NCBI GenBank assembly: GCA_043228905.1
Contig: JBHGNT010000017.1
Coordinates: 10,540,001 to 10,604,000 of the forward strand
From: Azolla caroliniana
Lineage: Eukaryota; Plantae; Polypodiophyta
Direction: 5' to 3'
Length of the DNA: 64,000 nucleotides
Position numbers and translations under genes: made by a program. Under the pieces are notes generated by a model that searched no databases, was not told the DNA's origin, and was given only the letters and a program-made list of their open reading frames with translations. Shown one piece after another: positions 1 to 64,000 of this stretch (its first letter is position 1; the number at the start of each line of letters is the position of its first letter).

Positions 1-548
1 GTGCTTCTTGACGTACTTGTGTGGTTTTCTTCAACCATAAGCATTGATTGCAGATTGAAGAATGACGGTGGTCTCTCCCTCATGCAAATAGCCATCTGGA
101 TTGGCCCATACCTTGGAGCTATACCACCAAGACAGATCTGTACCATCTCTTCCTTGTCCACTGACACATTGATGGATCCTAAGGCATCGCAGATCTCCTT
201 GTTCTTCGTGGTGTAGTCATGGTGTAGCTACAACTTCCAGGTTGTGGCACTTGCAGCAAAAAACTTCTTCAGATTTTCCCATGCCTCCTTCAGTGTCTTT
301 GCATTTCGGATGTAGCCCAACACTTGATCGTGCACACAAGATGTAAGGTAGTACAAGACTCTACTTGCTCCTTGCTCCCATACCGGAAAATCCTTGTGTG
401 GCGATTCTGGCGCTACTTCATTTTCTCCTTGGATGTAACTCCAATAGCTATGCACGAGCAGGTACTGGTGCATCTTGTATTCCCAAGTTGCGTAGTTGCT
501 TCTATCCAACTTCTTTGTCGGAAGAGCACAACCCATGCCTCTGTCCAT
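1..548 (-). pseudogene. gag: Ty1/Copia gag N-terminus (element I), degenerate, continues off the window
   Basis: ORF 228-548 (KLDRSNYATWEYKMHQYL...AKTLKEAWENLKK) matches the gag of Copia G (58491+) and H (33346+). Confidence 0.85.
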
Positions 549-648
549 GTTTCTATTCTTCTCTATTTCGAAACCCTTGCTACTGACTCGTGTCAGAAGA
601 CTACGTCGACTATGGAGGATGCTTCTTAACCCTCACTCTTTGATATCA

Positions 649-1109
649 TGTAAAGATTTACAATATGCAGAAGCTTGTGAACCGACAGTCGGTTGGTTAT
701 CCGGAAGATGAACAATTCGTTAACACAGAACGCAGAGTACAAGAGAGAGAGAGTGAGAGCATGCAACAAAAATTCTATTACAGGAAAATGCTCAGTACAT
801 TAAAGAGTGCTTATGTGCACTTTATATATACAAGCTCATTTGTCAAGGCCGTTATGAAGTACTGACATGTACTTCAATGCTCTTAAAAGAGCATCTGACA
901 TTAATTGCCTACATTGGACCTATTTAATAGAATAGGACACGTCAGCACATGTGACATTCCGCCATTTGGATCCGACATTTGGCTTCATCATCTGAATCTG
1001 GTATCCAACATCCGATTTGGAAAGTGGGCCTAGCCAACTTAATTGATTCTGATCTTGCCTACTGGCTTATCTAACCAGTTCGGCCCATGTTGAGCTTGCG
1101 CGCTCAATA
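649..1109 (-). repeat. 5' LTR of Copia I, with degenerate tRNA-iMet PBS at 637-648
   Basis: The minus strand reads TATTGAG...TCTTTACA then TGATATCAAAGA (PBS-like). It is homologous to LTR H (32821-33249) and sits in the gag of element Z. Confidence 0.75.
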
Positions 1110-2252
1110 GTACGGATATTAATTTCGACTATTACTAAATCGACTTCGGCTTTGTTTGACTTCACAGTTGTCTCGTTGCACTTGTTTCGGCCTTTTGACG
1201 CTTTGACATTCTTAAGTCAACCTTCCTATGTAACATATTCACATTGATCGATCATGTGAGTTGAGTGACATAAGGCATAGCGCGTCCGCATTGTGCATTC
1301 GATTACAATGGAATGACCCGTATTCAAGCATGTAATGCACTGAACTGCTTGCAGAAATCTGAGCTCCTCCTCCTTCGGCAAGGTTCTTTAGAGTGCTTCC
1401 ATCAACATAGTGTTGCTATCCTAGGCACGATCCATGTCCAAAACTCTGTCGATCACTTGCTCCAAAGTGTTGTCCCTAAAGTTTAGCACCGCTAGAGTTG
1501 TCTGTATGTAGCAGTTCCTTACGGGCTGTGAGGAAGGTTTCCTTCAGATCTTCCTCCGGAGGTGGTGGCATTAACTATTTTCGGAGATTGTGAGACCGGA
1601 TATAATAAATTAGAGAACCGTCTCATATGATTCTTGGTAGATAGTGTAGAATTGCCGGTTTTGATTGTGCTATTCGTTAGTAAAATAACCGAAGGAATTT
1701 GTCACACAATTGTGTAAATGATTTGAATTCACCCTACTTATGCTCGGAACACCAATTCGCCGATTGACCTTCCAATGATAAGCCAAACTCGGCAATTTTT
1801 TACGTGTTCGCATCAGCTGGTGATAGTCTTTGTGATACGTGATTTGCTTGCCATGTTGTAAGGAAAGCATGCAAATGCGTTTCGGCATCCAACTTGTCAT
1901 TGTACTTGGGGTAGGTTTATGACATTGTTCTTCTTCTTGAAATCTGGTCGACTCGCTACGTGGGATATTTGGCACTAGGTCCTTTGTTATGCGTGCGTTG
2001 GACTTGCTACTACTATGCCGGCTAATTGATTGCTCAACCTTATCATTGGACATCTTGTTGTTCGAACTAATGTCGTTAGAAGCCTCCAAATCGGGAAGTG
2101 CTATTAAGTCTTCTTCGGGCACCTACTGAAGTTGTTCCGAAAACACCTAATCCAGCCAATCCTCATGTATCGCATGTTGCTACTCTGACTAAGTACGTGG
2201 TTGTCTGCATCTTGTAATTATGCCGTCGTCACTCTAACTGAACAACGTCCAT
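1110..2252 (-). pseudogene. gag: Degenerate gag of old Athila-like Gypsy Z (same family as A/B/E)
   Basis: Minus-strand remnants PPPEEDLKETFL, VLNFRDNTLEQVIDRV and TMRTRYALCHSTHMIDQCEY match E Gag. A decayed PBS lies at 2282-2296. Confidence 0.75.
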
Positions 2253-2668
2253 CCTCTAATGTTCGCTACCTCTCGAAGAACGAATCGTTGTCATCAAATT
2301 GTGTTTGTACTCTCTAGAAACATGTAGTCGAATCCTTCACCAAAGGTTGTGGTTGGAGGCATGGAATTAAAACTCGGAAATTGATAAACAAATAGGTTAC
2401 TCTCTAACTCTTTCTAATCGTCTTATGATTGATCGACTCTGTACTCTACACCTTAAAACTGAAGAACTAGAGATAGATAATACAGACACAGTACATCAAA
2501 GATAATTTTTCTATTAGAATTCTTTCACACCCTTGTACAATACACATGCCAAGTATGGAAGAAGGAAGGGGCGAGTTGGTTCACATGCCAAGTATGGAAG
2601 ATAATTTTTCTATTAGAATTCTTTCACACCCTTTCTTAGTTATTTAATTTTTCTATTATAAAGGACAT

Positions 2669-3114
2669 TGTTGACCAGTGGCAGCCAAGTATGGAAGAAG
2701 GAAGAGGCGAGTTGGTTCCTAGAGATATAATTAAATAACTAAGAAATATGTTAAGAACGGATGGATCCGGGAGAGGTATGCCGATCTGGATCCAGATCGA
2801 TTCATAACCAGTTTTCGGTTAGGCACCGTTTTGTAGCACAGACCGGACACTTATAAAAGGGATCCGGTTATCATTGTATAAACAACGGAACATTAATATA
2901 AGAGTGTTATTATTCTCTATCTGTTATCTTGATCTTCATTCTGTCCTATGTTTAATGTATTGATCTTACACCTGTAACACTGTGTGTTGTGAATCGGATC
3001 TCAACCGGACATTAACCGGTTGAAGCATAATCCAAGTCGGAAATCCTTACCGCAACCACCCCTTTGGTGAAGTGATCCGGAAGGACACCCTGTGTTAGTG
3101 GCTAGTCCGGCCCA
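2669..3114 (+). repeat. 5' LTR of A (terminal bases and PBS deleted)
   Basis: TGTTGACCAGTGG... aligns with 31496-31942. TATAAAAGGG near 2853. Confidence 0.85.
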
Positions 3115-3154
3115 TTCATGCGGAAAGTAGCGAACAACGGGGGGATGCCAAGAG

Positions 3155-3651
3155 AGTGTGGAAGCAGGAGGCTTACCAGCATGCGGTTGAGGAGATCCGG
3201 TCGGATCGATCTTTTTCCAGCGCGATAGGACGGGTCGCGGAGGAGTACCTCCGGTTACAGCACAATCCATACCTAGAAAATGGAAGCAGTTTGAGCAATT
3301 TGCGGGACGTCGAATCCATCCTATAGACACTCAGGGCAGGCGAGAGAGATTCAGGAGCGTTCTCGGTTATTGAATCGGATTCGAATGGGGAGAACAGTGC
3401 TCAGTCCAATTATCGTCACGACGCCCCGTAAGACCCAAAAGACAAACAATTCGGTTAACGAAATAGGGTCGAACGAGGAAGTACCGACACCACCACACAA
3501 CCAATTGGAGACTCAGGAGGAACGGGCTCCGATATCACCACCCGAGTCACCAAAGAAACAAGAGGAGCGGGTACCGGCACAACCGATAGACGATGACACC
3601 ATGTTGTACCAGTATTCGAAATATCAAGATGACCTGGACGTTGAAGCCCAC
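3155..3651 (+). pseudogene. gag: A gag N-terminal remnant
   Basis: DDDTMLYQYSKYQDDLDVEAH matches [21 protein letters not shown]. Confidence 0.8.
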
Positions 3652-3726
3652 TGTCATCCCTGTCATCGACTGTCAGCTTTCCGATCAGTTGGTTCTTCCT
3701 CCCACTGGAGGGACATATTCCCAACA

Positions 3727-5820
3727 AGAAATGTGTCATTTTGGTAAATCGATCAACCACTGTGAGAATTGCATCAAAACCTTTTGAAACTGGGAGATCA
3801 GTAATGAACTCCAAGGATATAGACTTCCAAGGAATTTCCGGAATGGGAAGTGGTTGTAGTAAGCCATAGGATCGGTGACGAGGACTCTTTGATCGACAAC
3901 ATATATCACAGCTCTGAACATACTCCTCAACAAAATGACGAAGGCGAGGCCGCCAATAGCATCGAGAAATTAATTCTAGAGTCTTGCGAACTCCAAAATA
4001 ACCAACCATTGGTGAGTCATGGCAATGTTGTAAAACTTGTAGTCGTGGGGGACCATCAGGAACATAAAACCACCATGCCAATAGAACTGACGATAGTCAT
4101 TACGGGGATTTTTCGACCGTGAGCAAAGAAGCACGATCCGAGACGATATGATCCAAAATATCCTTGGCAAAATCATCAGTGGCAATATGATCTCGAATGG
4201 AGTCAAGAAGAGTGGAATTTTCAAGAGTTGTTATGGTGTTAACTACCATTAATCGTAATTGATTAGGACCCAAAAGGATTTGTTTTTTATGCTCAAATGC
4301 AGGTTCCCCTAGACGAAGTTCCATATAAGAGCGCCGAGAAAGAGCATCTGCTTTGCCTTGCTACATCCCAGGGCGATATATGATGATAAAGTCAAAGTGA
4401 GTAAAAAATTGCGCCCACCGGGCTTGTCGCCGACTAAAGACTCGAGCATTTTGGAAATAGGTCAGGTTCTTATGATCACTATAGACAATGATCTATTGAG
4501 AAGAACCTTCTAGAAAATGTCGCCATTGTTGAAACTAATCCACAATTGCAAGAAGCTCTTTGTCATGGATCTCGTAGTTGATCTCTGCAGCTTCAAACTT
4601 TCGTGAATGAAAGGCGACAGGGTGTAGTTGTCCATCATCTCTAGTCTGCAAGAGGACACTTCCTAGTGCAAAATCTGATGCATCGGCTTCGAGGATGAAG
4701 CATTTTGTTGGGTCTACATGTGCTAAGATAGGTGCCGTTGTAAATGCTCATTTTAAGCTTTCGAATGCCTTGGCTGCATTTGAACTCCATATAAATGGCT
4801 GATCTTTATGTGTGAGTTGAGTAAGCGGAAGCACAACCTTGGAATAATCTTTAATAAATTTTCGATAAAAATTTGCAAACCCGAGAAAACATTGCACATC
4901 ACGCAATGAAAGGGGTGTTTGCCACTCTAAAATTGCTTGTACCTTCATGGGATCCATAGCAATACCATCCGATGATACAACATACCACAAAAATTCCACT
5001 TGATTCTGGCCAAAACTACACTTTTCTAATTTTGCGTAGAGACCATATTCTCGAAGTCGACACAATACCTGACGAACATGTTCATCATGCTCCTCTTGGG
5101 TCTTCGAGTAGATTAAAATATAATCTAGGTAAACTATAGTGAAGATATCAAGAAAATCTCGAAAAATATCGTTTGCCATATGTTGGAAAACAGTAGGTGC
5201 ATTCGTGAGACCGAATGGCATCAATGTATACTCAAAATGTCCAGAGCGAGTGCAAAAAGTTGTCTTCCATTCATCCCCTAGGCGAATTCGAACTAGATTA
5301 TATGCTCCACGAAGGTCCAACTTCGTGAAATATTTTGCACCACTGAGACGTTCCAAAAGATTTGGGATTAATGGTAGAGCATATCTATTCCGAATAGTCA
5401 CTTTGTTTAGCCCTCGATAATCCACGACCAACCGAAGAGTCCCATTCTTCTTCTTAACAAAGAAGATAGGTGCACCAACAGGGGATCTAGAATTTCGAAT
5501 GAATCCGTTTGCCAGATTCTCATCAATATATTCCCACAAAGTCTCTAGCTCTACAGAGGAGAGATTATAAATTGGGCCCCATGGAGGTTCTTTCCCTGGT
5601 TGTAAGTCAATAGGGTAGTCGAATGGCCGATGCTCCGGTAATGTATTGACCTTCACCTTATCAAAGACATCTGAAAACTCCTTGTATTTCTTTAGTAGTT
5701 TAATGTCCGCTTCACGTGAAGTGGATGATGGAGTTGCTACTATTTCGAAGATGAACATGGCCTCGTTCCCCCCTTCCTCTCGCAACTGTCATAAAGAGAT
5801 GGTTGATAACTCCAGGGATC
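3727..5820 (-). pseudogene. pol: Tcn1-like chromovirus pol fragment (RT-RNase H-integrase N-terminus), no LTRs
   Basis: RT motifs LRLVVDYRGLNK, MPFGLTNAP and VYLDYIL; RNase H EADASD...[12 protein letters not shown]; integrase HHCC zinc finger. Same family as 40169-54673. Confidence 0.9.
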
Positions 5821-5829
5821 TATTAGGGC

Positions 5830-7179
5830 TTGAGGCGAGACCAGAGTCGGCACCACAATCGGAACCGGCGAGACAACAAGGCAACCGACAGTCAATGGTT
5901 GTGTTGGATCGGAGAGGAGGTGGCTGGGGTGGTGAGCCGAATAGAAGAAGAAGAAAGAGCGCAATGGGACCAGTTGTTCACCACCACCGAGGAATTGGAG
6001 AAGGCCCGGACACGAATCTGGAGCTTGGAAGAAGATGTAGAGAAGGCCAAGGCGGACACGGCCAGGGAGGTCCTTCACGAGCCAACTATATCTGAACCGG
6101 TGACTTCTAAAGAACCAGATAACAATAATGCACGAGAACAAGAACTCTCCACCCTAAGGGAGGAGTTAGCAACTCAGGAGGCCTTGTGGGCCAGATAACG
6201 ACCGGTTAAAAGAGCAAAAAGACAAATTGCTGCAAGAGAAAGACAAGCTGCGCTGGATAGCAGAAGGAGAAATTGAACGGCTGAAAGAAGAGCTCCGACA
6301 ATAGAAAGGCAGAGAAGACTGAGCAAGAAGTCAAATCAATCGAAGGTTAAATCAGAAGACTGAGGACTTTGAAAGACTGCACCGGGATCACAAGCACGTG
6401 GATGCAGAGCACAAGAAGTTGATGACGGAATGTGACCGGCAACAGGAGAAGATTTGAGAACTCCGGAATGATTTAACCAAGAAAACGGATGCGTTGGCGG
6501 AAGAACGAACTAAGGCAGTTGAGTCGGCAAAGCTACTAGAGGAAGTGGCAAGGGAAAGGACGGTGCTCACCCGGAAGCACCATGAAGAGATGGAACGAGC
6601 AAAAATGGCTCTGAATAGGGTTCAGACAACTCATCAAACTCAATTGCTGGAATATGGGGTGCAAGCACAGGCAACCGTGGGCCTGATAAAGAAGTTAAAG
6701 GAGGAAAAGCAGGCCTTGGAGGACAAATCCAAGATGGGGCTCAACCGGTTCCGCGACATTGTGCTAGCATGGAAAGCAAGGACAAAGAGAATGATTGATG
6801 AAGGCTCGGTGCAATCGTGGTCAAAATGGGCACAACAGGCGGTGGAATTACAGACTCTGCGAGTGGATGTTGAGAACTGGAGAAAGAACAGTGACAACTT
6901 CTATAAGATTGATGCGGAGAGTATTGTAACCATCCAGGAATAGATGTAAGACGATTTTTTGTCCTTGGCTGGAGAACAACTGGCGGTTGTAAGACAATTG
7001 GTAGAACAGGTAGATGATAACCAGCTCAGAACTCAACTCCAATTCGAGTGATTCAAACGGGTGCATAGACGGCAGGAGGCATCACGAAGGATGGCGACAA
7101 TCAACATAAGTGATGGAGAGCAATCTCCGGAGTAGCCACCGAATGTAGCCAGAGCCGGAGGAATGCAGCCGGATGAAGT
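5830..7179 (+). pseudogene. A 3' extra ORF (coiled-coil), fragmented; resumes at 31193-31441 after element B
   Basis: SQWLCWIGEEVAGVV and IDEGSVQSWSKWAQQAVELQTLRVDVE are homologous to ORF 9824-12763. Confidence 0.85.
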
Positions 7180-7632
7180 TGTTATTGCTAGGGCCGGACA
7201 ACAGCCTAACACAGGGTGTCCACTCAAGACACGTAACCAAAGGGTGGTACGACAGAATGACTTACGGCCCAACGCTTAATTAGACCTTAATCGATTACTT
7301 AGCCATCCATAATTAACACGCGTAAGATATGACAATAATTGCAGAACGGTAATCAACACTTGAAGATTAAGACCATAAGCTTTATTAATTATCCGCTACT
7401 GATTACATTGTAACCGAGCCTTTATATAGGTCTCCGGTGCGAAATACAAAATGGTGCCAAACGGCACCTTTACGGAATCGTTCCGGATCCAGATCGGCAT
7501 ACCGAATCCGGTCCGTCCGTCCACATCATAATATGTATATATTAAGACTACTAATTCCAATAGTTCTCGAATAACTATTCCTTTCACACTCTGGTTTGGA
7601 CCTCCTTTAGCCTTCTTTGCCGGCCGGTAACA
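7180..7632 (-). repeat. 3' LTR of B
   Basis: Direct repeat of 30740-31192. Confidence 0.95.
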
Positions 7633-7634
7633 CA

Positions 7635-7673
7635 TGGCACGCCCGTGGGACAGTACCTTGTATGTCGAACCCA
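7635..7673 (-). promoter_or_regulatory. tRNA-Arg(UCU)-like 3'-end copy at the PPT position of B
   Basis: Element sense strand reads TGGGTTCGA-CATACAAGGTACT-GTCCCACGGGCGTGCCA-TG|TGTTAC. No purine tract is present. Confidence 0.7.
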
Positions 7674-7924
7674 TTATCCGGCCGCTTTTATGCTTCGTCC
7701 AAAATGTCCAGAATGATTTGCTCCAAAATTTCCAATGGCTCGTCGGGAATGTGTTATTCTTGTTGTGGCAACTGCTGTTGTTGTTCCGTTTGTGGCTGTG
7801 GCTGTTGCTGCTCTGTTTGTGGCTCCGGCACTGGTGTTTCTGTCGTTGGTTCCTCCGTCAGAGTTGTCTGTGGTTGACTGGCCCCGGCCTGTTCCCCCTC
7901 CGGTCTTTGCACCGGCGACGGTTC

Positions 7925-8648
7925 TGTTGGGAACTCGACGTTCCTTATGTCCGACGCTCGGCCACAACCGAGATTCTTTACATGCACAAAAAACAGGTAA
8001 TGAAAACGCGACACGAAAGAAAAAAAGGAGAGAAATGGTGCACAGGAGGTATACGTGGAAAACCCCAAAATAGGGGAAAAAATCACGGCAGCCCACAAGC
8101 TGCAAACTGTCACTATGCAGAAATATACAACTGTGAGATCACTGAGGCAACGACCTCGTGCTCACAGATCTTCGCCACAGGCGGCGGTTACAACAGAGGC
8201 AACGACCTCGTCTCTCTCTCTCCCTCTCTCTCTCTCTGTACAGTTACGCGCTCTGATTTCTTCTTGCACCAACAAGGAAGAATAATAATCACACACATCA
8301 TACTAAAGGTTTGCCCTAAGTCATATTTATACTAATATGACTTTTCGGCTATTTACAAATGTAGCCTTGATGGGCTTCATCCGGCTCTCCGCAGTCGGGC
8401 CTACACCATCCGACTCTCCGCAGTCGGGTACTCCTCATCCGGCTTCCCGCAGTCGGGCCTACACCATCCGACTCTCTGTAGTCGGGTACTCCTCATCCGG
8501 TTCATACTGTTTCGGCTGAGGCCGACAGAGAGTCGGGTACTCCTCATCCGGTTCATACTGTTTCGGCCTCAGCCTGTCGGCCTCGACCGAGTTGGTTCGT
8601 CGGCGTTGTTCTTCTCCCTTCCCATCCGGAGGGACCTGTCTACCAACA
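7925..8648 (-). repeat. 3' LTR of Copia C, with ~28-bp tandem repeats (~8377-8570)
   Basis: Matches 22613-23172. Repeat unit CATCCGRCTCTCCGCAGTCGGG... Confidence 0.93.
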
Positions 8649-8658
8649 AACTCCCCCT

Positions 8659-9353
8659 TCACTCCGGCATGGGGTGTCCTTCCAGCCCGATCCTCTTCCG
8701 GCATGCGTCCAGCTTGTCGGGTGTCAGCACTTTGGTCAGCATATCCGACCCGTTCTCGGCCGTGTGGATCTTCGCCAATGCGAACTCCTGGTCATCTATC
8801 CTTTCCCGGATCCAGTGATACCTCCGCTGGATATGCTTTGTCCGGGAATGGTAGGCCACATTCTTAGCAAGGTGGATGGCACTTTGACTGTCGCAGTAGA
8901 GTTGGTATTCCTCTTGCCGGATACCGAGCTCCCCGATGAAGTCCTTCATCCATAGTATTTCCTTGCTGGCTTCCACAGCCGCCATGTACTCCGCCTCTGT
9001 GGTTGACAATGCAACCGTCTTCTGCAGCCTCGACTGCCACGAGACAGCTCCCCCTGCATATGTCATCACATACCCGGATGTAGACCGGCTGGTATCCACA
9101 TCAGCCGACATGTCCGAATCGGTGAAACCATCCAGTTGAGGTTTTCCGGAGCCGAATCGGAGACACATATTTGAAGTGCCCTTCAAATACCGGAGTATCC
9201 ACTTGACCGCGTTCCAATGCTCCTTGCCGGGATTGCTCATAAACCGGCTCACCACTCCGACTGCGTATCCAATGTCCGGTCGGGTACAAACCATTGCGTA
9301 CATCAAGCTCCCGACGGCAGAGGCATATGGAATCTTCATCATATCTGCCTTCT
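8659..9353 (-). pseudogene. pol: Copia C pol C-terminus (end of RT plus RNase H), cut off by E
   Basis: PYASAVGSLMYAMVCTRPDI, FTDSD, LSTTEAEY, CDSQSA, HSRTKHI. Confidence 0.95.
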
Positions 9354-9771
9354 TGTTATTCGCTTAGCCGGACAAGGCCTAACACAAGGTGTCACGGAGA
9401 CACTTCACCAAAGGGTGATTACGGCATAGGATTAAGATTCAACGATTACACCGACTTACGTAGGTTACACGATTAGAATGCTTTGGTTAATTACACGCGT
9501 AAGATATAACAGTAATTACAGAACGGAAATCAAGACAGAAGTATAAACATCATAAGCTCTATTAATTATCCGCTGCGATTACAATGGGGTCCGGGCCTTT
9601 AAATAGGTTTCCGGCCCGTAGTACAAAACGGTGCCTCTCGCACCTATTCGGGATCCGTCCGGATCTGGAACGGCATACCGTTTCCAGTCCGTCCGTCCAC
9701 ACTATGCTTATTACAACCATACTAATTAATTCCTTCACTCCGTATTTTGGACTCCTTGCCGGCCGGTAACA
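9354..9771 (-). repeat. 3' LTR of E
   Basis: Near-identical to 18752-19169; TG..CA ends. Confidence 0.97.
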
Positions 9772-9773
9772 CA

Positions 9774-9811
9774 TGGCACGCCCGTGGGACAGTACCTTGT
9801 ACGTCGAACCC
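9774..9811 (-). promoter_or_regulatory. tRNA-Arg(UCU)-like 3'-end copy (antisense PBS) replacing the PPT of E
   Basis: The plus strand reads LTR|CA TGGCACGCCCGTGGGAC AGTACCTTGTACG TCGAACCC. Confidence 0.7.
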
Positions 9812-9823
9812 TGCTCGGCCCCT

Positions 9824-12763
9824 TCATTGTTCACCCAAATTGTCCAAAATACTTTGTTCAAGAATTTCCACTTGTTCTTCCGGTTGTGGTTCTTGCGGCT
9901 GTGCTTGCTGCTGCTGCTGTGGTTGCGGTTGGGACTGAGGCTGCTCCGGCTGCTCTGCTTGCTGCTGCTGCTCCGTTTGTTCTGCTGACTCCGGCTGCCC
10001 CGTTTGTCTCTCTGACTCCGGCATCTCCATTTGACTGCTTCCGGTCCGGTCTCCTTCCAGTAACGGTTCCTCATCACTGAGGTTGACCGTAACCGGTTCT
10101 CGTTCTTTCTCTCCCCGGATCCGAGACCTCTCGTAGCTTTCAAACTGGATCTGCGCCTCCAGCCTGTCGTCGTCCAGCTGAGCTACAAGTTGCCGGACCT
10201 GCCCTAGTTGGTCATCTGCCAAGGCTTGAAAGTCTTCGGCAAGCTCATCTCTTATGCCGGTGAAGTCTTCGGAAGTCAGCATATAGCAATCATCTCCCTC
10301 CTTCCGCCGGTTCTCTACGTCGGCCCGGAGCAATTGGAGTTCCGCCGCGTTCGTGGCCCACTTGGTCCACCATTTGACGGAACCGTTGTCAATCAAGCTC
10401 TTGGTCTGGTTCAACCAGGCCCGCATTATATCCTGGATGCGACTTGCTCCCATTTGCGCTCTGCTTTCCACCACTTGTCGCTCCTCCTTCAACTGCTTGA
10501 TGAGGTTTGCCGTATCCTCCGCCTGCTCTCTGTAGCGCGTCAGCTGCCCTTGATATGTCGTTTGCAGCCTCTGCAGTACCTCCGCTGCTCTTTCTTTTTC
10601 CGCCTGCTGTTGCCTGAGGAGCTCTGTCCGAACCTTCTCTGCCTCTTCCAAACGTCTTCTGTTTTCCGCTTGTTCCTTGGCGAATGCGGTTGCGGTCCGA
10701 TCAACTGCTTGCCGGAGCTCATCCGTCCGTTCCTTGTGCTCCGTTTGCAACCGTTTATACTCCCGGTGCAAGTTCTCAAATTCCTCTGTTTTTTGTTTGA
10801 GCTTGCCGTTGATCTGGCGATGGTTACGGTCTTCCCGGTCCTTTACCTGCTGGAGTTCCTCTTTCAGGCGCTCTACTTCTGTTTCGGCGTTTCTCCGGAG
10901 CCTCTCCTTCTCTTGCAGCATTTTCTCCTTCTCCTCCTTGAGCCGGTCGTACGCTTGGTGTCCTTTCCGTAAGCTCTCCTCGGCCCGGCGTAGATTCTCA
11001 GCAGTCTTTTTGAGTTCTGCCTCCGCTGCCGTCTTCAATTCTCTTTCGCGGCTCCTCAGCGCTTCTTGGGCAGCTAGCTCATCCTTTAAGTCCGCAAGCT
11101 CTTGGGCTTGTGCCGCATTTCTTTCCGGAACGGTTTCCGTTGCCGGGGTCTGATTGCTATGTACAGGTTGATTTGACACTTTATTCTGTACATTGCCCGG
11201 AGTCACCGGTGCTTGGACTTGTGTTGTCAAAGCGAATTGAGCCATTTCCCTTGTGACCCTGTCCAAGTCTTGTTCAAGGCTCCGGATTCTGGACCGGGCC
11301 GTCTCTAGATCTACGGTTGTGACGAGCAACCGTTCCTGGTGCGCTCTCTCTTCCGCCTCTATATACTCGACCGCTCCGGCGATTTGCTCGCCTACCCACC
11401 GTAGCCACATGCTACTGGTGCCTTGCTGCTGTACTGGTCCTACTCCTTGGCCGCCGTGTGTGCTGGCTGGGCTCGCCGGCTGTTGAGTCCCGGTTCTCGC
11501 CGTCTCCGGAGCCGTTGGAATGACTTCTTCTATAGAAGTCGACAAGACCGGTTCCCTACGCACCGGTTCCGGTTCCTCCCTTGTGGTTTGCTCAGGTTGA
11601 GTTGGGGGCGTTTCTGCCTCTCGCGGGTACGACCGCTCCCCTCCTGTCTCGGCGGTCCTACTTCTTGACCGTCGTTGGAGGTGCTCTTCTGGCTCCTCCG
11701 TTTCCTCTTCCTGTGTAACGGCATGTTTCTGTGCCGTCAAGGGTTCCGGTTCCTTCTGTCCCGGTCGCCGTATGGTTATCTTAACGGGTCGAACCGGTGA
11801 CACCTCCTCCGGTTCTGAGAGCCGTTTCTTCCCTTTCGTCGCCTTCGACGCCAGCAGCTGCTGTCGTTTGGACGCCGGCTTCGAGGTGCTTCCTTCCGAT
11901 ACTCTTGGCTGCTTCTTTGGCTGAACGGTCTCGACCGGCGGCACGAGCAATGTTACCCACTGAGCTACGGCATGCCACAGCTTCCGGCCCTCCTTGCCGT
12001 CCTTTCCTCGTACCATGTCGATTGCCACGCACAAACCGTCTGCAATCAACACCGGCCAATCCACCTTGGTCCCTTCATAGGTGGCTATGATCATCCCTGC
12101 CCGATTTTTTGGCATGACAGGGGGTCGGGGATACACGTGGCCGTACTCATGGAGCACTCGAGCTATCTCCCTGAACAGCGGATCTTCACCGCCCTGCGTT
12201 CGATAGCCTTTGCCGGCAACAGAGTACTCACCGAAATATCGGGTGAGTTGCTCCGAGGTTGGATTATCAATCTGAAAAATTCCTCCCTCCGGAAGGCCTG
12301 TTAGCGCACGGATCGCTTCCTCGGTGATGACTTCCTTGTCGAGCTCCTTGATGACCTGGTCGGCTTCTCTGTGCGGTGGTGCTTCCATGATGGCCAAGAA
12401 CCCCTCCAGTCCGTGTTGCCTGAACCATTTCCTGGCCGCTTCCGACAGCGTTTGTGGTTCCATGTCTGCTTCGAGGTCGAGGGAAGATGGCGAGGTAGAG
12501 TGGTGATGAGAGTGAGAGCGAGAGAGAGAGCGTTCTGAACGTGGGGGTTCTCTGCGTGCAGGTTCGCGTTTGCTCAGCTTCCACTGCCTTGGTGCTTCTG
12601 TGCTTCTTGGCTCGCGAAATGAAAAGGTCTCCATGCGTTCTGCTTCTTCTTTGTGCGTTTTGGCGCCTTTTTCGAGCATGCACACGTCGTGTACCAATTT
12701 AGTATTAAGTAGCGTGGCGGCTCTTAAATGCCCACTTCGTACCTTTTCGCTCCTTACTTTCAC
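9824..12763 (-). CDS. Extra ORF downstream of pol: Athila-ORF2-like N-terminal domain, acidic linker, long coiled coil, conserved W-rich domain; start codon uncertain (first in-frame ATG 12679)
   Basis: Uninterrupted 979-codon frame with homologues in A and B. Motifs WFRQHGLEGFL, ALTGLPEGG and YEGTKVDWPVLIADGL. Confidence 0.85.
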   Translation of the reverse strand: MKVRSEKVRSGHLRAATLLNTKLVHDVCMLEKGAKTHKEEAERMETFSFREPRSTEAPRQWKLSKREPARREPPRSERSLSRSHSHHHSTSPSSLDLEADMEPQTLSEAARKWFRQHGLEGFLAIMEAPPHREADQVIKELDKEVITEEAIRALTGLPEGGIFQIDNPTSEQLTRYFGEYSVAGKGYRTQGGEDPLFREIARVLHEYGHVYPRPPVMPKNRAGMIIATYEGTKVDWPVLIADGLCVAIDMVRGKDGKEGRKLWHAVAQWVTLLVPPVETVQPKKQPRVSEGSTSKPASKRQQLLASKATKGKKRLSEPEEVSPVRPVKITIRRPGQKEPEPLTAQKHAVTQEEETEEPEEHLQRRSRSRTAETGGERSYPREAETPPTQPEQTTREEPEPVRREPVLSTSIEEVIPTAPETARTGTQQPASPASTHGGQGVGPVQQQGTSSMWLRWVGEQIAGAVEYIEAEERAHQERLLVTTVDLETARSRIRSLEQDLDRVTREMAQFALTTQVQAPVTPGNVQNKVSNQPVHSNQTPATETVPERNAAQAQELADLKDELAAQEALRSRERELKTAAEAELKKTAENLRRAEESLRKGHQAYDRLKEEKEKMLQEKERLRRNAETEVERLKEELQQVKDREDRNHRQINGKLKQKTEEFENLHREYKRLQTEHKERTDELRQAVDRTATAFAKEQAENRRRLEEAEKVRTELLRQQQAEKERAAEVLQRLQTTYQGQLTRYREQAEDTANLIKQLKEERQVVESRAQMGASRIQDIMRAWLNQTKSLIDNGSVKWWTKWATNAAELQLLRADVENRRKEGDDCYMLTSEDFTGIRDELAEDFQALADDQLGQVRQLVAQLDDDRLEAQIQFESYERSRIRGEKEREPVTVNLSDEEPLLEGDRTGSSQMEMPESERQTGQPESAEQTEQQQQAEQPEQPQSQPQPQQQQQAQPQEPQPEEQVEILEQSILDNLGEQ

Positions 12764-12829
12764 GTCCGTTCATACCTCGATTTTTAATGATTTTTTTTTT
12801 TTTTTTTTTCTAAATGACGGTATGTGGTC

Positions 12830-15800
12830 TTACGCATCCGTAGGTCCCTTCGGACCCTTACCGTTTTCCTTACGGTTTGCCGTGTCTTCCTTTGCCTCTG
12901 CTACGGGTTCCCCGTCGTCTTTTTCTTCCAGCCGTACCGTTCCCGGTATAGTGCCGGTGAGTTGCATAAACGGGTTACTTGGCATTGGTCCTTTATAGGG
13001 CTTTAGTCTAAATCCGTTCACCCACTTGCCTAGTACTTCACCGGCAAGTGTCCCTATCTGATAGGACCCGTTGTATTCCCGTGTCAGCCAATACGGGCCT
13101 GTCCATCTGAACCGGAGTTTACCCGGCATCTTGCCCATCCTTGTTTGGAATACTAGCACCGGCTTTCCGATTTCGAACATCTTTTCATTACCTTTCCGGT
13201 GACGGTCAACGAACGCTTTCCGTCGTTGTTGCTCCAGTTCCATGTGGAGGATGCTAGCCAGCCGTTGCTCCTCCAGTTCGCATAGTGCTGCTAGCCGCAT
13301 TTCCTCCGACTTCTTTTCATTCAGCCGTTCCCGTAGTTGGATCCGTAAGCTTGGTACCTGAAATTCCACCGGCATGACCGCTTCTAAACCGAATGCTAAC
13401 CGGAACGGCGTTGTCCGGATACTTGTTTTGTATGCCGTTCTGTACGCCCATAGCGCGCTATGGAGCTTTGTATCCCAGTCCGTCCGGTTTTCGTTGACGA
13501 TTTTGCGGAGAATGTTCTGCAGCGTTTTGTTGGTGGACTCTGCTAACCCGTTCGCTTGTGGGTAGTACGGTGTGCTCCGTTTATGGACCACGGCATAGAA
13601 CGTTGTTAAGCTTTCCACTACCTGGCCGAGGAAGTGCCCTCCTTGGTCGCTGATCAATTCAATCGGTCATCCATATCGGCACCAAATGTTCTCGTACAGG
13701 AATTTTGCTGTGGATGCCGCGGTATTGTCTCTCAAGGCCTTAGCTTCCACCCATTTAGTGCAATAATCCGTTGCCACGATGACATAACGATTACCCGTTC
13801 TCATTGCCGGTGGCTTGAACGGTCCGACAAAATCCAACCCCCACTTCTGGAATGGCTCTAGTGGAAGTACCGGTTGGTGTGGCATCCGTGCTTGCTCCGT
13901 AGGCTGGCCCATTCGTTGGCATAGGTCACATTCCTTAGCATACTTGACGGCGTCTTTTAACGTCGTGGGCCACCATAAGCCGCTCTGCCATACTTTCCTT
14001 GCCGTCGCTTCCCCGGCATAGTGTCCTCCGGCAACCCCACAGTGTGCTTCCCGTAAGATTACTTCTTTCTCGTCACTACGGACTGCCCGTCTCCATATTC
14101 CATCTGCTCCTTTGTGGTAGAGAGTGTCCCGTAACAGACAGAAATTGCGGCTCTGCACCGCCAGTCGTTTCCTCTCGTCCCGGTTCATTTCCTCTGGTGG
14201 CAGGCCCGTGCTTAGGAACTGGTGCATGTTTGTCAGCCACCTATCTTCTGATGCCACCGTGTCGTCCGCTGCCGTTTCCGGGGTGATACGGAATAACTCC
14301 GCGTCCGGGAATTCATCCGCTACCCCGTCGCCTGGTTCTCCGGACTCTAACCGGCTCAGGTAGTCTGCTACGGCATGCTGGATACCGGGCCGGTGGAAGA
14401 TCTCGAATTCGAACTCCTGCAACAGCAAGGTCCAACGGGCCAACTTACCGGTCAGGGACGCCTTGGACACTAAGTACAGGAGCGCCGAGTGATCCACATG
14501 AAAGGAGAACTTCCTTCCCAATAGGTAATGACGAAACTTTGTTACACTGTAGATCATGCCCAGGGCCTCCCGTTCCGTAGTCGAATAGTTCTTCTCCGCT
14601 TGGGACAGCTTCCGGCTGGCGTAATATACCGGCCGGTACCATTTAGGCTCCGTAAGTTGCATTAAGGCGCTGCCGATAGCGATGTCGGACGCGTCAACGA
14701 ACACGTGAAATTCCTTGCTCCAATCCGGAGGCTGCACGACGGGTGCTTGCGACAAGAGTACCTTCAGGGCATTGTATGCCTTATCCTCCGTATCCGTCCA
14801 TTGGAACGGTGTCCGATGTACCGCGATGTGTAATGGTGTAGCCAAGTCAGCCAAGTGACGGAGCATCCGGCTGTGCCACCGGATCTGTCCTAAGAATCGG
14901 CTTAGTGCTTTGGCTGTTTTCGGCGCCGGTGCCCCTAGTATGGCGTTTACTTTATCCGGGTCGACCGCAATGCCCTCCTTACTTACAATGTGTCCCAGCA
15001 ATATTCCACTTGAAACTCCAAAGATGCATTTTGCTGGGTTTAAGCTTAGCCGGTATAACCTACACTTTTCAAGGCATAACCGTAGGTGCTGCAAATGGTC
15101 TTTTCCCCGGCTATAGACTGCAAAATCATCCAGGAAAACTTGCATGAAGGCAGGAATGTATTCGCCGAAGATCTCCATGATGATTCGCTGGAACGTTGCT
15201 GGTGCCGTTTTTAGGCCAAACATCATGACTTCGGCCACAAACACCCCCCATTCGGTGACGAACGCTGTCTTCTCCTGGTCGTCCGGGTGCATCCGGATTT
15301 GATTGTAACCGCTGAACCCGTCTAAAAAACTATAGACTTCATGACCGGCGACGGCATCCAGTACTCCGTCCGTGAACGGAAGAGGGAATGCATCCGTAAT
15401 TGTGGCGGCATTTAGTTTCCTGTAATCTACACACATGCGGATTTTACCGTTCTTCTTGGGAACGACGACGATGGGGCTCAGCCACGTCGCTTTCTTTACC
15501 GGCCGGATGAAGCCCACTCTTAGGAGTTTGTCGATTTCCTCCTTCACTTTGGCGGCGTAGTTGGGGTTCATTCGGTAACGTCGTTGCGCCACTGGTTTCG
15601 CGTCCTTGCCTAAGTGGATCTGATGCTGATATAATTGAGGGTCCAGCCCTCGCATGTCTTCGTATGACCAGGCGAATACGTCGCGAAACTCCGTGAGAAG
15701 TTTGATCATCGCCGCTTTATCTTCCGGCTTCATTTCTTTGGCGATGTGTACCGGCTTTGATTCGTCCTTGCTTCCTAGGTTCACTTCGTCGAGCTGGGAT

Positions 15801-18700
15801 GCCTTTACCCGTTGGGAAACGGCCATTTCCCGTTCCAACGCTTCCTGTGCTTGCCGTAATTCCCGAATCGCATCTTTGTCTGGTTCGGCTTCGGTTTTGT
15901 CCCGCTGCGGCAAGTATGGCGCTACGGCTTCAGCCACGTCAATCTCGAAGAGTGGTACGATCTTCGGATGTTCCTCCAAGTACTGGGCTTCTTCGTCGTC
16001 TGCCAACCCTTCAAGCATGTTCACGCATTCCGCATATAGCGGTGTGCATTCCTTACCGTTGCTCGTCCGTGGTTGTGTCAGAACCTGGACCTTGGCTTTT
16101 CCGCGCTGGAAGGTAATCATATTTTTCCGCCAATTTTGCTTGATGTGTGCTGTTTTCAACCATGGTCTGCCCAGCAACAGTGGGTACGCGCCTTGCGCCT
16201 GTAGCTGCAGCACTACAGCCGAGATGTGAAATGTGTGGCCTCCTATGGTGACTTCCAATTTCCGTATTAAGCCCGTCGGCCGTACAGAGCTCGTATCCGC
16301 CATCCATAGCCAGAACGGACATGGCTCCCATTCATGTATACCCAAGGCATCACACGTGCGGAGGCTTATTACGTTCACCCCGGAACCTCCATCGATTACT
16401 GTGCCGGGAAGTTCGTGCCCTTTGACAATAGCTGTAATTACCGGACTACTAGTGTCCACCACCGTCGGTCCCTCCTCCGGATTCGAGAAGAGGACTGGTG
16501 CCGGTGAGGCTATACCGTCTGTCGTGCCCGTTTTTAGTCCTTCCGTAAATCGCGGCACGAGCTGCAAGAGTCTTCCTAACGGCAACGTGATCTGACATTC
16601 TTGCAGTGCTTGCCATGTCTCGTTTTCTGGGTGGCTACCGCCGGCACTCCCTATGGTATTCGCCTTTTGCCGTTCCGCATCCGCGACGTTCCTTTCATTG
16701 GCTTCCTTCACCCATTCCGTCGCCTGTTTTCGTACGGCCTCTTGTGTTTCCCACTCTTTGGCCATGCCTTTCGACCGTGTGGTTACTTGCTGTACATCCG
16801 TCACTTCCGGAACCACCATATTAACTGCTGGTCGTTTCTCGTAGCTCTTTACCGGGCACTGGTTACTGTAGTGGCCTTCCTGCCTGCAGTAGTAGCAGTA
16901 CTCTTTACGGGTATTGCTGGATTCAGCATTGCTGGTAGCCGGAGTCGTTCCCGTAGTGAGTGGTGCGTTCTGTGCCGGTTGGCTCCTTGGGGTTCCATGT
17001 TCCGGGTCCCTAGGGTGACCACCTTTCTTGAAATTACGTTTCTTATTATTCTTATTTTTATTTCGGTAGTCCGGTCGTGGTGGATCGTAAAATCGGCCGT
17101 AGTCCTCTTGGTGCCTTCGGTAACCAGGGGAATGGTCTCTGTCGTATTGCTCGTGTCGCCTGTTGGGCTCCCGATAACGGTCCGATCGCTCATACCGGTC
17201 GTAGTTATCATGCCGATTCCCGTACTGGCCCTCATTCTCTTGTTTGTCGCCGTACCGGACATCCTGTGCCGGTCGGTACCGGTTCATTCTTTGCCAACGA
17301 CCTTCATCTTCGTCTCGGCTGTTTCCTGGCTCGATCCGTCGGACGGGTGGTGCTTGTCGGTTTAACAGGTTATACTCGCACCGGTCCGTTGTATGACTCT
17401 TGGATTGACAAATCACACACTGGGTTCGCATGGTGCACTCCACTGCCGAGTGTCCGGCATTCAAGCAGATTGTGCATTGAATTGCCTGCCGGAACCGGAG
17501 ATCTTCCTCGGTGGGTAACGCCCGTTGCAGTGTTCCCAGTGTAAGCCATGAGCTTGACTTTTCCATTTCTCTGACCCGGTCAATGACCTGGTCGATGGTG
17601 CATCCTCGAAAGTCGATCACCGTACACACCGTGCGTAACGGTTCCCGGAGTGCGTTTAAAAATATCGTCCGTAATTCCTCCTCCGGGGGTGCACGGGCAA
17701 GCTGGCTATGCATTCGTTGGAAACGGATGACGAATTGGGGAATGCTTTCCCCTGCCTCCTGTCGGATCGTATAAAACAGGCCCACCATTGTCGTCTGGTC
17801 GACCTCCTTGTGGAAAAAATGCAAGAATTTTGCTTTTAATTCTGCAAAGGTTGTGATGGTCGCCGGGTCCTGCGTCCGCCGCCATCGTGTCGCTGGTCCC
17901 TCCAACGTGACTCCGAATTCCGCTATCTTCGAGCGTTCTTCTTCCTCCGGTGTCATTCGCTGGGACGTGTGATTTGCTTCCCATGTCTGCTCGAAGTCAT
18001 GAACATGCGCTTCCGCGTCCGGATCATCGCGATACTTTGAGTATTGGAACGGCATGTCGTCGTCCAGTATTAGGCCGCGGTTTAGTGGCGTTTGTTGATA
18101 TCTTTCCGGTTTTTTCTCCGGTTCCACTTCCGGTTCTTGTGCCGGTGCTTTTTCTGGTTCCTTTTCCGGTTCTTCTTCCAGTTCCTTCACCGGCTCTTCT
18201 TCCGGTACTTTTGCCGGCTCTTTCGTTGGTGTCGGTGGCTTTGCTTCTTCCACTTCCGGTGTTGGTGGGTTGACGGCTTCCGTTTGCGGTTCCGGATAGC
18301 CCTGGTTGAGCGGTTCCGGTTCTGGAGTCGGCACGGTATCCGACCCGTCGTCCTCCGGGTCGCCGGGGGTATCGTTGCTGCTCCGGTAGTTCGTGTGCAC
18401 GCTGTATCCCGCTTCGGAATCCGATTCGTAGGCTGAAAAGGCTTCTGCCTCGTTTTCTCCGCTTGCCAGTGCCTCCAGGAGGCGTTCGGTTTCCCGGAGA
18501 CTACTTAGACTGCTTCCGTCGTCCTGGTCGCAAGTTTGCCGTAACCGGAGAGATTCCTCCGCGACTCTCCGGATCTCGTTGGAGAACGAACGATCCGAGC
18601 GAATTTCCTGCGCTGCTTGCTGGAAAGTCTCACGCCGTCTTTGCCGTTCGGCGAGGCGTCGAGCTCGGTCTGTAACCAAGTCGTGCGTTGGTCTAGTCAT
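12830..18700 (-). CDS. gag-pol: Gag-Pol of E (Gag, 3 CCHC knuckles, PR, RT, RNase H, INT) with one in-frame TGA at 13667-13669
   Basis: PR VIDGGS; [18 protein letters not shown] and FLDD; RNase H DAS, ERE and DH; INT HHCC, WGLDF, SDQG, NGLAE and GPY. ORFs 13667-18700 and 12830-13657 share one frame. Confidence 0.95.
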
Positions 18701-18733
18701 CCATTACCGTCGTTCGCTGCGAGAAAGCAGGAA

Positions 18734-18745
18734 TCGTGGTCGCCA
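18734..18745 (-). promoter_or_regulatory. PBS of E, tRNA-Arg(UCG) type
   Basis: TGGCGACCACGA lies 6 nt after the 5' LTR; the same sequence is in B. Confidence 0.8.
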
Positions 18746-18751
18746 AAACTG

Positions 18752-19169
18752 TGTTATTCGCTTAGCCGGACAAGGCCTAACACAAGGTGTCACGGAGACA
18801 CTTCACCAAAGGGTGATTACGGCATAGGATTAAGATTCAACGATTACACCGACTTACGTAGGTTACACGATTAGAATGCTTTGGTTAATTACACGCGTAA
18901 GATATAACAGTAATTACAGAACGGAAATCAAGACAGAAGTATAAACATCATAAGCTCTATTAATTATCCGCTGCGATTACAATGGGGTCCGGGCCTTTAA
19001 ATAGGTTTCCGGCCCGTAGTACAAAACGGTGCCTCTCGCACCTATTCGGGATCCGTCCGGATCTGGAACGGCATACCGTTTCCAGTCCGTCTGTCCACAC
19101 TATGCTTATTACAACCATACTAATTAATTCCTTCACTCCGTATTTTGGACTCCTTGCCGGCCGGTAACA
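18752..19169 (-). repeat. 5' LTR of E
   Basis: Direct repeat of 9354-9771. Confidence 0.97.
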
Positions 19170-19174
19170 CTTCT

Positions 19175-22100
19175 CTCCTTTTGTCTTCGGGCTTTGATTG
19201 CCGGACAACTTGCAGTTTGCCGGAAGTGTCGATCCGACCGGTTTTGCATCTGACATGTTGAACCGGTGAAGCACCTTTGTCACATACTTCTCCTGTGACA
19301 GCCATAGTTGCTTCACTGACCGGTCCCGAATGATGTGCATCCCCAACATCTGTCTTGCCGGACCCAAGTCCTTCATTGAGAAGGTCCGGTTGAGAGCCTT
19401 CTTCAGCATCCGTATTTTTCCTTGGTCTCGTCCGACGATCAACATGTCATCCACGTACAGAAGGAGTATCAGGAAGTCCCCTCCTTCGAACTTCTTCACA
19501 AACACGCAGTGATCGGCCTGCGTCTTGTGGTACCCTTGATCGGTCATGAAGGAGTCGAACTTCCGATACCATTGCCGGGGAGCCTGCTTCAGTCCGTATA
19601 GGCTCTTCTTCAACCGGCATACCAAGTGCTCCTTCCCTTTCTCCACAAATCCTTCCGGTTGCTGCATGTAGATCTCCTCTTCGAGGTCGCCGTGAAGGAA
19701 TGCCGTCTTCACGTCCAGCTGCTCTACCTCGAGATCCATGCTTGCCGCTATACTCAGCACCGTCCGGATGGAGGTCATCTTTACTACCGGGGCGAATATT
19801 TCGTCGAAGTCCACGCCCTTCTTCTGCTGGAACCCCTTCACCACGATCCTGGATTTGTATCTCGGGGGGTTGCCGGCATCTCCCGGTTTCAACTTGAATA
19901 CCCACTTGTTTCGGAGTGCCCGCTTTCCTTTTGGCAGCTCCACCAATTCGTACGTATGGTTCTCATGCAGGGAATCCATCTCATCCTGCATGGCATTTAA
20001 CCATTTTCGGTTGTGGGTTTCAACCTTCGCTTCTTCGAAGCTTTCGGCTCCCCCTCATCGGTCAGCAGGACATGCTCTGCATCCGGAAATCTCCGGGGCG
20101 CCCTTCTCTCTCTGAGAGGATATCTACGTCTTCGGGCTTCGGTAATCGGTTCCTCCATTTGCTCTTCATCCGAATCCGATTCGGGGTCTTGACCGGTTCC
20201 GGTCTCAGCTTCCTCTACTTCTTCTTCTGCCGGTTCGGTATCCTCACCGTAACCGGCTGGTTCCTCGAGTGCTAACCGGTCTCTTGCCGGTTGGGTCTGC
20301 TCATTGTAGAGTCTATCCTTACCGGTCGACTCGGAGTTCATTATCTTCTCCTCCGACTCCCAGTCGGCGAGCGTATTGTCCTCCATGAAGATAATATCTC
20401 GACTCCGGAATACCTTCTTGTCGACCGGGTCCCACACTCGGTAGCCGAACTCATCGTCACCGTAACCGAGGAATATGCATGGCCGGGTCTTTGGATCTAG
20501 CTTTCCTCTCCGGTCCTTTGCTACATGCACGTACGCGAGACACCCGAACACCCTCAGATGCCGGTAGGACACTTCCTTACCGGTCCATACTCTCTGTGGC
20601 GTGTCTCCGTCCAAGGGTACTGAGGGTGATCTGTTTATCACATATGTCGCCGTCGACAGTGCCTCAGCCCAAAACTTCTTGGATAGTTTTGCATGCGCTA
20701 GCATACTCCGGACCCTCTCCATTATGGTCCGGTTCATCCTCTCGGCTAGTCCGTTTAGTTCCGGCGTCTTCGGCACGGTAAATTCGAGCCGGATTCCCTT
20801 CGAGCGGCAGTACTCCTCGAACTGCCCCCGGTACTCACCTCCGTTATCTGCTCGAACCGCCTTCAGCTTCCGGCCGGTTTCTCTTTCCACTCTCGCGTGG
20901 AGCTCTTTGAAGACGGATAACACCTGATCCTTTGTCTTCAGCGGTGTGGCCCACAGCTTCCGGCTGTGGTCATCTATGAACGTCACGAAGTACTGCGCTC
21001 CGGCATGTGACTTCGTGTCTACTTGACAGACATCCGTATGCACCAACTCCAGTGGTGCATTACGTCTCATCGGTGGCCTTGGTCGGAAGGAGGTCCGGTT
21101 CTGTTTACCGGCCAGACAATCAGTGCACTTCTCTAAATGCACGTTCTTCACTGGGATGAGGTTGTCGTCTGCAAGCCTCTTCATCCCCTTCTCACTCATG
21201 TGACACAGCCTCTTGTGCCACAGCTCACCGGCAGTGTCGGAAGCCACGTTCACTTCTTCCGGACATAACCGGGTATTCATCAGGTACAGTGTGTTTACCT
21301 TCCGGGCCCGAGCCACAATCAGGCTCCCTTTGCTGAACTTCATAACACCGTTCCGGATGCTACCCGTGTAGCCTTCATCATCTAGCCTACCGGCTAATAT
21401 CAAGTTCAGACGAACTTCCGGAACGTGTCGGACATTTTTCAACAGCAGCTTGCATCCGGTTGGTGTTGTCAGCCACACGTCTCCTATGCCGACAATTCGG
21501 CATGTTCCTTCATTCCCCATCCGGACACAGCCGTGATCACTGACTGAGTAGGATGAGAAGCATTTCCGGTCCGGGGTAAGGTGGAACGACGCTCCGGAGT
21601 CTACCACCCAGGTCATCTCATCGCCGGCATGGTTTATCTCACTCTCCTCGGTGATGAGCATCAACTCCTCTTCACTTGCCGCAATTGCCGTCGTTCCCTT
21701 CCGGTCTGGCCCCCTCCGGTCTTTACCGTTCCAGTCTGTACCGTTCCGGTCTGTACCGTTCCGGTTCGGGGTTTGCTTCGAATCGGTACCGTCGGTTTCC
21801 TTGTCTTTACGGAAATGCCGACAGTTCTTTTGGAAGTGTCCTGGCTTGCCGCAATAGAAGCAAGTAGGCCTCCCCCTTGACTTTGATCGTGTCCCCGACT
21901 TCTCCCGGTTCAGGGGACTACGGTTTCTCTGTCTTCCGCATTCCGATTCGGTAAGGAGCGCTTTGGAGTCGGAGCTCGTATCTTTGTCTTTCCGACGAGC
22001 CTCCTCATCTAGCAAGCTCGACTTTACTCTTGCTAGGGATAGCCGTTTTCCTTCCGGCCCGGCGTTGCCCAAAGTAACAACCAACGTCTCCCAGCTATCC

Positions 22101-22555
22101 GGGAGGGAACCGAGCAGGAGTAGCGCTAGGACCTCATCGGCAAGAGGTACTTCCAATGACGTTGCCTGGTGAATCAGCCCCTGGAAGGCATTCATATGCT
22201 CCGCCATGCTGTGGCCATCTTGGTACCGGAGTCTTACAAGCTTCCGGAATACCGACGCCTGATTGACAGCATTTTTGTTTTGGAACATTGTGCCGATCTT
22301 CTCCCAGAGCTCATGAGCCTTACTCTCTTCATTGAAGTTGTTGTACAGGCTCATGTCGATGAAGCACCGTATGTACGCCGTTGTCTTCATGTGCATCACC
22401 TCCCATATCGCGGCGTCGATTTTGTCCGGTCTCTTGTCCCCGAACTGAACCGGCAGCCAGAGGTCTTTTACCACGAGCATGTCCCTCATCTTCGACTTCC
22501 ACACTGAATAGTTGGAGCCGGTGAGCTTGAACATGCCGCCAAACGATTCGTCCAT
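19175..22555 (-). pseudogene. gag-pol: Copia C gag-PR-INT-RT, frameshift near 20045, interrupted by E
   Basis: CFYCGKPGHFQKNC, WVVDSGAS, WHKRLCH, VHTD, ADNGGEY, NGLAER, QLDVKTAFLHG, LYVDD. Close relative of D. Confidence 0.95.
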
Positions 22556-22583
22556 TTTCTGTGTCGATCTCGCTCTGATACCA

Positions 22584-23172
22584 CGGCAGCCCACAAGCTG
22601 CAAACTGTCACTGTGCACAGGAGGTATACGTGGAAAACCCCAAAATAGGGGAAAAAATCACGGCAGCCCACAAGCTGCAAACTGTCACTATGCAGAAATA
22701 TACAACAGTGAGATCACTGAGGCAACGACCTCGTGCTCACAGATCTTCGCCACAGGCGGCGGTTACAACAGAGGCAACGACCTCGTCTCTCTCTCTCCCT
22801 CTCTCTCTCTCTGTACAGTTACGCGCTCTGATTTCTTCTTGCACCAACAAGGAAGAATAATAATCACACACATCATACTAAAGGTTTGCCCTAAGTCATA
22901 TTTATACTAATATGACTTTTCGGCTATTTACAAATGTAGCCTTGATGGGCTTCATCCGGCTCTCCGCAGTCGGGCCTACACCATCCGACTCTCCGCAGTC
23001 GGGTACTCCTCATCCGGCTTCCCGCAGTCGGGCCTACACCATCCGACTCTCCGCAGTCGGGTACTCCTCATCCGGTTCATACTGTTTCGGCTGAGGCCTG
23101 TCGGCCTCGGCCGAGTTGGTTCGTCGGCACTGTTCTTCTCCCTTCCCATCCGGAGGGACCTGTCTACCAACA
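22584..23172 (-). repeat. 5' LTR of Copia C (U5 end replaced by a 29-bp filler)
   Basis: 22613-23172 matches 8038-8648; 22584-22612 copies 22661-22689. Confidence 0.9.
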
Positions 23173-26103
23173 GGTTCCTCATCACTAAGGTTGACTGTTG
23201 CCGTCTTTCGTGCTTTTTCTTCCTGGAGCCGGGACCGCTCATAGCTTTCAAACTGGATTTGAGCCTCCAGCCGATCATCGTCTAGTTGAGCTACGAACTG
23301 TCGGACCTGCACCAATTGTTCATCCGCCAGGGCTGTGAAATCTTGCACCAGCTCATCCCTAATGGTGGTGAAGTCCTCCGAGGTTAGCATATAGCAGTCG
23401 TTGCCCTCCTTTCGCCGATTTTCAACGTCCGCCCTAAGCAATTGGAGTTCCGCGGTATTCTGCGCCCATTTTGCCCACCAACGCACAGAGCTGTCATCAA
23501 TCAAGCTTTTCGTTTTAGTGAGCCATGACCGGAGGATGCACTGGATCCGTTCGGCTCCCATCTGTGATTTATTTTCTGCGGCTTGTCTCTCTTCCTTCAA
23601 CTACTTGATGATCCGAACCGTGTCCGCCTCCTGCTCCCTATAATGCGACAATTGAGTTTGATAGGTTGTTTGCAACCTCTGTAGTACCATTGTCGCTCTT
23701 TCCTTGTCTTCATGGTTCTATTTGTGGAGCTCCATCCGGCCATTCGCCGCTTCCTCCAATAGCCTGAAACTTTCCGCTCGTTCTTCGGCGAGTGCCGTTG
23801 TGGCCTTATCAACCTCTTGCCAGAGCTCGGCCATCCGTTGCTGATGCTCCGTCTCCAGCTGCTTGTAGTCCCGATGCAGATGATCGAAATCATCAGTCTT
23901 CTACTTCAGCCTTTGGTTTATCTAACAGCGCACGCGGTCCTCCCGGTTCTTCTGTTGCCGGAACTCTTCCTTCAGCCGCTCAATTTCCATTTCCGCCATC
24001 CGTCGCAGCTTGTCTTTTTCCTGCAACACTTTCTCTTTTTCCTCCTTCAACCGGTCCTAAGCATGATGTCCTTTACGCAGGTTTTCCTCTGCCTGGCGAA
24101 GGTTCTCAACAGTCTTTCTTTAATTCTTCTTCGACCGCCTTCTTCAAGTCGCGTTCGCGGCTCCGTAATGCTTCTTGTGCAGCTAGCTCATCTCGTAATT
24201 CCGCAAGATCTTGGGCTTGCGCCGCCTCTTTCTCCGGGACCGTTTGTGTCTCCGGAGTCTTATTCTACTGTACATCAACCGGAGTCACCGGTGCTTGGAC
24301 CTGCGTTGCGGTTAAGGCCATTTTGGCCATATCTCCTGTGATCCGATCCAAGTTCCAGGCACCGGATCCTTGACCAGGCCCGTCTCCAGTTCATCGGTTG
24401 TGACGAGCAACCGTTCCGTTTGCGCTCTTTCCTCCGCCTCTATGCATCCGACTACTCCGGCAATTTGGTCTCCTATACCGGATCCTTGACCGGGCCCGTC
24501 TCCAGTTCATCGGTTGTGACGAGCAACCGTTCCGTTTGCGCTCTTTCCTCCGCCTCTATGCATCCGACTACTCCGGCAATTTGGTCTCCTATCCACTGGA
24601 GCCATTGGCTGCCGGTGCACTGTTGTTGCGCTTGCACGGAGAATTGGCTCATGGGTTCACTTGCCGGTGGCTGGTCCCGCCTTTCTGCGTTGAGCTGCAC
24701 TTCTGGTTCTGCCAGCTGACCACTTTGTCATTTCGGCTCTGAGTGTGTTTCGTCTGGTCATCTCTTGTCTGCTTGTTCTTCGCTGGCTGGGGCGGTTGGC
24801 CTTTGTATCTCCGGCTGTTGGGTGACGGGGCTTGCCGGTGCTGCCTATTGTGCCGGAACTTCTGTGACCGGTTCCATCCGAACCGGTTCCGGTGCCTCCC
24901 TTGGCGTGGGTTGCTCAGCGTGAGTTGTGGGTGCTCCATCCTTCTGTGGGTCCGAACGTTTCCTGACAGATTCTACGGTGCTCTTCATTGGCCGCCGCTG
25001 GAGGTGCTCCGTGGGTTCTTCCTCCATTTCTTCCGCCTAAGTCCCGGCATTCATTCTTGCCGCCAAGGTGTCCGTTTCCTATTGCGCCGGTCGGTGGAGT
25101 GGGCTCTTCAAGGCCCGTGCCGGTGTCTTCTCGTGCGTGTCCGTCGGTCGCTTCCGGCTGTCGCGCTCCTTTGCCGCCTTCTCTGCTTCGGCAGTCTTCC
25201 CCTTAGTGGCCTTGGAAGCCAACAGTTGTTGCCGTTTCGAAGCAAGTTTCGGGGTGCCGTCCGTTGTTCTTCCCCGCTTCTTGGTTTGGACGGGCTCGAC
25301 CGGTGGCACCAACAGGGTGAGCCATTGTGTCACTGCATGCCATATTTTCCGTCCTTCCTTGTCTTCCTTTCCCCTTACTATATCAATGGCCGTACAAAGC
25401 CCGTCGGCGATCAACACCGGCCAATCTTCTTTGACCCCTTCGTACGTTGCGATGATCAAGCCTGCTTGGTTCTGAGGCATGACGGGGGGTCGAGGGTACA
25501 CGTGGCCGAACTCGTGAAACACTCGGGCAATTTCTCGGAATAGCATATCTTCGCCGCCCTGTGTCCTATAGCCCTTGCTAGCTAGAGAGTACTCACCGAA
25601 ATATTTGATGAGTTGCTCGGGGGTAGGATTGTCGATTGTGTAGATACCGCCCTCCGGAAGGCCTATTAACGCACGGATCGCTTCCTCCGTGTCGATTTCT
25701 TTTATAATCTTCTCGGCCTCTTTGTGTGGCGCTGCCTCCATGATCGTTAAAAAACCCTCCAGACCGTGCTGCCGTAACCATTTCTTGGCGGCTTCAGACA
25801 ATGTTTGGCAGTCCATCTCTGCGTCGAGGTCGGAGAGCGTCGGAGAGGTTTGATGGTGGGGAGAATGTGAGAGAGAAAGTTCTGAGGGAGGGGGGGAGGG
25901 GGTTCTCTGTGCGCGAGCTCTCTGCGATGTATCTTCACCCGTCGCTCTGCGTCTGTTCTCCTTGGTTCGCGATAGGAGAAGGTCTCAATGCGTGGGGGTT
26001 TTTCTCTCTGCATCTTGGCGCCTTTTTCGAGCCTCCGCATGTGCAAGTCGTGTACTATAATAGCATTGCGTGCCATGTGGCGGTGGTTTAATGTCCTATT
26101 CAT
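23173..26103 (-). pseudogene. B extra ORF, frameshifted; C-terminus at ~7690-7924
   Basis: LSEAAKKWLRQHGLEGFL, SQWLQWIGDQ and VRWWAKWAQNTAELQLLRADVE match the E ORF. A ~116-bp tandem duplication lies at 24360-24593. Confidence 0.9.
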
Positions 26104-26253
26104 AGCTCCTCGTACCTTTTCGACGTGCCTCTTTACTCCCCATGTGCATGGCCATTTCCACCACTCCTTACCATGATTTATTTGATTCGCTCCTTTATTT
26201 TTATTTTTATTTTTTTATTTTTTATTTTATTTTTTAAGACCTTACTTGTGTGG

Positions 26254-29200
26254 TTAGTTGTTCACCGGTCCTGTCGGACCTTTGCCCGAAGCGTGCAACT
26301 CGCCGGCCTCTTGTTGGTTTGCCGGCTCATGCTCCTCCTTACTGGCTTGGTGGTAGTCGTCGTCTTCACCGGTTGCCTTTATGGTTGGCCTGCCGGCGTC
26401 TGATTCGGTGGCGGCCCTTCGTTCGAATGGGTTCTTAGGCATAGGTCCTTTGTATGGTTTTAATCTAAATTCGTTGACCCATTTGCCCAGCACTTCTCCG
26501 GCAAGTGTCCCCAACTGGTAGGACCTATTGAACTCGCGTGTGATCCAGTACAATTCGGTCCATCTAAACCGTAGTTTACCTGGCATTTTGCCCATCCGGG
26601 TCTGGAACACGAGTACCGGCTTGCCGGTCCGAACATTTTTTCGTTTCCCTTCCGGTGCCGATCTACAAATGCTTTCCGTCTCCGTTGTTCCAATTCCAGG
26701 TGCATAATGCTCGCCAATCGGTGTTCTTCCAGTTCGCACAGAGCCTTTAACCGAATTGCCTCCGATTCCTTTTCGTTCAATCGTTCCTTAATCTGAATCC
26801 GTGAGCTTGGTACCTGGAACTTGACCGGCATGACTACCTCCAATCCGAATGCTAACCGGAACGGTGTTGTCCGGATGCTTGTTTTGTACGATGTCCGGTA
26901 AGCCCAGAGCGCACTATGCAGCTTTGTGTCCCAATCTGTCCGATTTTCATTGATGATCTTCCGGAGGATATTTTGGAGCGTTTTGTTCGTCGACTCAGCT
27001 AACCCATTTGCTTGCGGATAGTACGGTGTGCTTCTTTTATGTACTACCGCATAGAACGTCGTCAAACTTTCTACCACTTGTCCAAGAAAGTGCCCTCCTT
27101 GGTCGCTTATCAGTTCTATGGGGCAACCATACCGGCACCAAATGTATTCGTATAAGAATTTCGCTGTTGACGTCGCGGTGTTGTCTCGTAGGGCTTTCTC
27201 TTCCACCCACTTAGTGCAGTAATCCATCGCGACGATCACGTACCGGTTGCCAGTTCTCATTGTTGGTGGTTTGAATGGCTCGACGAAATCCAGCCCCCAT
27301 TTCTGGAATGGTTCTAGTGGCAGGACTGGCTGGTGTGGCATCCGAGCTTGTTCCGTTGGCTGACCCATTCGTTGGCATAGATCACACTCCTTCGCATACC
27401 GGACTGCATCTTTCAATGTGGTTGGCCACCATAAGCCACTTTGCCATACTTTCCTTGCCATCGCATCTCCGGCATAATGGCCTCCGGTGACTCTGCAATG
27501 TGCCTCTCGTAGTATTATCTCCTTCTCGTCGCTGCGCATCGCTCGTCGCTAGATACCGTCCGCACCTTTGTGGTATAGTGTGTCCTGTAATAAACAGAAG
27601 TGCCGACTCTGTACCGCTAGGCATTTTCTCTCGTCCCAGTTCATCTCCTCCGGTGGCAATCCGGTACTCAGAAACTGGTGCATATTAGTTAGCCACTTAT
27701 CTTCTTGTGTCACCGTTCCATTTGTTGCCGTTTCCGTGGTGACTCGAAACAGCTCTGCATCCGGAAACTCGTCCGGTACTCCATCACCTGTCTCCCCAAA
27801 ATCTAATCGGCTTAGATAATCCGCTACCGCATGCTGTATGCCGGGTCGGTGGAATATCTCGAATTCGAACTCTTGCAGCAACAAAGTCCACCAGGCCAAT
27901 TTACCGGTAAGTGACGCTTTGGATACTAGGTAGAGGAGTGCTGAATGATCTACATGAAAGGAGAACTTTCTTCCCAATAAATAATGCCTGAATTTCGTTC
28001 CGCTTGGGATAGCTTCCGGCTGGCATAGTACATTGGTCGGTACCACCTTGGCTCGGTAAGCTGCATGAGCGTGCTGCCGATTGCGATATCGGAAGCGTCC
28101 ACGAACACATGAAACTCTTTACTCCAATCGGGAGGCTGCACTACCGGTGCTTGTGACAATAACAACTTTAGTGCCCGGTAGGCCTTGTCTTCGATGTCGG
28201 TCCACTGGAACGGTGTTCGATGTACTGCCGTATGCAGAGGTGTAGCCAGGTCTGCCAAATATCGGAGCATACGGCTATGCCAGCGGATTTGTCCTTGGAA
28301 ACGGCTCAATGCCTTTGCCGTTGCCGGGGCCGGTGCTTCCCGGATTGCTTTCACTTTGTCCGGATCTACGGCAATGCCTTCCTTACTTACTATATGCCCT
28401 AGTAGCGTTCCGCTGGCCACTCCAAATACACACTTCGCCGGATTCAGGCTTAGCCGGTACGCCCTACACTTCTCTAGACATAGTCTGAGATGCTGCAAAT
28501 GATCTTCTTCTCTACTATAGACGGCGAAGTCGTCAAGGAACACCTGCATAAAAGCCGGTATGTATTCGCCAAAGATCTCCATGATGATCTGTTGGAATGT
28601 TGTTGGTGCCGTTTTCAGCCCGAACATCATCACCACCGCAACAAACAGTCCCCATTCGGTGACGAAATCCGTTTTCTCTTGATCCTCAGGGTGCATCCGG
28701 ATCTGATTATACCCGCTGAATCCGTCTAAGAAACTATAGACTTCATGGCCGGCGACGGCATCCAAAACTCCATCCGTAAACGGAAGGGGAAATGCATCAG
28801 TTACCGTTGACGCATTGAGCTTCCGGTAGTCGACACAAACTCTAATTTTTCCATTCTTTTTCAGTACGACTACAATCGGGCTCAGCCATGTAGATTTCTT
28901 TACGGGCCGGATGAAGCCGAACCTTCGTAATTTGTCGATCTCCTCCTTGACTTTGGCGGCGTAGTTTGGGTTCATCCGGTACCGCCTCTGTGCCACCGGC
29001 TTGGCGTCTTTGCTCAGATGTATCTGGTGTTGATACAACTGACGATCCAAGCCTCTCATATCCTCGTACGACCAGGCAAAGACGTCACGAAACTCGTTGA
29101 GGAGTGTAATTATCGCCGTTTTGTTCTCTGCATTCATTTCTTTGGTGATGTGCACCGGTTTTGCCTCCTCCGCCGTTCCTAGATTTACCTCTTCTAACTA

Positions 29201-30690
29201 GGACGCTTTTACGCGCTGGGATACGGCCATCTCCCTTTCCAGTGCCTCCTGCGCATGCCGTAACTCCCGGATTGCTTCTTTGGTAATGCTCGTTGGAGGG
29301 CTCCCATTGTTAGCCAAGAGCTCATTTTCTCCATCTCTCGAACCCGGTCGATGACTTGGTCGACGGTGCTTGTCCAAAAGTCAATGACCGTGCATATTGT
29401 TCGTAGAGTTTCCCGGAGCGCGGCTAAAGATATAGCCCGCGTTTCTTCCTCCGGAGGTGCGCGGGTAAGCTGATTGCGCATCCGTTGAAACCGGATGAAA
29501 AACTGTGGGATGCTCTCGCCGGGGTCCTACCGAATTGTGTAAAATAAGCCCACAATTTCTCGTTGATCCACCTCCTTCTGGAGCTCCCATTGTTAGCCAA
29601 GAGCTCATTTTCTCCATCTCTCGAACCCGGTCGATGACTTGGTCGACGGTGCTTGTCCAAAAGTCAATGACCGTGCATATTGTTCGTAGAGTTTCCCGGA
29701 GCGCGGCTAAAAATATAGCCCGCGTTTCTTCCTCCGGAGGTGCGCGGGTAAGCTGATTGCGCATCCGTTGAAACCGGATGAAAAACTGTGGGATGCTCTC
29801 GCCGGGGTCCTACCGAATTGTGTAAAATAAGCCCACAATTTCTCGTTGATCCACCTCCTTCTGGAAGAAGTGCAAGAATTTGTCTTTCAGGTCCGCAAAG
29901 GTGGTGATGGTGCTGCGATCCTGTGTTTGTTGCCATCTGGCGGCCGGTCCTTCTAATGTCACGTCGAATTCGGCTATCTTAGATCGTTCCTCTTCTGCCG
30001 CGGTTAACCGTTGTGACACATGGTTTGCTTCCCATGTTTGTTCAAATGCGTGAACATGAGCCTCCGCGTCCAGGTCATCCCGATACTTGGAGTATTGGAA
30101 CGGCATATCGTCGTCTAGTGTCGGTATGCGGGCTGGCGGTGTCGGTGGTCTTTCCTGCTGTTCCGCCGGCGTCTGAGGTCTTTGCTAGTTTTCCTTTGGT
30201 GTTTCCGGCTCGACTTCCGGTGTTGGAGGTTTTTGCCGGTGTACTTCCGTCTCCGGAGGTTGCTCCACGATGAGTGCCGGAGGTTCTTGGTCTGCCAACT
30301 CTGGTTCCGGTGTCGGTAAAGTATCTGACTCCTCGTCCTCCGGTCCTCTTGGGGTGTCGTTACTGCTGCGATAGTTTGTATGCACGCTGTAACCCCCTTC
30401 CAAATCCGATTCTAGTGCTGAGAATGCTTCGGATTCGCCTTCTCTTCCGGCCAAGGCCTGGAGAAGGGTTTCCACTTCCCGGAGGCTGCTTAAGCTGCTT
30501 CCTTCGTCCGGGTAAGCGTTTTGTTGCAGACGGAGCGACTCCTCCGCCACTTTCTGGATCACTTTGGAAAATGATCGATCCATTCGGATTTCTTCCGTTG
30601 CTTGCTGAAAGCCTCTCGCCGCCGTCTCCGTTCAGCAAGTCTTCGTGCTCTCTCCGTAACCGGGTCGTCTGTTGGCCTAGTCATCCATTC
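26254..30690 (-). pseudogene. gag-pol: B gag-pol, with NC/PR deleted, a ~283-bp tandem duplication, stops and frameshifts
   Basis: Gag 29810-30583, RT 27950-29155 and INT 26460-27539 are all highly similar to E. Gag joins directly to the pre-RT linker near 29281. Confidence 0.92.
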
Positions 30691-30739
30691 CTGCCGTTGT
30701 TCACTGCGATAATGCAGGAATCGTGGTCGCCAAAAACTG

Positions 30740-31192
30740 TGTTATTGCTAGGGCCGGACAACAGCCTAACACAGGGTGTCCACTCAAGACATGTCACCAA
30801 AGGGTGGTACGGCAGAATGACTTAGGGCCCAACGCTTAATTAGACCTTAATTGATTACTTAGCAATCCATAATTAACACGAGTAAGATATGACAATAATT
30901 GCAAAACTATAATCAACACTTGAAGATTAAGACCATAAGCTTTATTAATTATCCGCTATTGATTACATTGTAACCGGGCCTTTATATAGGTCTCCGGTGC
31001 GAAATACAAAACGGTGCCAAACGACACCTTTACGGAATCGTTCCGGATCCGGATCGGCATACTGATTCCGGTCCGTCTGTCCACATCATAATATGTATAT
31101 ATTAAGACTACTAATTCCAACAGTTCCCGAATAACTATTCCTTTCACACTCTGGTTTGGACCTCCTTTAGCCTTCTTTGCCGGCAGGTAACA
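30740..31192 (-). repeat. 5' LTR of B
   Basis: Direct repeat of 7180-7632, adjacent to the PBS at 30721-30732. Confidence 0.95.
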
Positions 31193-31453
31193 GAAGCCAA
31201 AATGGATCAACCGGGAGAGACCGTACCGAAACAGCCAGCAGAAGTCGAACGAGAGCAACCGGAAGTAGAAAGAGCAAAGCTGAGAGTAGATGAAGCCGAA
31301 GAAGAGGCAACTACCGGAGCAGGAAGGCAGCATCCACAACAGCAAGAGCCAGAGCAGCAGCAGCAAGAGCAAGAGCGGCAAAGCGAGGAACCCCTCGAAC
31401 CTCTTGACCAGAGCATTTTGGTAATATTTGATGAAGAATAGTGGAGCTAACCC

Positions 31454-31493
31454 GTGGGTTCGACGTACAATGTACTATCCCACGGGCGTGCCA
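31454..31493 (+). promoter_or_regulatory. tRNA-Arg(UCU)-like 3'-end copy at the PPT position of A
   Basis: GTGGGTTCGA-CGTACAATGTACT-ATCCCACGGGCGTGCCA-TG|TGGTGACC. Confidence 0.7.
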
Positions 31494-31495
31494 TG

Positions 31496-31951
31496 TGGTG
31501 ACCAGTGGCGGCCAAGTATGGAAGGAGGAAGAGGCGAGCTAGTTCCTAGAAATATAATTAAATAACTAAGAAATATGTTAAGAACGGACAGATCCAGAAG
31601 AGGTATGTTGATCCGGATCCAAACCGATTCATAGCCTGTTGTCGGTTAGGCACCGTCTGTAGCACTAACCGGATGCTTATAAAAGGGATCTGGATATCAT
31701 TGTGTAAACGACGAAACATTAATATAAGAGTGTGTTATTATTGTCAATCTATTATCCTGATCTTTATTCCCTCCTGTGTTTAATGTATTGATCTTACGCG
31801 TGTAACACTGTGTGTTGTGAATCGGATCTCAACCAGACGTTAACCGGTTGAAGCATAATCAGAGTCGGAAATCCTTACCGCAACCACCCCTTTGGTGAAG
31901 TGATCTGGAAGGACACCCTGTGTTAGTGGCTAGTCCGGCCCAGGAGTAACA
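31496..31951 (+). repeat. 3' LTR of A
   Basis: TGGTGACC...GAGTAACA; matches 2669-3114. Confidence 0.9.
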
Positions 31952-32820
31952 GACGCATGGAAGAGTTACATCAAGAAATACATTGTCGTTCAGCAAACCG
32001 TTACTAACTAAGTTCCTCTCTTTTACATTTTTTCTTCTTTATATGTTTTGACATATGCTATTTCGGCTATTCATATTTTCCACTTCGGCTTCAGCTTTGT
32101 CCGGCTCTGCTCGTTTCAGTTTTTTGGTCACAACACTCCTTTTACACATCATTCGGCCTTTCGACCCTTTCACACTCTAAGTCTACCTCTTTGGGTGACA
32201 ACCATAATATAAAGTTGTTTTATAACATGCTAGGTATTTGTGGTATGTGTTGCAATAGAGTTTTAGAAAAATGTTATTGTGTGATGGTCTCCATGGAGTA
32301 CAATAGAAGCTTCATAGTTCTATTGTTGCTAAACATTGCAACACCTTCAGAGGGTTTACCTTGCCATTAGATCCTCACTGTTGTAGTAAGGATAGCTCAA
32401 GTTTTTTGTTTTATAATGCTATTGAAAGTGAGGGATGGAGGAAGGGAGAGAATCTACAAGCATCCATATAATAACAATTCACAACAAAGATTATGTTCAA
32501 ATGCCTTACATTGCAAAGAGTTCGACTGCAATTTGTAAAGCAAACCATATGCATAATCAAACGAGAATGGGCTTCAACATGTCAACCAAGCAATAACCAG
32601 TCATCACACATAATAAAGTGCCTGAATTGCAAAGAGAACTGCAATTTGTAAAGCACACAATAGGAATAGGTAAACGCCAACATGTCAACCAAGTGGAAAG
32701 AGAGGTTTAGAAATAAATAATATGCACAATGCTCACAAATGACAAACATTATATCCAACCATCATTTCTATGGATTAAACTTACAAGTTCTATAACAAAA
32801 TATCATATCCACATACCCCT

Positions 32821-35378
32821 TGTTGAGTGGACAAGCTCAACCAGATCCAGATCGGCTGAACAAACCAGAACCGAATCGGAGTTCGGAACAAAGAACCGGA
32901 TCGGTGTCCGAATGGTATCCAGAACTAGGAGTGGGATCAGATTGTAACCAATAGGCCATTAGAGGCCTACGAATCTAGCCTCGAACGTAGGCATATTTTT
33001 AAGAATCAGTATTAGTCGTATGAGCATTGAAGTACTTGTCAGTACTTTTGTCAGTCCTTTTAAGGACTTGTATAAAATTGCTCACTGAGCACATTGTATG
33101 TACAAAGCATTATTATTTTGAATTAAATTTATGTTGTTCTGCTTTCTCTGTCTCTACAGTGTATTCAAGCTCTCTATTAAACCTTCATTCTGAGTATTGT
33201 TGTTATCTGGACTAGCCGGTTTTGTCCAAACTTACGCACAACTTTTACATGGTATACGAGCGCGAGGGTTGAGAACCTCCACAGCCGACAAGCATTTTCT
33301 GAAGACAAACCCTAACAACCGGTAAAGAATAGATAGAAGAAGAAGATGGACAGAAAAGCTTAACCGGAGCAACTATGTGTACTAGTCATAAAAAATGCAT
33401 CAATACCTATTGGGGCACGGATATCGGAGCTACGTGGAAGGAGAGAATGTAGTTGCGCCAGATTCAGCACACAAGGACTTCCCGATATGGGAGCAATGAG
33501 CGAGTAGAGTGTTGTGTTGCCACGCATCCTGTGTGCACAACCAGATTCTCAGCTACATCAGGGATGCAAAAACGCCGAAAGAGGCCTGGGAAAATCTCTA
33601 GAACCTTTTCGCTGCAAGTACCACGGCTCAGAAGTTGCAGCTTCGGCAAGAGCTCAATAGTATTCGGCAATGGGACATGTCAATCACCGACTACACCAAG
33701 ATCAAGGAGATCTGTAACATGCTCGGGTCCATCAACGAGATGGTGGACGAGGACAAGATGGTCCAGATCAGCCTCGATGGTCTAGTACACCGATACAAGC
33801 CAATCCAGACGGCAATTTGCACCGGGAAAAGCTACCGTCCTTCTTCAACCTGTAATCAATGCTCATGGTCGAAGAAAACCATGCAAGTGGGACAAGCACC
33901 ACTCAATCGGACAGCCGGATGTTGTACACGGAGGCGGGATCAGCCCTATGAGTGTGGAGGATGAGGTGGGTTGGCACACAATAGCAACGGTCGGCAAGAG
34001 CAGAACTGGAGGCACAGAGATAGTGCTAACAACAATTCCGGACCCCCCACAAGCAGGGGCAGTCAAAGCAGCGCCGGAGACCGGCAATCAAAGACCGACA
34101 AAGAATGCTGGAATTGTGGCAAGAAAGGCCACTGGGAGAGCGACCACTGGAAGAAGCGCGTTGATTCAGATAGAGCCAGATTCAGCAAGACCGGACAAGA
34201 GAACTCACAAAGTTCACACTACGCTGAAGGATCAGAAGGATCTAGAACCGATAAGACTGGAAAAGGGTCAGCCTTTGTGATGAAACACAAGGGGAACTCA
34301 ATGAAGAAGACCATTTTCGAATCAAAGGAAGTGTGGTACGTTGATTCCGCAGCATCAAACCACATGACGAACCACGAAGAAAGGTTCTCATACTTGGAGA
34401 AACCAGAGCAATCGGGAGTTGTCGAAACCGGAGACAACACTCCTCACCCGATAGTGCATGTAAGAGAAGTTCCCCTGAGTCATGTTGGACAACAAGGGAC
34501 ACTTATGAACGTGCTTCACATCCCGACAACCAGGAAGAACCTGGTGTCAGTAGGGCAGATCGTCAACCAGGGGACGCAGGTGCAGTATACGCACCTTGAG
34601 TGCTTCATTGAGGAAGAGGGCCATATCATTGTGCAAAGGCACCGGGACCGGAGGATGTTCACCCTGAACACCAACGATGTAGGCGTCTTGTTCACAAAAG
34701 GACAGAAAGTCGAGTCAGATATCGACTTGTGGGACAAGTGGATCGGCCACGTTAACTATGAGAGCCCTCAAGACCCACAATCCAATCTGGTTGTTTTCGG
34801 ATTGCTGAAATTCAGTGGCTGGAATACCAACATTTGCGAAACTTGCGAACTCAGGAAGCAACACTAGCTTCCATTCCCAACCAAAAGAAACCGGAGCCGT
34901 AACAAGCTCGACTTAATCCATTCAGATGTATGGGGACCAACACAGAACCTTTGCCTTGGTAGGAGCTGATACTTCATCGATGACTACAATCGACACACAT
35001 GGATCTATCTCATAGAGAAGAAAAGCGAAGTCTTCGACTATTTCCGGAACCTCCAAAGTCTTGTCGAACGAGAAACAGAGAAGAAGATCAAGTGTCTACG
35101 GTCGGATGGCGGAAAACAATACTTTTCCGGCCAATTCAACAGTTATTTGCAACAAATGGGAATTTGGAGAGAATTCAGTTGCAGATACACACCGGAACCA
35201 AATGGTGTGGCCGAAAGGAAGAATCGTTGATTGTGGAGGCGCTACAGGAAATGCTCGAGGAGAATAACATGCCCAAGTTCTACTGGGCCGAAACGGAACG
35301 GTCGTCTACATCCAAAACCGGATCGGGGATAAGGTGTCACCACATGAGCTATATTTCGAACGGAAGCCAAATTTAAGA
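32821..35378 (+). mobile_element. Truncated Copia H: 5' LTR 32821-33249, decayed iMet PBS, degenerate gag-PR-partial INT
   Basis: TGTTGAG...TTTTACA|TGGTATACGAGC. Motifs CWNCGKKGHW, WYVDSAASNHM and SDGG. The 3' half is missing. Confidence 0.85.
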
Positions 35379-35401
35379 CTCCTTAAATTCAATCAAACGG
35401 T

Positions 35402-36091
35402 AGTTCCAAGTCTCCACCATAATATAATCCCTAAAGACAATAAAAGAATACGCACTCTTATTCTGAAATCCACATGACAACATTAACTTAGTGCTACTGC
35501 CCCTTTATGGAAAACCACCATATTCAACAAGGGCACACATAATCAAACGGACCATTTGGTTGCCCATATCCTTTAACTTGCAAAAACATCATCTTCTCAT
35601 GTTAATGAAATCATCAATAGGCACTAAACAAGGTTATCATTCATCAATGTATAAATACAAATATAGGGAATGAGTAAAAAATTAATTTGGATATGGGAAT
35701 GAGAATCTAACTTGGCAAAACTTGATTATCTCATGAATGAACAAATCAGTTATGACAACAAATCTATGTAACAAGAATTCTAACTTTTCAAGCATATATA
35801 TATTAGTGAGTAATACTTGTGCGTTATTTATGGTTGTGAACCATCGTTCTCCTGCACCATCTTTTGCACTATTTATTTTGTGTCAATATACATGTGTGGG
35901 AATGCCTTTCAAAAGTCCTATGTGAGATCCATGTGAAGAAGATACTTGATGTTAGTGTTGCTTCATATGGTTGGTTGCTTATGGTTAGTCCAAAATAATC
36001 AGGTTTGATATACTTCAATCTTATTTTAAACATTATTAAACATAAGAGAGCCCTAGAGGGGCTCAGGGAAACAAGAGAACAAAAACATAAA

Positions 36092-36128
<37 letters not shown>

Positions 36129-37209
36129 AAAGAATAAGTTACCCAAAAAAAAACAAAAAAAAAGAGAGAAACAAAAACAGTTCGCCCGAAACACAGAACC
36201 ATACACACATGCAGAGAGAGAGAGAGAGAGAGATTTCAAACAAATAACCTTTATTGTTTTTTGTTTGTTGCTTTTTTATTCATTTTCGTTTTCATTTTTA
36301 TATTGTGAAATGCTATTTTTCTACTTTTACATTTCGGCTAATAATAATACATATGTATCTAATCTATATAAACATATATGTATGTATAATAAATAAAGTG
36401 TGGACGGCTCCGATCGTCTAGAAATCCCAAAAGCAGTTGAGGGCCCTCCCTCTCAAAAGCGTAAAAATTTCCCTTTTTCTCTTTTCCCTAATGTGATTGC
36501 CCTACGTCATATTTATACTTATATGACATTTGATCTATTTACATATATAGCCTCGATGGGCTCACTCTGAAACATATTTACACATATATCCTTGGATCTA
36601 GTTTGCACCGGATCCATCCGGATTCACTCGATCCAGTTTCCGAGTCTCATCTGGAACCCTTCCGGATCCGGTTCCTTCATCCGGCCGTCCGGGTCTCATC
36701 CGGAGGAACCGAATTCCCAACAAGTTCCAAGTCTCCACCATAATGAAATCCTTAAAGATAATAAAAGAATACGCACTCTTATTCTGAAATCCACATGACA
36801 ACATTAACTTAGTGCTACTTCCCCTTTATGGAAAACCACCATATTCAACAAGGGCACAAATAACTCATTCTCTATATTTGTATTTATACATTGACGAATG
36901 ATAACCTTGTTTAGTGCCTATTGATGCATCCATTAACATGAGAAGGTGATGTTTTGCAAGTTAGGCAAAACTTGATTATCTCATGAATGAACATATCAGT
37001 TATGACAACAAATCTATGTAGCAAGAATTCTAACTTTTGAAGCATATATATATTAGTGAGTAATACTCGTGCGCTATTTATGGTTGTGAACCATCGTTCT
37101 CCTGCACCATCTTTTGCACTATTTATTTTGTGTCAATATACATGTGTGGGAATGCCTTTCAAAAGTCCTATGTGAGATCCATGTGAAGAAGATACTTGAT
37201 GTTAGTGTT
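35402..37209. repeat. Dispersed direct duplication (~35402-35959 and ~36723-37209)
   Basis: AGTTCCAAGTCTCCACCATAAT...GATACTTGATGTTAGTGTT occurs twice, with internal rearrangement. Confidence 0.85.
36490..36722 (-). repeat. Fragment of a C/D-family Copia LTR
   Basis: GTCATATTTATAC..ATATGAC..CTATTTACA..TAGCCTC and CATCCGGAGGAACC..CCCAACA, as in LTRs C and D. Confidence 0.7.
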
Positions 37210-37486
37210 CAATGTTGACCATAAGGTCGTGACAAGGAGTGTGGAATGGTAGATCATCGGTGGGTAGAGCCTAGATGTAAGAGAGGTTTAGGGTTTAGGA
37301 ATGCGGGTTTAGGGTTTAGGGTTGATGACCTTGCGGTCATAACAAGGAGTGTGTAATGGTGGATCATCGGCGGGTAGAGGTAGGCATAGAGGAACACCAA
37401 GCTCGATTTGAGCGCACCCGAATCAAAGATGATGTAGAGGAAGGGGACAGGGAAATGACATGATTAGGAATAGGAAGACGACATGA

Positions 37487-37490
<4 letters not shown>

Positions 37491-37535
<45 letters not shown>
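37491..37535. repeat. (GA)n microsatellite
   Basis: Direct inspection. Confidence 0.95.
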
Positions 37536-37539
<4 letters not shown>

Positions 37540-37939
37540 AAACATAATTAAGTCTAATATTAAAATTAAAAACGAGATTAGAAACATAGTTAAAAATTAA
37601 AAAGACGGGTAAGGGGAGATGGGGGGATTAACATCCTAATTAAAAACAAGATTAAAACTTAATTAGAAGGGAGAGAGAGAGAGAGAAAGATACATAATTA
37701 ATTAATTAATTAATTTAGATAGAGCATAAAGATATGTGTTGGAAAGCCCTCTATTAGAGCTTCGTAACAAGATATAGCAAGTTAAATTTGGTGGTTTGTG
37801 TGAGAACCAGCGATTAAAATAAGGTAGTGTGTTGTTGACATCCACATACTCAACACACATTGCGGGTCTTCTATTGTATTCATCATCTTCAACCTCTTCA
37901 ATAAGGTGAGTTCCGGTTGTCTTTCTTGTTCATGGAAAA

Positions 37940-39478
37940 TTGTTTTTATCTCGGATCACTGTCACATCTGGAATAATGGATATAAACATGACTCTCTCTC
38001 AAATTGTGGGGGACATTGATATGGAAACAATTGATCCAAAAAAGAGTAATGTGATGGTTGAATGTAATCGTGAAAGGAAAGACATTGGAAGCTCTAAGAG
38101 GTTTAAGGGCATTGAGGAAATTAATGAGAGAAAAGCGACATATGCCGAAGTAATACATGTAGATGCGGTTGACAAGGATCATTGTAATTGGGATAATTTA
38201 TGGGGAATTGCCAATACCTTATTGTTTGATATTGTGGAAGAAAATGAAAATGCAACGAAAGAATGCAATGATTTGGATGTTGATGCTAAGGCAGTGTTGC
38301 AATCTTTTGATGTATTCCATGATCGTGCGGTTATATTGTGTTTTATTGGGAAACTCCCATACATTAATTGGATTAAACAGTGGTTGAATAGAATTGTGTC
38401 ACCAAATTGTGTTGAAAATATATATGCAGGACCACAAGGGTTTTATGATGTAGTGTTTTGTTCACTGGAACATCGAAGTGCATTGTTGGCTAAAGTTCCG
38501 GTGTTTTTTGATAAACGATTGATGCATGTAATGCAATGGTCCTCCGTTGTGGACTATCAGGCTTTGTTGAAACAAGAATGCTCTGTTTGGGTAATAGTGG
38601 ATTGTAAGCATGCATTTTTATGGCCACTTTTACCAGAGTTGATGAGTCAAATGGGTAAAGTGTTGGTATCTCCACATGCAAATGCTACAAATAAGTACAG
38701 ATTTTGTGTTATGGGATACAAACCATAAGAGGCCAGGATGGGTACGTATGAACACACCTGGAATGAAAAGACTTTGTTTTAAATTGAAGTGGGAGACATT
38801 TGCAGGTCACTGTTTTGGATGTGGTGAATGCAGTCACTTTATGGCAGAATGTCATCGTCATTGACCTTCAACTATAGAGGTTCCTAATGAAGGGAATGGT
38901 AAGGATGAAGTTGGGAGAGATGTTGGTGTGTCAGATATGGTGGTTGTTATGGATGAAGGAACATCATCTAGAGCAGGCTATAAAGAGGTTTCACTTCAAG
39001 GTTTGGGCCTTAAGAATAAGGGCACTCAATCTATGGATATGGAAAAACAAAATTTGGTGGTTATAGATAAAGGGAAAATTTGTTGGATAGAACTAATAAT
39101 GATGTTGTTGAAAAGGATTGGTATCAGGTTAAGGGCAAGTCAAAGGGAAGATCAATGAATATGCAATGTAATAGTTTGCCCACTACTCATGAGACTACTT
39201 GGAAAAGTAATTCAAGAACTAGGGAGGGTCCTCGAAAAGGTCCTTGGCAAAGACAGTTTAGGGATAAGGGATTACCCCTTCACCTTCAATTTGATTCATT
39301 GGGACGGGTTGTTAATTCATCGAATTCTCGAGGTTTCCGTCAAGCGGGAGAACCTAAACAAAAGAGTTCGATAAACAACACTAAGGATGTGGTGCATGAA
39401 AATCCATATGCAGCATTGGAACATGCTTTGACTAGTTTCATGACATCAGTTGCTCTAAAGGAGCAAATGCACCCATAA
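37940..39478 (+). pseudogene. LINE (L1-type) ORF1, frameshifted
   Basis: RRM-like region (AVILCFIG...GFYDVVF) and zinc knuckle CFGCGECSHFMAEC, directly upstream of ORF2. Confidence 0.75.
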
Positions 39479-40782
39479 TATTGTTGATTGAATGAAAGTG
39501 GTAACATGGAATGTGAGAGGGGCATGTTCTCCTCATAAAAAGTATATATTATGGCAAACTTTGTTAAGTAAAGAATGGGATATATTATGTGCAGTTGAGC
39601 ATAAGTGTCATGAGTTAGTAGGATCCATAGTTCATTTGTGTGGATATTCATCATTCTATGCAGGACATCTTAATAATCATTATTCAGGTGTGGTATTAAT
39701 TGTACGGGATAAATATTATCCTCGAGTGGTGCATAATGATCCTTATGGTCGGTTTTTGGTTCTAGAAATCACTTTTTTTGCCGAGGTTGTGTATGGGCCG
39801 TCCAGGATTAGTTATGGGTGATTTTAACATGTGTGTTGATGCATCTCAATCTATGTCTGAACATTCAACCATGGATGATCTTGAGCAACTTGCTTGGGAT
39901 TCATTAGCTATGGAGGTTCTGAAGTAGGATGTTTGGACATGGTTGCATGGTAATGATCCAGGTTTTACTTTCCAATCCGCTCAACATAGACAAACATGGA
40001 GTCGGTTAGATAGAATGTATGTGATGCACAATGATTCTTTTTTACCGACATCACTTCGTATGGTAGTTTTACAAGATGTAGGAACTTCAGATCACTTTCC
40101 TATTTGTTTGAAGTTTTGTGGTCATGCAATTGACATGTACAAATCCTTACTTGGAAAGCCTCCATTACTGTCATGATATCGCAAGACTCAAACCCGTGAC
40201 CTTATGTTACATGGGTCGAGCTCTTGACCATTATACCATCTATTGTAATACGAAAGATATTATGTTCATTTACGTTTTATTATAGAAAATTGGTGTATAT
40301 CCAGATTTCTCTGGTACATTCTAGAAACTTCAGGAGTACTCCTAAGAACACTAGAAAAGGAGGCACATGGTATTATTTCGAAACTTCAGGAATACTCCTA
40401 AGAACACTAGAAAAGGAGGCACATGGTATTATTTCGAACCAAATCAATTCAACGCCAATCTTAAACCTCCTAGCCTTCCTTGTATATTCTTCTCACATAA
40501 TATATCGTTGTCATCATCATTTCCTCTCACTCACTCTCTCTCTCTCGATCCCGCTCTCTCTCTCTCTCTCTCTCCTTCTCTCGAGTGTTCTATAGCCTCT
40601 ATTCTTCTTAGTACTAATATTTCTCTTTTAGTACTAATTTCGTCTCAGTCTTAGTACTAATCCTGATAGTTTGAACCGCTTTTTCTTCTGTCTCCTCCAT
40701 TTATCTTCTTACGTTATTACTTTTATCTTCTTATGTCTCCCTCCCTTCATACTAACCTCTTATTCCTTTTTCCTCTCATCCT

Positions 40783-43700
40783 ATGGCCACTGTTAGCACT
40801 CAACAATTTCAATCTGTTTTCTCGGAGTTGCAATGCTTGAAAGAGAAGTTCCTTGCTTTGGAACAAGAAAATCAACAGTTGTTGGGGGATCTTCAACAAA
40901 TCTCCTTAGAAAAGCAGCAAACGCAACACCAACATGGGGAACTTGCGTTACATGTGCAACAACTTGAAGCAACCATCGTAGCGATGCAACAATAAGGACC
41001 CGGAACACAAGGGATTCATAAAGAACCCAAGATCGGGCTTCCCATGAAATTCAATGGAACGCGATCGTAGTTTAGAGGGTTCCTTAATCAGGTACGATTA
41101 GTTATTCAAATGCATCCTTCCCGATATCCCACTAATGCATCACGAGTGGGTTTAGTAGGCACGTTGTTAAGTGGCTCAGCGTTGGCATGGTTCGCTCCAT
41201 TGTTAGAAAAGGAATCTCCATTACTAAACAATTTTGAAGAGTTTATAAGTGAGTTTAAAGCCTGTTTTGGAGATAGTGACAGCATAAGGACAACAATCAA
41301 CAAAATCTGACGACTACGACGTCAATGTGATCGTCCAGCCTCCGCATACGCTGCAGATTTCCTTCTACTCGTCTCTGATATCCCCTGGGATGATCAAGCA
41401 TTAATGGAGCAATTTCGTTATGGTCTACGCAACGATGTCAAGGATTTACTCTTGAACTTCCCCAAAGAACCAAAGTCATTAACAGAAGCAATCAGTCGCG
41501 CAATGAGATGCGACAACCGCCTTTTCGAACGACATTCGAAATGTCAGTTCCAGATGCCAAGGGCAAGATTAGAGCCCACCCACGCCTCAATCGTAGCGAA
41601 ACCTTTTCCGAGGGAGTCATATAATGCGTCTCCAGTAAGTACTCCAACTCCGATGGAAATTGACACTACACGTCGTTGTGGACCATTATTGGAAGAAGAA
41701 AAGTAGTGACGCTAAGCAAACCGACTATGTGTTTATTGCGGTGGACCAAGGCATATTGCAGTAAACTGTCCCCATAGGCCAAGAAGACAAGTAAACCAAA
41801 TAGTTGCTAGTTTTGATTGTACTAAACCCGAGTCTATTTCAGTAGGAATATCTAATAGTCCTAATAGTACTAATTGCCCAAATCTATCAAACAAATTTGA
41901 TGTCCTTAGTCAATTGATATCCTGAGTCCAACCAAAATAGGAGCCATTTGGCTGGATAGCCCTAGATCTGTGCAACCCATTAGTGGTTCCATTCCCTCTA
42001 AGCAAGCTAGCAATGTGTTTGTAACTCAAGTAACAGTTAGTACTAAAAGTACCTCTCCAATACATGTCTTAGCACTCCTAGATTCTGGAGCTAATTCTTT
42101 CTTTATGGATAGGAAATTTGCCCAAGCTCATCAGATATTCCTAAGAAAACTCCCGTGTCCAGCCTCTGTAGTAGTCATTGATGGTCGTCCCATTACTTCC
42201 AAAAATATGATAGAAGAGTCAGAGCCCGTTAATATTGTCCTAGATAACTTAGTGTGTGTAGTATCATTTAATATAATTAGTAACCCAGAACATCCCATAG
42301 TTTTGGGATTACCATGGTTCGAATAACATAACCTAGACATAGATCGGAGAACAAGAGAAATCCGGTGTCGACAAACCCAAGGATCTACTCATAAGATTGC
42401 AACCATTTCACTACATCAGTTGCATGAGGAAGGACGTACGGAAGAAATGTTGCTCTTCACAATATCAATAAAACCCTCCAGGACCACTAAAGAGGAGTCC
42501 ACCGTTCAACTTCTACAGAAGTATCGTCATTATGCCGATGTGTTCGATAAAGTACAAGCCAATACGCTCCCTGAACATCGACCATATGATTGCCCCATCG
42601 ATTTATAACTGGGAAAAGAGCCACCATGGGGACCGATCTACAATTTTTCACCAACCGAGCTGGAAGTACTTCGAGCCTATATAGAGGAGAATTTGGAAAA
42701 TGGTTTCATTAGACATTTGAAATCTCTAGCCGGCACACCCATTTTCTTCGTCAAGAAAAAGGATGGATCACTTCGTCTTGTCATAGATTTCCGTGGCTTG
42801 AATAAGGTCACCATCAGGAATAGGTATGCCCTTCCCCTTCTCTCAAGTCTTTTAGAATGGATCAATGGTGCAAGATTCTTCACAAAGATCGACTTACGAG
42901 GAGCATATAACCTCGTACGGATCTGACCAGGAGATGAATCGAAGACCGCGTTTCGCACCAGATATGAGCACTTCGAGTATACACTCATGCCATTCGGCCT
43001 CACTAATGCGCAAGCAGTCTTCCAGCACATGGCAAATGATATATTCCGAGATCTCTTGGATGTTTGTTTGATTATCTATTTGGATGATCTACTGGTTTAT
43101 TCGAAGACCCAAGATTTTCATGTACTCTTAGTACTAAAACGACTTCGAGAACATGGTCTTTATGCAAAGCTAGAAAATTGTAGTTTCGGGTGCAACCAGG
43201 TAGAATTTCTGGGTTATGTCATTTCCTCGAAAGGCATCTCCATGGATCTAGCTAAGGTCAAAACGGTGGTAGAGTGGCAGACTCCGTGTTCCTTGTGAGA
43301 TGTGCAATGCTTTTTAGGCTTTGCCAATTTCTACGCCAAGTTCATATAGGATTACTCAAAGCTTGTTTTGCCTCTCACTCAACTTATCAGGAAGGAACAA
43401 TCGTTCGTTTGGTTTGAAGAAGTGGACATGGCTTTTGAGAGTCTTAAAAAAGGAATTTACATCAGCTCCTATTTTAGCTCATATTGATCCAAAAAAACCA
43501 TTCATCATTGAAGCCGACGCGTCAAATTTCGCCTTGGGTGGCATTTTGTCTCAACAAGGCGATGATGAAAAGCTACATCCTGTGGCTTTCCACTCACACA
43601 AGTTTGACGCCGTGGAAATCAACTATGAAATTCATCATAAGGAGTTATTAGCAATAGTGGACTCTTTTACGCAATGGAAGCATTTTCTAGAGGGGTCTTC

Positions 43701-44963
43701 TCATCAAGTCACCGTATTCAGTGATCACAAAAACCTTGCCTACTTTTAGAATGCACGTGTGTTAAATCGACGTCAAGCTCAGTGGGCCCAATTCCTCACT
43801 CGTTTCGACTTCAAAATTACATATCGTCCAGGGAAGCAACAAGGGAAGGCAGATGCATTATCACGGTGCTCGTATCTAGCCCCGCGTCCTAGCGAGCCAG
43901 CTTTCGATAACCAAAAGCAAGTAATCCTGGGACCGGCATGACTGCAAGCAACGCAGGTCTTCAATATGCCCTTGGATTCCCACGTCATCAATACCATACG
44001 TCAAGACTTGAAGACAGATGCTTTCGCCCAAGCCATTCTCGCACAAATTGATTCCTCTCGAGCATCTTCTTCACAGTCGCAACAACCAGGTATGGACTAT
44101 CGACAATTCTAATGTCATGATGGATTACTATTCTTTAAGAAACTCTTGTATGTTCCTAATGGTACTTGTTGCCTTCAAGTAGTCCAAAACTATCATGACA
44201 CATATACATTTGGGCATTTTGGTAGTACTAAAACATTAGATTAAGTACAACGATCATTCTGGTGGCCCCATATGCGTCAATTTGTCGAAGATTTTGTTTG
44301 GACTTGTGATATATGTTGCAGAGCAAAAATGTCAAGGCATCATCCATATGGTTTATTAGAACCATTACCAATTCCAAGCAAGCCATGACAATCCATTGCT
44401 CTAGATTTCATCACAAATCTTCCACTGTCTAAGGGATTCTATGCAATCTTAATAGTTGTAGATCAATATACGAAGATGGCCCATTTCCTGCCATGTACAA
44501 AGGAAATCTCTAGTGAGGAAACCGCTGAAACTGTCATGCGTGAAGTATGTCAGTATCATGGCCTTCCCGATAATATAATTAGTGACTATGGACCCTAGTT
44601 CATCTCGAAGTTCCGGAAGCACCTCTTTAAAATGCTTAAGGTCACTTATAACCTCTCCTCCGGCTACCACCCGCAAACAGATGGCCATGCAGAATGAACT
44701 AATCAAACGTTGGAGCAGTATCTACAGTGTTTCCTAATCTATCATCAAGATGACTGGGCGGATATTCTCCACTTCGCCGAATTTGCGTATAATAACTCTG
44801 TCGACTCATCGACAAAGGTTACACCATTTTATGCTTATACGGGCTATCACCCCCGATGATGTGTATTTGACACTCCAGAGTTACCCACAAATCCCTACGC
44901 AGAGGATCATTTGGAGCGGTTACACAAGATACAAGAGGATTTATCTATTTATCTAAAACACGT
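40783..44963 (+). pseudogene. gag-pol: Chromovirus gag-pol with many stops
   Basis: LLSGSALAWF, PTPMEID, LLDSGA, MPFGLTNA, EADASN, HPQTDG. Confidence 0.92.
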
Positions 44964-45931
44964 TTTCGCAAAGATGCGCGCGTGCCTGTGCTACTTGAGC
45001 GAGACCACCGAAGCCATGGACTAGGGAGGACATTCACAAATTTCTCGAAAAGTCGACACTGTGAATGTCAAGGAAACCAATGTCACATTTAAAAAAAACA
45101 AAGATTTTTAGACTCAAGGAGAAGATAGATTTCAAGAAGAATATTAAGAAGAAGATTATATTGATGGTGATGATAATGATATCATATATTGAGCCCCCCC
45201 TTTACACAAGCCTATGCCTTTTGAATATGAAAAGAAATACATAACATTTAAAGTAAGATAAATGTCTTCTATCTTGGAGGTGCAAGGTTCAAATCTTGCT
45301 TGCAGCCCTCTATATGCACTCGAATGCCACTAGGCCCTAGGATAATTTTCATATTTATAATTGTTTGTGTAATGTGCGTGGAACTACACTATTTCACAAT
45401 TTCGCCCATTGGACATGCAACATCACGACATCCACCCCCACCAAACCGCACATCCTCCGGCATGTGCCAAGAAGAAAAGAGTGATGTGGTGGACTCAAAG
45501 CTGGTTGCCCTTTGATTTCTTTCTTTCTTACGCCTCGCTTGCATCGGCCTTTATCCTCCATTTTGAGCACATGCATTCCTTCCACCTGAACCATCGTCGC
45601 CACCCGATCAACCATATCATTCACTCACCCTTCGCATTGCCATGACCACTTGGCATAGCCCCTTTTTCTCCTCCTGAGCGTAACTCTTCATGCATCATAC
45701 ATGTGTCGCCTTCATCCCAACCATCTCCTTTGTCATCAAACTTCCTCTGATCAGCCTTTCTCGTCTCATGCTTTCCTTTCCTCATGCTCACTAACCTCGA
45801 CCGGGCGGGTGTCGCGGTTTGCCTTCTTCAACCTACGGCAGGTCGGCTCAACTTCTATCTAGATCGGTCTCGACCAATCAACTTCTCGCTTGGTTGGCCT
45901 TCGTCCGGATTTGCATTCGGCCGAGTCAGAC

Positions 45932-47754
45932 TTAGACGAACAACTTCCATCTGGGTTTCGGTTGGGTCTGGCCTGGTTGATTAGTTCCCGTCTGGGTTGT
46001 CTTCTGTTCGGGTCGGAATACCAACCGCGTCATCTTCCATCCAAGTTGTCTTCCGGTTCTTCCTTTCTTGCCACTCTCTGGCTCTTCATCGAACCCTATT
46101 GTAGCTTTGTTCTTGGCCTCCTTGTTGGCCATCGTTCCTCTGTATGCGCTGGCTTCGACCCTCATCTCCTCACCACCACCTTCCATCTCTCCGGTCTTAT
46201 GTTGGCTCTCGGACACAACTGCCGAAGTCTCGAGAACCGGTGTGGAGGGATCCCTTCGTCTGTGGTCATTCACCTCGTCGTCCTCATCGTCATTTTGTTC
46301 CTTCAATTTCCTGTCGCCACCTTCCGTCTCTCCGGTTTCACGTTGGCAATCGGGCACAATTGCCGAAGTCTTAGAAACAATTGTGGGGAGAACCTTGGCA
46401 CCATTGGTCACCGTCTTCTCATCCATAGCCATCTTTCGCTCAATGTTGTTATTCGCATTGTCTTCAATATTTTCTTCCCCACCACTTTCCGTCTCTTGGG
46501 TCTCATGTTGGCTCTCGGACGCAACTGCCCAAGTCTCTACATCAATTGTTCGGAAAGTCTCAACGCAGTCATCCACCGTGGACTCTTCCATATCCATCTG
46601 CAACTCGATGTCGTTCCTCGTGGCTACTGCCTCAATCACGTCAACCTCGCACTATTTACATTCCTCGATCACGCAAGCTTTGCTCATGCTTGCACCTTCA
46701 TTACTTGATGTTTCACACATGATGCGTGTTCTGAAACATTTGTCCTCGCTTGAAGTGGCGTTCACCATCCACAATTCATTGGTTTCATTCTTCGTTGTTG
46801 TTTCTTTGCAAGACGAAAAGGTGTCTTGTTCCACACCTTCTCTCGTGGTACCATCGTGGTACCGAAGTTGGGCATTCATCTTGGCCACTTCATTAACCCG
46901 CATTCTTCGGGAGGTCTCTTCTTCCTCGATCACCATCTGCTTCAGTTTTTGCTCCTTTTGAAGCTTCTCTTTAGCCTCAACTTGCGCCTTTCAGCTCTCG
47001 AATGCCTCTCTCATAAAGACTTCTATGTTGAGTATCGAATCTTCCCTCTTTGAGCTTTCTTCCTTCGGTGGTGGTGTATTGCCACATCCTATTCTCCTTT
47101 GAACATCCCTCATGGGTTGTGTTGTCGACGAGAATCTCATCTTCCTCTCATCGTGTTGTCGGCATACCCTTTCCACTCTTCTCCAATCCTCGTTGAGGCC
47201 ATTTGCACCATAATCTTCTTCGAGTTTGAGTCCAATGGCCATCCTTTCCCTTTGATTGATCGACTTCACGAACAACAAGACCTTATCCATCCCCACCAAT
47301 CTTTGTTCATGCTCCAACAGTTGAGAAAAATGACGCTCGAAGTGTAGATTGTTTGTGCCGCACCTTGTTGGGTCTTCACCGATGCCACCCATTGGTTGAA
47401 CTCATGCTGACCTCATCCCTTTGGTCTCTCATAGCCATATGCCTTCAATAGAGCCTCCGTCAAAGTCACCCACGAATCATGAGCTTCTCGAAGCTCTTTT
47501 ACCTCTTTGTAGATCGGTTCAACCACCACTCGACAAAAGTACTCTAGCCTCGTAGCTTCATTCACACCTCTCGTATCCATCTCGGCATTGTAGGTGTCTA
47601 GAAAATTTTGGACTATGCCCCTTTCGAAATAGCCGACTTGCTCGACCATGCTTTCAACGACTTGTTGGGTTGCATCTCGTCTTTTCCCTTCTCTCGAATA
47701 TTCCATTATCATCTTTGACATTGCCTCCATGAGATATTCCTCATCCATCTTCAT
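45932..47754 (-). pseudogene. Gag-like ORF of F with an acidic, internally repeated C-terminus, disrupted
   Basis: Consecutive minus-strand ORFs start just after the PBS (FLDTYNAEM...WVTLTEALLKAY...KVLLFVKSI). Three SESQHETxExEGG-type repeats. Confidence 0.6.
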
Positions 47755-47904
47755 CCTCCCCTGCCGCTCTTCACATCGGGTTCACCAAATGATGACATGA
47801 AGATGCTCACGTGCGTGTGCTACTTGAGTGGGACCACTAGAGCCACAGACCAGGGAGGACATTCACAAATTTGTCGAAAAGACGACGATGTGGATGTTAC
47901 AGTC

Positions 47905-50900
47905 TGTTGCAAAACAACGCTCGGTCACAAACCGAGGAATAGGATCAACTCACAGAAAAACGGGAAATACAAAGTGCACGAGGACAATAGAGAGAGGAGT
48001 ACACAGGATGTTTTACGTGGAAAACCCTAAATGGGAAAAACCACGGGAGTCCTTGAACTCCAACTATCACTATAAACAGAGGTGTACAATGGTGAAGCTA
48101 CAAGGCAACGACCTTGAGCTCACTGTCTTCGCCACAGGCGGCGGTGATACACAGAGATGTCGACCTCTTCGTTTCTCTCCCTCTCTCTCTCGGCTGCTCT
48201 CACTTTGCTCTCTCAGCAGAAAACATAAAAATGAGCAACAACATTTAAACTGTTTGCCCTAAGTCATATTTATACACATATGACTTTCGGGCTATTTACA
48301 AATATAGCCTCAAGGGCTCTTGGCAAACATATTCACAAATATGTCCCCGCATCCGGATCTCTCTCCGGGTACATTCGTCATCCGGCTCCGTAACCGGGGT
48401 CTTCAGCATCCGGCTCCGTAGTCGGGGTCTTCATCATCCGGCTCCGTAGCCGGAGTCTTCAGCATCCGGCTCCGTAGTCGGGGTCTTCAGCATCCGGCTC
48501 CGTAACCGGGGTCTTCATCATCCGGCTCCGTAGCCGGGGTATTCATCATCCGATTCCCGGACATCCGACCATCCCATCCGGAGGGACCGTAATCCCAACA
48601 AACTCCCCCTTCACTTCGGCATGGGATGTCTCTCCAATCCGATCCTTTTCCGGCATGCTTCCAGCTTGTCGGGTGTGAGTACCTTGGTCAGCATATCCGA
48701 CCCGTTCTCGTCCGTGTGGATCTTCGTCAGCATGAACTCCTTGTCTTCTATCCTTTCCCGGATCCAGTGGTATCTACGCTGGATGTGCTTCGTCCGGGAG
48801 TGATAGGCCGCATTCTTCGCAAGGTGGATGGCACTCTGACTGTCGCAGTAGAGTCGGTACTCCTCCTGCCGGATACCGAGCTCTCTAATGAAGTCCTTCA
48901 TCCATATTATTTCCTTGCCGGCTTCAACAGCCGCCATGTACTCCGCCTCCGTGGTTGACAACGCAACCGTCTTCTGCAGCCTCGACTGCCACGAAACAGC
49001 TCCCCCTGCATACGTCATCACATACCCTGATGTGGACCGGCTGGTATCTGCATCAGCCGACATATCCGAATCGGTAAAGCCGTCGAGTTCGGGCTTACCG
49101 GAGCCGAATCGGAGGCACACGTTTGCCGTGCCCTTCAGGTATCGGAGTATCCACTTGACCGCGTTCCAGTGCTCTTTGCCGGGATTGCTCATGTACCGGC
49201 TCACCACTCCGACTGCGTATCCTATGTCCGGTCTTGTACACACCATTGCGTACATCAAGCTTCCGACGGCAGAGGCATATGGTACTTTCATCATGTCCTC
49301 CTTCTCAGCCTTTGTCTTGGGGCTTTGCTTGCTGGACAACTTGCAGTTTCCCGGGAGGGTTGACCCGACCGGTCTTGCTTCCGACATGTTGAACCGGTGA
49401 AGCACCTTTGTCACGTACTTGTCCTGTGACAGCCACAACTGCTTCTTCTTCCGGTTCCGGATGATGTGCATCCCTAGTATTTGCCTCGCCGGACCCAGGT
49501 CCTTCATTGAGAAAGTTCGGTGAAGCGCTTTCTTCAGCATCCGTATCTTGGCCTGGTCCCGTCCGACGATCAACATGTCGTCCACGTACAGGAGGAGTAT
49601 TAGAAAGTCTCCTCCTTCGAACTTCTTCACAAACACGCAGTGATCGGACTGCGTTTTGTGGTAGCCTTCGTCGGTCATGAAAGAGTCGAACTTCCGGTAC
49701 CATTGCCGGGGAGCCTGCTTCAGTCCGTAAAGGCTCTTCTTCAACAGGCATACCAGGTGCTCCTTCCCTTTCTTCTCGAATCCTTCCGGTTGCTGCATGT
49801 AGATCTCTTCTTCGAGGTCACCGTGAAGGAATGCCGTCTTCACGTCCATCTGTTCTACCTCGAGGTCCACGCTTGCCGCTATGCTCAGCACCGTCCGGAT
49901 GGAGGTCATCTTCACTACCGGGGCAAATATCTCGTCGAAGTCGACGCCCTTCTTCTGCTGGAACCCCTTCACTACGATCCTGGCTTTGTATCTCGGGGGG
50001 TTTCCGACATCTCCCGGTTTCAGCTTGAACACCCACTTGTTTCGAAGTGCCCGCTTTCCTTTCGGCAACTCCACAAGTTCATATGTGTGGTTCTCATGCA
50101 GGGAATCCATCTCCTCCTGCATGGCACTTAACCACCTGCGGCTATGGGTGTCAAGTTTTGCTTCTTCAAAGGTCTCCGGCTCCCCCTCGTCGGTTAGCAG
50201 CACGTGCTCTGGTTCCGGAAATCTCCGGGGGGCCCTTCTCTCTCTTAGAGGATATCTCCGTTCCGGAGCTTCGGTAACCGGCTCCTCCGTTTCCTCTTCA
50301 TCCGAATCCATTTCGGGATCGGGGCCGGTTCTGGTATCAGTTTCATCTTCCTCGGCCGGTTCTGTTTCTTCACCGTCTTCGGCCGGATCCTCGAGTGCTA
50401 ACCGGTCCCTTGCCGGTCGGGACTGCTCTTCGTAGAGTTGATCCTCACCGGTCGACTTGGAGCTCTTCATCTTCTTCTCCGACTCCCAGTCGGCGAGTGT
50501 CTTGTCCTCCATGAAGATGATATCTCGACTCCTGAATATCTTCTTGTCGACCGGGTCCCATACTCGGTAGCCGAACTCGTCGTCGCCGTAACCGAGGAAT
50601 ATGCATGGCCGGGTCTTTGGATCTAACTTTCCTCTCCGGTCCTTTGCCACATGCACGTATGCGAGACACTCGAACACCTTCAGATGCCGGTAGGACACTT
50701 CCTTACCGGTCCACACTTTCTGCAGCGTGTCTCCGTCCAAAGGTACTGAGGGTGATCTATTTATCACATACGTCGCCGTCGACATTGCCTCAGCCCAAAA
50801 TCCCTTGGGTAATTTCGCATGTGCTAGCATACTCCGGACCCTCTCCATTATGGTCCGGTTCATTCTCTCGGCCAGCCCGTTCAGTTCCGGCGTCTTCGGC

Positions 50901-53355
50901 ACAGTAAACTCGAGCCGGATTCCCTTCGAGCGACAGTACTCTGCGAACTGCCCCTGGTATTCCCCTCCGTTATCCGCTCGTATCGCTTTCAGCTTCTTGC
51001 CGGATTCTCTTTCCACTCTCGCGTGGAGTTCTTTGAAGACGGACAATACTTGGTCCTTTGTCTTCAACGGTGCCGTCCACAGCTTCCGGCTATGGTCATC
51101 TATGAATGTTACGAAGTACTGAGCTCCGCCATGTGACTTCGCTTCTACTTGACACACATCAGTGTGTACCAACTCCAATGGTGCGCTACGTCTCGTCGGT
51201 GGCCTTGAGTGGAAGGAGGTCCGGTTTTGCTTACCGGCCAGACAGTCGGTACACTTCCCCAGGTGTACGTGCTTTACCGGTATCAGGTTGTCATCGGCAA
51301 GCCTCTTCATCCCCTTCTCACTCATGTGGCACAGTCTCTTGTGCCACAGCTCACCGGCAGTGTCGGCTGCCACGTTCAGCTCCTCCAGACATAGCCGGGA
51401 ATTCATCAGGTACAGTGTATTGACCTTCCGGGCCCGAGCCACTATCAGGCTCCCTTTGCTGAACTTCATGACACCGTTCCGGATGCTACCCGTGTAGCCT
51501 TCATCATCTAGCCTCCCGGCCGAGATCAGGTTCAATCGGACCTCCGGAACGTGTCGAACATCCTTCAGCAGCATCTTGCATCCGGTTGATGTCATCAGCC
51601 ACACGTCTCCTATGCCGGCAATCCGGCATGTGCCTTCATTTCCCATCCGGACACAGCCGTGCTCACCGGCTGTGTAGGATGAGAAGTATTTCTTCTCCGG
51701 GGTCAGGTGGAACGACGCTCCGGAATCGACCACCCAGGTCATCTCTACACCGGCAAGGTTCAGCTCCCTCTCTTCGGTAATGAGCATTATCTCTTCTTCA
51801 CTTGCCGCGAGTGCCGTCGTTCCTTTCCGGTCCTGCCCTCGCCGATCCGGACCTCTCCGGTCCGTGGCTCCCCAGTATGCACCGTTTCTCTCCGGTGACT
51901 TCTTCGAATCGGTGTCGTCGGCTCCGTTGTCCTTTCGGTAATGCCGACAATTCTTCCGGAAGTGCCCCGGCTTCCCACAGTGGAAGCATGTGGGCCTTCC
52001 TCTTGACTGCGACCGGGTCCCCGACTTCTCCCGTCTTTGTGGACTCCGGTTCCATTGTCTTCCCCGATCCGATTCGGTAAGCAGCATCTTCGGATCGGAA
52101 ACCGGTTCTTTATCTCTTCGACGCGCTTCTTCGTTCAAAATGCTTGTCTTTACCGTTTGTAGAGACAAGTTATCTTCGGTGCAGGAGGTGCTGAGAGTCA
52201 CCACCAAGTTCTCCCAGCTTTCCGGCAATGTACACATCAGAATGATGGCTTGCATTGCATCCTCCAACGGGAACTTGATCGCCGCAAGCTGGTTCACGAA
52301 TCCCATGAACGTGCTCACGTGTTCCACCATATTCTCGCCGTCCCGGTACTTGAGGTTCACTATCTTCCTCATCAGGGAGGTCCGGTTCAACGCATTCTTC
52401 CTCTCGTAGAGGCCCGACAGCTTCTTCCACATCTCATATGCGTTGGTGTCGTTCGCCACATGTTGTAGAACACTTACATCGACATATTGCCGGATCGTCG
52501 CTACGGCTTTCCGGTTCAGGAGCTTCCACTCCGACTCTATTACCCCCTTGGGTATCTCGGCATTGTCGATCGGTTCATACAGGTCTCGGACGATGAGAAG
52601 GTCTTCCATCTTTATCTTCCAGTCGGCGTAGTTATGTGAGTTCAACACCATCATGCCCGGAGGCCCACTACCGCCGCCTTCCATTTTCTGTGTTACCGTC
52701 GCTCTGATACCAATTTGTTGCAAAACAACGCTCGGTCACAAACCGAGGAATAGGATCAACTCACAGAAAAACGGGAAATACAAAGTGCACGAGGACAATA
52801 GAGAGAGGAGTACACAGGATGTTTTACGTGGAAAACCCTAAATGGGAAAAACCACGGGAGTCCTTGAACTCCAACTATCACTATAAACAGAGGTGTACAA
52901 TGGTGAAGCTACAAGGCAACGACCTTGAGCTCACTGTCTTCGCCACAGGCGGCGGTGATACACAGAGATGTTGACCTCTTCGTTTCTCTCCCTCTCTCTC
53001 TCGGCTGCTCTCACTTTGCTCTCTCAGCAGAAAACATAAAAATGAGCAACAACATTTAAACTGTTTGCCCTAAGTCATATTTATACACATATGACTTTCG
53101 GGCTATTTACAAATATAGCCTCAAGGGCTCTTGGCAAACATATTCACAAATATGTCCCCGCATCCGGATCTCTCTCCGGGTACATTCGTCATCCGGCTCT
53201 GTAACCGGGGTCTTCAGCATCCGGCTCCGTAGTCGGGGTCTTCAGCATCCGGCTCCGTAACCGGGGTCTTCATCATCCGGCTCCGTAGCCGGGGTATTCA
53301 TCATCCGATTCCCGGACATCCGACCATCCCATCCGGAGGGACCGTAATCCCAACA
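47905..53355 (-). mobile_element. Intact Ty1/Copia Tnt1-like element D
   Basis: LTRs 47905-48600 and 52716-53355; TSD CAGTC; iMet PBS 52701-52712; PPT 48601-48612. Confidence 0.98.
48611..52684 (-). CDS. gag-pol: Copia Gag-Pol polyprotein (Gag-PR-INT-RT-RNase H), uninterrupted, ~1357 aa
   Basis: CFHCGKPGHFRKNC, VDSGAS, HHCC and DDE integrase, YVDD, FTDSD/EAEY/CDSQSA. Confidence 0.97.
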   Translation of the reverse strand: MEGGGSGPPGMMVLNSHNYADWKIKMEDLLIVRDLYEPIDNAEIPKGVIESEWKLLNRKAVATIRQYVDVSVLQHVANDTNAYEMWKKLSGLYERKNALNRTSLMRKIVNLKYRDGENMVEHVSTFMGFVNQLAAIKFPLEDAMQAIILMCTLPESWENLVVTLSTSCTEDNLSLQTVKTSILNEEARRRDKEPVSDPKMLLTESDRGRQWNRSPQRREKSGTRSQSRGRPTCFHCGKPGHFRKNCRHYRKDNGADDTDSKKSPERNGAYWGATDRRGPDRRGQDRKGTTALAASEEEIMLITEERELNLAGVEMTWVVDSGASFHLTPEKKYFSSYTAGEHGCVRMGNEGTCRIAGIGDVWLMTSTGCKMLLKDVRHVPEVRLNLISAGRLDDEGYTGSIRNGVMKFSKGSLIVARARKVNTLYLMNSRLCLEELNVAADTAGELWHKRLCHMSEKGMKRLADDNLIPVKHVHLGKCTDCLAGKQNRTSFHSRPPTRRSAPLELVHTDVCQVEAKSHGGAQYFVTFIDDHSRKLWTAPLKTKDQVLSVFKELHARVERESGKKLKAIRADNGGEYQGQFAEYCRSKGIRLEFTVPKTPELNGLAERMNRTIMERVRSMLAHAKLPKGFWAEAMSTATYVINRSPSVPLDGDTLQKVWTGKEVSYRHLKVFECLAYVHVAKDRRGKLDPKTRPCIFLGYGDDEFGYRVWDPVDKKIFRSRDIIFMEDKTLADWESEKKMKSSKSTGEDQLYEEQSRPARDRLALEDPAEDGEETEPAEEDETDTRTGPDPEMDSDEEETEEPVTEAPERRYPLRERRAPRRFPEPEHVLLTDEGEPETFEEAKLDTHSRRWLSAMQEEMDSLHENHTYELVELPKGKRALRNKWVFKLKPGDVGNPPRYKARIVVKGFQQKKGVDFDEIFAPVVKMTSIRTVLSIAASVDLEVEQMDVKTAFLHGDLEEEIYMQQPEGFEKKGKEHLVCLLKKSLYGLKQAPRQWYRKFDSFMTDEGYHKTQSDHCVFVKKFEGGDFLILLLYVDDMLIVGRDQAKIRMLKKALHRTFSMKDLGPARQILGMHIIRNRKKKQLWLSQDKYVTKVLHRFNMSEARPVGSTLPGNCKLSSKQSPKTKAEKEDMMKVPYASAVGSLMYAMVCTRPDIGYAVGVVSRYMSNPGKEHWNAVKWILRYLKGTANVCLRFGSGKPELDGFTDSDMSADADTSRSTSGYVMTYAGGAVSWQSRLQKTVALSTTEAEYMAAVEAGKEIIWMKDFIRELGIRQEEYRLYCDSQSAIHLAKNAAYHSRTKHIQRRYHWIRERIEDKEFMLTKIHTDENGSDMLTKVLTPDKLEACRKRIGLERHPMPK

Positions 53356-53731
53356 CAGTCGAGGAAACCAATGTCACATTTAAAAAAAACAAAGATTTTT
53401 AGACTCAAGAAGAAGATAGATTTCAAGAAGAATATTAAGAAGAAGATTATATTGATGGTGATGATAATGATATCACATATTGAGCCCCCCCTTTACACAA
53501 GCCTTACGAGGGTTTTTATAGGTCTATCCATGCTTCTAACATGCACAAAACCATGGGCTTGGATCCATGGTTTTTGGGCACACGGTTTTTCTTGTGCATG
53601 CACAAAACCATGGGCTTGGAATGCCACTAGGCCCTAGGTTAATTTTCATATTTATAATCGTTTGTGTAATGTGCGTGGAACTTCACTATTTCACAATTTC
53701 TCCCATTGGGCACACAACATCACGACAACAC

Positions 53732-54176
53732 TCAACAAACACACAAGGTTTACGCAGATTGTCGTCAGCTTCCATCCTATTTTAACATTGGCGATCGAGT
53801 ATGGCTATTACGACGACACATCAAGACTATTCGCCCATGCGAGAAGTTGGATTATAGGCGATTAGGTCCTTTTCGTATTATCAGAAAAATTAATGATGTC
53901 GTTTTTCGTCTCGATCTACCTCCACAACTTCGGATACATCCGGTGTTTCATAGTTCGCTCCTCGAACCCTATCAAGACAGCACCATCCCAGGTTGTATTA
54001 AACAACCTCCATCCCCGATCGAACTTGACAATGAGCCTGAGTACGAGGTTGCTGCCATCCTCGATTCCAAGATTTTTTGCAACAAGCTCTACTATTTAAT
54101 CGATTGGCTAGGATATAGTCCCAGCGACCGTACCTGGGAACCGATAGAGAATGTGACCAATGCTCGTGCTCTTTAG
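53732..54176 (+). pseudogene. Chromovirus integrase C-terminus with chromodomain
   Basis: KLDYRRLGPF, IHPVFHSSLL, EYEVAAILD..YLIDWLGY..TWEP. Confidence 0.92.
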
Positions 54177-54527
54177 GTCCTCACTCCAAAATGACTTGTG
54201 ACACTCGTTGTTTTAAAGGGGGGATAGTGTCATGATATGGCAATATTCGAACCCATGACCTTATGTTACATGGGTCAAGCTCTTGACCATTATACCATCT
54301 ATTGTAATACAAAAAAAATTATGTGCCTTTAAATTTTATTCTAGAAAATTGATGTATATTCCAGATTTCTCTAGAACATTCTAGAAACTTCAGGAGTACT
54401 CCTAAGAACATATAAAAGGAGGCACAAGGCATTATTTCAAACCAAATCGGTTCAACATCAGTCTTAAGCCTCCTAGCCTTCCTTGTATATTCTTCTCACA
54501 TAATATATCGTTGTCATCATCATTTCC

Positions 54528-54581
<54 letters not shown>

Positions 54582-56681
54582 TCTCTCAAGTGTTCTACAC
54601 CCTCTATTCTTCTTAGTACTAATATTTCTCTCTTAGGACTAATTTCGTCTCTATCTGAGTACTAATCCTGACAATTACGCTTTAACTCTTCTCTTTTGCT
54701 TCAACCTCACTTTGATTCTCTCATGGAGAAAATTTTGGTAAATTTTTAAAGCATGGGATATCACGTTATGAAATATTAAGATCATTCATCATATGTATGG
54801 AGTAACTAATGCTCAATGAAGAAGAGATCTTCTTCTACAATTCTCACAAGTTCTCTCTAGGTGTAATGCGTTATTGATACGTTCACCATTAGATAAGGAA
54901 CTTTTGGCTATCCAAAGTCAATTGCATGTTATTATTTCTCAATTGCAATGCCAAAGTTATCGTTATGCGAAGATGCGTCAATTGAGGGATGGGCTCATAC
55001 ATAATCAATGTCAATCTCATTTGTTTTTCCAAGCGTTACATCCTACTTATACTCGATCTAATGTGGTACATGTGAAGCAAGGGGATGAATGGATAGTGGA
55101 TCCTACTACAATAATTGACATATGTGTTCATTACTTTAAGGAGTTGATTGGCCCACAATTGTTAATGACAAATGAGGTGAGTAGAGCACATCATGAGTTT
55201 TATGATGTGGTTGGATGTGTTGTGCATGATCTCATTAGTCATGAATTGGATGCGGATTTCACTGAGGATGAGGTGGACACAGTTTTAAGGCATCTTCCTA
55301 GTGGTAAGAGGCCTAGTTGGGATGGCTTGACAAATGAAGTTTTTAAGGGATATTCGAACATTTTAAAGGGGCCCTTAACTTTGATGTTTCAACATTCTTG
55401 GGATTCTAGTCGTATGCCTCAACCTTGGAAGGTTGGTCTAATTAAATTAGTTCCAAAGGTGGCATCTCCAGAGTCATTTCATCAATGGAAACCTATTTCT
55501 TTGATGGGGGGGTTGTATAAGATATTTACAAAGATCTTGGCAAATAGATTACAAAAGTATTTGCGAAAGTTGATACATCCCACCCAATATGGTTTTATTA
55601 CAGGTAGGAATATATTGCATAATGTGTTGAATGTTCAAATGGCCATGGATTATGCTCGAAACCCTCATCAAGAATTGATTATGGTGCAATTAGATTTGGA
55701 GAAATCTTATGATCATGTCAATTGGTCCTTTGTTTCTAGGTTAATGCATACAATGGGCTTTGGACCTCGTATGTCTCACCTCATATTTGTATTAGGACAA
55801 GATGTGGTGTCTCGAGTCATACTTAATGGGGGAGTTACATCAGATATTGCCCTTACAAGATCCGTTTGTCAAGGATGCCCTATTAGCCTGTTGTTGTTTG
55901 CTATTGTTACTCATCCATTGTTAGTGATGTTATCAAGGCTTGCAAGAAATGGTGATATTGTGGGTCTACACCTTCCGTCTAGAGGGCAACTAGTTGCACA
56001 AGCTTTGGTAGATGATTCTTTCATGTTTCTACAAGCCTCACGAGAGAATCTTGACAAGGGGATGCTTGTATGCAACCAATTTGCATTGGCTTTCGGATTA
56101 CATATTAATTGGAGGAAGACTAGTCTCATATCATGTACTGAAAGGGATTGGATCCGTGGTGAAGAAAGGCTCTATTTTTTTACACTTGGGCTATCCATTA
56201 GCAATGAATGTTACAAATGGTCAATTGATTGAATGGATGTCTAGTAAGTTGAGGGATAAGGAAATCACAATCTTGGCCATTTCATTTACGTTTGAAAGTT
56301 GTACAATGTATTATGGAACCTATGATATTATATTACTTGCCATTGCTGCCATGGACAAAGAAGGCTTTGCATTCTATTCTGCAACCTCTTCGATATTTGT
56401 TGTGGAAGAAGAGGGATAAGATGGGAATCACTTGGGTTGCATGGAATCATCTAGCAACTCCTAAGCGCTTGGGGAGAGCTGGAATATTGGACTTATCTAA
56501 GCATATGATGGCTCGTACATTTTTATTATTACAAGACATGTGTTCAAACTCACAACCATGGATATCTATTGTTCAATATTTCATTGAGAACAAGGGTTTA
56601 ACACATGGGAGGACAACAATTAAGGCTTCATGGTAGAAATTACTAAATGGATGTATTTCACTTAGGATTCCAGGCTCTACA

Positions 56682-57360
56682 TGTTACAGGCATGACCATA
56701 TAATATCTCGTGGTGAGAATTTACCATAGTATTCTATACACGTTGTCGTGAAGAATTTCGGCCAGAGGCGGAAACCGGGAAACATTGGCTACCTCGGCGG
56801 GGTGCAGCGTGTGAACGCACCCATGTACATTTAGTGTGAATATCGAGGGCGCCTTTATGGCGCCGAAGAGTAGTCAAGTCGGGGCAGACGATCCCTTGTA
56901 AGGTGGGATTTGTCCCACATTGTAACGCATCCCTTTCCTTGTTCTATAAAAGGAAGGGAACGCCCTTTGTAAAAGGGGTTGCCCATTTTGGATTAGAGGG
57001 TATACCGGTAGGTTTAGGGTTAGGGTTCTTCTGCTTCTTCGTCTTCCCCTTCGTGTTCGTTTAGGGTTGGCTGCAGCTTATCTCCTGTGCAAGACCTCGC
57101 TCAGCGCGACGAGCCCGAGAGCTCCCCGACGGCGGCTTGACAGCAGACGACTGTTGTAAACTATCTTGGTCCGGCTCGAAGCCGGGAGTGTATTCTCCTT
57201 ATATATATATACATATATGTTTGCGTCTGTCCGTGTATATTGGCGTCTTGTTGGTGTCGGGTGCTCCACTCCTTCCCTGCGTTTCCTGTACATAAGGGCG
57301 TGAGTCGGGTCGGGCTATGTGTGCGTGTGTGTGCGTGTGTGAGCGTGAGTCGGTGTTAAG

Positions 57361-57428
<68 letters not shown>

Positions 57429-57926
57429 CTCTCTCTCTCTCCCTTCGGTTGCTTCCGGTGTGTTTCTGAGATGCCCCAGAAGCAGTGAAGCACGACGTCT
57501 TACGCTCCATCCCTCTCTAGTCCAAGACCCCTGTGGTCCCGCCTTTCTCCACGCACGCGCGTAACAACGCGACAACGTGGATAAGTGTGAGGGTTAAACG
57601 AGAGTGTAAAGAAGGGGAAATTACTTTTAATCCTCAGGATTGAGACAACCCATTAGGTCAAGAGTGAACTTGCATGGGGGCCTTGGGTATCGCTATAAAT
57701 AAGAGGCCCAGCTACCCTCATTTCATGATCTTTTGACTACGTCGAGACTCTGTTTCTCAGTGGTTCAACTCTTGTAGCGAGTGTGCCAGCACCAGGTATG
57801 ACTCGACGCCACAGCGGTGGTATGGGACGCTGATCGAGGCTCAAGTCCATCTTGATCCCTTCGTTCAGGGGTGGTTGGGCGTATTGGCACCCTTCGTTCT
57901 CTCTTTCCTCTATATCTAAATCTATC
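56682..57926 (+). repeat. Probable LTR of an unclassified element inserted in the LINE, itself interrupted by a solo LTR and Copia G
   Basis: LINE coding sequence stops abruptly at TGTTACAGG; CTATAAATA near 57693. The other end is not in the window. Confidence 0.4.
56744..57574 (+). mobile_element. Solo LTR with 4-bp TSD
   Basis: TGTCGTG...CGCGACA inverted ends flanked by ACGT on both sides. TATA box near 56945, telo-like motifs and (CT)n. Confidence 0.75.
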
Positions 57927-60900
57927 TGTTGAGAATCACGCTCAACTTGGTCTAGTGTGTGAACTCACCTTGAGAGTGAATAGACACTCCAACGATCAAG
58001 AGTCACCATGAAGTCACCACTTTGTATTCTAGCATTTTGTATGAGTCATAGAATCATATTCTATGACACATAACTTATGAGCTTTCACATTCCCCATGCT
58101 CCATGAGTCTTGTAGTTAATGAAGAGAGAAGGTGACTACATAAAGCACCCTCCTCCCACCTTGTATAATGTTGAGTCTTTCTCCTTTGTCAATATACTTT
58201 TACCTTGCGTATTCTCTGTGTTTCACTCACTCTCTCTCTCTCTCCCTCTCCCTCTCTCTCTCTCTCTCTTACACACACACATAACTCATATCTCTTCCGC
58301 TTCACAAGAATCCATCTCTTGATTCTTTACATGGTATCAGAGAGATTTGGTAGCTCAATCTAGCCCATTCGCCTCATCGTGATCGTGTGTTGTGCTCCAC
58401 ACCGACGACCAAGAACCGGCTCATCGCTATTGTAGCTTCGCTACATAGCTCGCATTCGAAGAGAGAAGAAGAAGAAGAAGAGTCGACATAATGAATACTC
58501 AAATGGGGAGCGCTCTCCCTACGAGAAGTTGGATCGAAACAACTTCACATCTTGGGAGTACAAGATGCACCAATACCTTGTCGGACAAGGCTATTGGAGC
58601 TACAGCAAAGGAACGCATGAAGACCGACCCGCCGAAGCGGCTCCCGGATACGCGACATGGGAGCAAGCCGCAAGCTGCATCATGTATTGTTTGGCGACAT
58701 GTGTTCACGACCACATGCTCGGTTACATTCAAGAAGCCAAGACGCCGAAGGAAGCGTGGGAAAATCTATGAAAGATTTTCGCCGCCAACACGACTGCAAG
58801 GAAGCTTCAACTCTGCCAAGAGTTGAACAACATTCAACAAAGGGATATGTCCATCACGACATACACCTTGAAGATCAAGGAGCTTTGTGACTCGCTCGGC
58901 TCAATAAGCGTAAGTATAGATGATGATGAGATGGTGCAAATATGCCTCGGCGGCCTTGCACCACGGTTCGGCGCGATGCGAACCGCCGTTCTAGCACGAG
59001 AGAAATCTCCCTCCTTCGAGCTCCAATCAATGCTATTGGTTGAAGAAAACCACGTGCGTACAAGGAGCAATGAGTCGGAAGGCCACATGCTCTACACGCA
59101 CTCTAATGGAGGAAGAGGACGCGGACGAGCGAGAGGCCGATTCGGCCAAGGACAAGGCGGACGAGGTCCAACCTACGACAACAACTCCCAATTTCGGCCA
59201 CAAAACGGAGGCCAACGAGGAACCTTCGCAAGAAGGAGGAGCTTCCACTACGGCCCGAGCCGTCAAAACGCAACCAAATGCGGATATTGTAGAAAGCTCG
59301 GCCACCACGAAGAAGAGTGTCGAAAGAAGATGCGTGAATCGACTTCCACAAGCCGACAACTCATGAATTATGCACACAATTCTAACTATGAAGAGTATAA
59401 CGGAATGTACGGGCACAACTCCGACTACGAGGATCGTGGCGGAATGTACGCATACAACTCCGACCGTGGCGGAATGTTCATGATGAAACATAGAGCAAAA
59501 TCAACTAGTGCCCCCAATCCGGAGGACGTATGGTTTGTTGACTCTAGAGCCTCAAACCATATGACATCCCACAAAGAATGGTTTCTCAAACTTCGAGAGC
59601 CGGAGCGACCAGATTATGTCAAAACCGGAGATGACACTACGCACCCGATTCGGCACATCGGCAATGTTCCATTCGGCGAAAGAGATAAGCAAACATACAT
59701 TAAAAATGTCTTGCATGTTCCCACCATCACGAAGAATTTGGTCTCGGTCGGCCAAATGGTTGAGCAAGGGATGCAAGTACGATTCGACCAAGAAGGGTGC
59801 TTCATCGAAAAAGAAGGCCGAATCATCGCACGTGGAAGAAGAGAGGTCTAGATGTTCATTCTCGATTCGCACGAGATGAAATCCGCCATGTTCACGAAAA
59901 GCACGAAAGCCGACTCTGACATAGAGCTATGGCATAAGCGAATCGGCCACATCAATCTCAACAAACTTAAAGTAATGAAATCGAAAGGAGTCGTCATCGG
60001 ACTCCCGACATTCAAAGAGAAGGAGATTGAAGGTCTATGCGAAGCGTGCCAATTCGCCAAGCAACACCGACACCCATTTCCGAAGGAGCGGAATGTGAGT
60101 AAAGGCGTACTCGACGTAATTCATTCCGAGGTATGGGGTCCGGCTCAAACGGCGACATTCGACGGATGCCGATATTACGTGCTCTTCATCGACGACTTTT
60201 CTAGGCACACTTGGATCTATCTGATGCGGCAAAAGAGCGAAGTGTTCGGACATTTCCAAATATTCAAGAATGAAGTCGAGAAAGCCACGGGCCGACATGT
60301 ACGTTGTCTTCAATCGGATGGCGGCAAGGAGTACTTCTCGGACAATTTCACGGCGTATCTCCCAAAGGAAGGAATTGGGCGAGAATTCACTTGCCGACAC
60401 ACTCCGTAACAAAACGGGGTAGCCGAGCGCAAAAATCGGCACATCCTCGAAGTAGCGCGGGCCATGATGAACAAGAAGCATATGCCCAAGTCATATTGGG
60501 CCGAAGCTGCAAATACGGACGTCTATCTAATGAACTGGTGCACAACATCTGGCATGCACGAGGTCACTCCGCACAAAAGATTCTTCGGAAAGAAGCCGAA
60601 CCTATCACATGTTCGGATATTCGGCTCCATTGCGTACGTGCACATCCCCGACGAGAAGCGTCAAAAGCTCGACCCGAAGTCGGAGAAATGTATCCTCGTA
60701 GGATACTCACTGGAGCAAAAGGGGTACAAGTGCTACAACCCCTCAACTCGAAAATCTCGAATAAGTCGAGACGTCATTTTTTACGAGTCCGCATCCTGGT
60801 ACACACTAGAGACAACTCCGACTCCGACTCCGCTCGACCCGGAATTCGCCGAACAAGAGATTGAGGATGAAGATCACCTTACGCACATATTCGAAGAAAG

Positions 60901-62798
60901 TCCGGTCACGACCCGATTGAGCGGACCACAAGAGCCTTTGAGCGATCAAAGCACATCACGGCCTAGCCCGACGATGGACAAAGGCAATGCGAAAATGTCG
61001 GAATACGAAGATGATCGCTTTAACGATGATGAGTCGACTCACTCACTCGACAGTGAGTTCGGCGTTTTCGAGGTATCAATTGGAGCTAAGAAAGCCCTCA
61101 TCTCTGCAAATGAAAAGCTCCGTTGATCCACCCGTGAAAAGAACCCCGTAAGCCGATTCGGCTACAACGATGATATGGCGTACCATTACGCCTTTATGAT
61201 GAGGGTAGCGACAGTACGAGAGCCAGAAACCTTTTCGGAAGCCGCGAAGGACCCCCGATGGATCGAAGCAATGAACGAGGAGATGCATGCACTACGGAAG
61301 AACGAGACATGGGATCTCGTTCCCACCTCAACACACAAAAAGGCGATCGGATGTAGATGAATCTACAAGGTGAAGTATAACGCCGATGGCTCCGTAAACC
61401 GCTACAAAGCTCGACTTGTAGCGAAAGGATACGCTCAGACGCATGGTGTCGACTACGAAGAGACCTTTGCCCCGGTGGCAAAGATGACGACGGTGCGGAC
61501 CGTAATTGCGATTGCCGCGGCAAAAGGGTGGCACCTCCATCAAATGGACGTCAAGAACGCCTTTTTACAAGGTGAATTAGAAGAGGAGGTGTACATGATA
61601 CAACCACCCGGCTTCAACTCGAGCACCCATCCGAAAGTTGTATGCCGACTCAAGAAGCCACTCTACGGCCTCAAGCAAGCACCGCGTGCTTGGCATTCGA
61701 AGATAACGTAATATCTTCATCAAATCGGCTTCCATATGTCAAAATCGGACAACTCCCTCTACATACGAAGCGATTCCGCAAGTCCGATTGTCATCATCTT
61801 ATATGTGGATGACCTAGTCATTGGAGGTGAGCATCTCGTCGAAATCAATAAGGTCAAATCCCTCCTTTCCGACAAGTTTGAGATGACGGACATGAAGGAA
61901 CTCCACTACTTCCTCGGCATCGAGGTAATTCAGACTCTGGCCGGAATCATGATTTCTCAACGGCACTACATTCTCAACTTGTTATACAAGTTCGGTATGG
62001 CTAAGTCCAAATCCGTGGCAACCCCACTCGATCATAATCTCAAACTAGATGCGAACTCCGGCACCAAAGCATATGAGCCGACTTAGTATCGGCAACTCAT
62101 CGGGAGTCTCATCTACCTCACGATCACTCGACCCGATCTCAGTTATCCGGTCGGTCTCCTTAGTCAATTCATGCAAACACCGCGTGATACTCACTTTCGA
62201 TTGTGGCATCCTCTACAAGACCGCGCTGCCAATACGACTCGAGGGGTACACCGACGCCGATTGGGCCGGCTACAAAGCCGATAGAAGATCAACCTCCGGA
62301 TTTGTTTTCTCCCTCGGCAACGAAGCAATATCCTGGAGTAGCAAGAAGCAGCCTATCGTCGCTCTTTCGAGTACGGAGGCGGAATACAGGGGTGCAACCG
62401 TAGCTGCATGTGAAGCCGTATGGCTCAAGAGGATTTTGAAGGATCTAGGCGTACCCATCAAGGATCCTACTCCCCTTTATTGTGACAACATGAGCAGTAT
62501 CTATCTGGCTCGGAACCCGGTGTTCCACGCGCGGACAAAGCACATCGAAGTGCACTATCACTTCATCTGAGAGCGCGTTCTAGTTGGCGATGTCGACCTA
62601 CAACACATTAGCACAAATCTTCAAACGGACGACATCTTCACTAAGGCTTTAGGAGCCTACAAGCTATGGCAATTCATGACCAATCTCGAATTAACGATCC
62701 CTGACATGCCAAGCTTGAGGGGGAGTACGCAAGACACTACACAATAACGTGTGGATTCCGAAACCACGCAACGAAGCTGCGAAGAGCCAATCTACCGC
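57927..62798 (+). mobile_element. Copia G: 5' LTR 57927-58331, iMet PBS 58332-58342, degenerate gag-pol ~58491-62730; 3' LTR not in window
   Basis: TGTTGAG...CTTTACA|TGGTATCAGAG. Motifs [42 protein letters not shown] and YTDADW, with stops and frameshifts. Confidence 0.93.
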
Positions 62799-64000
62799 TG
62801 TCGCGAAAATACGACGAGGATACGTGAACGTTGAGGCAAGACCCCGGGGCCTTTCTCTAGAGGATATCAAATTCGTGTATTTATGTACTAAGAATTAACC
62901 GAAATGAGAAAGATTAACAAATTTCATTAATAAAAGGGAAAGAAAGATTACAATCAATCCCAAGATTGGGATTACAAAAGTTTTATCTTATGGAGATGAT
63001 TAGAATAATAGATTAGAGGAAATAAGAGATTATGATTCTTGAGTGATATGGCTTTGACAATGAATTTTGGATTTTTAGAGATTGCTTCCGTATAGAAATT
63101 ATGGTTTACTTGAGAGATAGCTTCCGTAGGGAAGATTAGGGTTCTTGGCTTCGATAAGATAAGAGAGCTCCCAAAGAAAAGAAAAAAAAAAAATTATAAT
63201 ATGGAGAGTCTTCGTGTAGAAAAAAAAATGGAATAAATATGGAGTTGTCTCTTGATCATAGCCTTTTCACTTTTTGTTGCATGGCCTCTACTTTTAGTTG
63301 CCTAGCTTTTTCTTTTGGTTGCATGTGACTGTCCACATGACCTTTACTTTTTCCATGCACTCCCTTCTTTAGTTGCTTGCGTCCACATGGCCTTTACTTT
63401 AGTTCTCTTCACTTTACTTTAGTTTGTTGCATGATCCAATCTTTCGTCCGTCCGCGTCCAACATCGTCCGGTAGCCGGTTCCATTTTACTTGCCGGTCGG
63501 TTCCGGTTCCGATTTTGCTTGCCGTCCAGTTCCGGTTTGCTTGCCGGTTCCGGTTCCATTTTGCTTGCCGGTCGGTTCCGGTTCCAATTTTGCTTGCCGT
63601 CCAATTCCGATTTGCTTGCCGGTTCCGGTTCCGGTTTTGCTTGCCGGCAGGTTCCGGTTTGCTTGCCGGTTCCGGTTCCAGTTTGCTTGCCGGTTCCGGT
63701 TCCGGTTTTGCTTGCCGGCAAGTTCCGGTTTGCTTGCCGGTTCTGGTTCCGGTTTTGCTTACCGGCCGATTTTCGGTTTGCATACCCGTTCCGGTTCCGG
63801 TTTTGCTTACCGGCCGGTTTCCGGTTTTGCTTGCCAGCCGGTTTGCATACCCGTTCCGGTTCCGGTTTTGCATACCGGCCCATTTCCGGATTGCATACCG
63901 GCCCGTTTCCGGATTTGCTTACCGGCCCGTTTCCGAATTTGCTTGTAGGCCGGTTTCCGGTTTTAGGGAATTTGGCCACCATCATCCATCAAGACAAAGT
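62799..64000. mobile_element. Probable LTR of another insertion, continuing off the window
   Basis: Begins TGTCGCG, like the solo-LTR and F termini, with an abrupt change from the Copia 3' region. Confidence 0.45.
63470..63962. repeat. Degenerate minisatellite of CCGGTT / TTTGCTTGCCGG units
   Basis: Direct inspection. Confidence 0.9.

What the first reader, a model, noticed from the sequence alone, without database searches (positions are those of the whole stretch)
31454..31495. The tRNA match is bipartite, split by a 13-nt hairpin at the position 58/59 boundary
Seen: upstream of the 17-nt CCA-ending block is a 13-nt spacer with a GTAC-NNN-GTAC stem (A CGTACAATGTACT, E CGTACAAGGTACT, B CATACAAGGTACT). 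Before it comes (GT)GGGTTCGA, a T-arm 5' strand plus TTCGA loop. Removing the spacer gives GTGGGTTCGA-RTCCCAC-GGGCGTGCCA, a complete T arm and acceptor 3' strand one base short at the stem junction. Known: retroviral PBSs cover tRNA nt 59-76 because m1A58 stops RT. Inference: this is an extended two-part tRNA-binding site with a looped-out hairpin, or a folded tRNA-like element. Constant spacer length in three subfamilies argues for function over a one-off capture.
Basis: partly seen in the sequence, partly recalled or inferred. Interest (0 to 1): 0.8.

Follow-up and report, generated by a model that had tools for sequence, protein, structure and literature searches.

The report
Hairpin-split tRNA site replaces purine tract
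A group of plant jumping genes lacks the purine tract that normally starts their second DNA strand and carries in its place a copy of a tRNA's tail split by a small conserved hairpin, which likely lets a host tRNA dock on the first DNA strand and start the second.

Summary
Observation confirmed. The motif occurs three times in the window, each time in gag-pol sense and 2 nt before the 3' LTR of a Ty3/gypsy element, where the polypurine tract (PPT) should be. There is no PPT, and an ordinary PBS follows the 5' LTR. Of 14 relatives fetched by integrase that reach this junction, 13 carry the motif. The spacer is always 13 nt, and its stem keeps pairing through double changes (T-A/G-C/C-G; A-T/G-C), while the tRNA-matching blocks stay 94-95% identical. 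GGGTTCGA is not invariant: position 55, pseudouridine in tRNA, varies by clade. Folding the minus strand with a stand-in tRNA-Arg gives a three-way junction split at 58/59 in 11 of 11 sites. One clade changed its 5' PBS but kept this site, which argues against pairing between the element's two ends. Best reading (0.6): a host tRNA-Arg binds minus-strand DNA and primes the plus strand. Main rival (0.2): the element's own folded RNA is the primer. Priming is not shown. My literature searches found no description. This scan has already noted the same system on other DNA of this genome.

The parts
31454..31463 (+). Upstream tRNA block (tRNA positions 49-58: T-stem 5' strand and T-loop), element E
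   Evidence: CGA 94% identical and 49-55 68% identical among 11 copies, against 26% upstream
31464..31476 (+). 13-nt spacer with 4-bp hairpin (31465-68 with 31472-75)
   Evidence: covariation; paired variants 31467 A>G and 31473 T>C at equal or near-equal depth in 4 of 4 runs
31477..31483 (+). tRNA positions 59-65
   Evidence: 95% identical among 11 copies
31484..31493 (+). tRNA positions 67-76, ending in CCA; one C of 65/66 is missing before it
   Evidence: 94% identical; matches tRNA-Arg genes when uninterrupted
31494..31495 (+). 2-nt gap between CCA and the 3' LTR
   Evidence: 2 nt in 11 of 11 copies analysed, second base always G
31496..31951 (+). 3' LTR of element E
   Evidence: 89.7% to the LTR at 2669-3114; ends in CA at 31951
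2669..3114 (+). 5' LTR of element E; a deletion removes its end and the PBS 10-mer, leaving the PBS hairpin and CGAAC at about 3115-3140
9774..9813 (-). Same motif in element A, 2 nt before its 3' LTR (9354-9771)
18712..18745 (-). 5' PBS of element A: 10-nt tRNA complement, linker, 4-bp hairpin, CGAAC; 6 nt after the 5' LTR (18752-19169)
12830..18703 (-). gag-pol of element A (Gag, zinc knuckle, RT, RNase H, integrase; one in-frame stop in the integrase)
9824..12769 (-). Extra ORF of element A (981 aa stop to stop, no Pfam family), ending about 10 nt before the motif
7635..7674 (-). Same motif in element B, 2 nt before its 3' LTR (7180-7632)
30699..30732 (-). 5' PBS with hairpin of element B, 7 nt after its 5' LTR (30740-31192)

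Best explanation
The motif sits where the polypurine tract of these Ty3/gypsy elements should be, and its minus-strand DNA copy is likely a second, two-part binding site for a host tRNA-Arg that would prime plus-strand synthesis. Steps: (1) Shown: position, orientation, absence of a purine tract, conservation, covarying hairpin. (2) Predicted: the new minus-strand DNA folds so that the 10 nt complementary to the tRNA's CCA end stay single-stranded as a toehold (4 of 5 folds). (3) Predicted: the tRNA pairs through 76-59 with one bulged C and again through 58-49, with the 13-nt hairpin looped out between 59 and 58, beside m1A58, which cannot Watson-Crick pair. (4) Inferred: RT extends the tRNA 3' end, writing 2 nt and then U3; RNase H removes the tRNA and integrase trims the 2 nt. 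(5) Inferred: the site is copied from the element's RNA and never from the tRNA, so the missing base and the insertion persist. It may have arisen as an inverted copy of the 5' PBS region.
For: No purine tract: the last 15 nt are 47% purine and the longest purine run in 60 nt is 3-7 in 11 of 11 copies, whereas both copia elements in the window have a G-rich tract 2 nt before their LTR. The motif is in 13 of 14 integrase-selected loci that reach the junction. A covariance model finds 16 hits in 377 kb, all at this position (the model was built from 14 of them). The inner stem changes its letters but keeps its pairs (score 0.615 against 0.199 shuffled, 0/500). The outer GTGGG/CCCAC stem shows 0 of 5 pairs with a double change and loses pairs in A, B and L046, as expected if those letters are held by an unchanging partner. 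Cofolding with a stand-in tRNA gives the three-way junction in 11 of 11 sites under both parameter sets. Clade-wide substitutions within 51-58 occur only at position 55 (T, C, A), and the matching base of the 5' PBS pentamer also varies (CGAAC to CGGAC, AGGAC). Pseudouridine pairs with A, G, U and C (PMC3950712, abstract). Post hoc chance of 4 of 8 changes falling there is about 0.03 (events hand-counted). The clade of A and B uses another 5' PBS but keeps this site; the 10-mer pairs with its own PBS at only -7.8 against -20.9 kcal/mol for a perfect partner.
Against: No experiment and no cDNA ends. The host tRNA was not obtained; a bacterial tRNA-Arg(UCU) found with a pattern built from the motif served as stand-in, so the match is partly by construction. 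Energies use RNA-RNA or DNA-DNA parameters without modified bases. A58 is invariant although m1A58 cannot pair normally. RNAalifold adds intramolecular pairs GAC/GTC, with one C-G to A-U change in L011/L013, and the variable bases 53-56 lie in a bulge of that fold. The excess of G>A and T>C changes (8 or 9 against 1, hand count; p 0.04-0.06) is weak and confounded by a T-poor sense strand (17% T). L064 has an LTR with neither motif nor purine tract before it. The proposed T-loop contact of the 5' PBS is not supported by folding (1 of 5, no better than shuffles). All 80 loci come from one accession series and may be one host group.
Confidence: 0.6

Rival explanations
1. The element's own RNA is the plus-strand primer: the motif folds into a long irregular hairpin that escapes RNase H, is cut after CCA, and its tRNA-like tail primes DNA synthesis as a structured replacement for the PPT.
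For: The 2-nt gap fits a PPT-like primer equally well (the copia tracts have the same gap). The consensus fold has 11 pairs and includes one compensatory C-G to A-U pair outside the 4-bp stem. It explains the invariant G57-A58 and the tolerance of changes and insertions at 53-56.
Against: The outer stem never covaries and is partly lost in A and B. Folds are no more stable than shuffles (RNA z -1.5 to +0.3). T54 (14 of 14) and C56 (13 of 14) are conserved though unpaired in that fold. It gives no reason to keep a tRNA sequence over 27 nt across integrases 69-92% identical.
Confidence: 0.2
2. The site binds tRNA, tRNA fragments or tRNA-binding proteins for another purpose (packaging, an antisense transcript, silencing decoy), and the plus strand starts by some other route.
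For: Drosophila Gypsy has a 3' tRNA site that is dispensable for cDNA synthesis (PMC1635307, abstract and section 19).
Against: The CCA lies 2 nt from the LTR in 11 of 11 copies analysed and no purine tract is present. The Gypsy site is complementary to the tRNA in the RNA, whereas this one has the tRNA's own sense.
Confidence: 0.1
3. The 3' motif pairs with the element's own 5' PBS, circularising the RNA or acting as a built-in minus-strand primer.
For: In the L037/L055 and L025/L038 clades the 5' PBS is complementary to the motif's CCA end.
Against: The clade of A, B, L001, L003, L004 and L011 changed the PBS without changing the motif; pairing there is -7.8 kcal/mol.
Confidence: 0.04
4. A Pol III B-box or a neutral relic of one tRNA capture.
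For: GGTTCGA resembles a B-box (recalled consensus).
Against: The spacer interrupts the box and its core varies. Flanks are 26% and 40% identical while the tRNA blocks are 94-95%. The stem covaries. ARAGORN and Rfam see no RNA gene.
Confidence: 0.03

Closest known systems
PPT-primed Ty3/gypsy replication (yeast Ty3; PMC5371799, passages read)
   Same: Domain order, LTRs, tRNA-type PBS after the 5' LTR, a primer site just upstream of U3.
   Different: Ty3 uses a 12-nt purine RNA fragment for the plus strand; here no purine tract exists and a tRNA-sense sequence takes its place.
Bipartite PBS of Ty1 and Ty3 (PMC5371799, passages) and the two tRNA-Lys2 sites of Drosophila Gypsy (PMC1635307, abstract and section 19)
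   Same: tRNA contacts split in two, involving the acceptor stem and the T arm; in Ty1 the two parts are separated by a small internal loop.
   Different: Those sites are complementary to the tRNA on the genomic RNA and serve minus-strand priming; this one is complementary only on the minus strand.
HIV-1 primer activation signal and primer over-extension sequence (PMC13191261, passages)
   Same: Extra pairing with the T arm beyond the 18-nt PBS; m1A58 blocks Watson-Crick pairing and stops RT.
   Different: These lie at the 5' PBS of a virus that has a normal PPT; no looped-out hairpin at 58/59 appears in the passages read.
Plant non-chromovirus lineages Athila, Tat/Ogre/Retand, Phygy, Selgy (PMC6317226, passages and supplementary file 5)
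   Same: No chromodomain hit, 5-bp TSD and an extra ORF as in OTA elements; Arg primers occur in TatIII, Ogre and Retand.
   Different: No extra archaeal RNase H (so not Tat); not the Asp/Asn/Ala PBS of Athila; not the 4-bp TSD of Phygy and Selgy. The passages seen mention no PPT-less group.
Helenus, Ajax and Cassandra TRIMs (PMC10886601, passages)
   Same: Small-RNA-derived sequence in an LTR element.
   Different: There it lies inside the LTR as a Pol III promoter of non-autonomous elements that keep a PPT.

Membership tests
Ty3/gypsy LTR retrotransposon | Gag-(PR)-RT-RNase H-integrase order | tested here: met
   no Pfam protease hit, but a DGGS motif lies between Gag and RT
Ty3/gypsy LTR retrotransposon | TG...CA LTR pair with target-site duplication | tested here: met
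   A: LTRs 99.8% identical, TSD AGAAG; B: 95.4%, TSD 4 of 5; E: TSD only 3 of 5
Ty3/gypsy LTR retrotransposon | tRNA PBS after the 5' LTR | tested here: met
   TGG-starting 10-12-mers 4-7 nt after the LTR in A, B and related loci; the isoacceptor of the A/B type is recalled as Arg(UCG), not tested
PPT-primed LTR elements | Purine tract abutting the 3' LTR | tested here: not met
   47% purine in the last 15 nt in 11 of 11; copia controls positive
Tat/Ogre/Retand | Additional archaeal RNase H domain | tested here: not met
   no PF13456 or PF00075 hit in P0001 or in the full L011 polyprotein
Athila | PBS for tRNA-Asp, Asn or Ala (dominant types) | tested here: not met
   PBS of L037/L055 equals the complement of a tRNA-Arg 3' end; Athila types
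Athila | Placement in the Athila clade by RT-RH-INT | not tested
   no REXdb references in hand; the integrase tree shows only a 99/99 clade of 18 rows apart from the named plant rows
Phygy / Selgy | 4-bp TSD; Trp or Ala PBS; no extra ORF | tested here: not met
   5-bp TSD and a large extra ORF
Ty1/Ty3/Gypsy bipartite PBS | Both parts complementary to the tRNA on the genomic RNA | tested here: not met
   the motif has tRNA sense on the gag-pol strand
Helenus-type TRIM | tRNA-like promoter inside the LTR of a non-coding element with a PPT | tested here: not met
   motif is outside the LTR of coding elements
tRNA-primed plus strand (proposed) | tRNA covalently joined to plus-strand DNA | not testable with these tools
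   needs particle cDNA or an in vitro assay

The most novel reading that the evidence does not exclude
A clade of plant Ty3/gypsy elements primes both DNA strands with host tRNAs. It uses two mirror-image, hairpin-split sites; the second works on DNA and is shaped around the tRNA's modified bases, split at m1A58 and tolerant only opposite pseudouridine 55.
Probability: 0.55. Interest if true: 0.88.

Novelty: new variant of a known kind. Interest (0 to 1): 0.76.

Why it matters
[quoted passage not shown] A PPT-less clade with a conserved substitute would show that RT and RNase H can define the left DNA end in another way. It would also expose a second step of replication to tRNA supply and tRNA fragments. 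Annotation tools that expect a PPT could misread the orientation of such elements (inference). The covarying hairpin, the position-55 tolerance and the clade that switched only its 5' primer give specific, cheap mutational tests.

Tried and rejected
No whole genome is held for the window, so no genome-wide census and no host tRNA gene. ARAGORN on the window and on 27 of the 80 loci found no tRNA. Rfam found nothing at 31200-31700. Viral contigs gave no motif match and no relative. A paper search for the PBS 10-mer gave 18 listings, none with a retroelement title (listings only). No RNA holder was listed; run X19 is only a guessed RNA run and is not used as evidence of expression. Loose matches in L035 and L042 were dropped: they lie about 900 nt after the integrase, at about the distance of a loose match inside the extra ORF of L055, and the model does not hit them. 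Pairing of the 5' PBS pentamer with the T-loop was not supported by folding, and the 5' hairpin's covariation is weaker (1 pair; 7/500 shuffles). Single-strand folds are not exceptional (DNA z -1.8 to +0.6, RNA z -1.5 to +0.3). Reading the site as the PBS of an element running the other way was rejected: gag-pol, the extra ORF and the TATA-like boxes of the LTRs run in the other sense, and a PBS follows the other LTR. The host group was not determined.

Full report
Observation. The blocks lie as described: 31454-31463, spacer 31464-31476, 31477-31483, 31484-31493, then TG and the LTR. The pattern has 3 matches in the window against 0.01 expected.

Context. The window is a nest of plant retrotransposons. 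Element A (LTRs 9354-9771 and 18752-19169, 99.8% identical, TSD AGAAG) lies in a copia element. That copia lies in element B (LTRs 7180-7632 and 30740-31192), which lies in element E (LTRs 2669-3114, truncated, and 31496-31951). Taking gag-pol as sense, each motif lies 2 nt before the 3' LTR with the tRNA's own polarity, so only the minus strand is complementary to a tRNA. A TGG-starting PBS follows the 5' LTR of A and B. No purine tract is present, while both copia elements in the window show one 2 nt before their LTR. The closest RT-region relatives are unnamed (79-92%); the nearest named ones over the full region include Marchantia, Riccia and Adiantum at 42-47%. The host group is not established.

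Conservation without selecting on the motif. An integrase alignment fetched 215 relatives, of which the best 80 were kept; all come from one accession series. Seventeen extend at least 2.5 kb past the integrase. Of these, 11 show motif plus LTR start, 2 end inside the motif (L011, L013), 3 show no 3' LTR (L033, L045, L051), and 1 has an LTR without the motif (L064; its similarity to relatives stops 700 nt earlier and its extra ORF is broken). The insert is 13 nt plus position 59 in 13 of 13. Among 11 copies, identity is 0.26 upstream, 0.68 for 49-55, 0.94 for CGA, 0.65 for the spacer, 0.95 for 59-65, 0.94 for 67-76 and 0.40 beyond the first LTR bases. Laying public contigs gave depth concentrated at about 31454-31497 in 4 of 4 runs, loose ends on both sides and no indel row in the motif. 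At the homologous edge in A, 78, 83 and 51 contigs diverge in runs of three coded organisms. A covariance model found 16 hits in 377,065 bases, all known copies, and nothing else with E below 1 in the window or L064 with filters off.

The hairpin. Fourteen copies were aligned; L004 and L056 were left out because their motifs equal those of L003 and L055. The two middle pairs are paired in 14 of 14, as U-A 6, G-C 5, C-G 3 and as A-U 7, G-C 7. The covariation score is 0.615 against 0.199 +/- 0.053, and slid controls reach at most 0.214. The tool warns that relatedness inflates such scores; on the integrase tree the stem types fall in five groups, needing about four double changes (hand count). 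L038 and L046 keep a stem in a shifted register. Independently, 31467 A>G and 31473 T>C, which are partners, appear at depths 12.4/12.4, 3.77/3.77, 11.3/11.3 and 872/854 (not phased directly).

Binding site or fold. With the spacer replaced, the pattern matches real tRNA genes: of 23 prokaryotic or viral loci ARAGORN Arg (19 TCG, 2 TCT), 1 Asp and 1 nothing. That the plant partner is Arg(UCU) is recalled. Using the last 28 nt of L089 as a stand-in, the minus strand forms a three-way junction with the hairpin out between 59 and 58 in 11 of 11 sites. The upstream block beats its shuffles in all 11. The outer stem has no double change in 5 pairs. Clade-wide changes in 51-58 fall only on 55. HIV's primer tRNA has pseudouridine at 55 and m1A58 cannot Watson-Crick pair (PMC13191261, passages); that both marks occur in the host tRNA is general knowledge, not tested. 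Pseudouridine stabilises pairs with A, G, U and C (PMC3950712, abstract; measured in RNA duplexes). Against this reading: the consensus fold adds GAC/GTC pairs with one compensatory event and places 53-56 in a bulge, A58 is invariant, and the wobble-direction count is weak. The two pictures can be combined, with a closed DNA hairpin and a free 10-nt toehold (4 of 5) opened by the tRNA.

The 5' PBS. It too is followed by a hairpin and then CGAAC or a variant. One pair has a double change, and two one-sided changes are G-U in the RNA sense. CGAAC is the complement of T-loop 53-57, but folding does not support that contact, so the mirror-image architecture rests on sequence conservation only. Two of three subclades have a PBS for the same tRNA end as the 3' site; the subclade of A and B switched it and kept the 3' site.

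Literature. Searches of the open-access library found no paper on a tRNA site in place of the PPT, or on tRNA-primed plus strands; most hits were seen as listings only. Read: PMC6317226 (passages, supplementary file 5; files 1 and 3 too large), PMC5371799 (passages), PMC1635307 (abstract, section 19), PMC13191261 (passages), PMC10886601 (passages), PMC3950712 (abstract), and bioRxiv 10.1101/2022.12.06.519325 (passages; ordinary PPTs). Subscription journals were not searched. Earlier notes of this scan describe the same system on other pieces of this genome; my reading was registered before seeing them, and they are not independent support.

Verdict. The feature is real, conserved and structurally constrained. 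It most likely serves as a two-part tRNA primer site for the plus strand (0.6); the element's own RNA as primer is the main rival (0.2). It is a new variant of Ty3/gypsy replication, unproven until primer tags or an in vitro assay are obtained.

Noticed in passing
window 18712-18751 (-), 30699-30739 (-), about 3115-3140 (+); L037:5510-5560, L038:1285-1335: The ordinary 5' PBS is also followed by a conserved hairpin and CGAAC, and lies 4-7 nt from the LTR while the 3' site is fixed at 2 nt; both inner LTR junctions read AACA-C.
   Followed up: partly
window 9824-12769 (-): 981-aa extra ORF with no Pfam family; residues 95-300 found only 5 unnamed relatives among proteins of similar length. Its acidic C-terminal end is similar in E and L038 and stops just before the motif.
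   Followed up: partly
L064:4118-4815: Only locus with an LTR lacking both the motif and a purine tract before it; low-coverage contig, similarity to relatives lost for 700 nt; may be a rearranged copy or a nested LTR.
   Followed up: partly
window 31494 (loose ends, runs X4 and X14): A few contigs show extra bases between CCA and the LTR start, so the 2-nt gap may vary in some copies.
   Followed up: no
window 47905-53307 (-): Copia element with an uninterrupted 1374-aa ORF, about 98.5% identical LTRs, PBS TGGTATCAGAGC and a normal PPT; a relative at about 8038-23172 hosts element A.
   Followed up: partly
window 29300-29865 and 24361-24592: Near-perfect tandem duplications of 283 and 116 bp inside element B.
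   Followed up: no
window 37910-38728 and 54820-56232: LINE-like fragments (weak DUF4283 hit; RT); further gypsy and copia fragments at 3455-5788, 33965-34867 and 58772-61126.
   Followed up: no
L094:300-374: ARAGORN calls a tRNA-Asp with an unusual ATC anticodon and an adjacent unassignable tRNA in a Saccharibacteria MAG.
   Followed up: no
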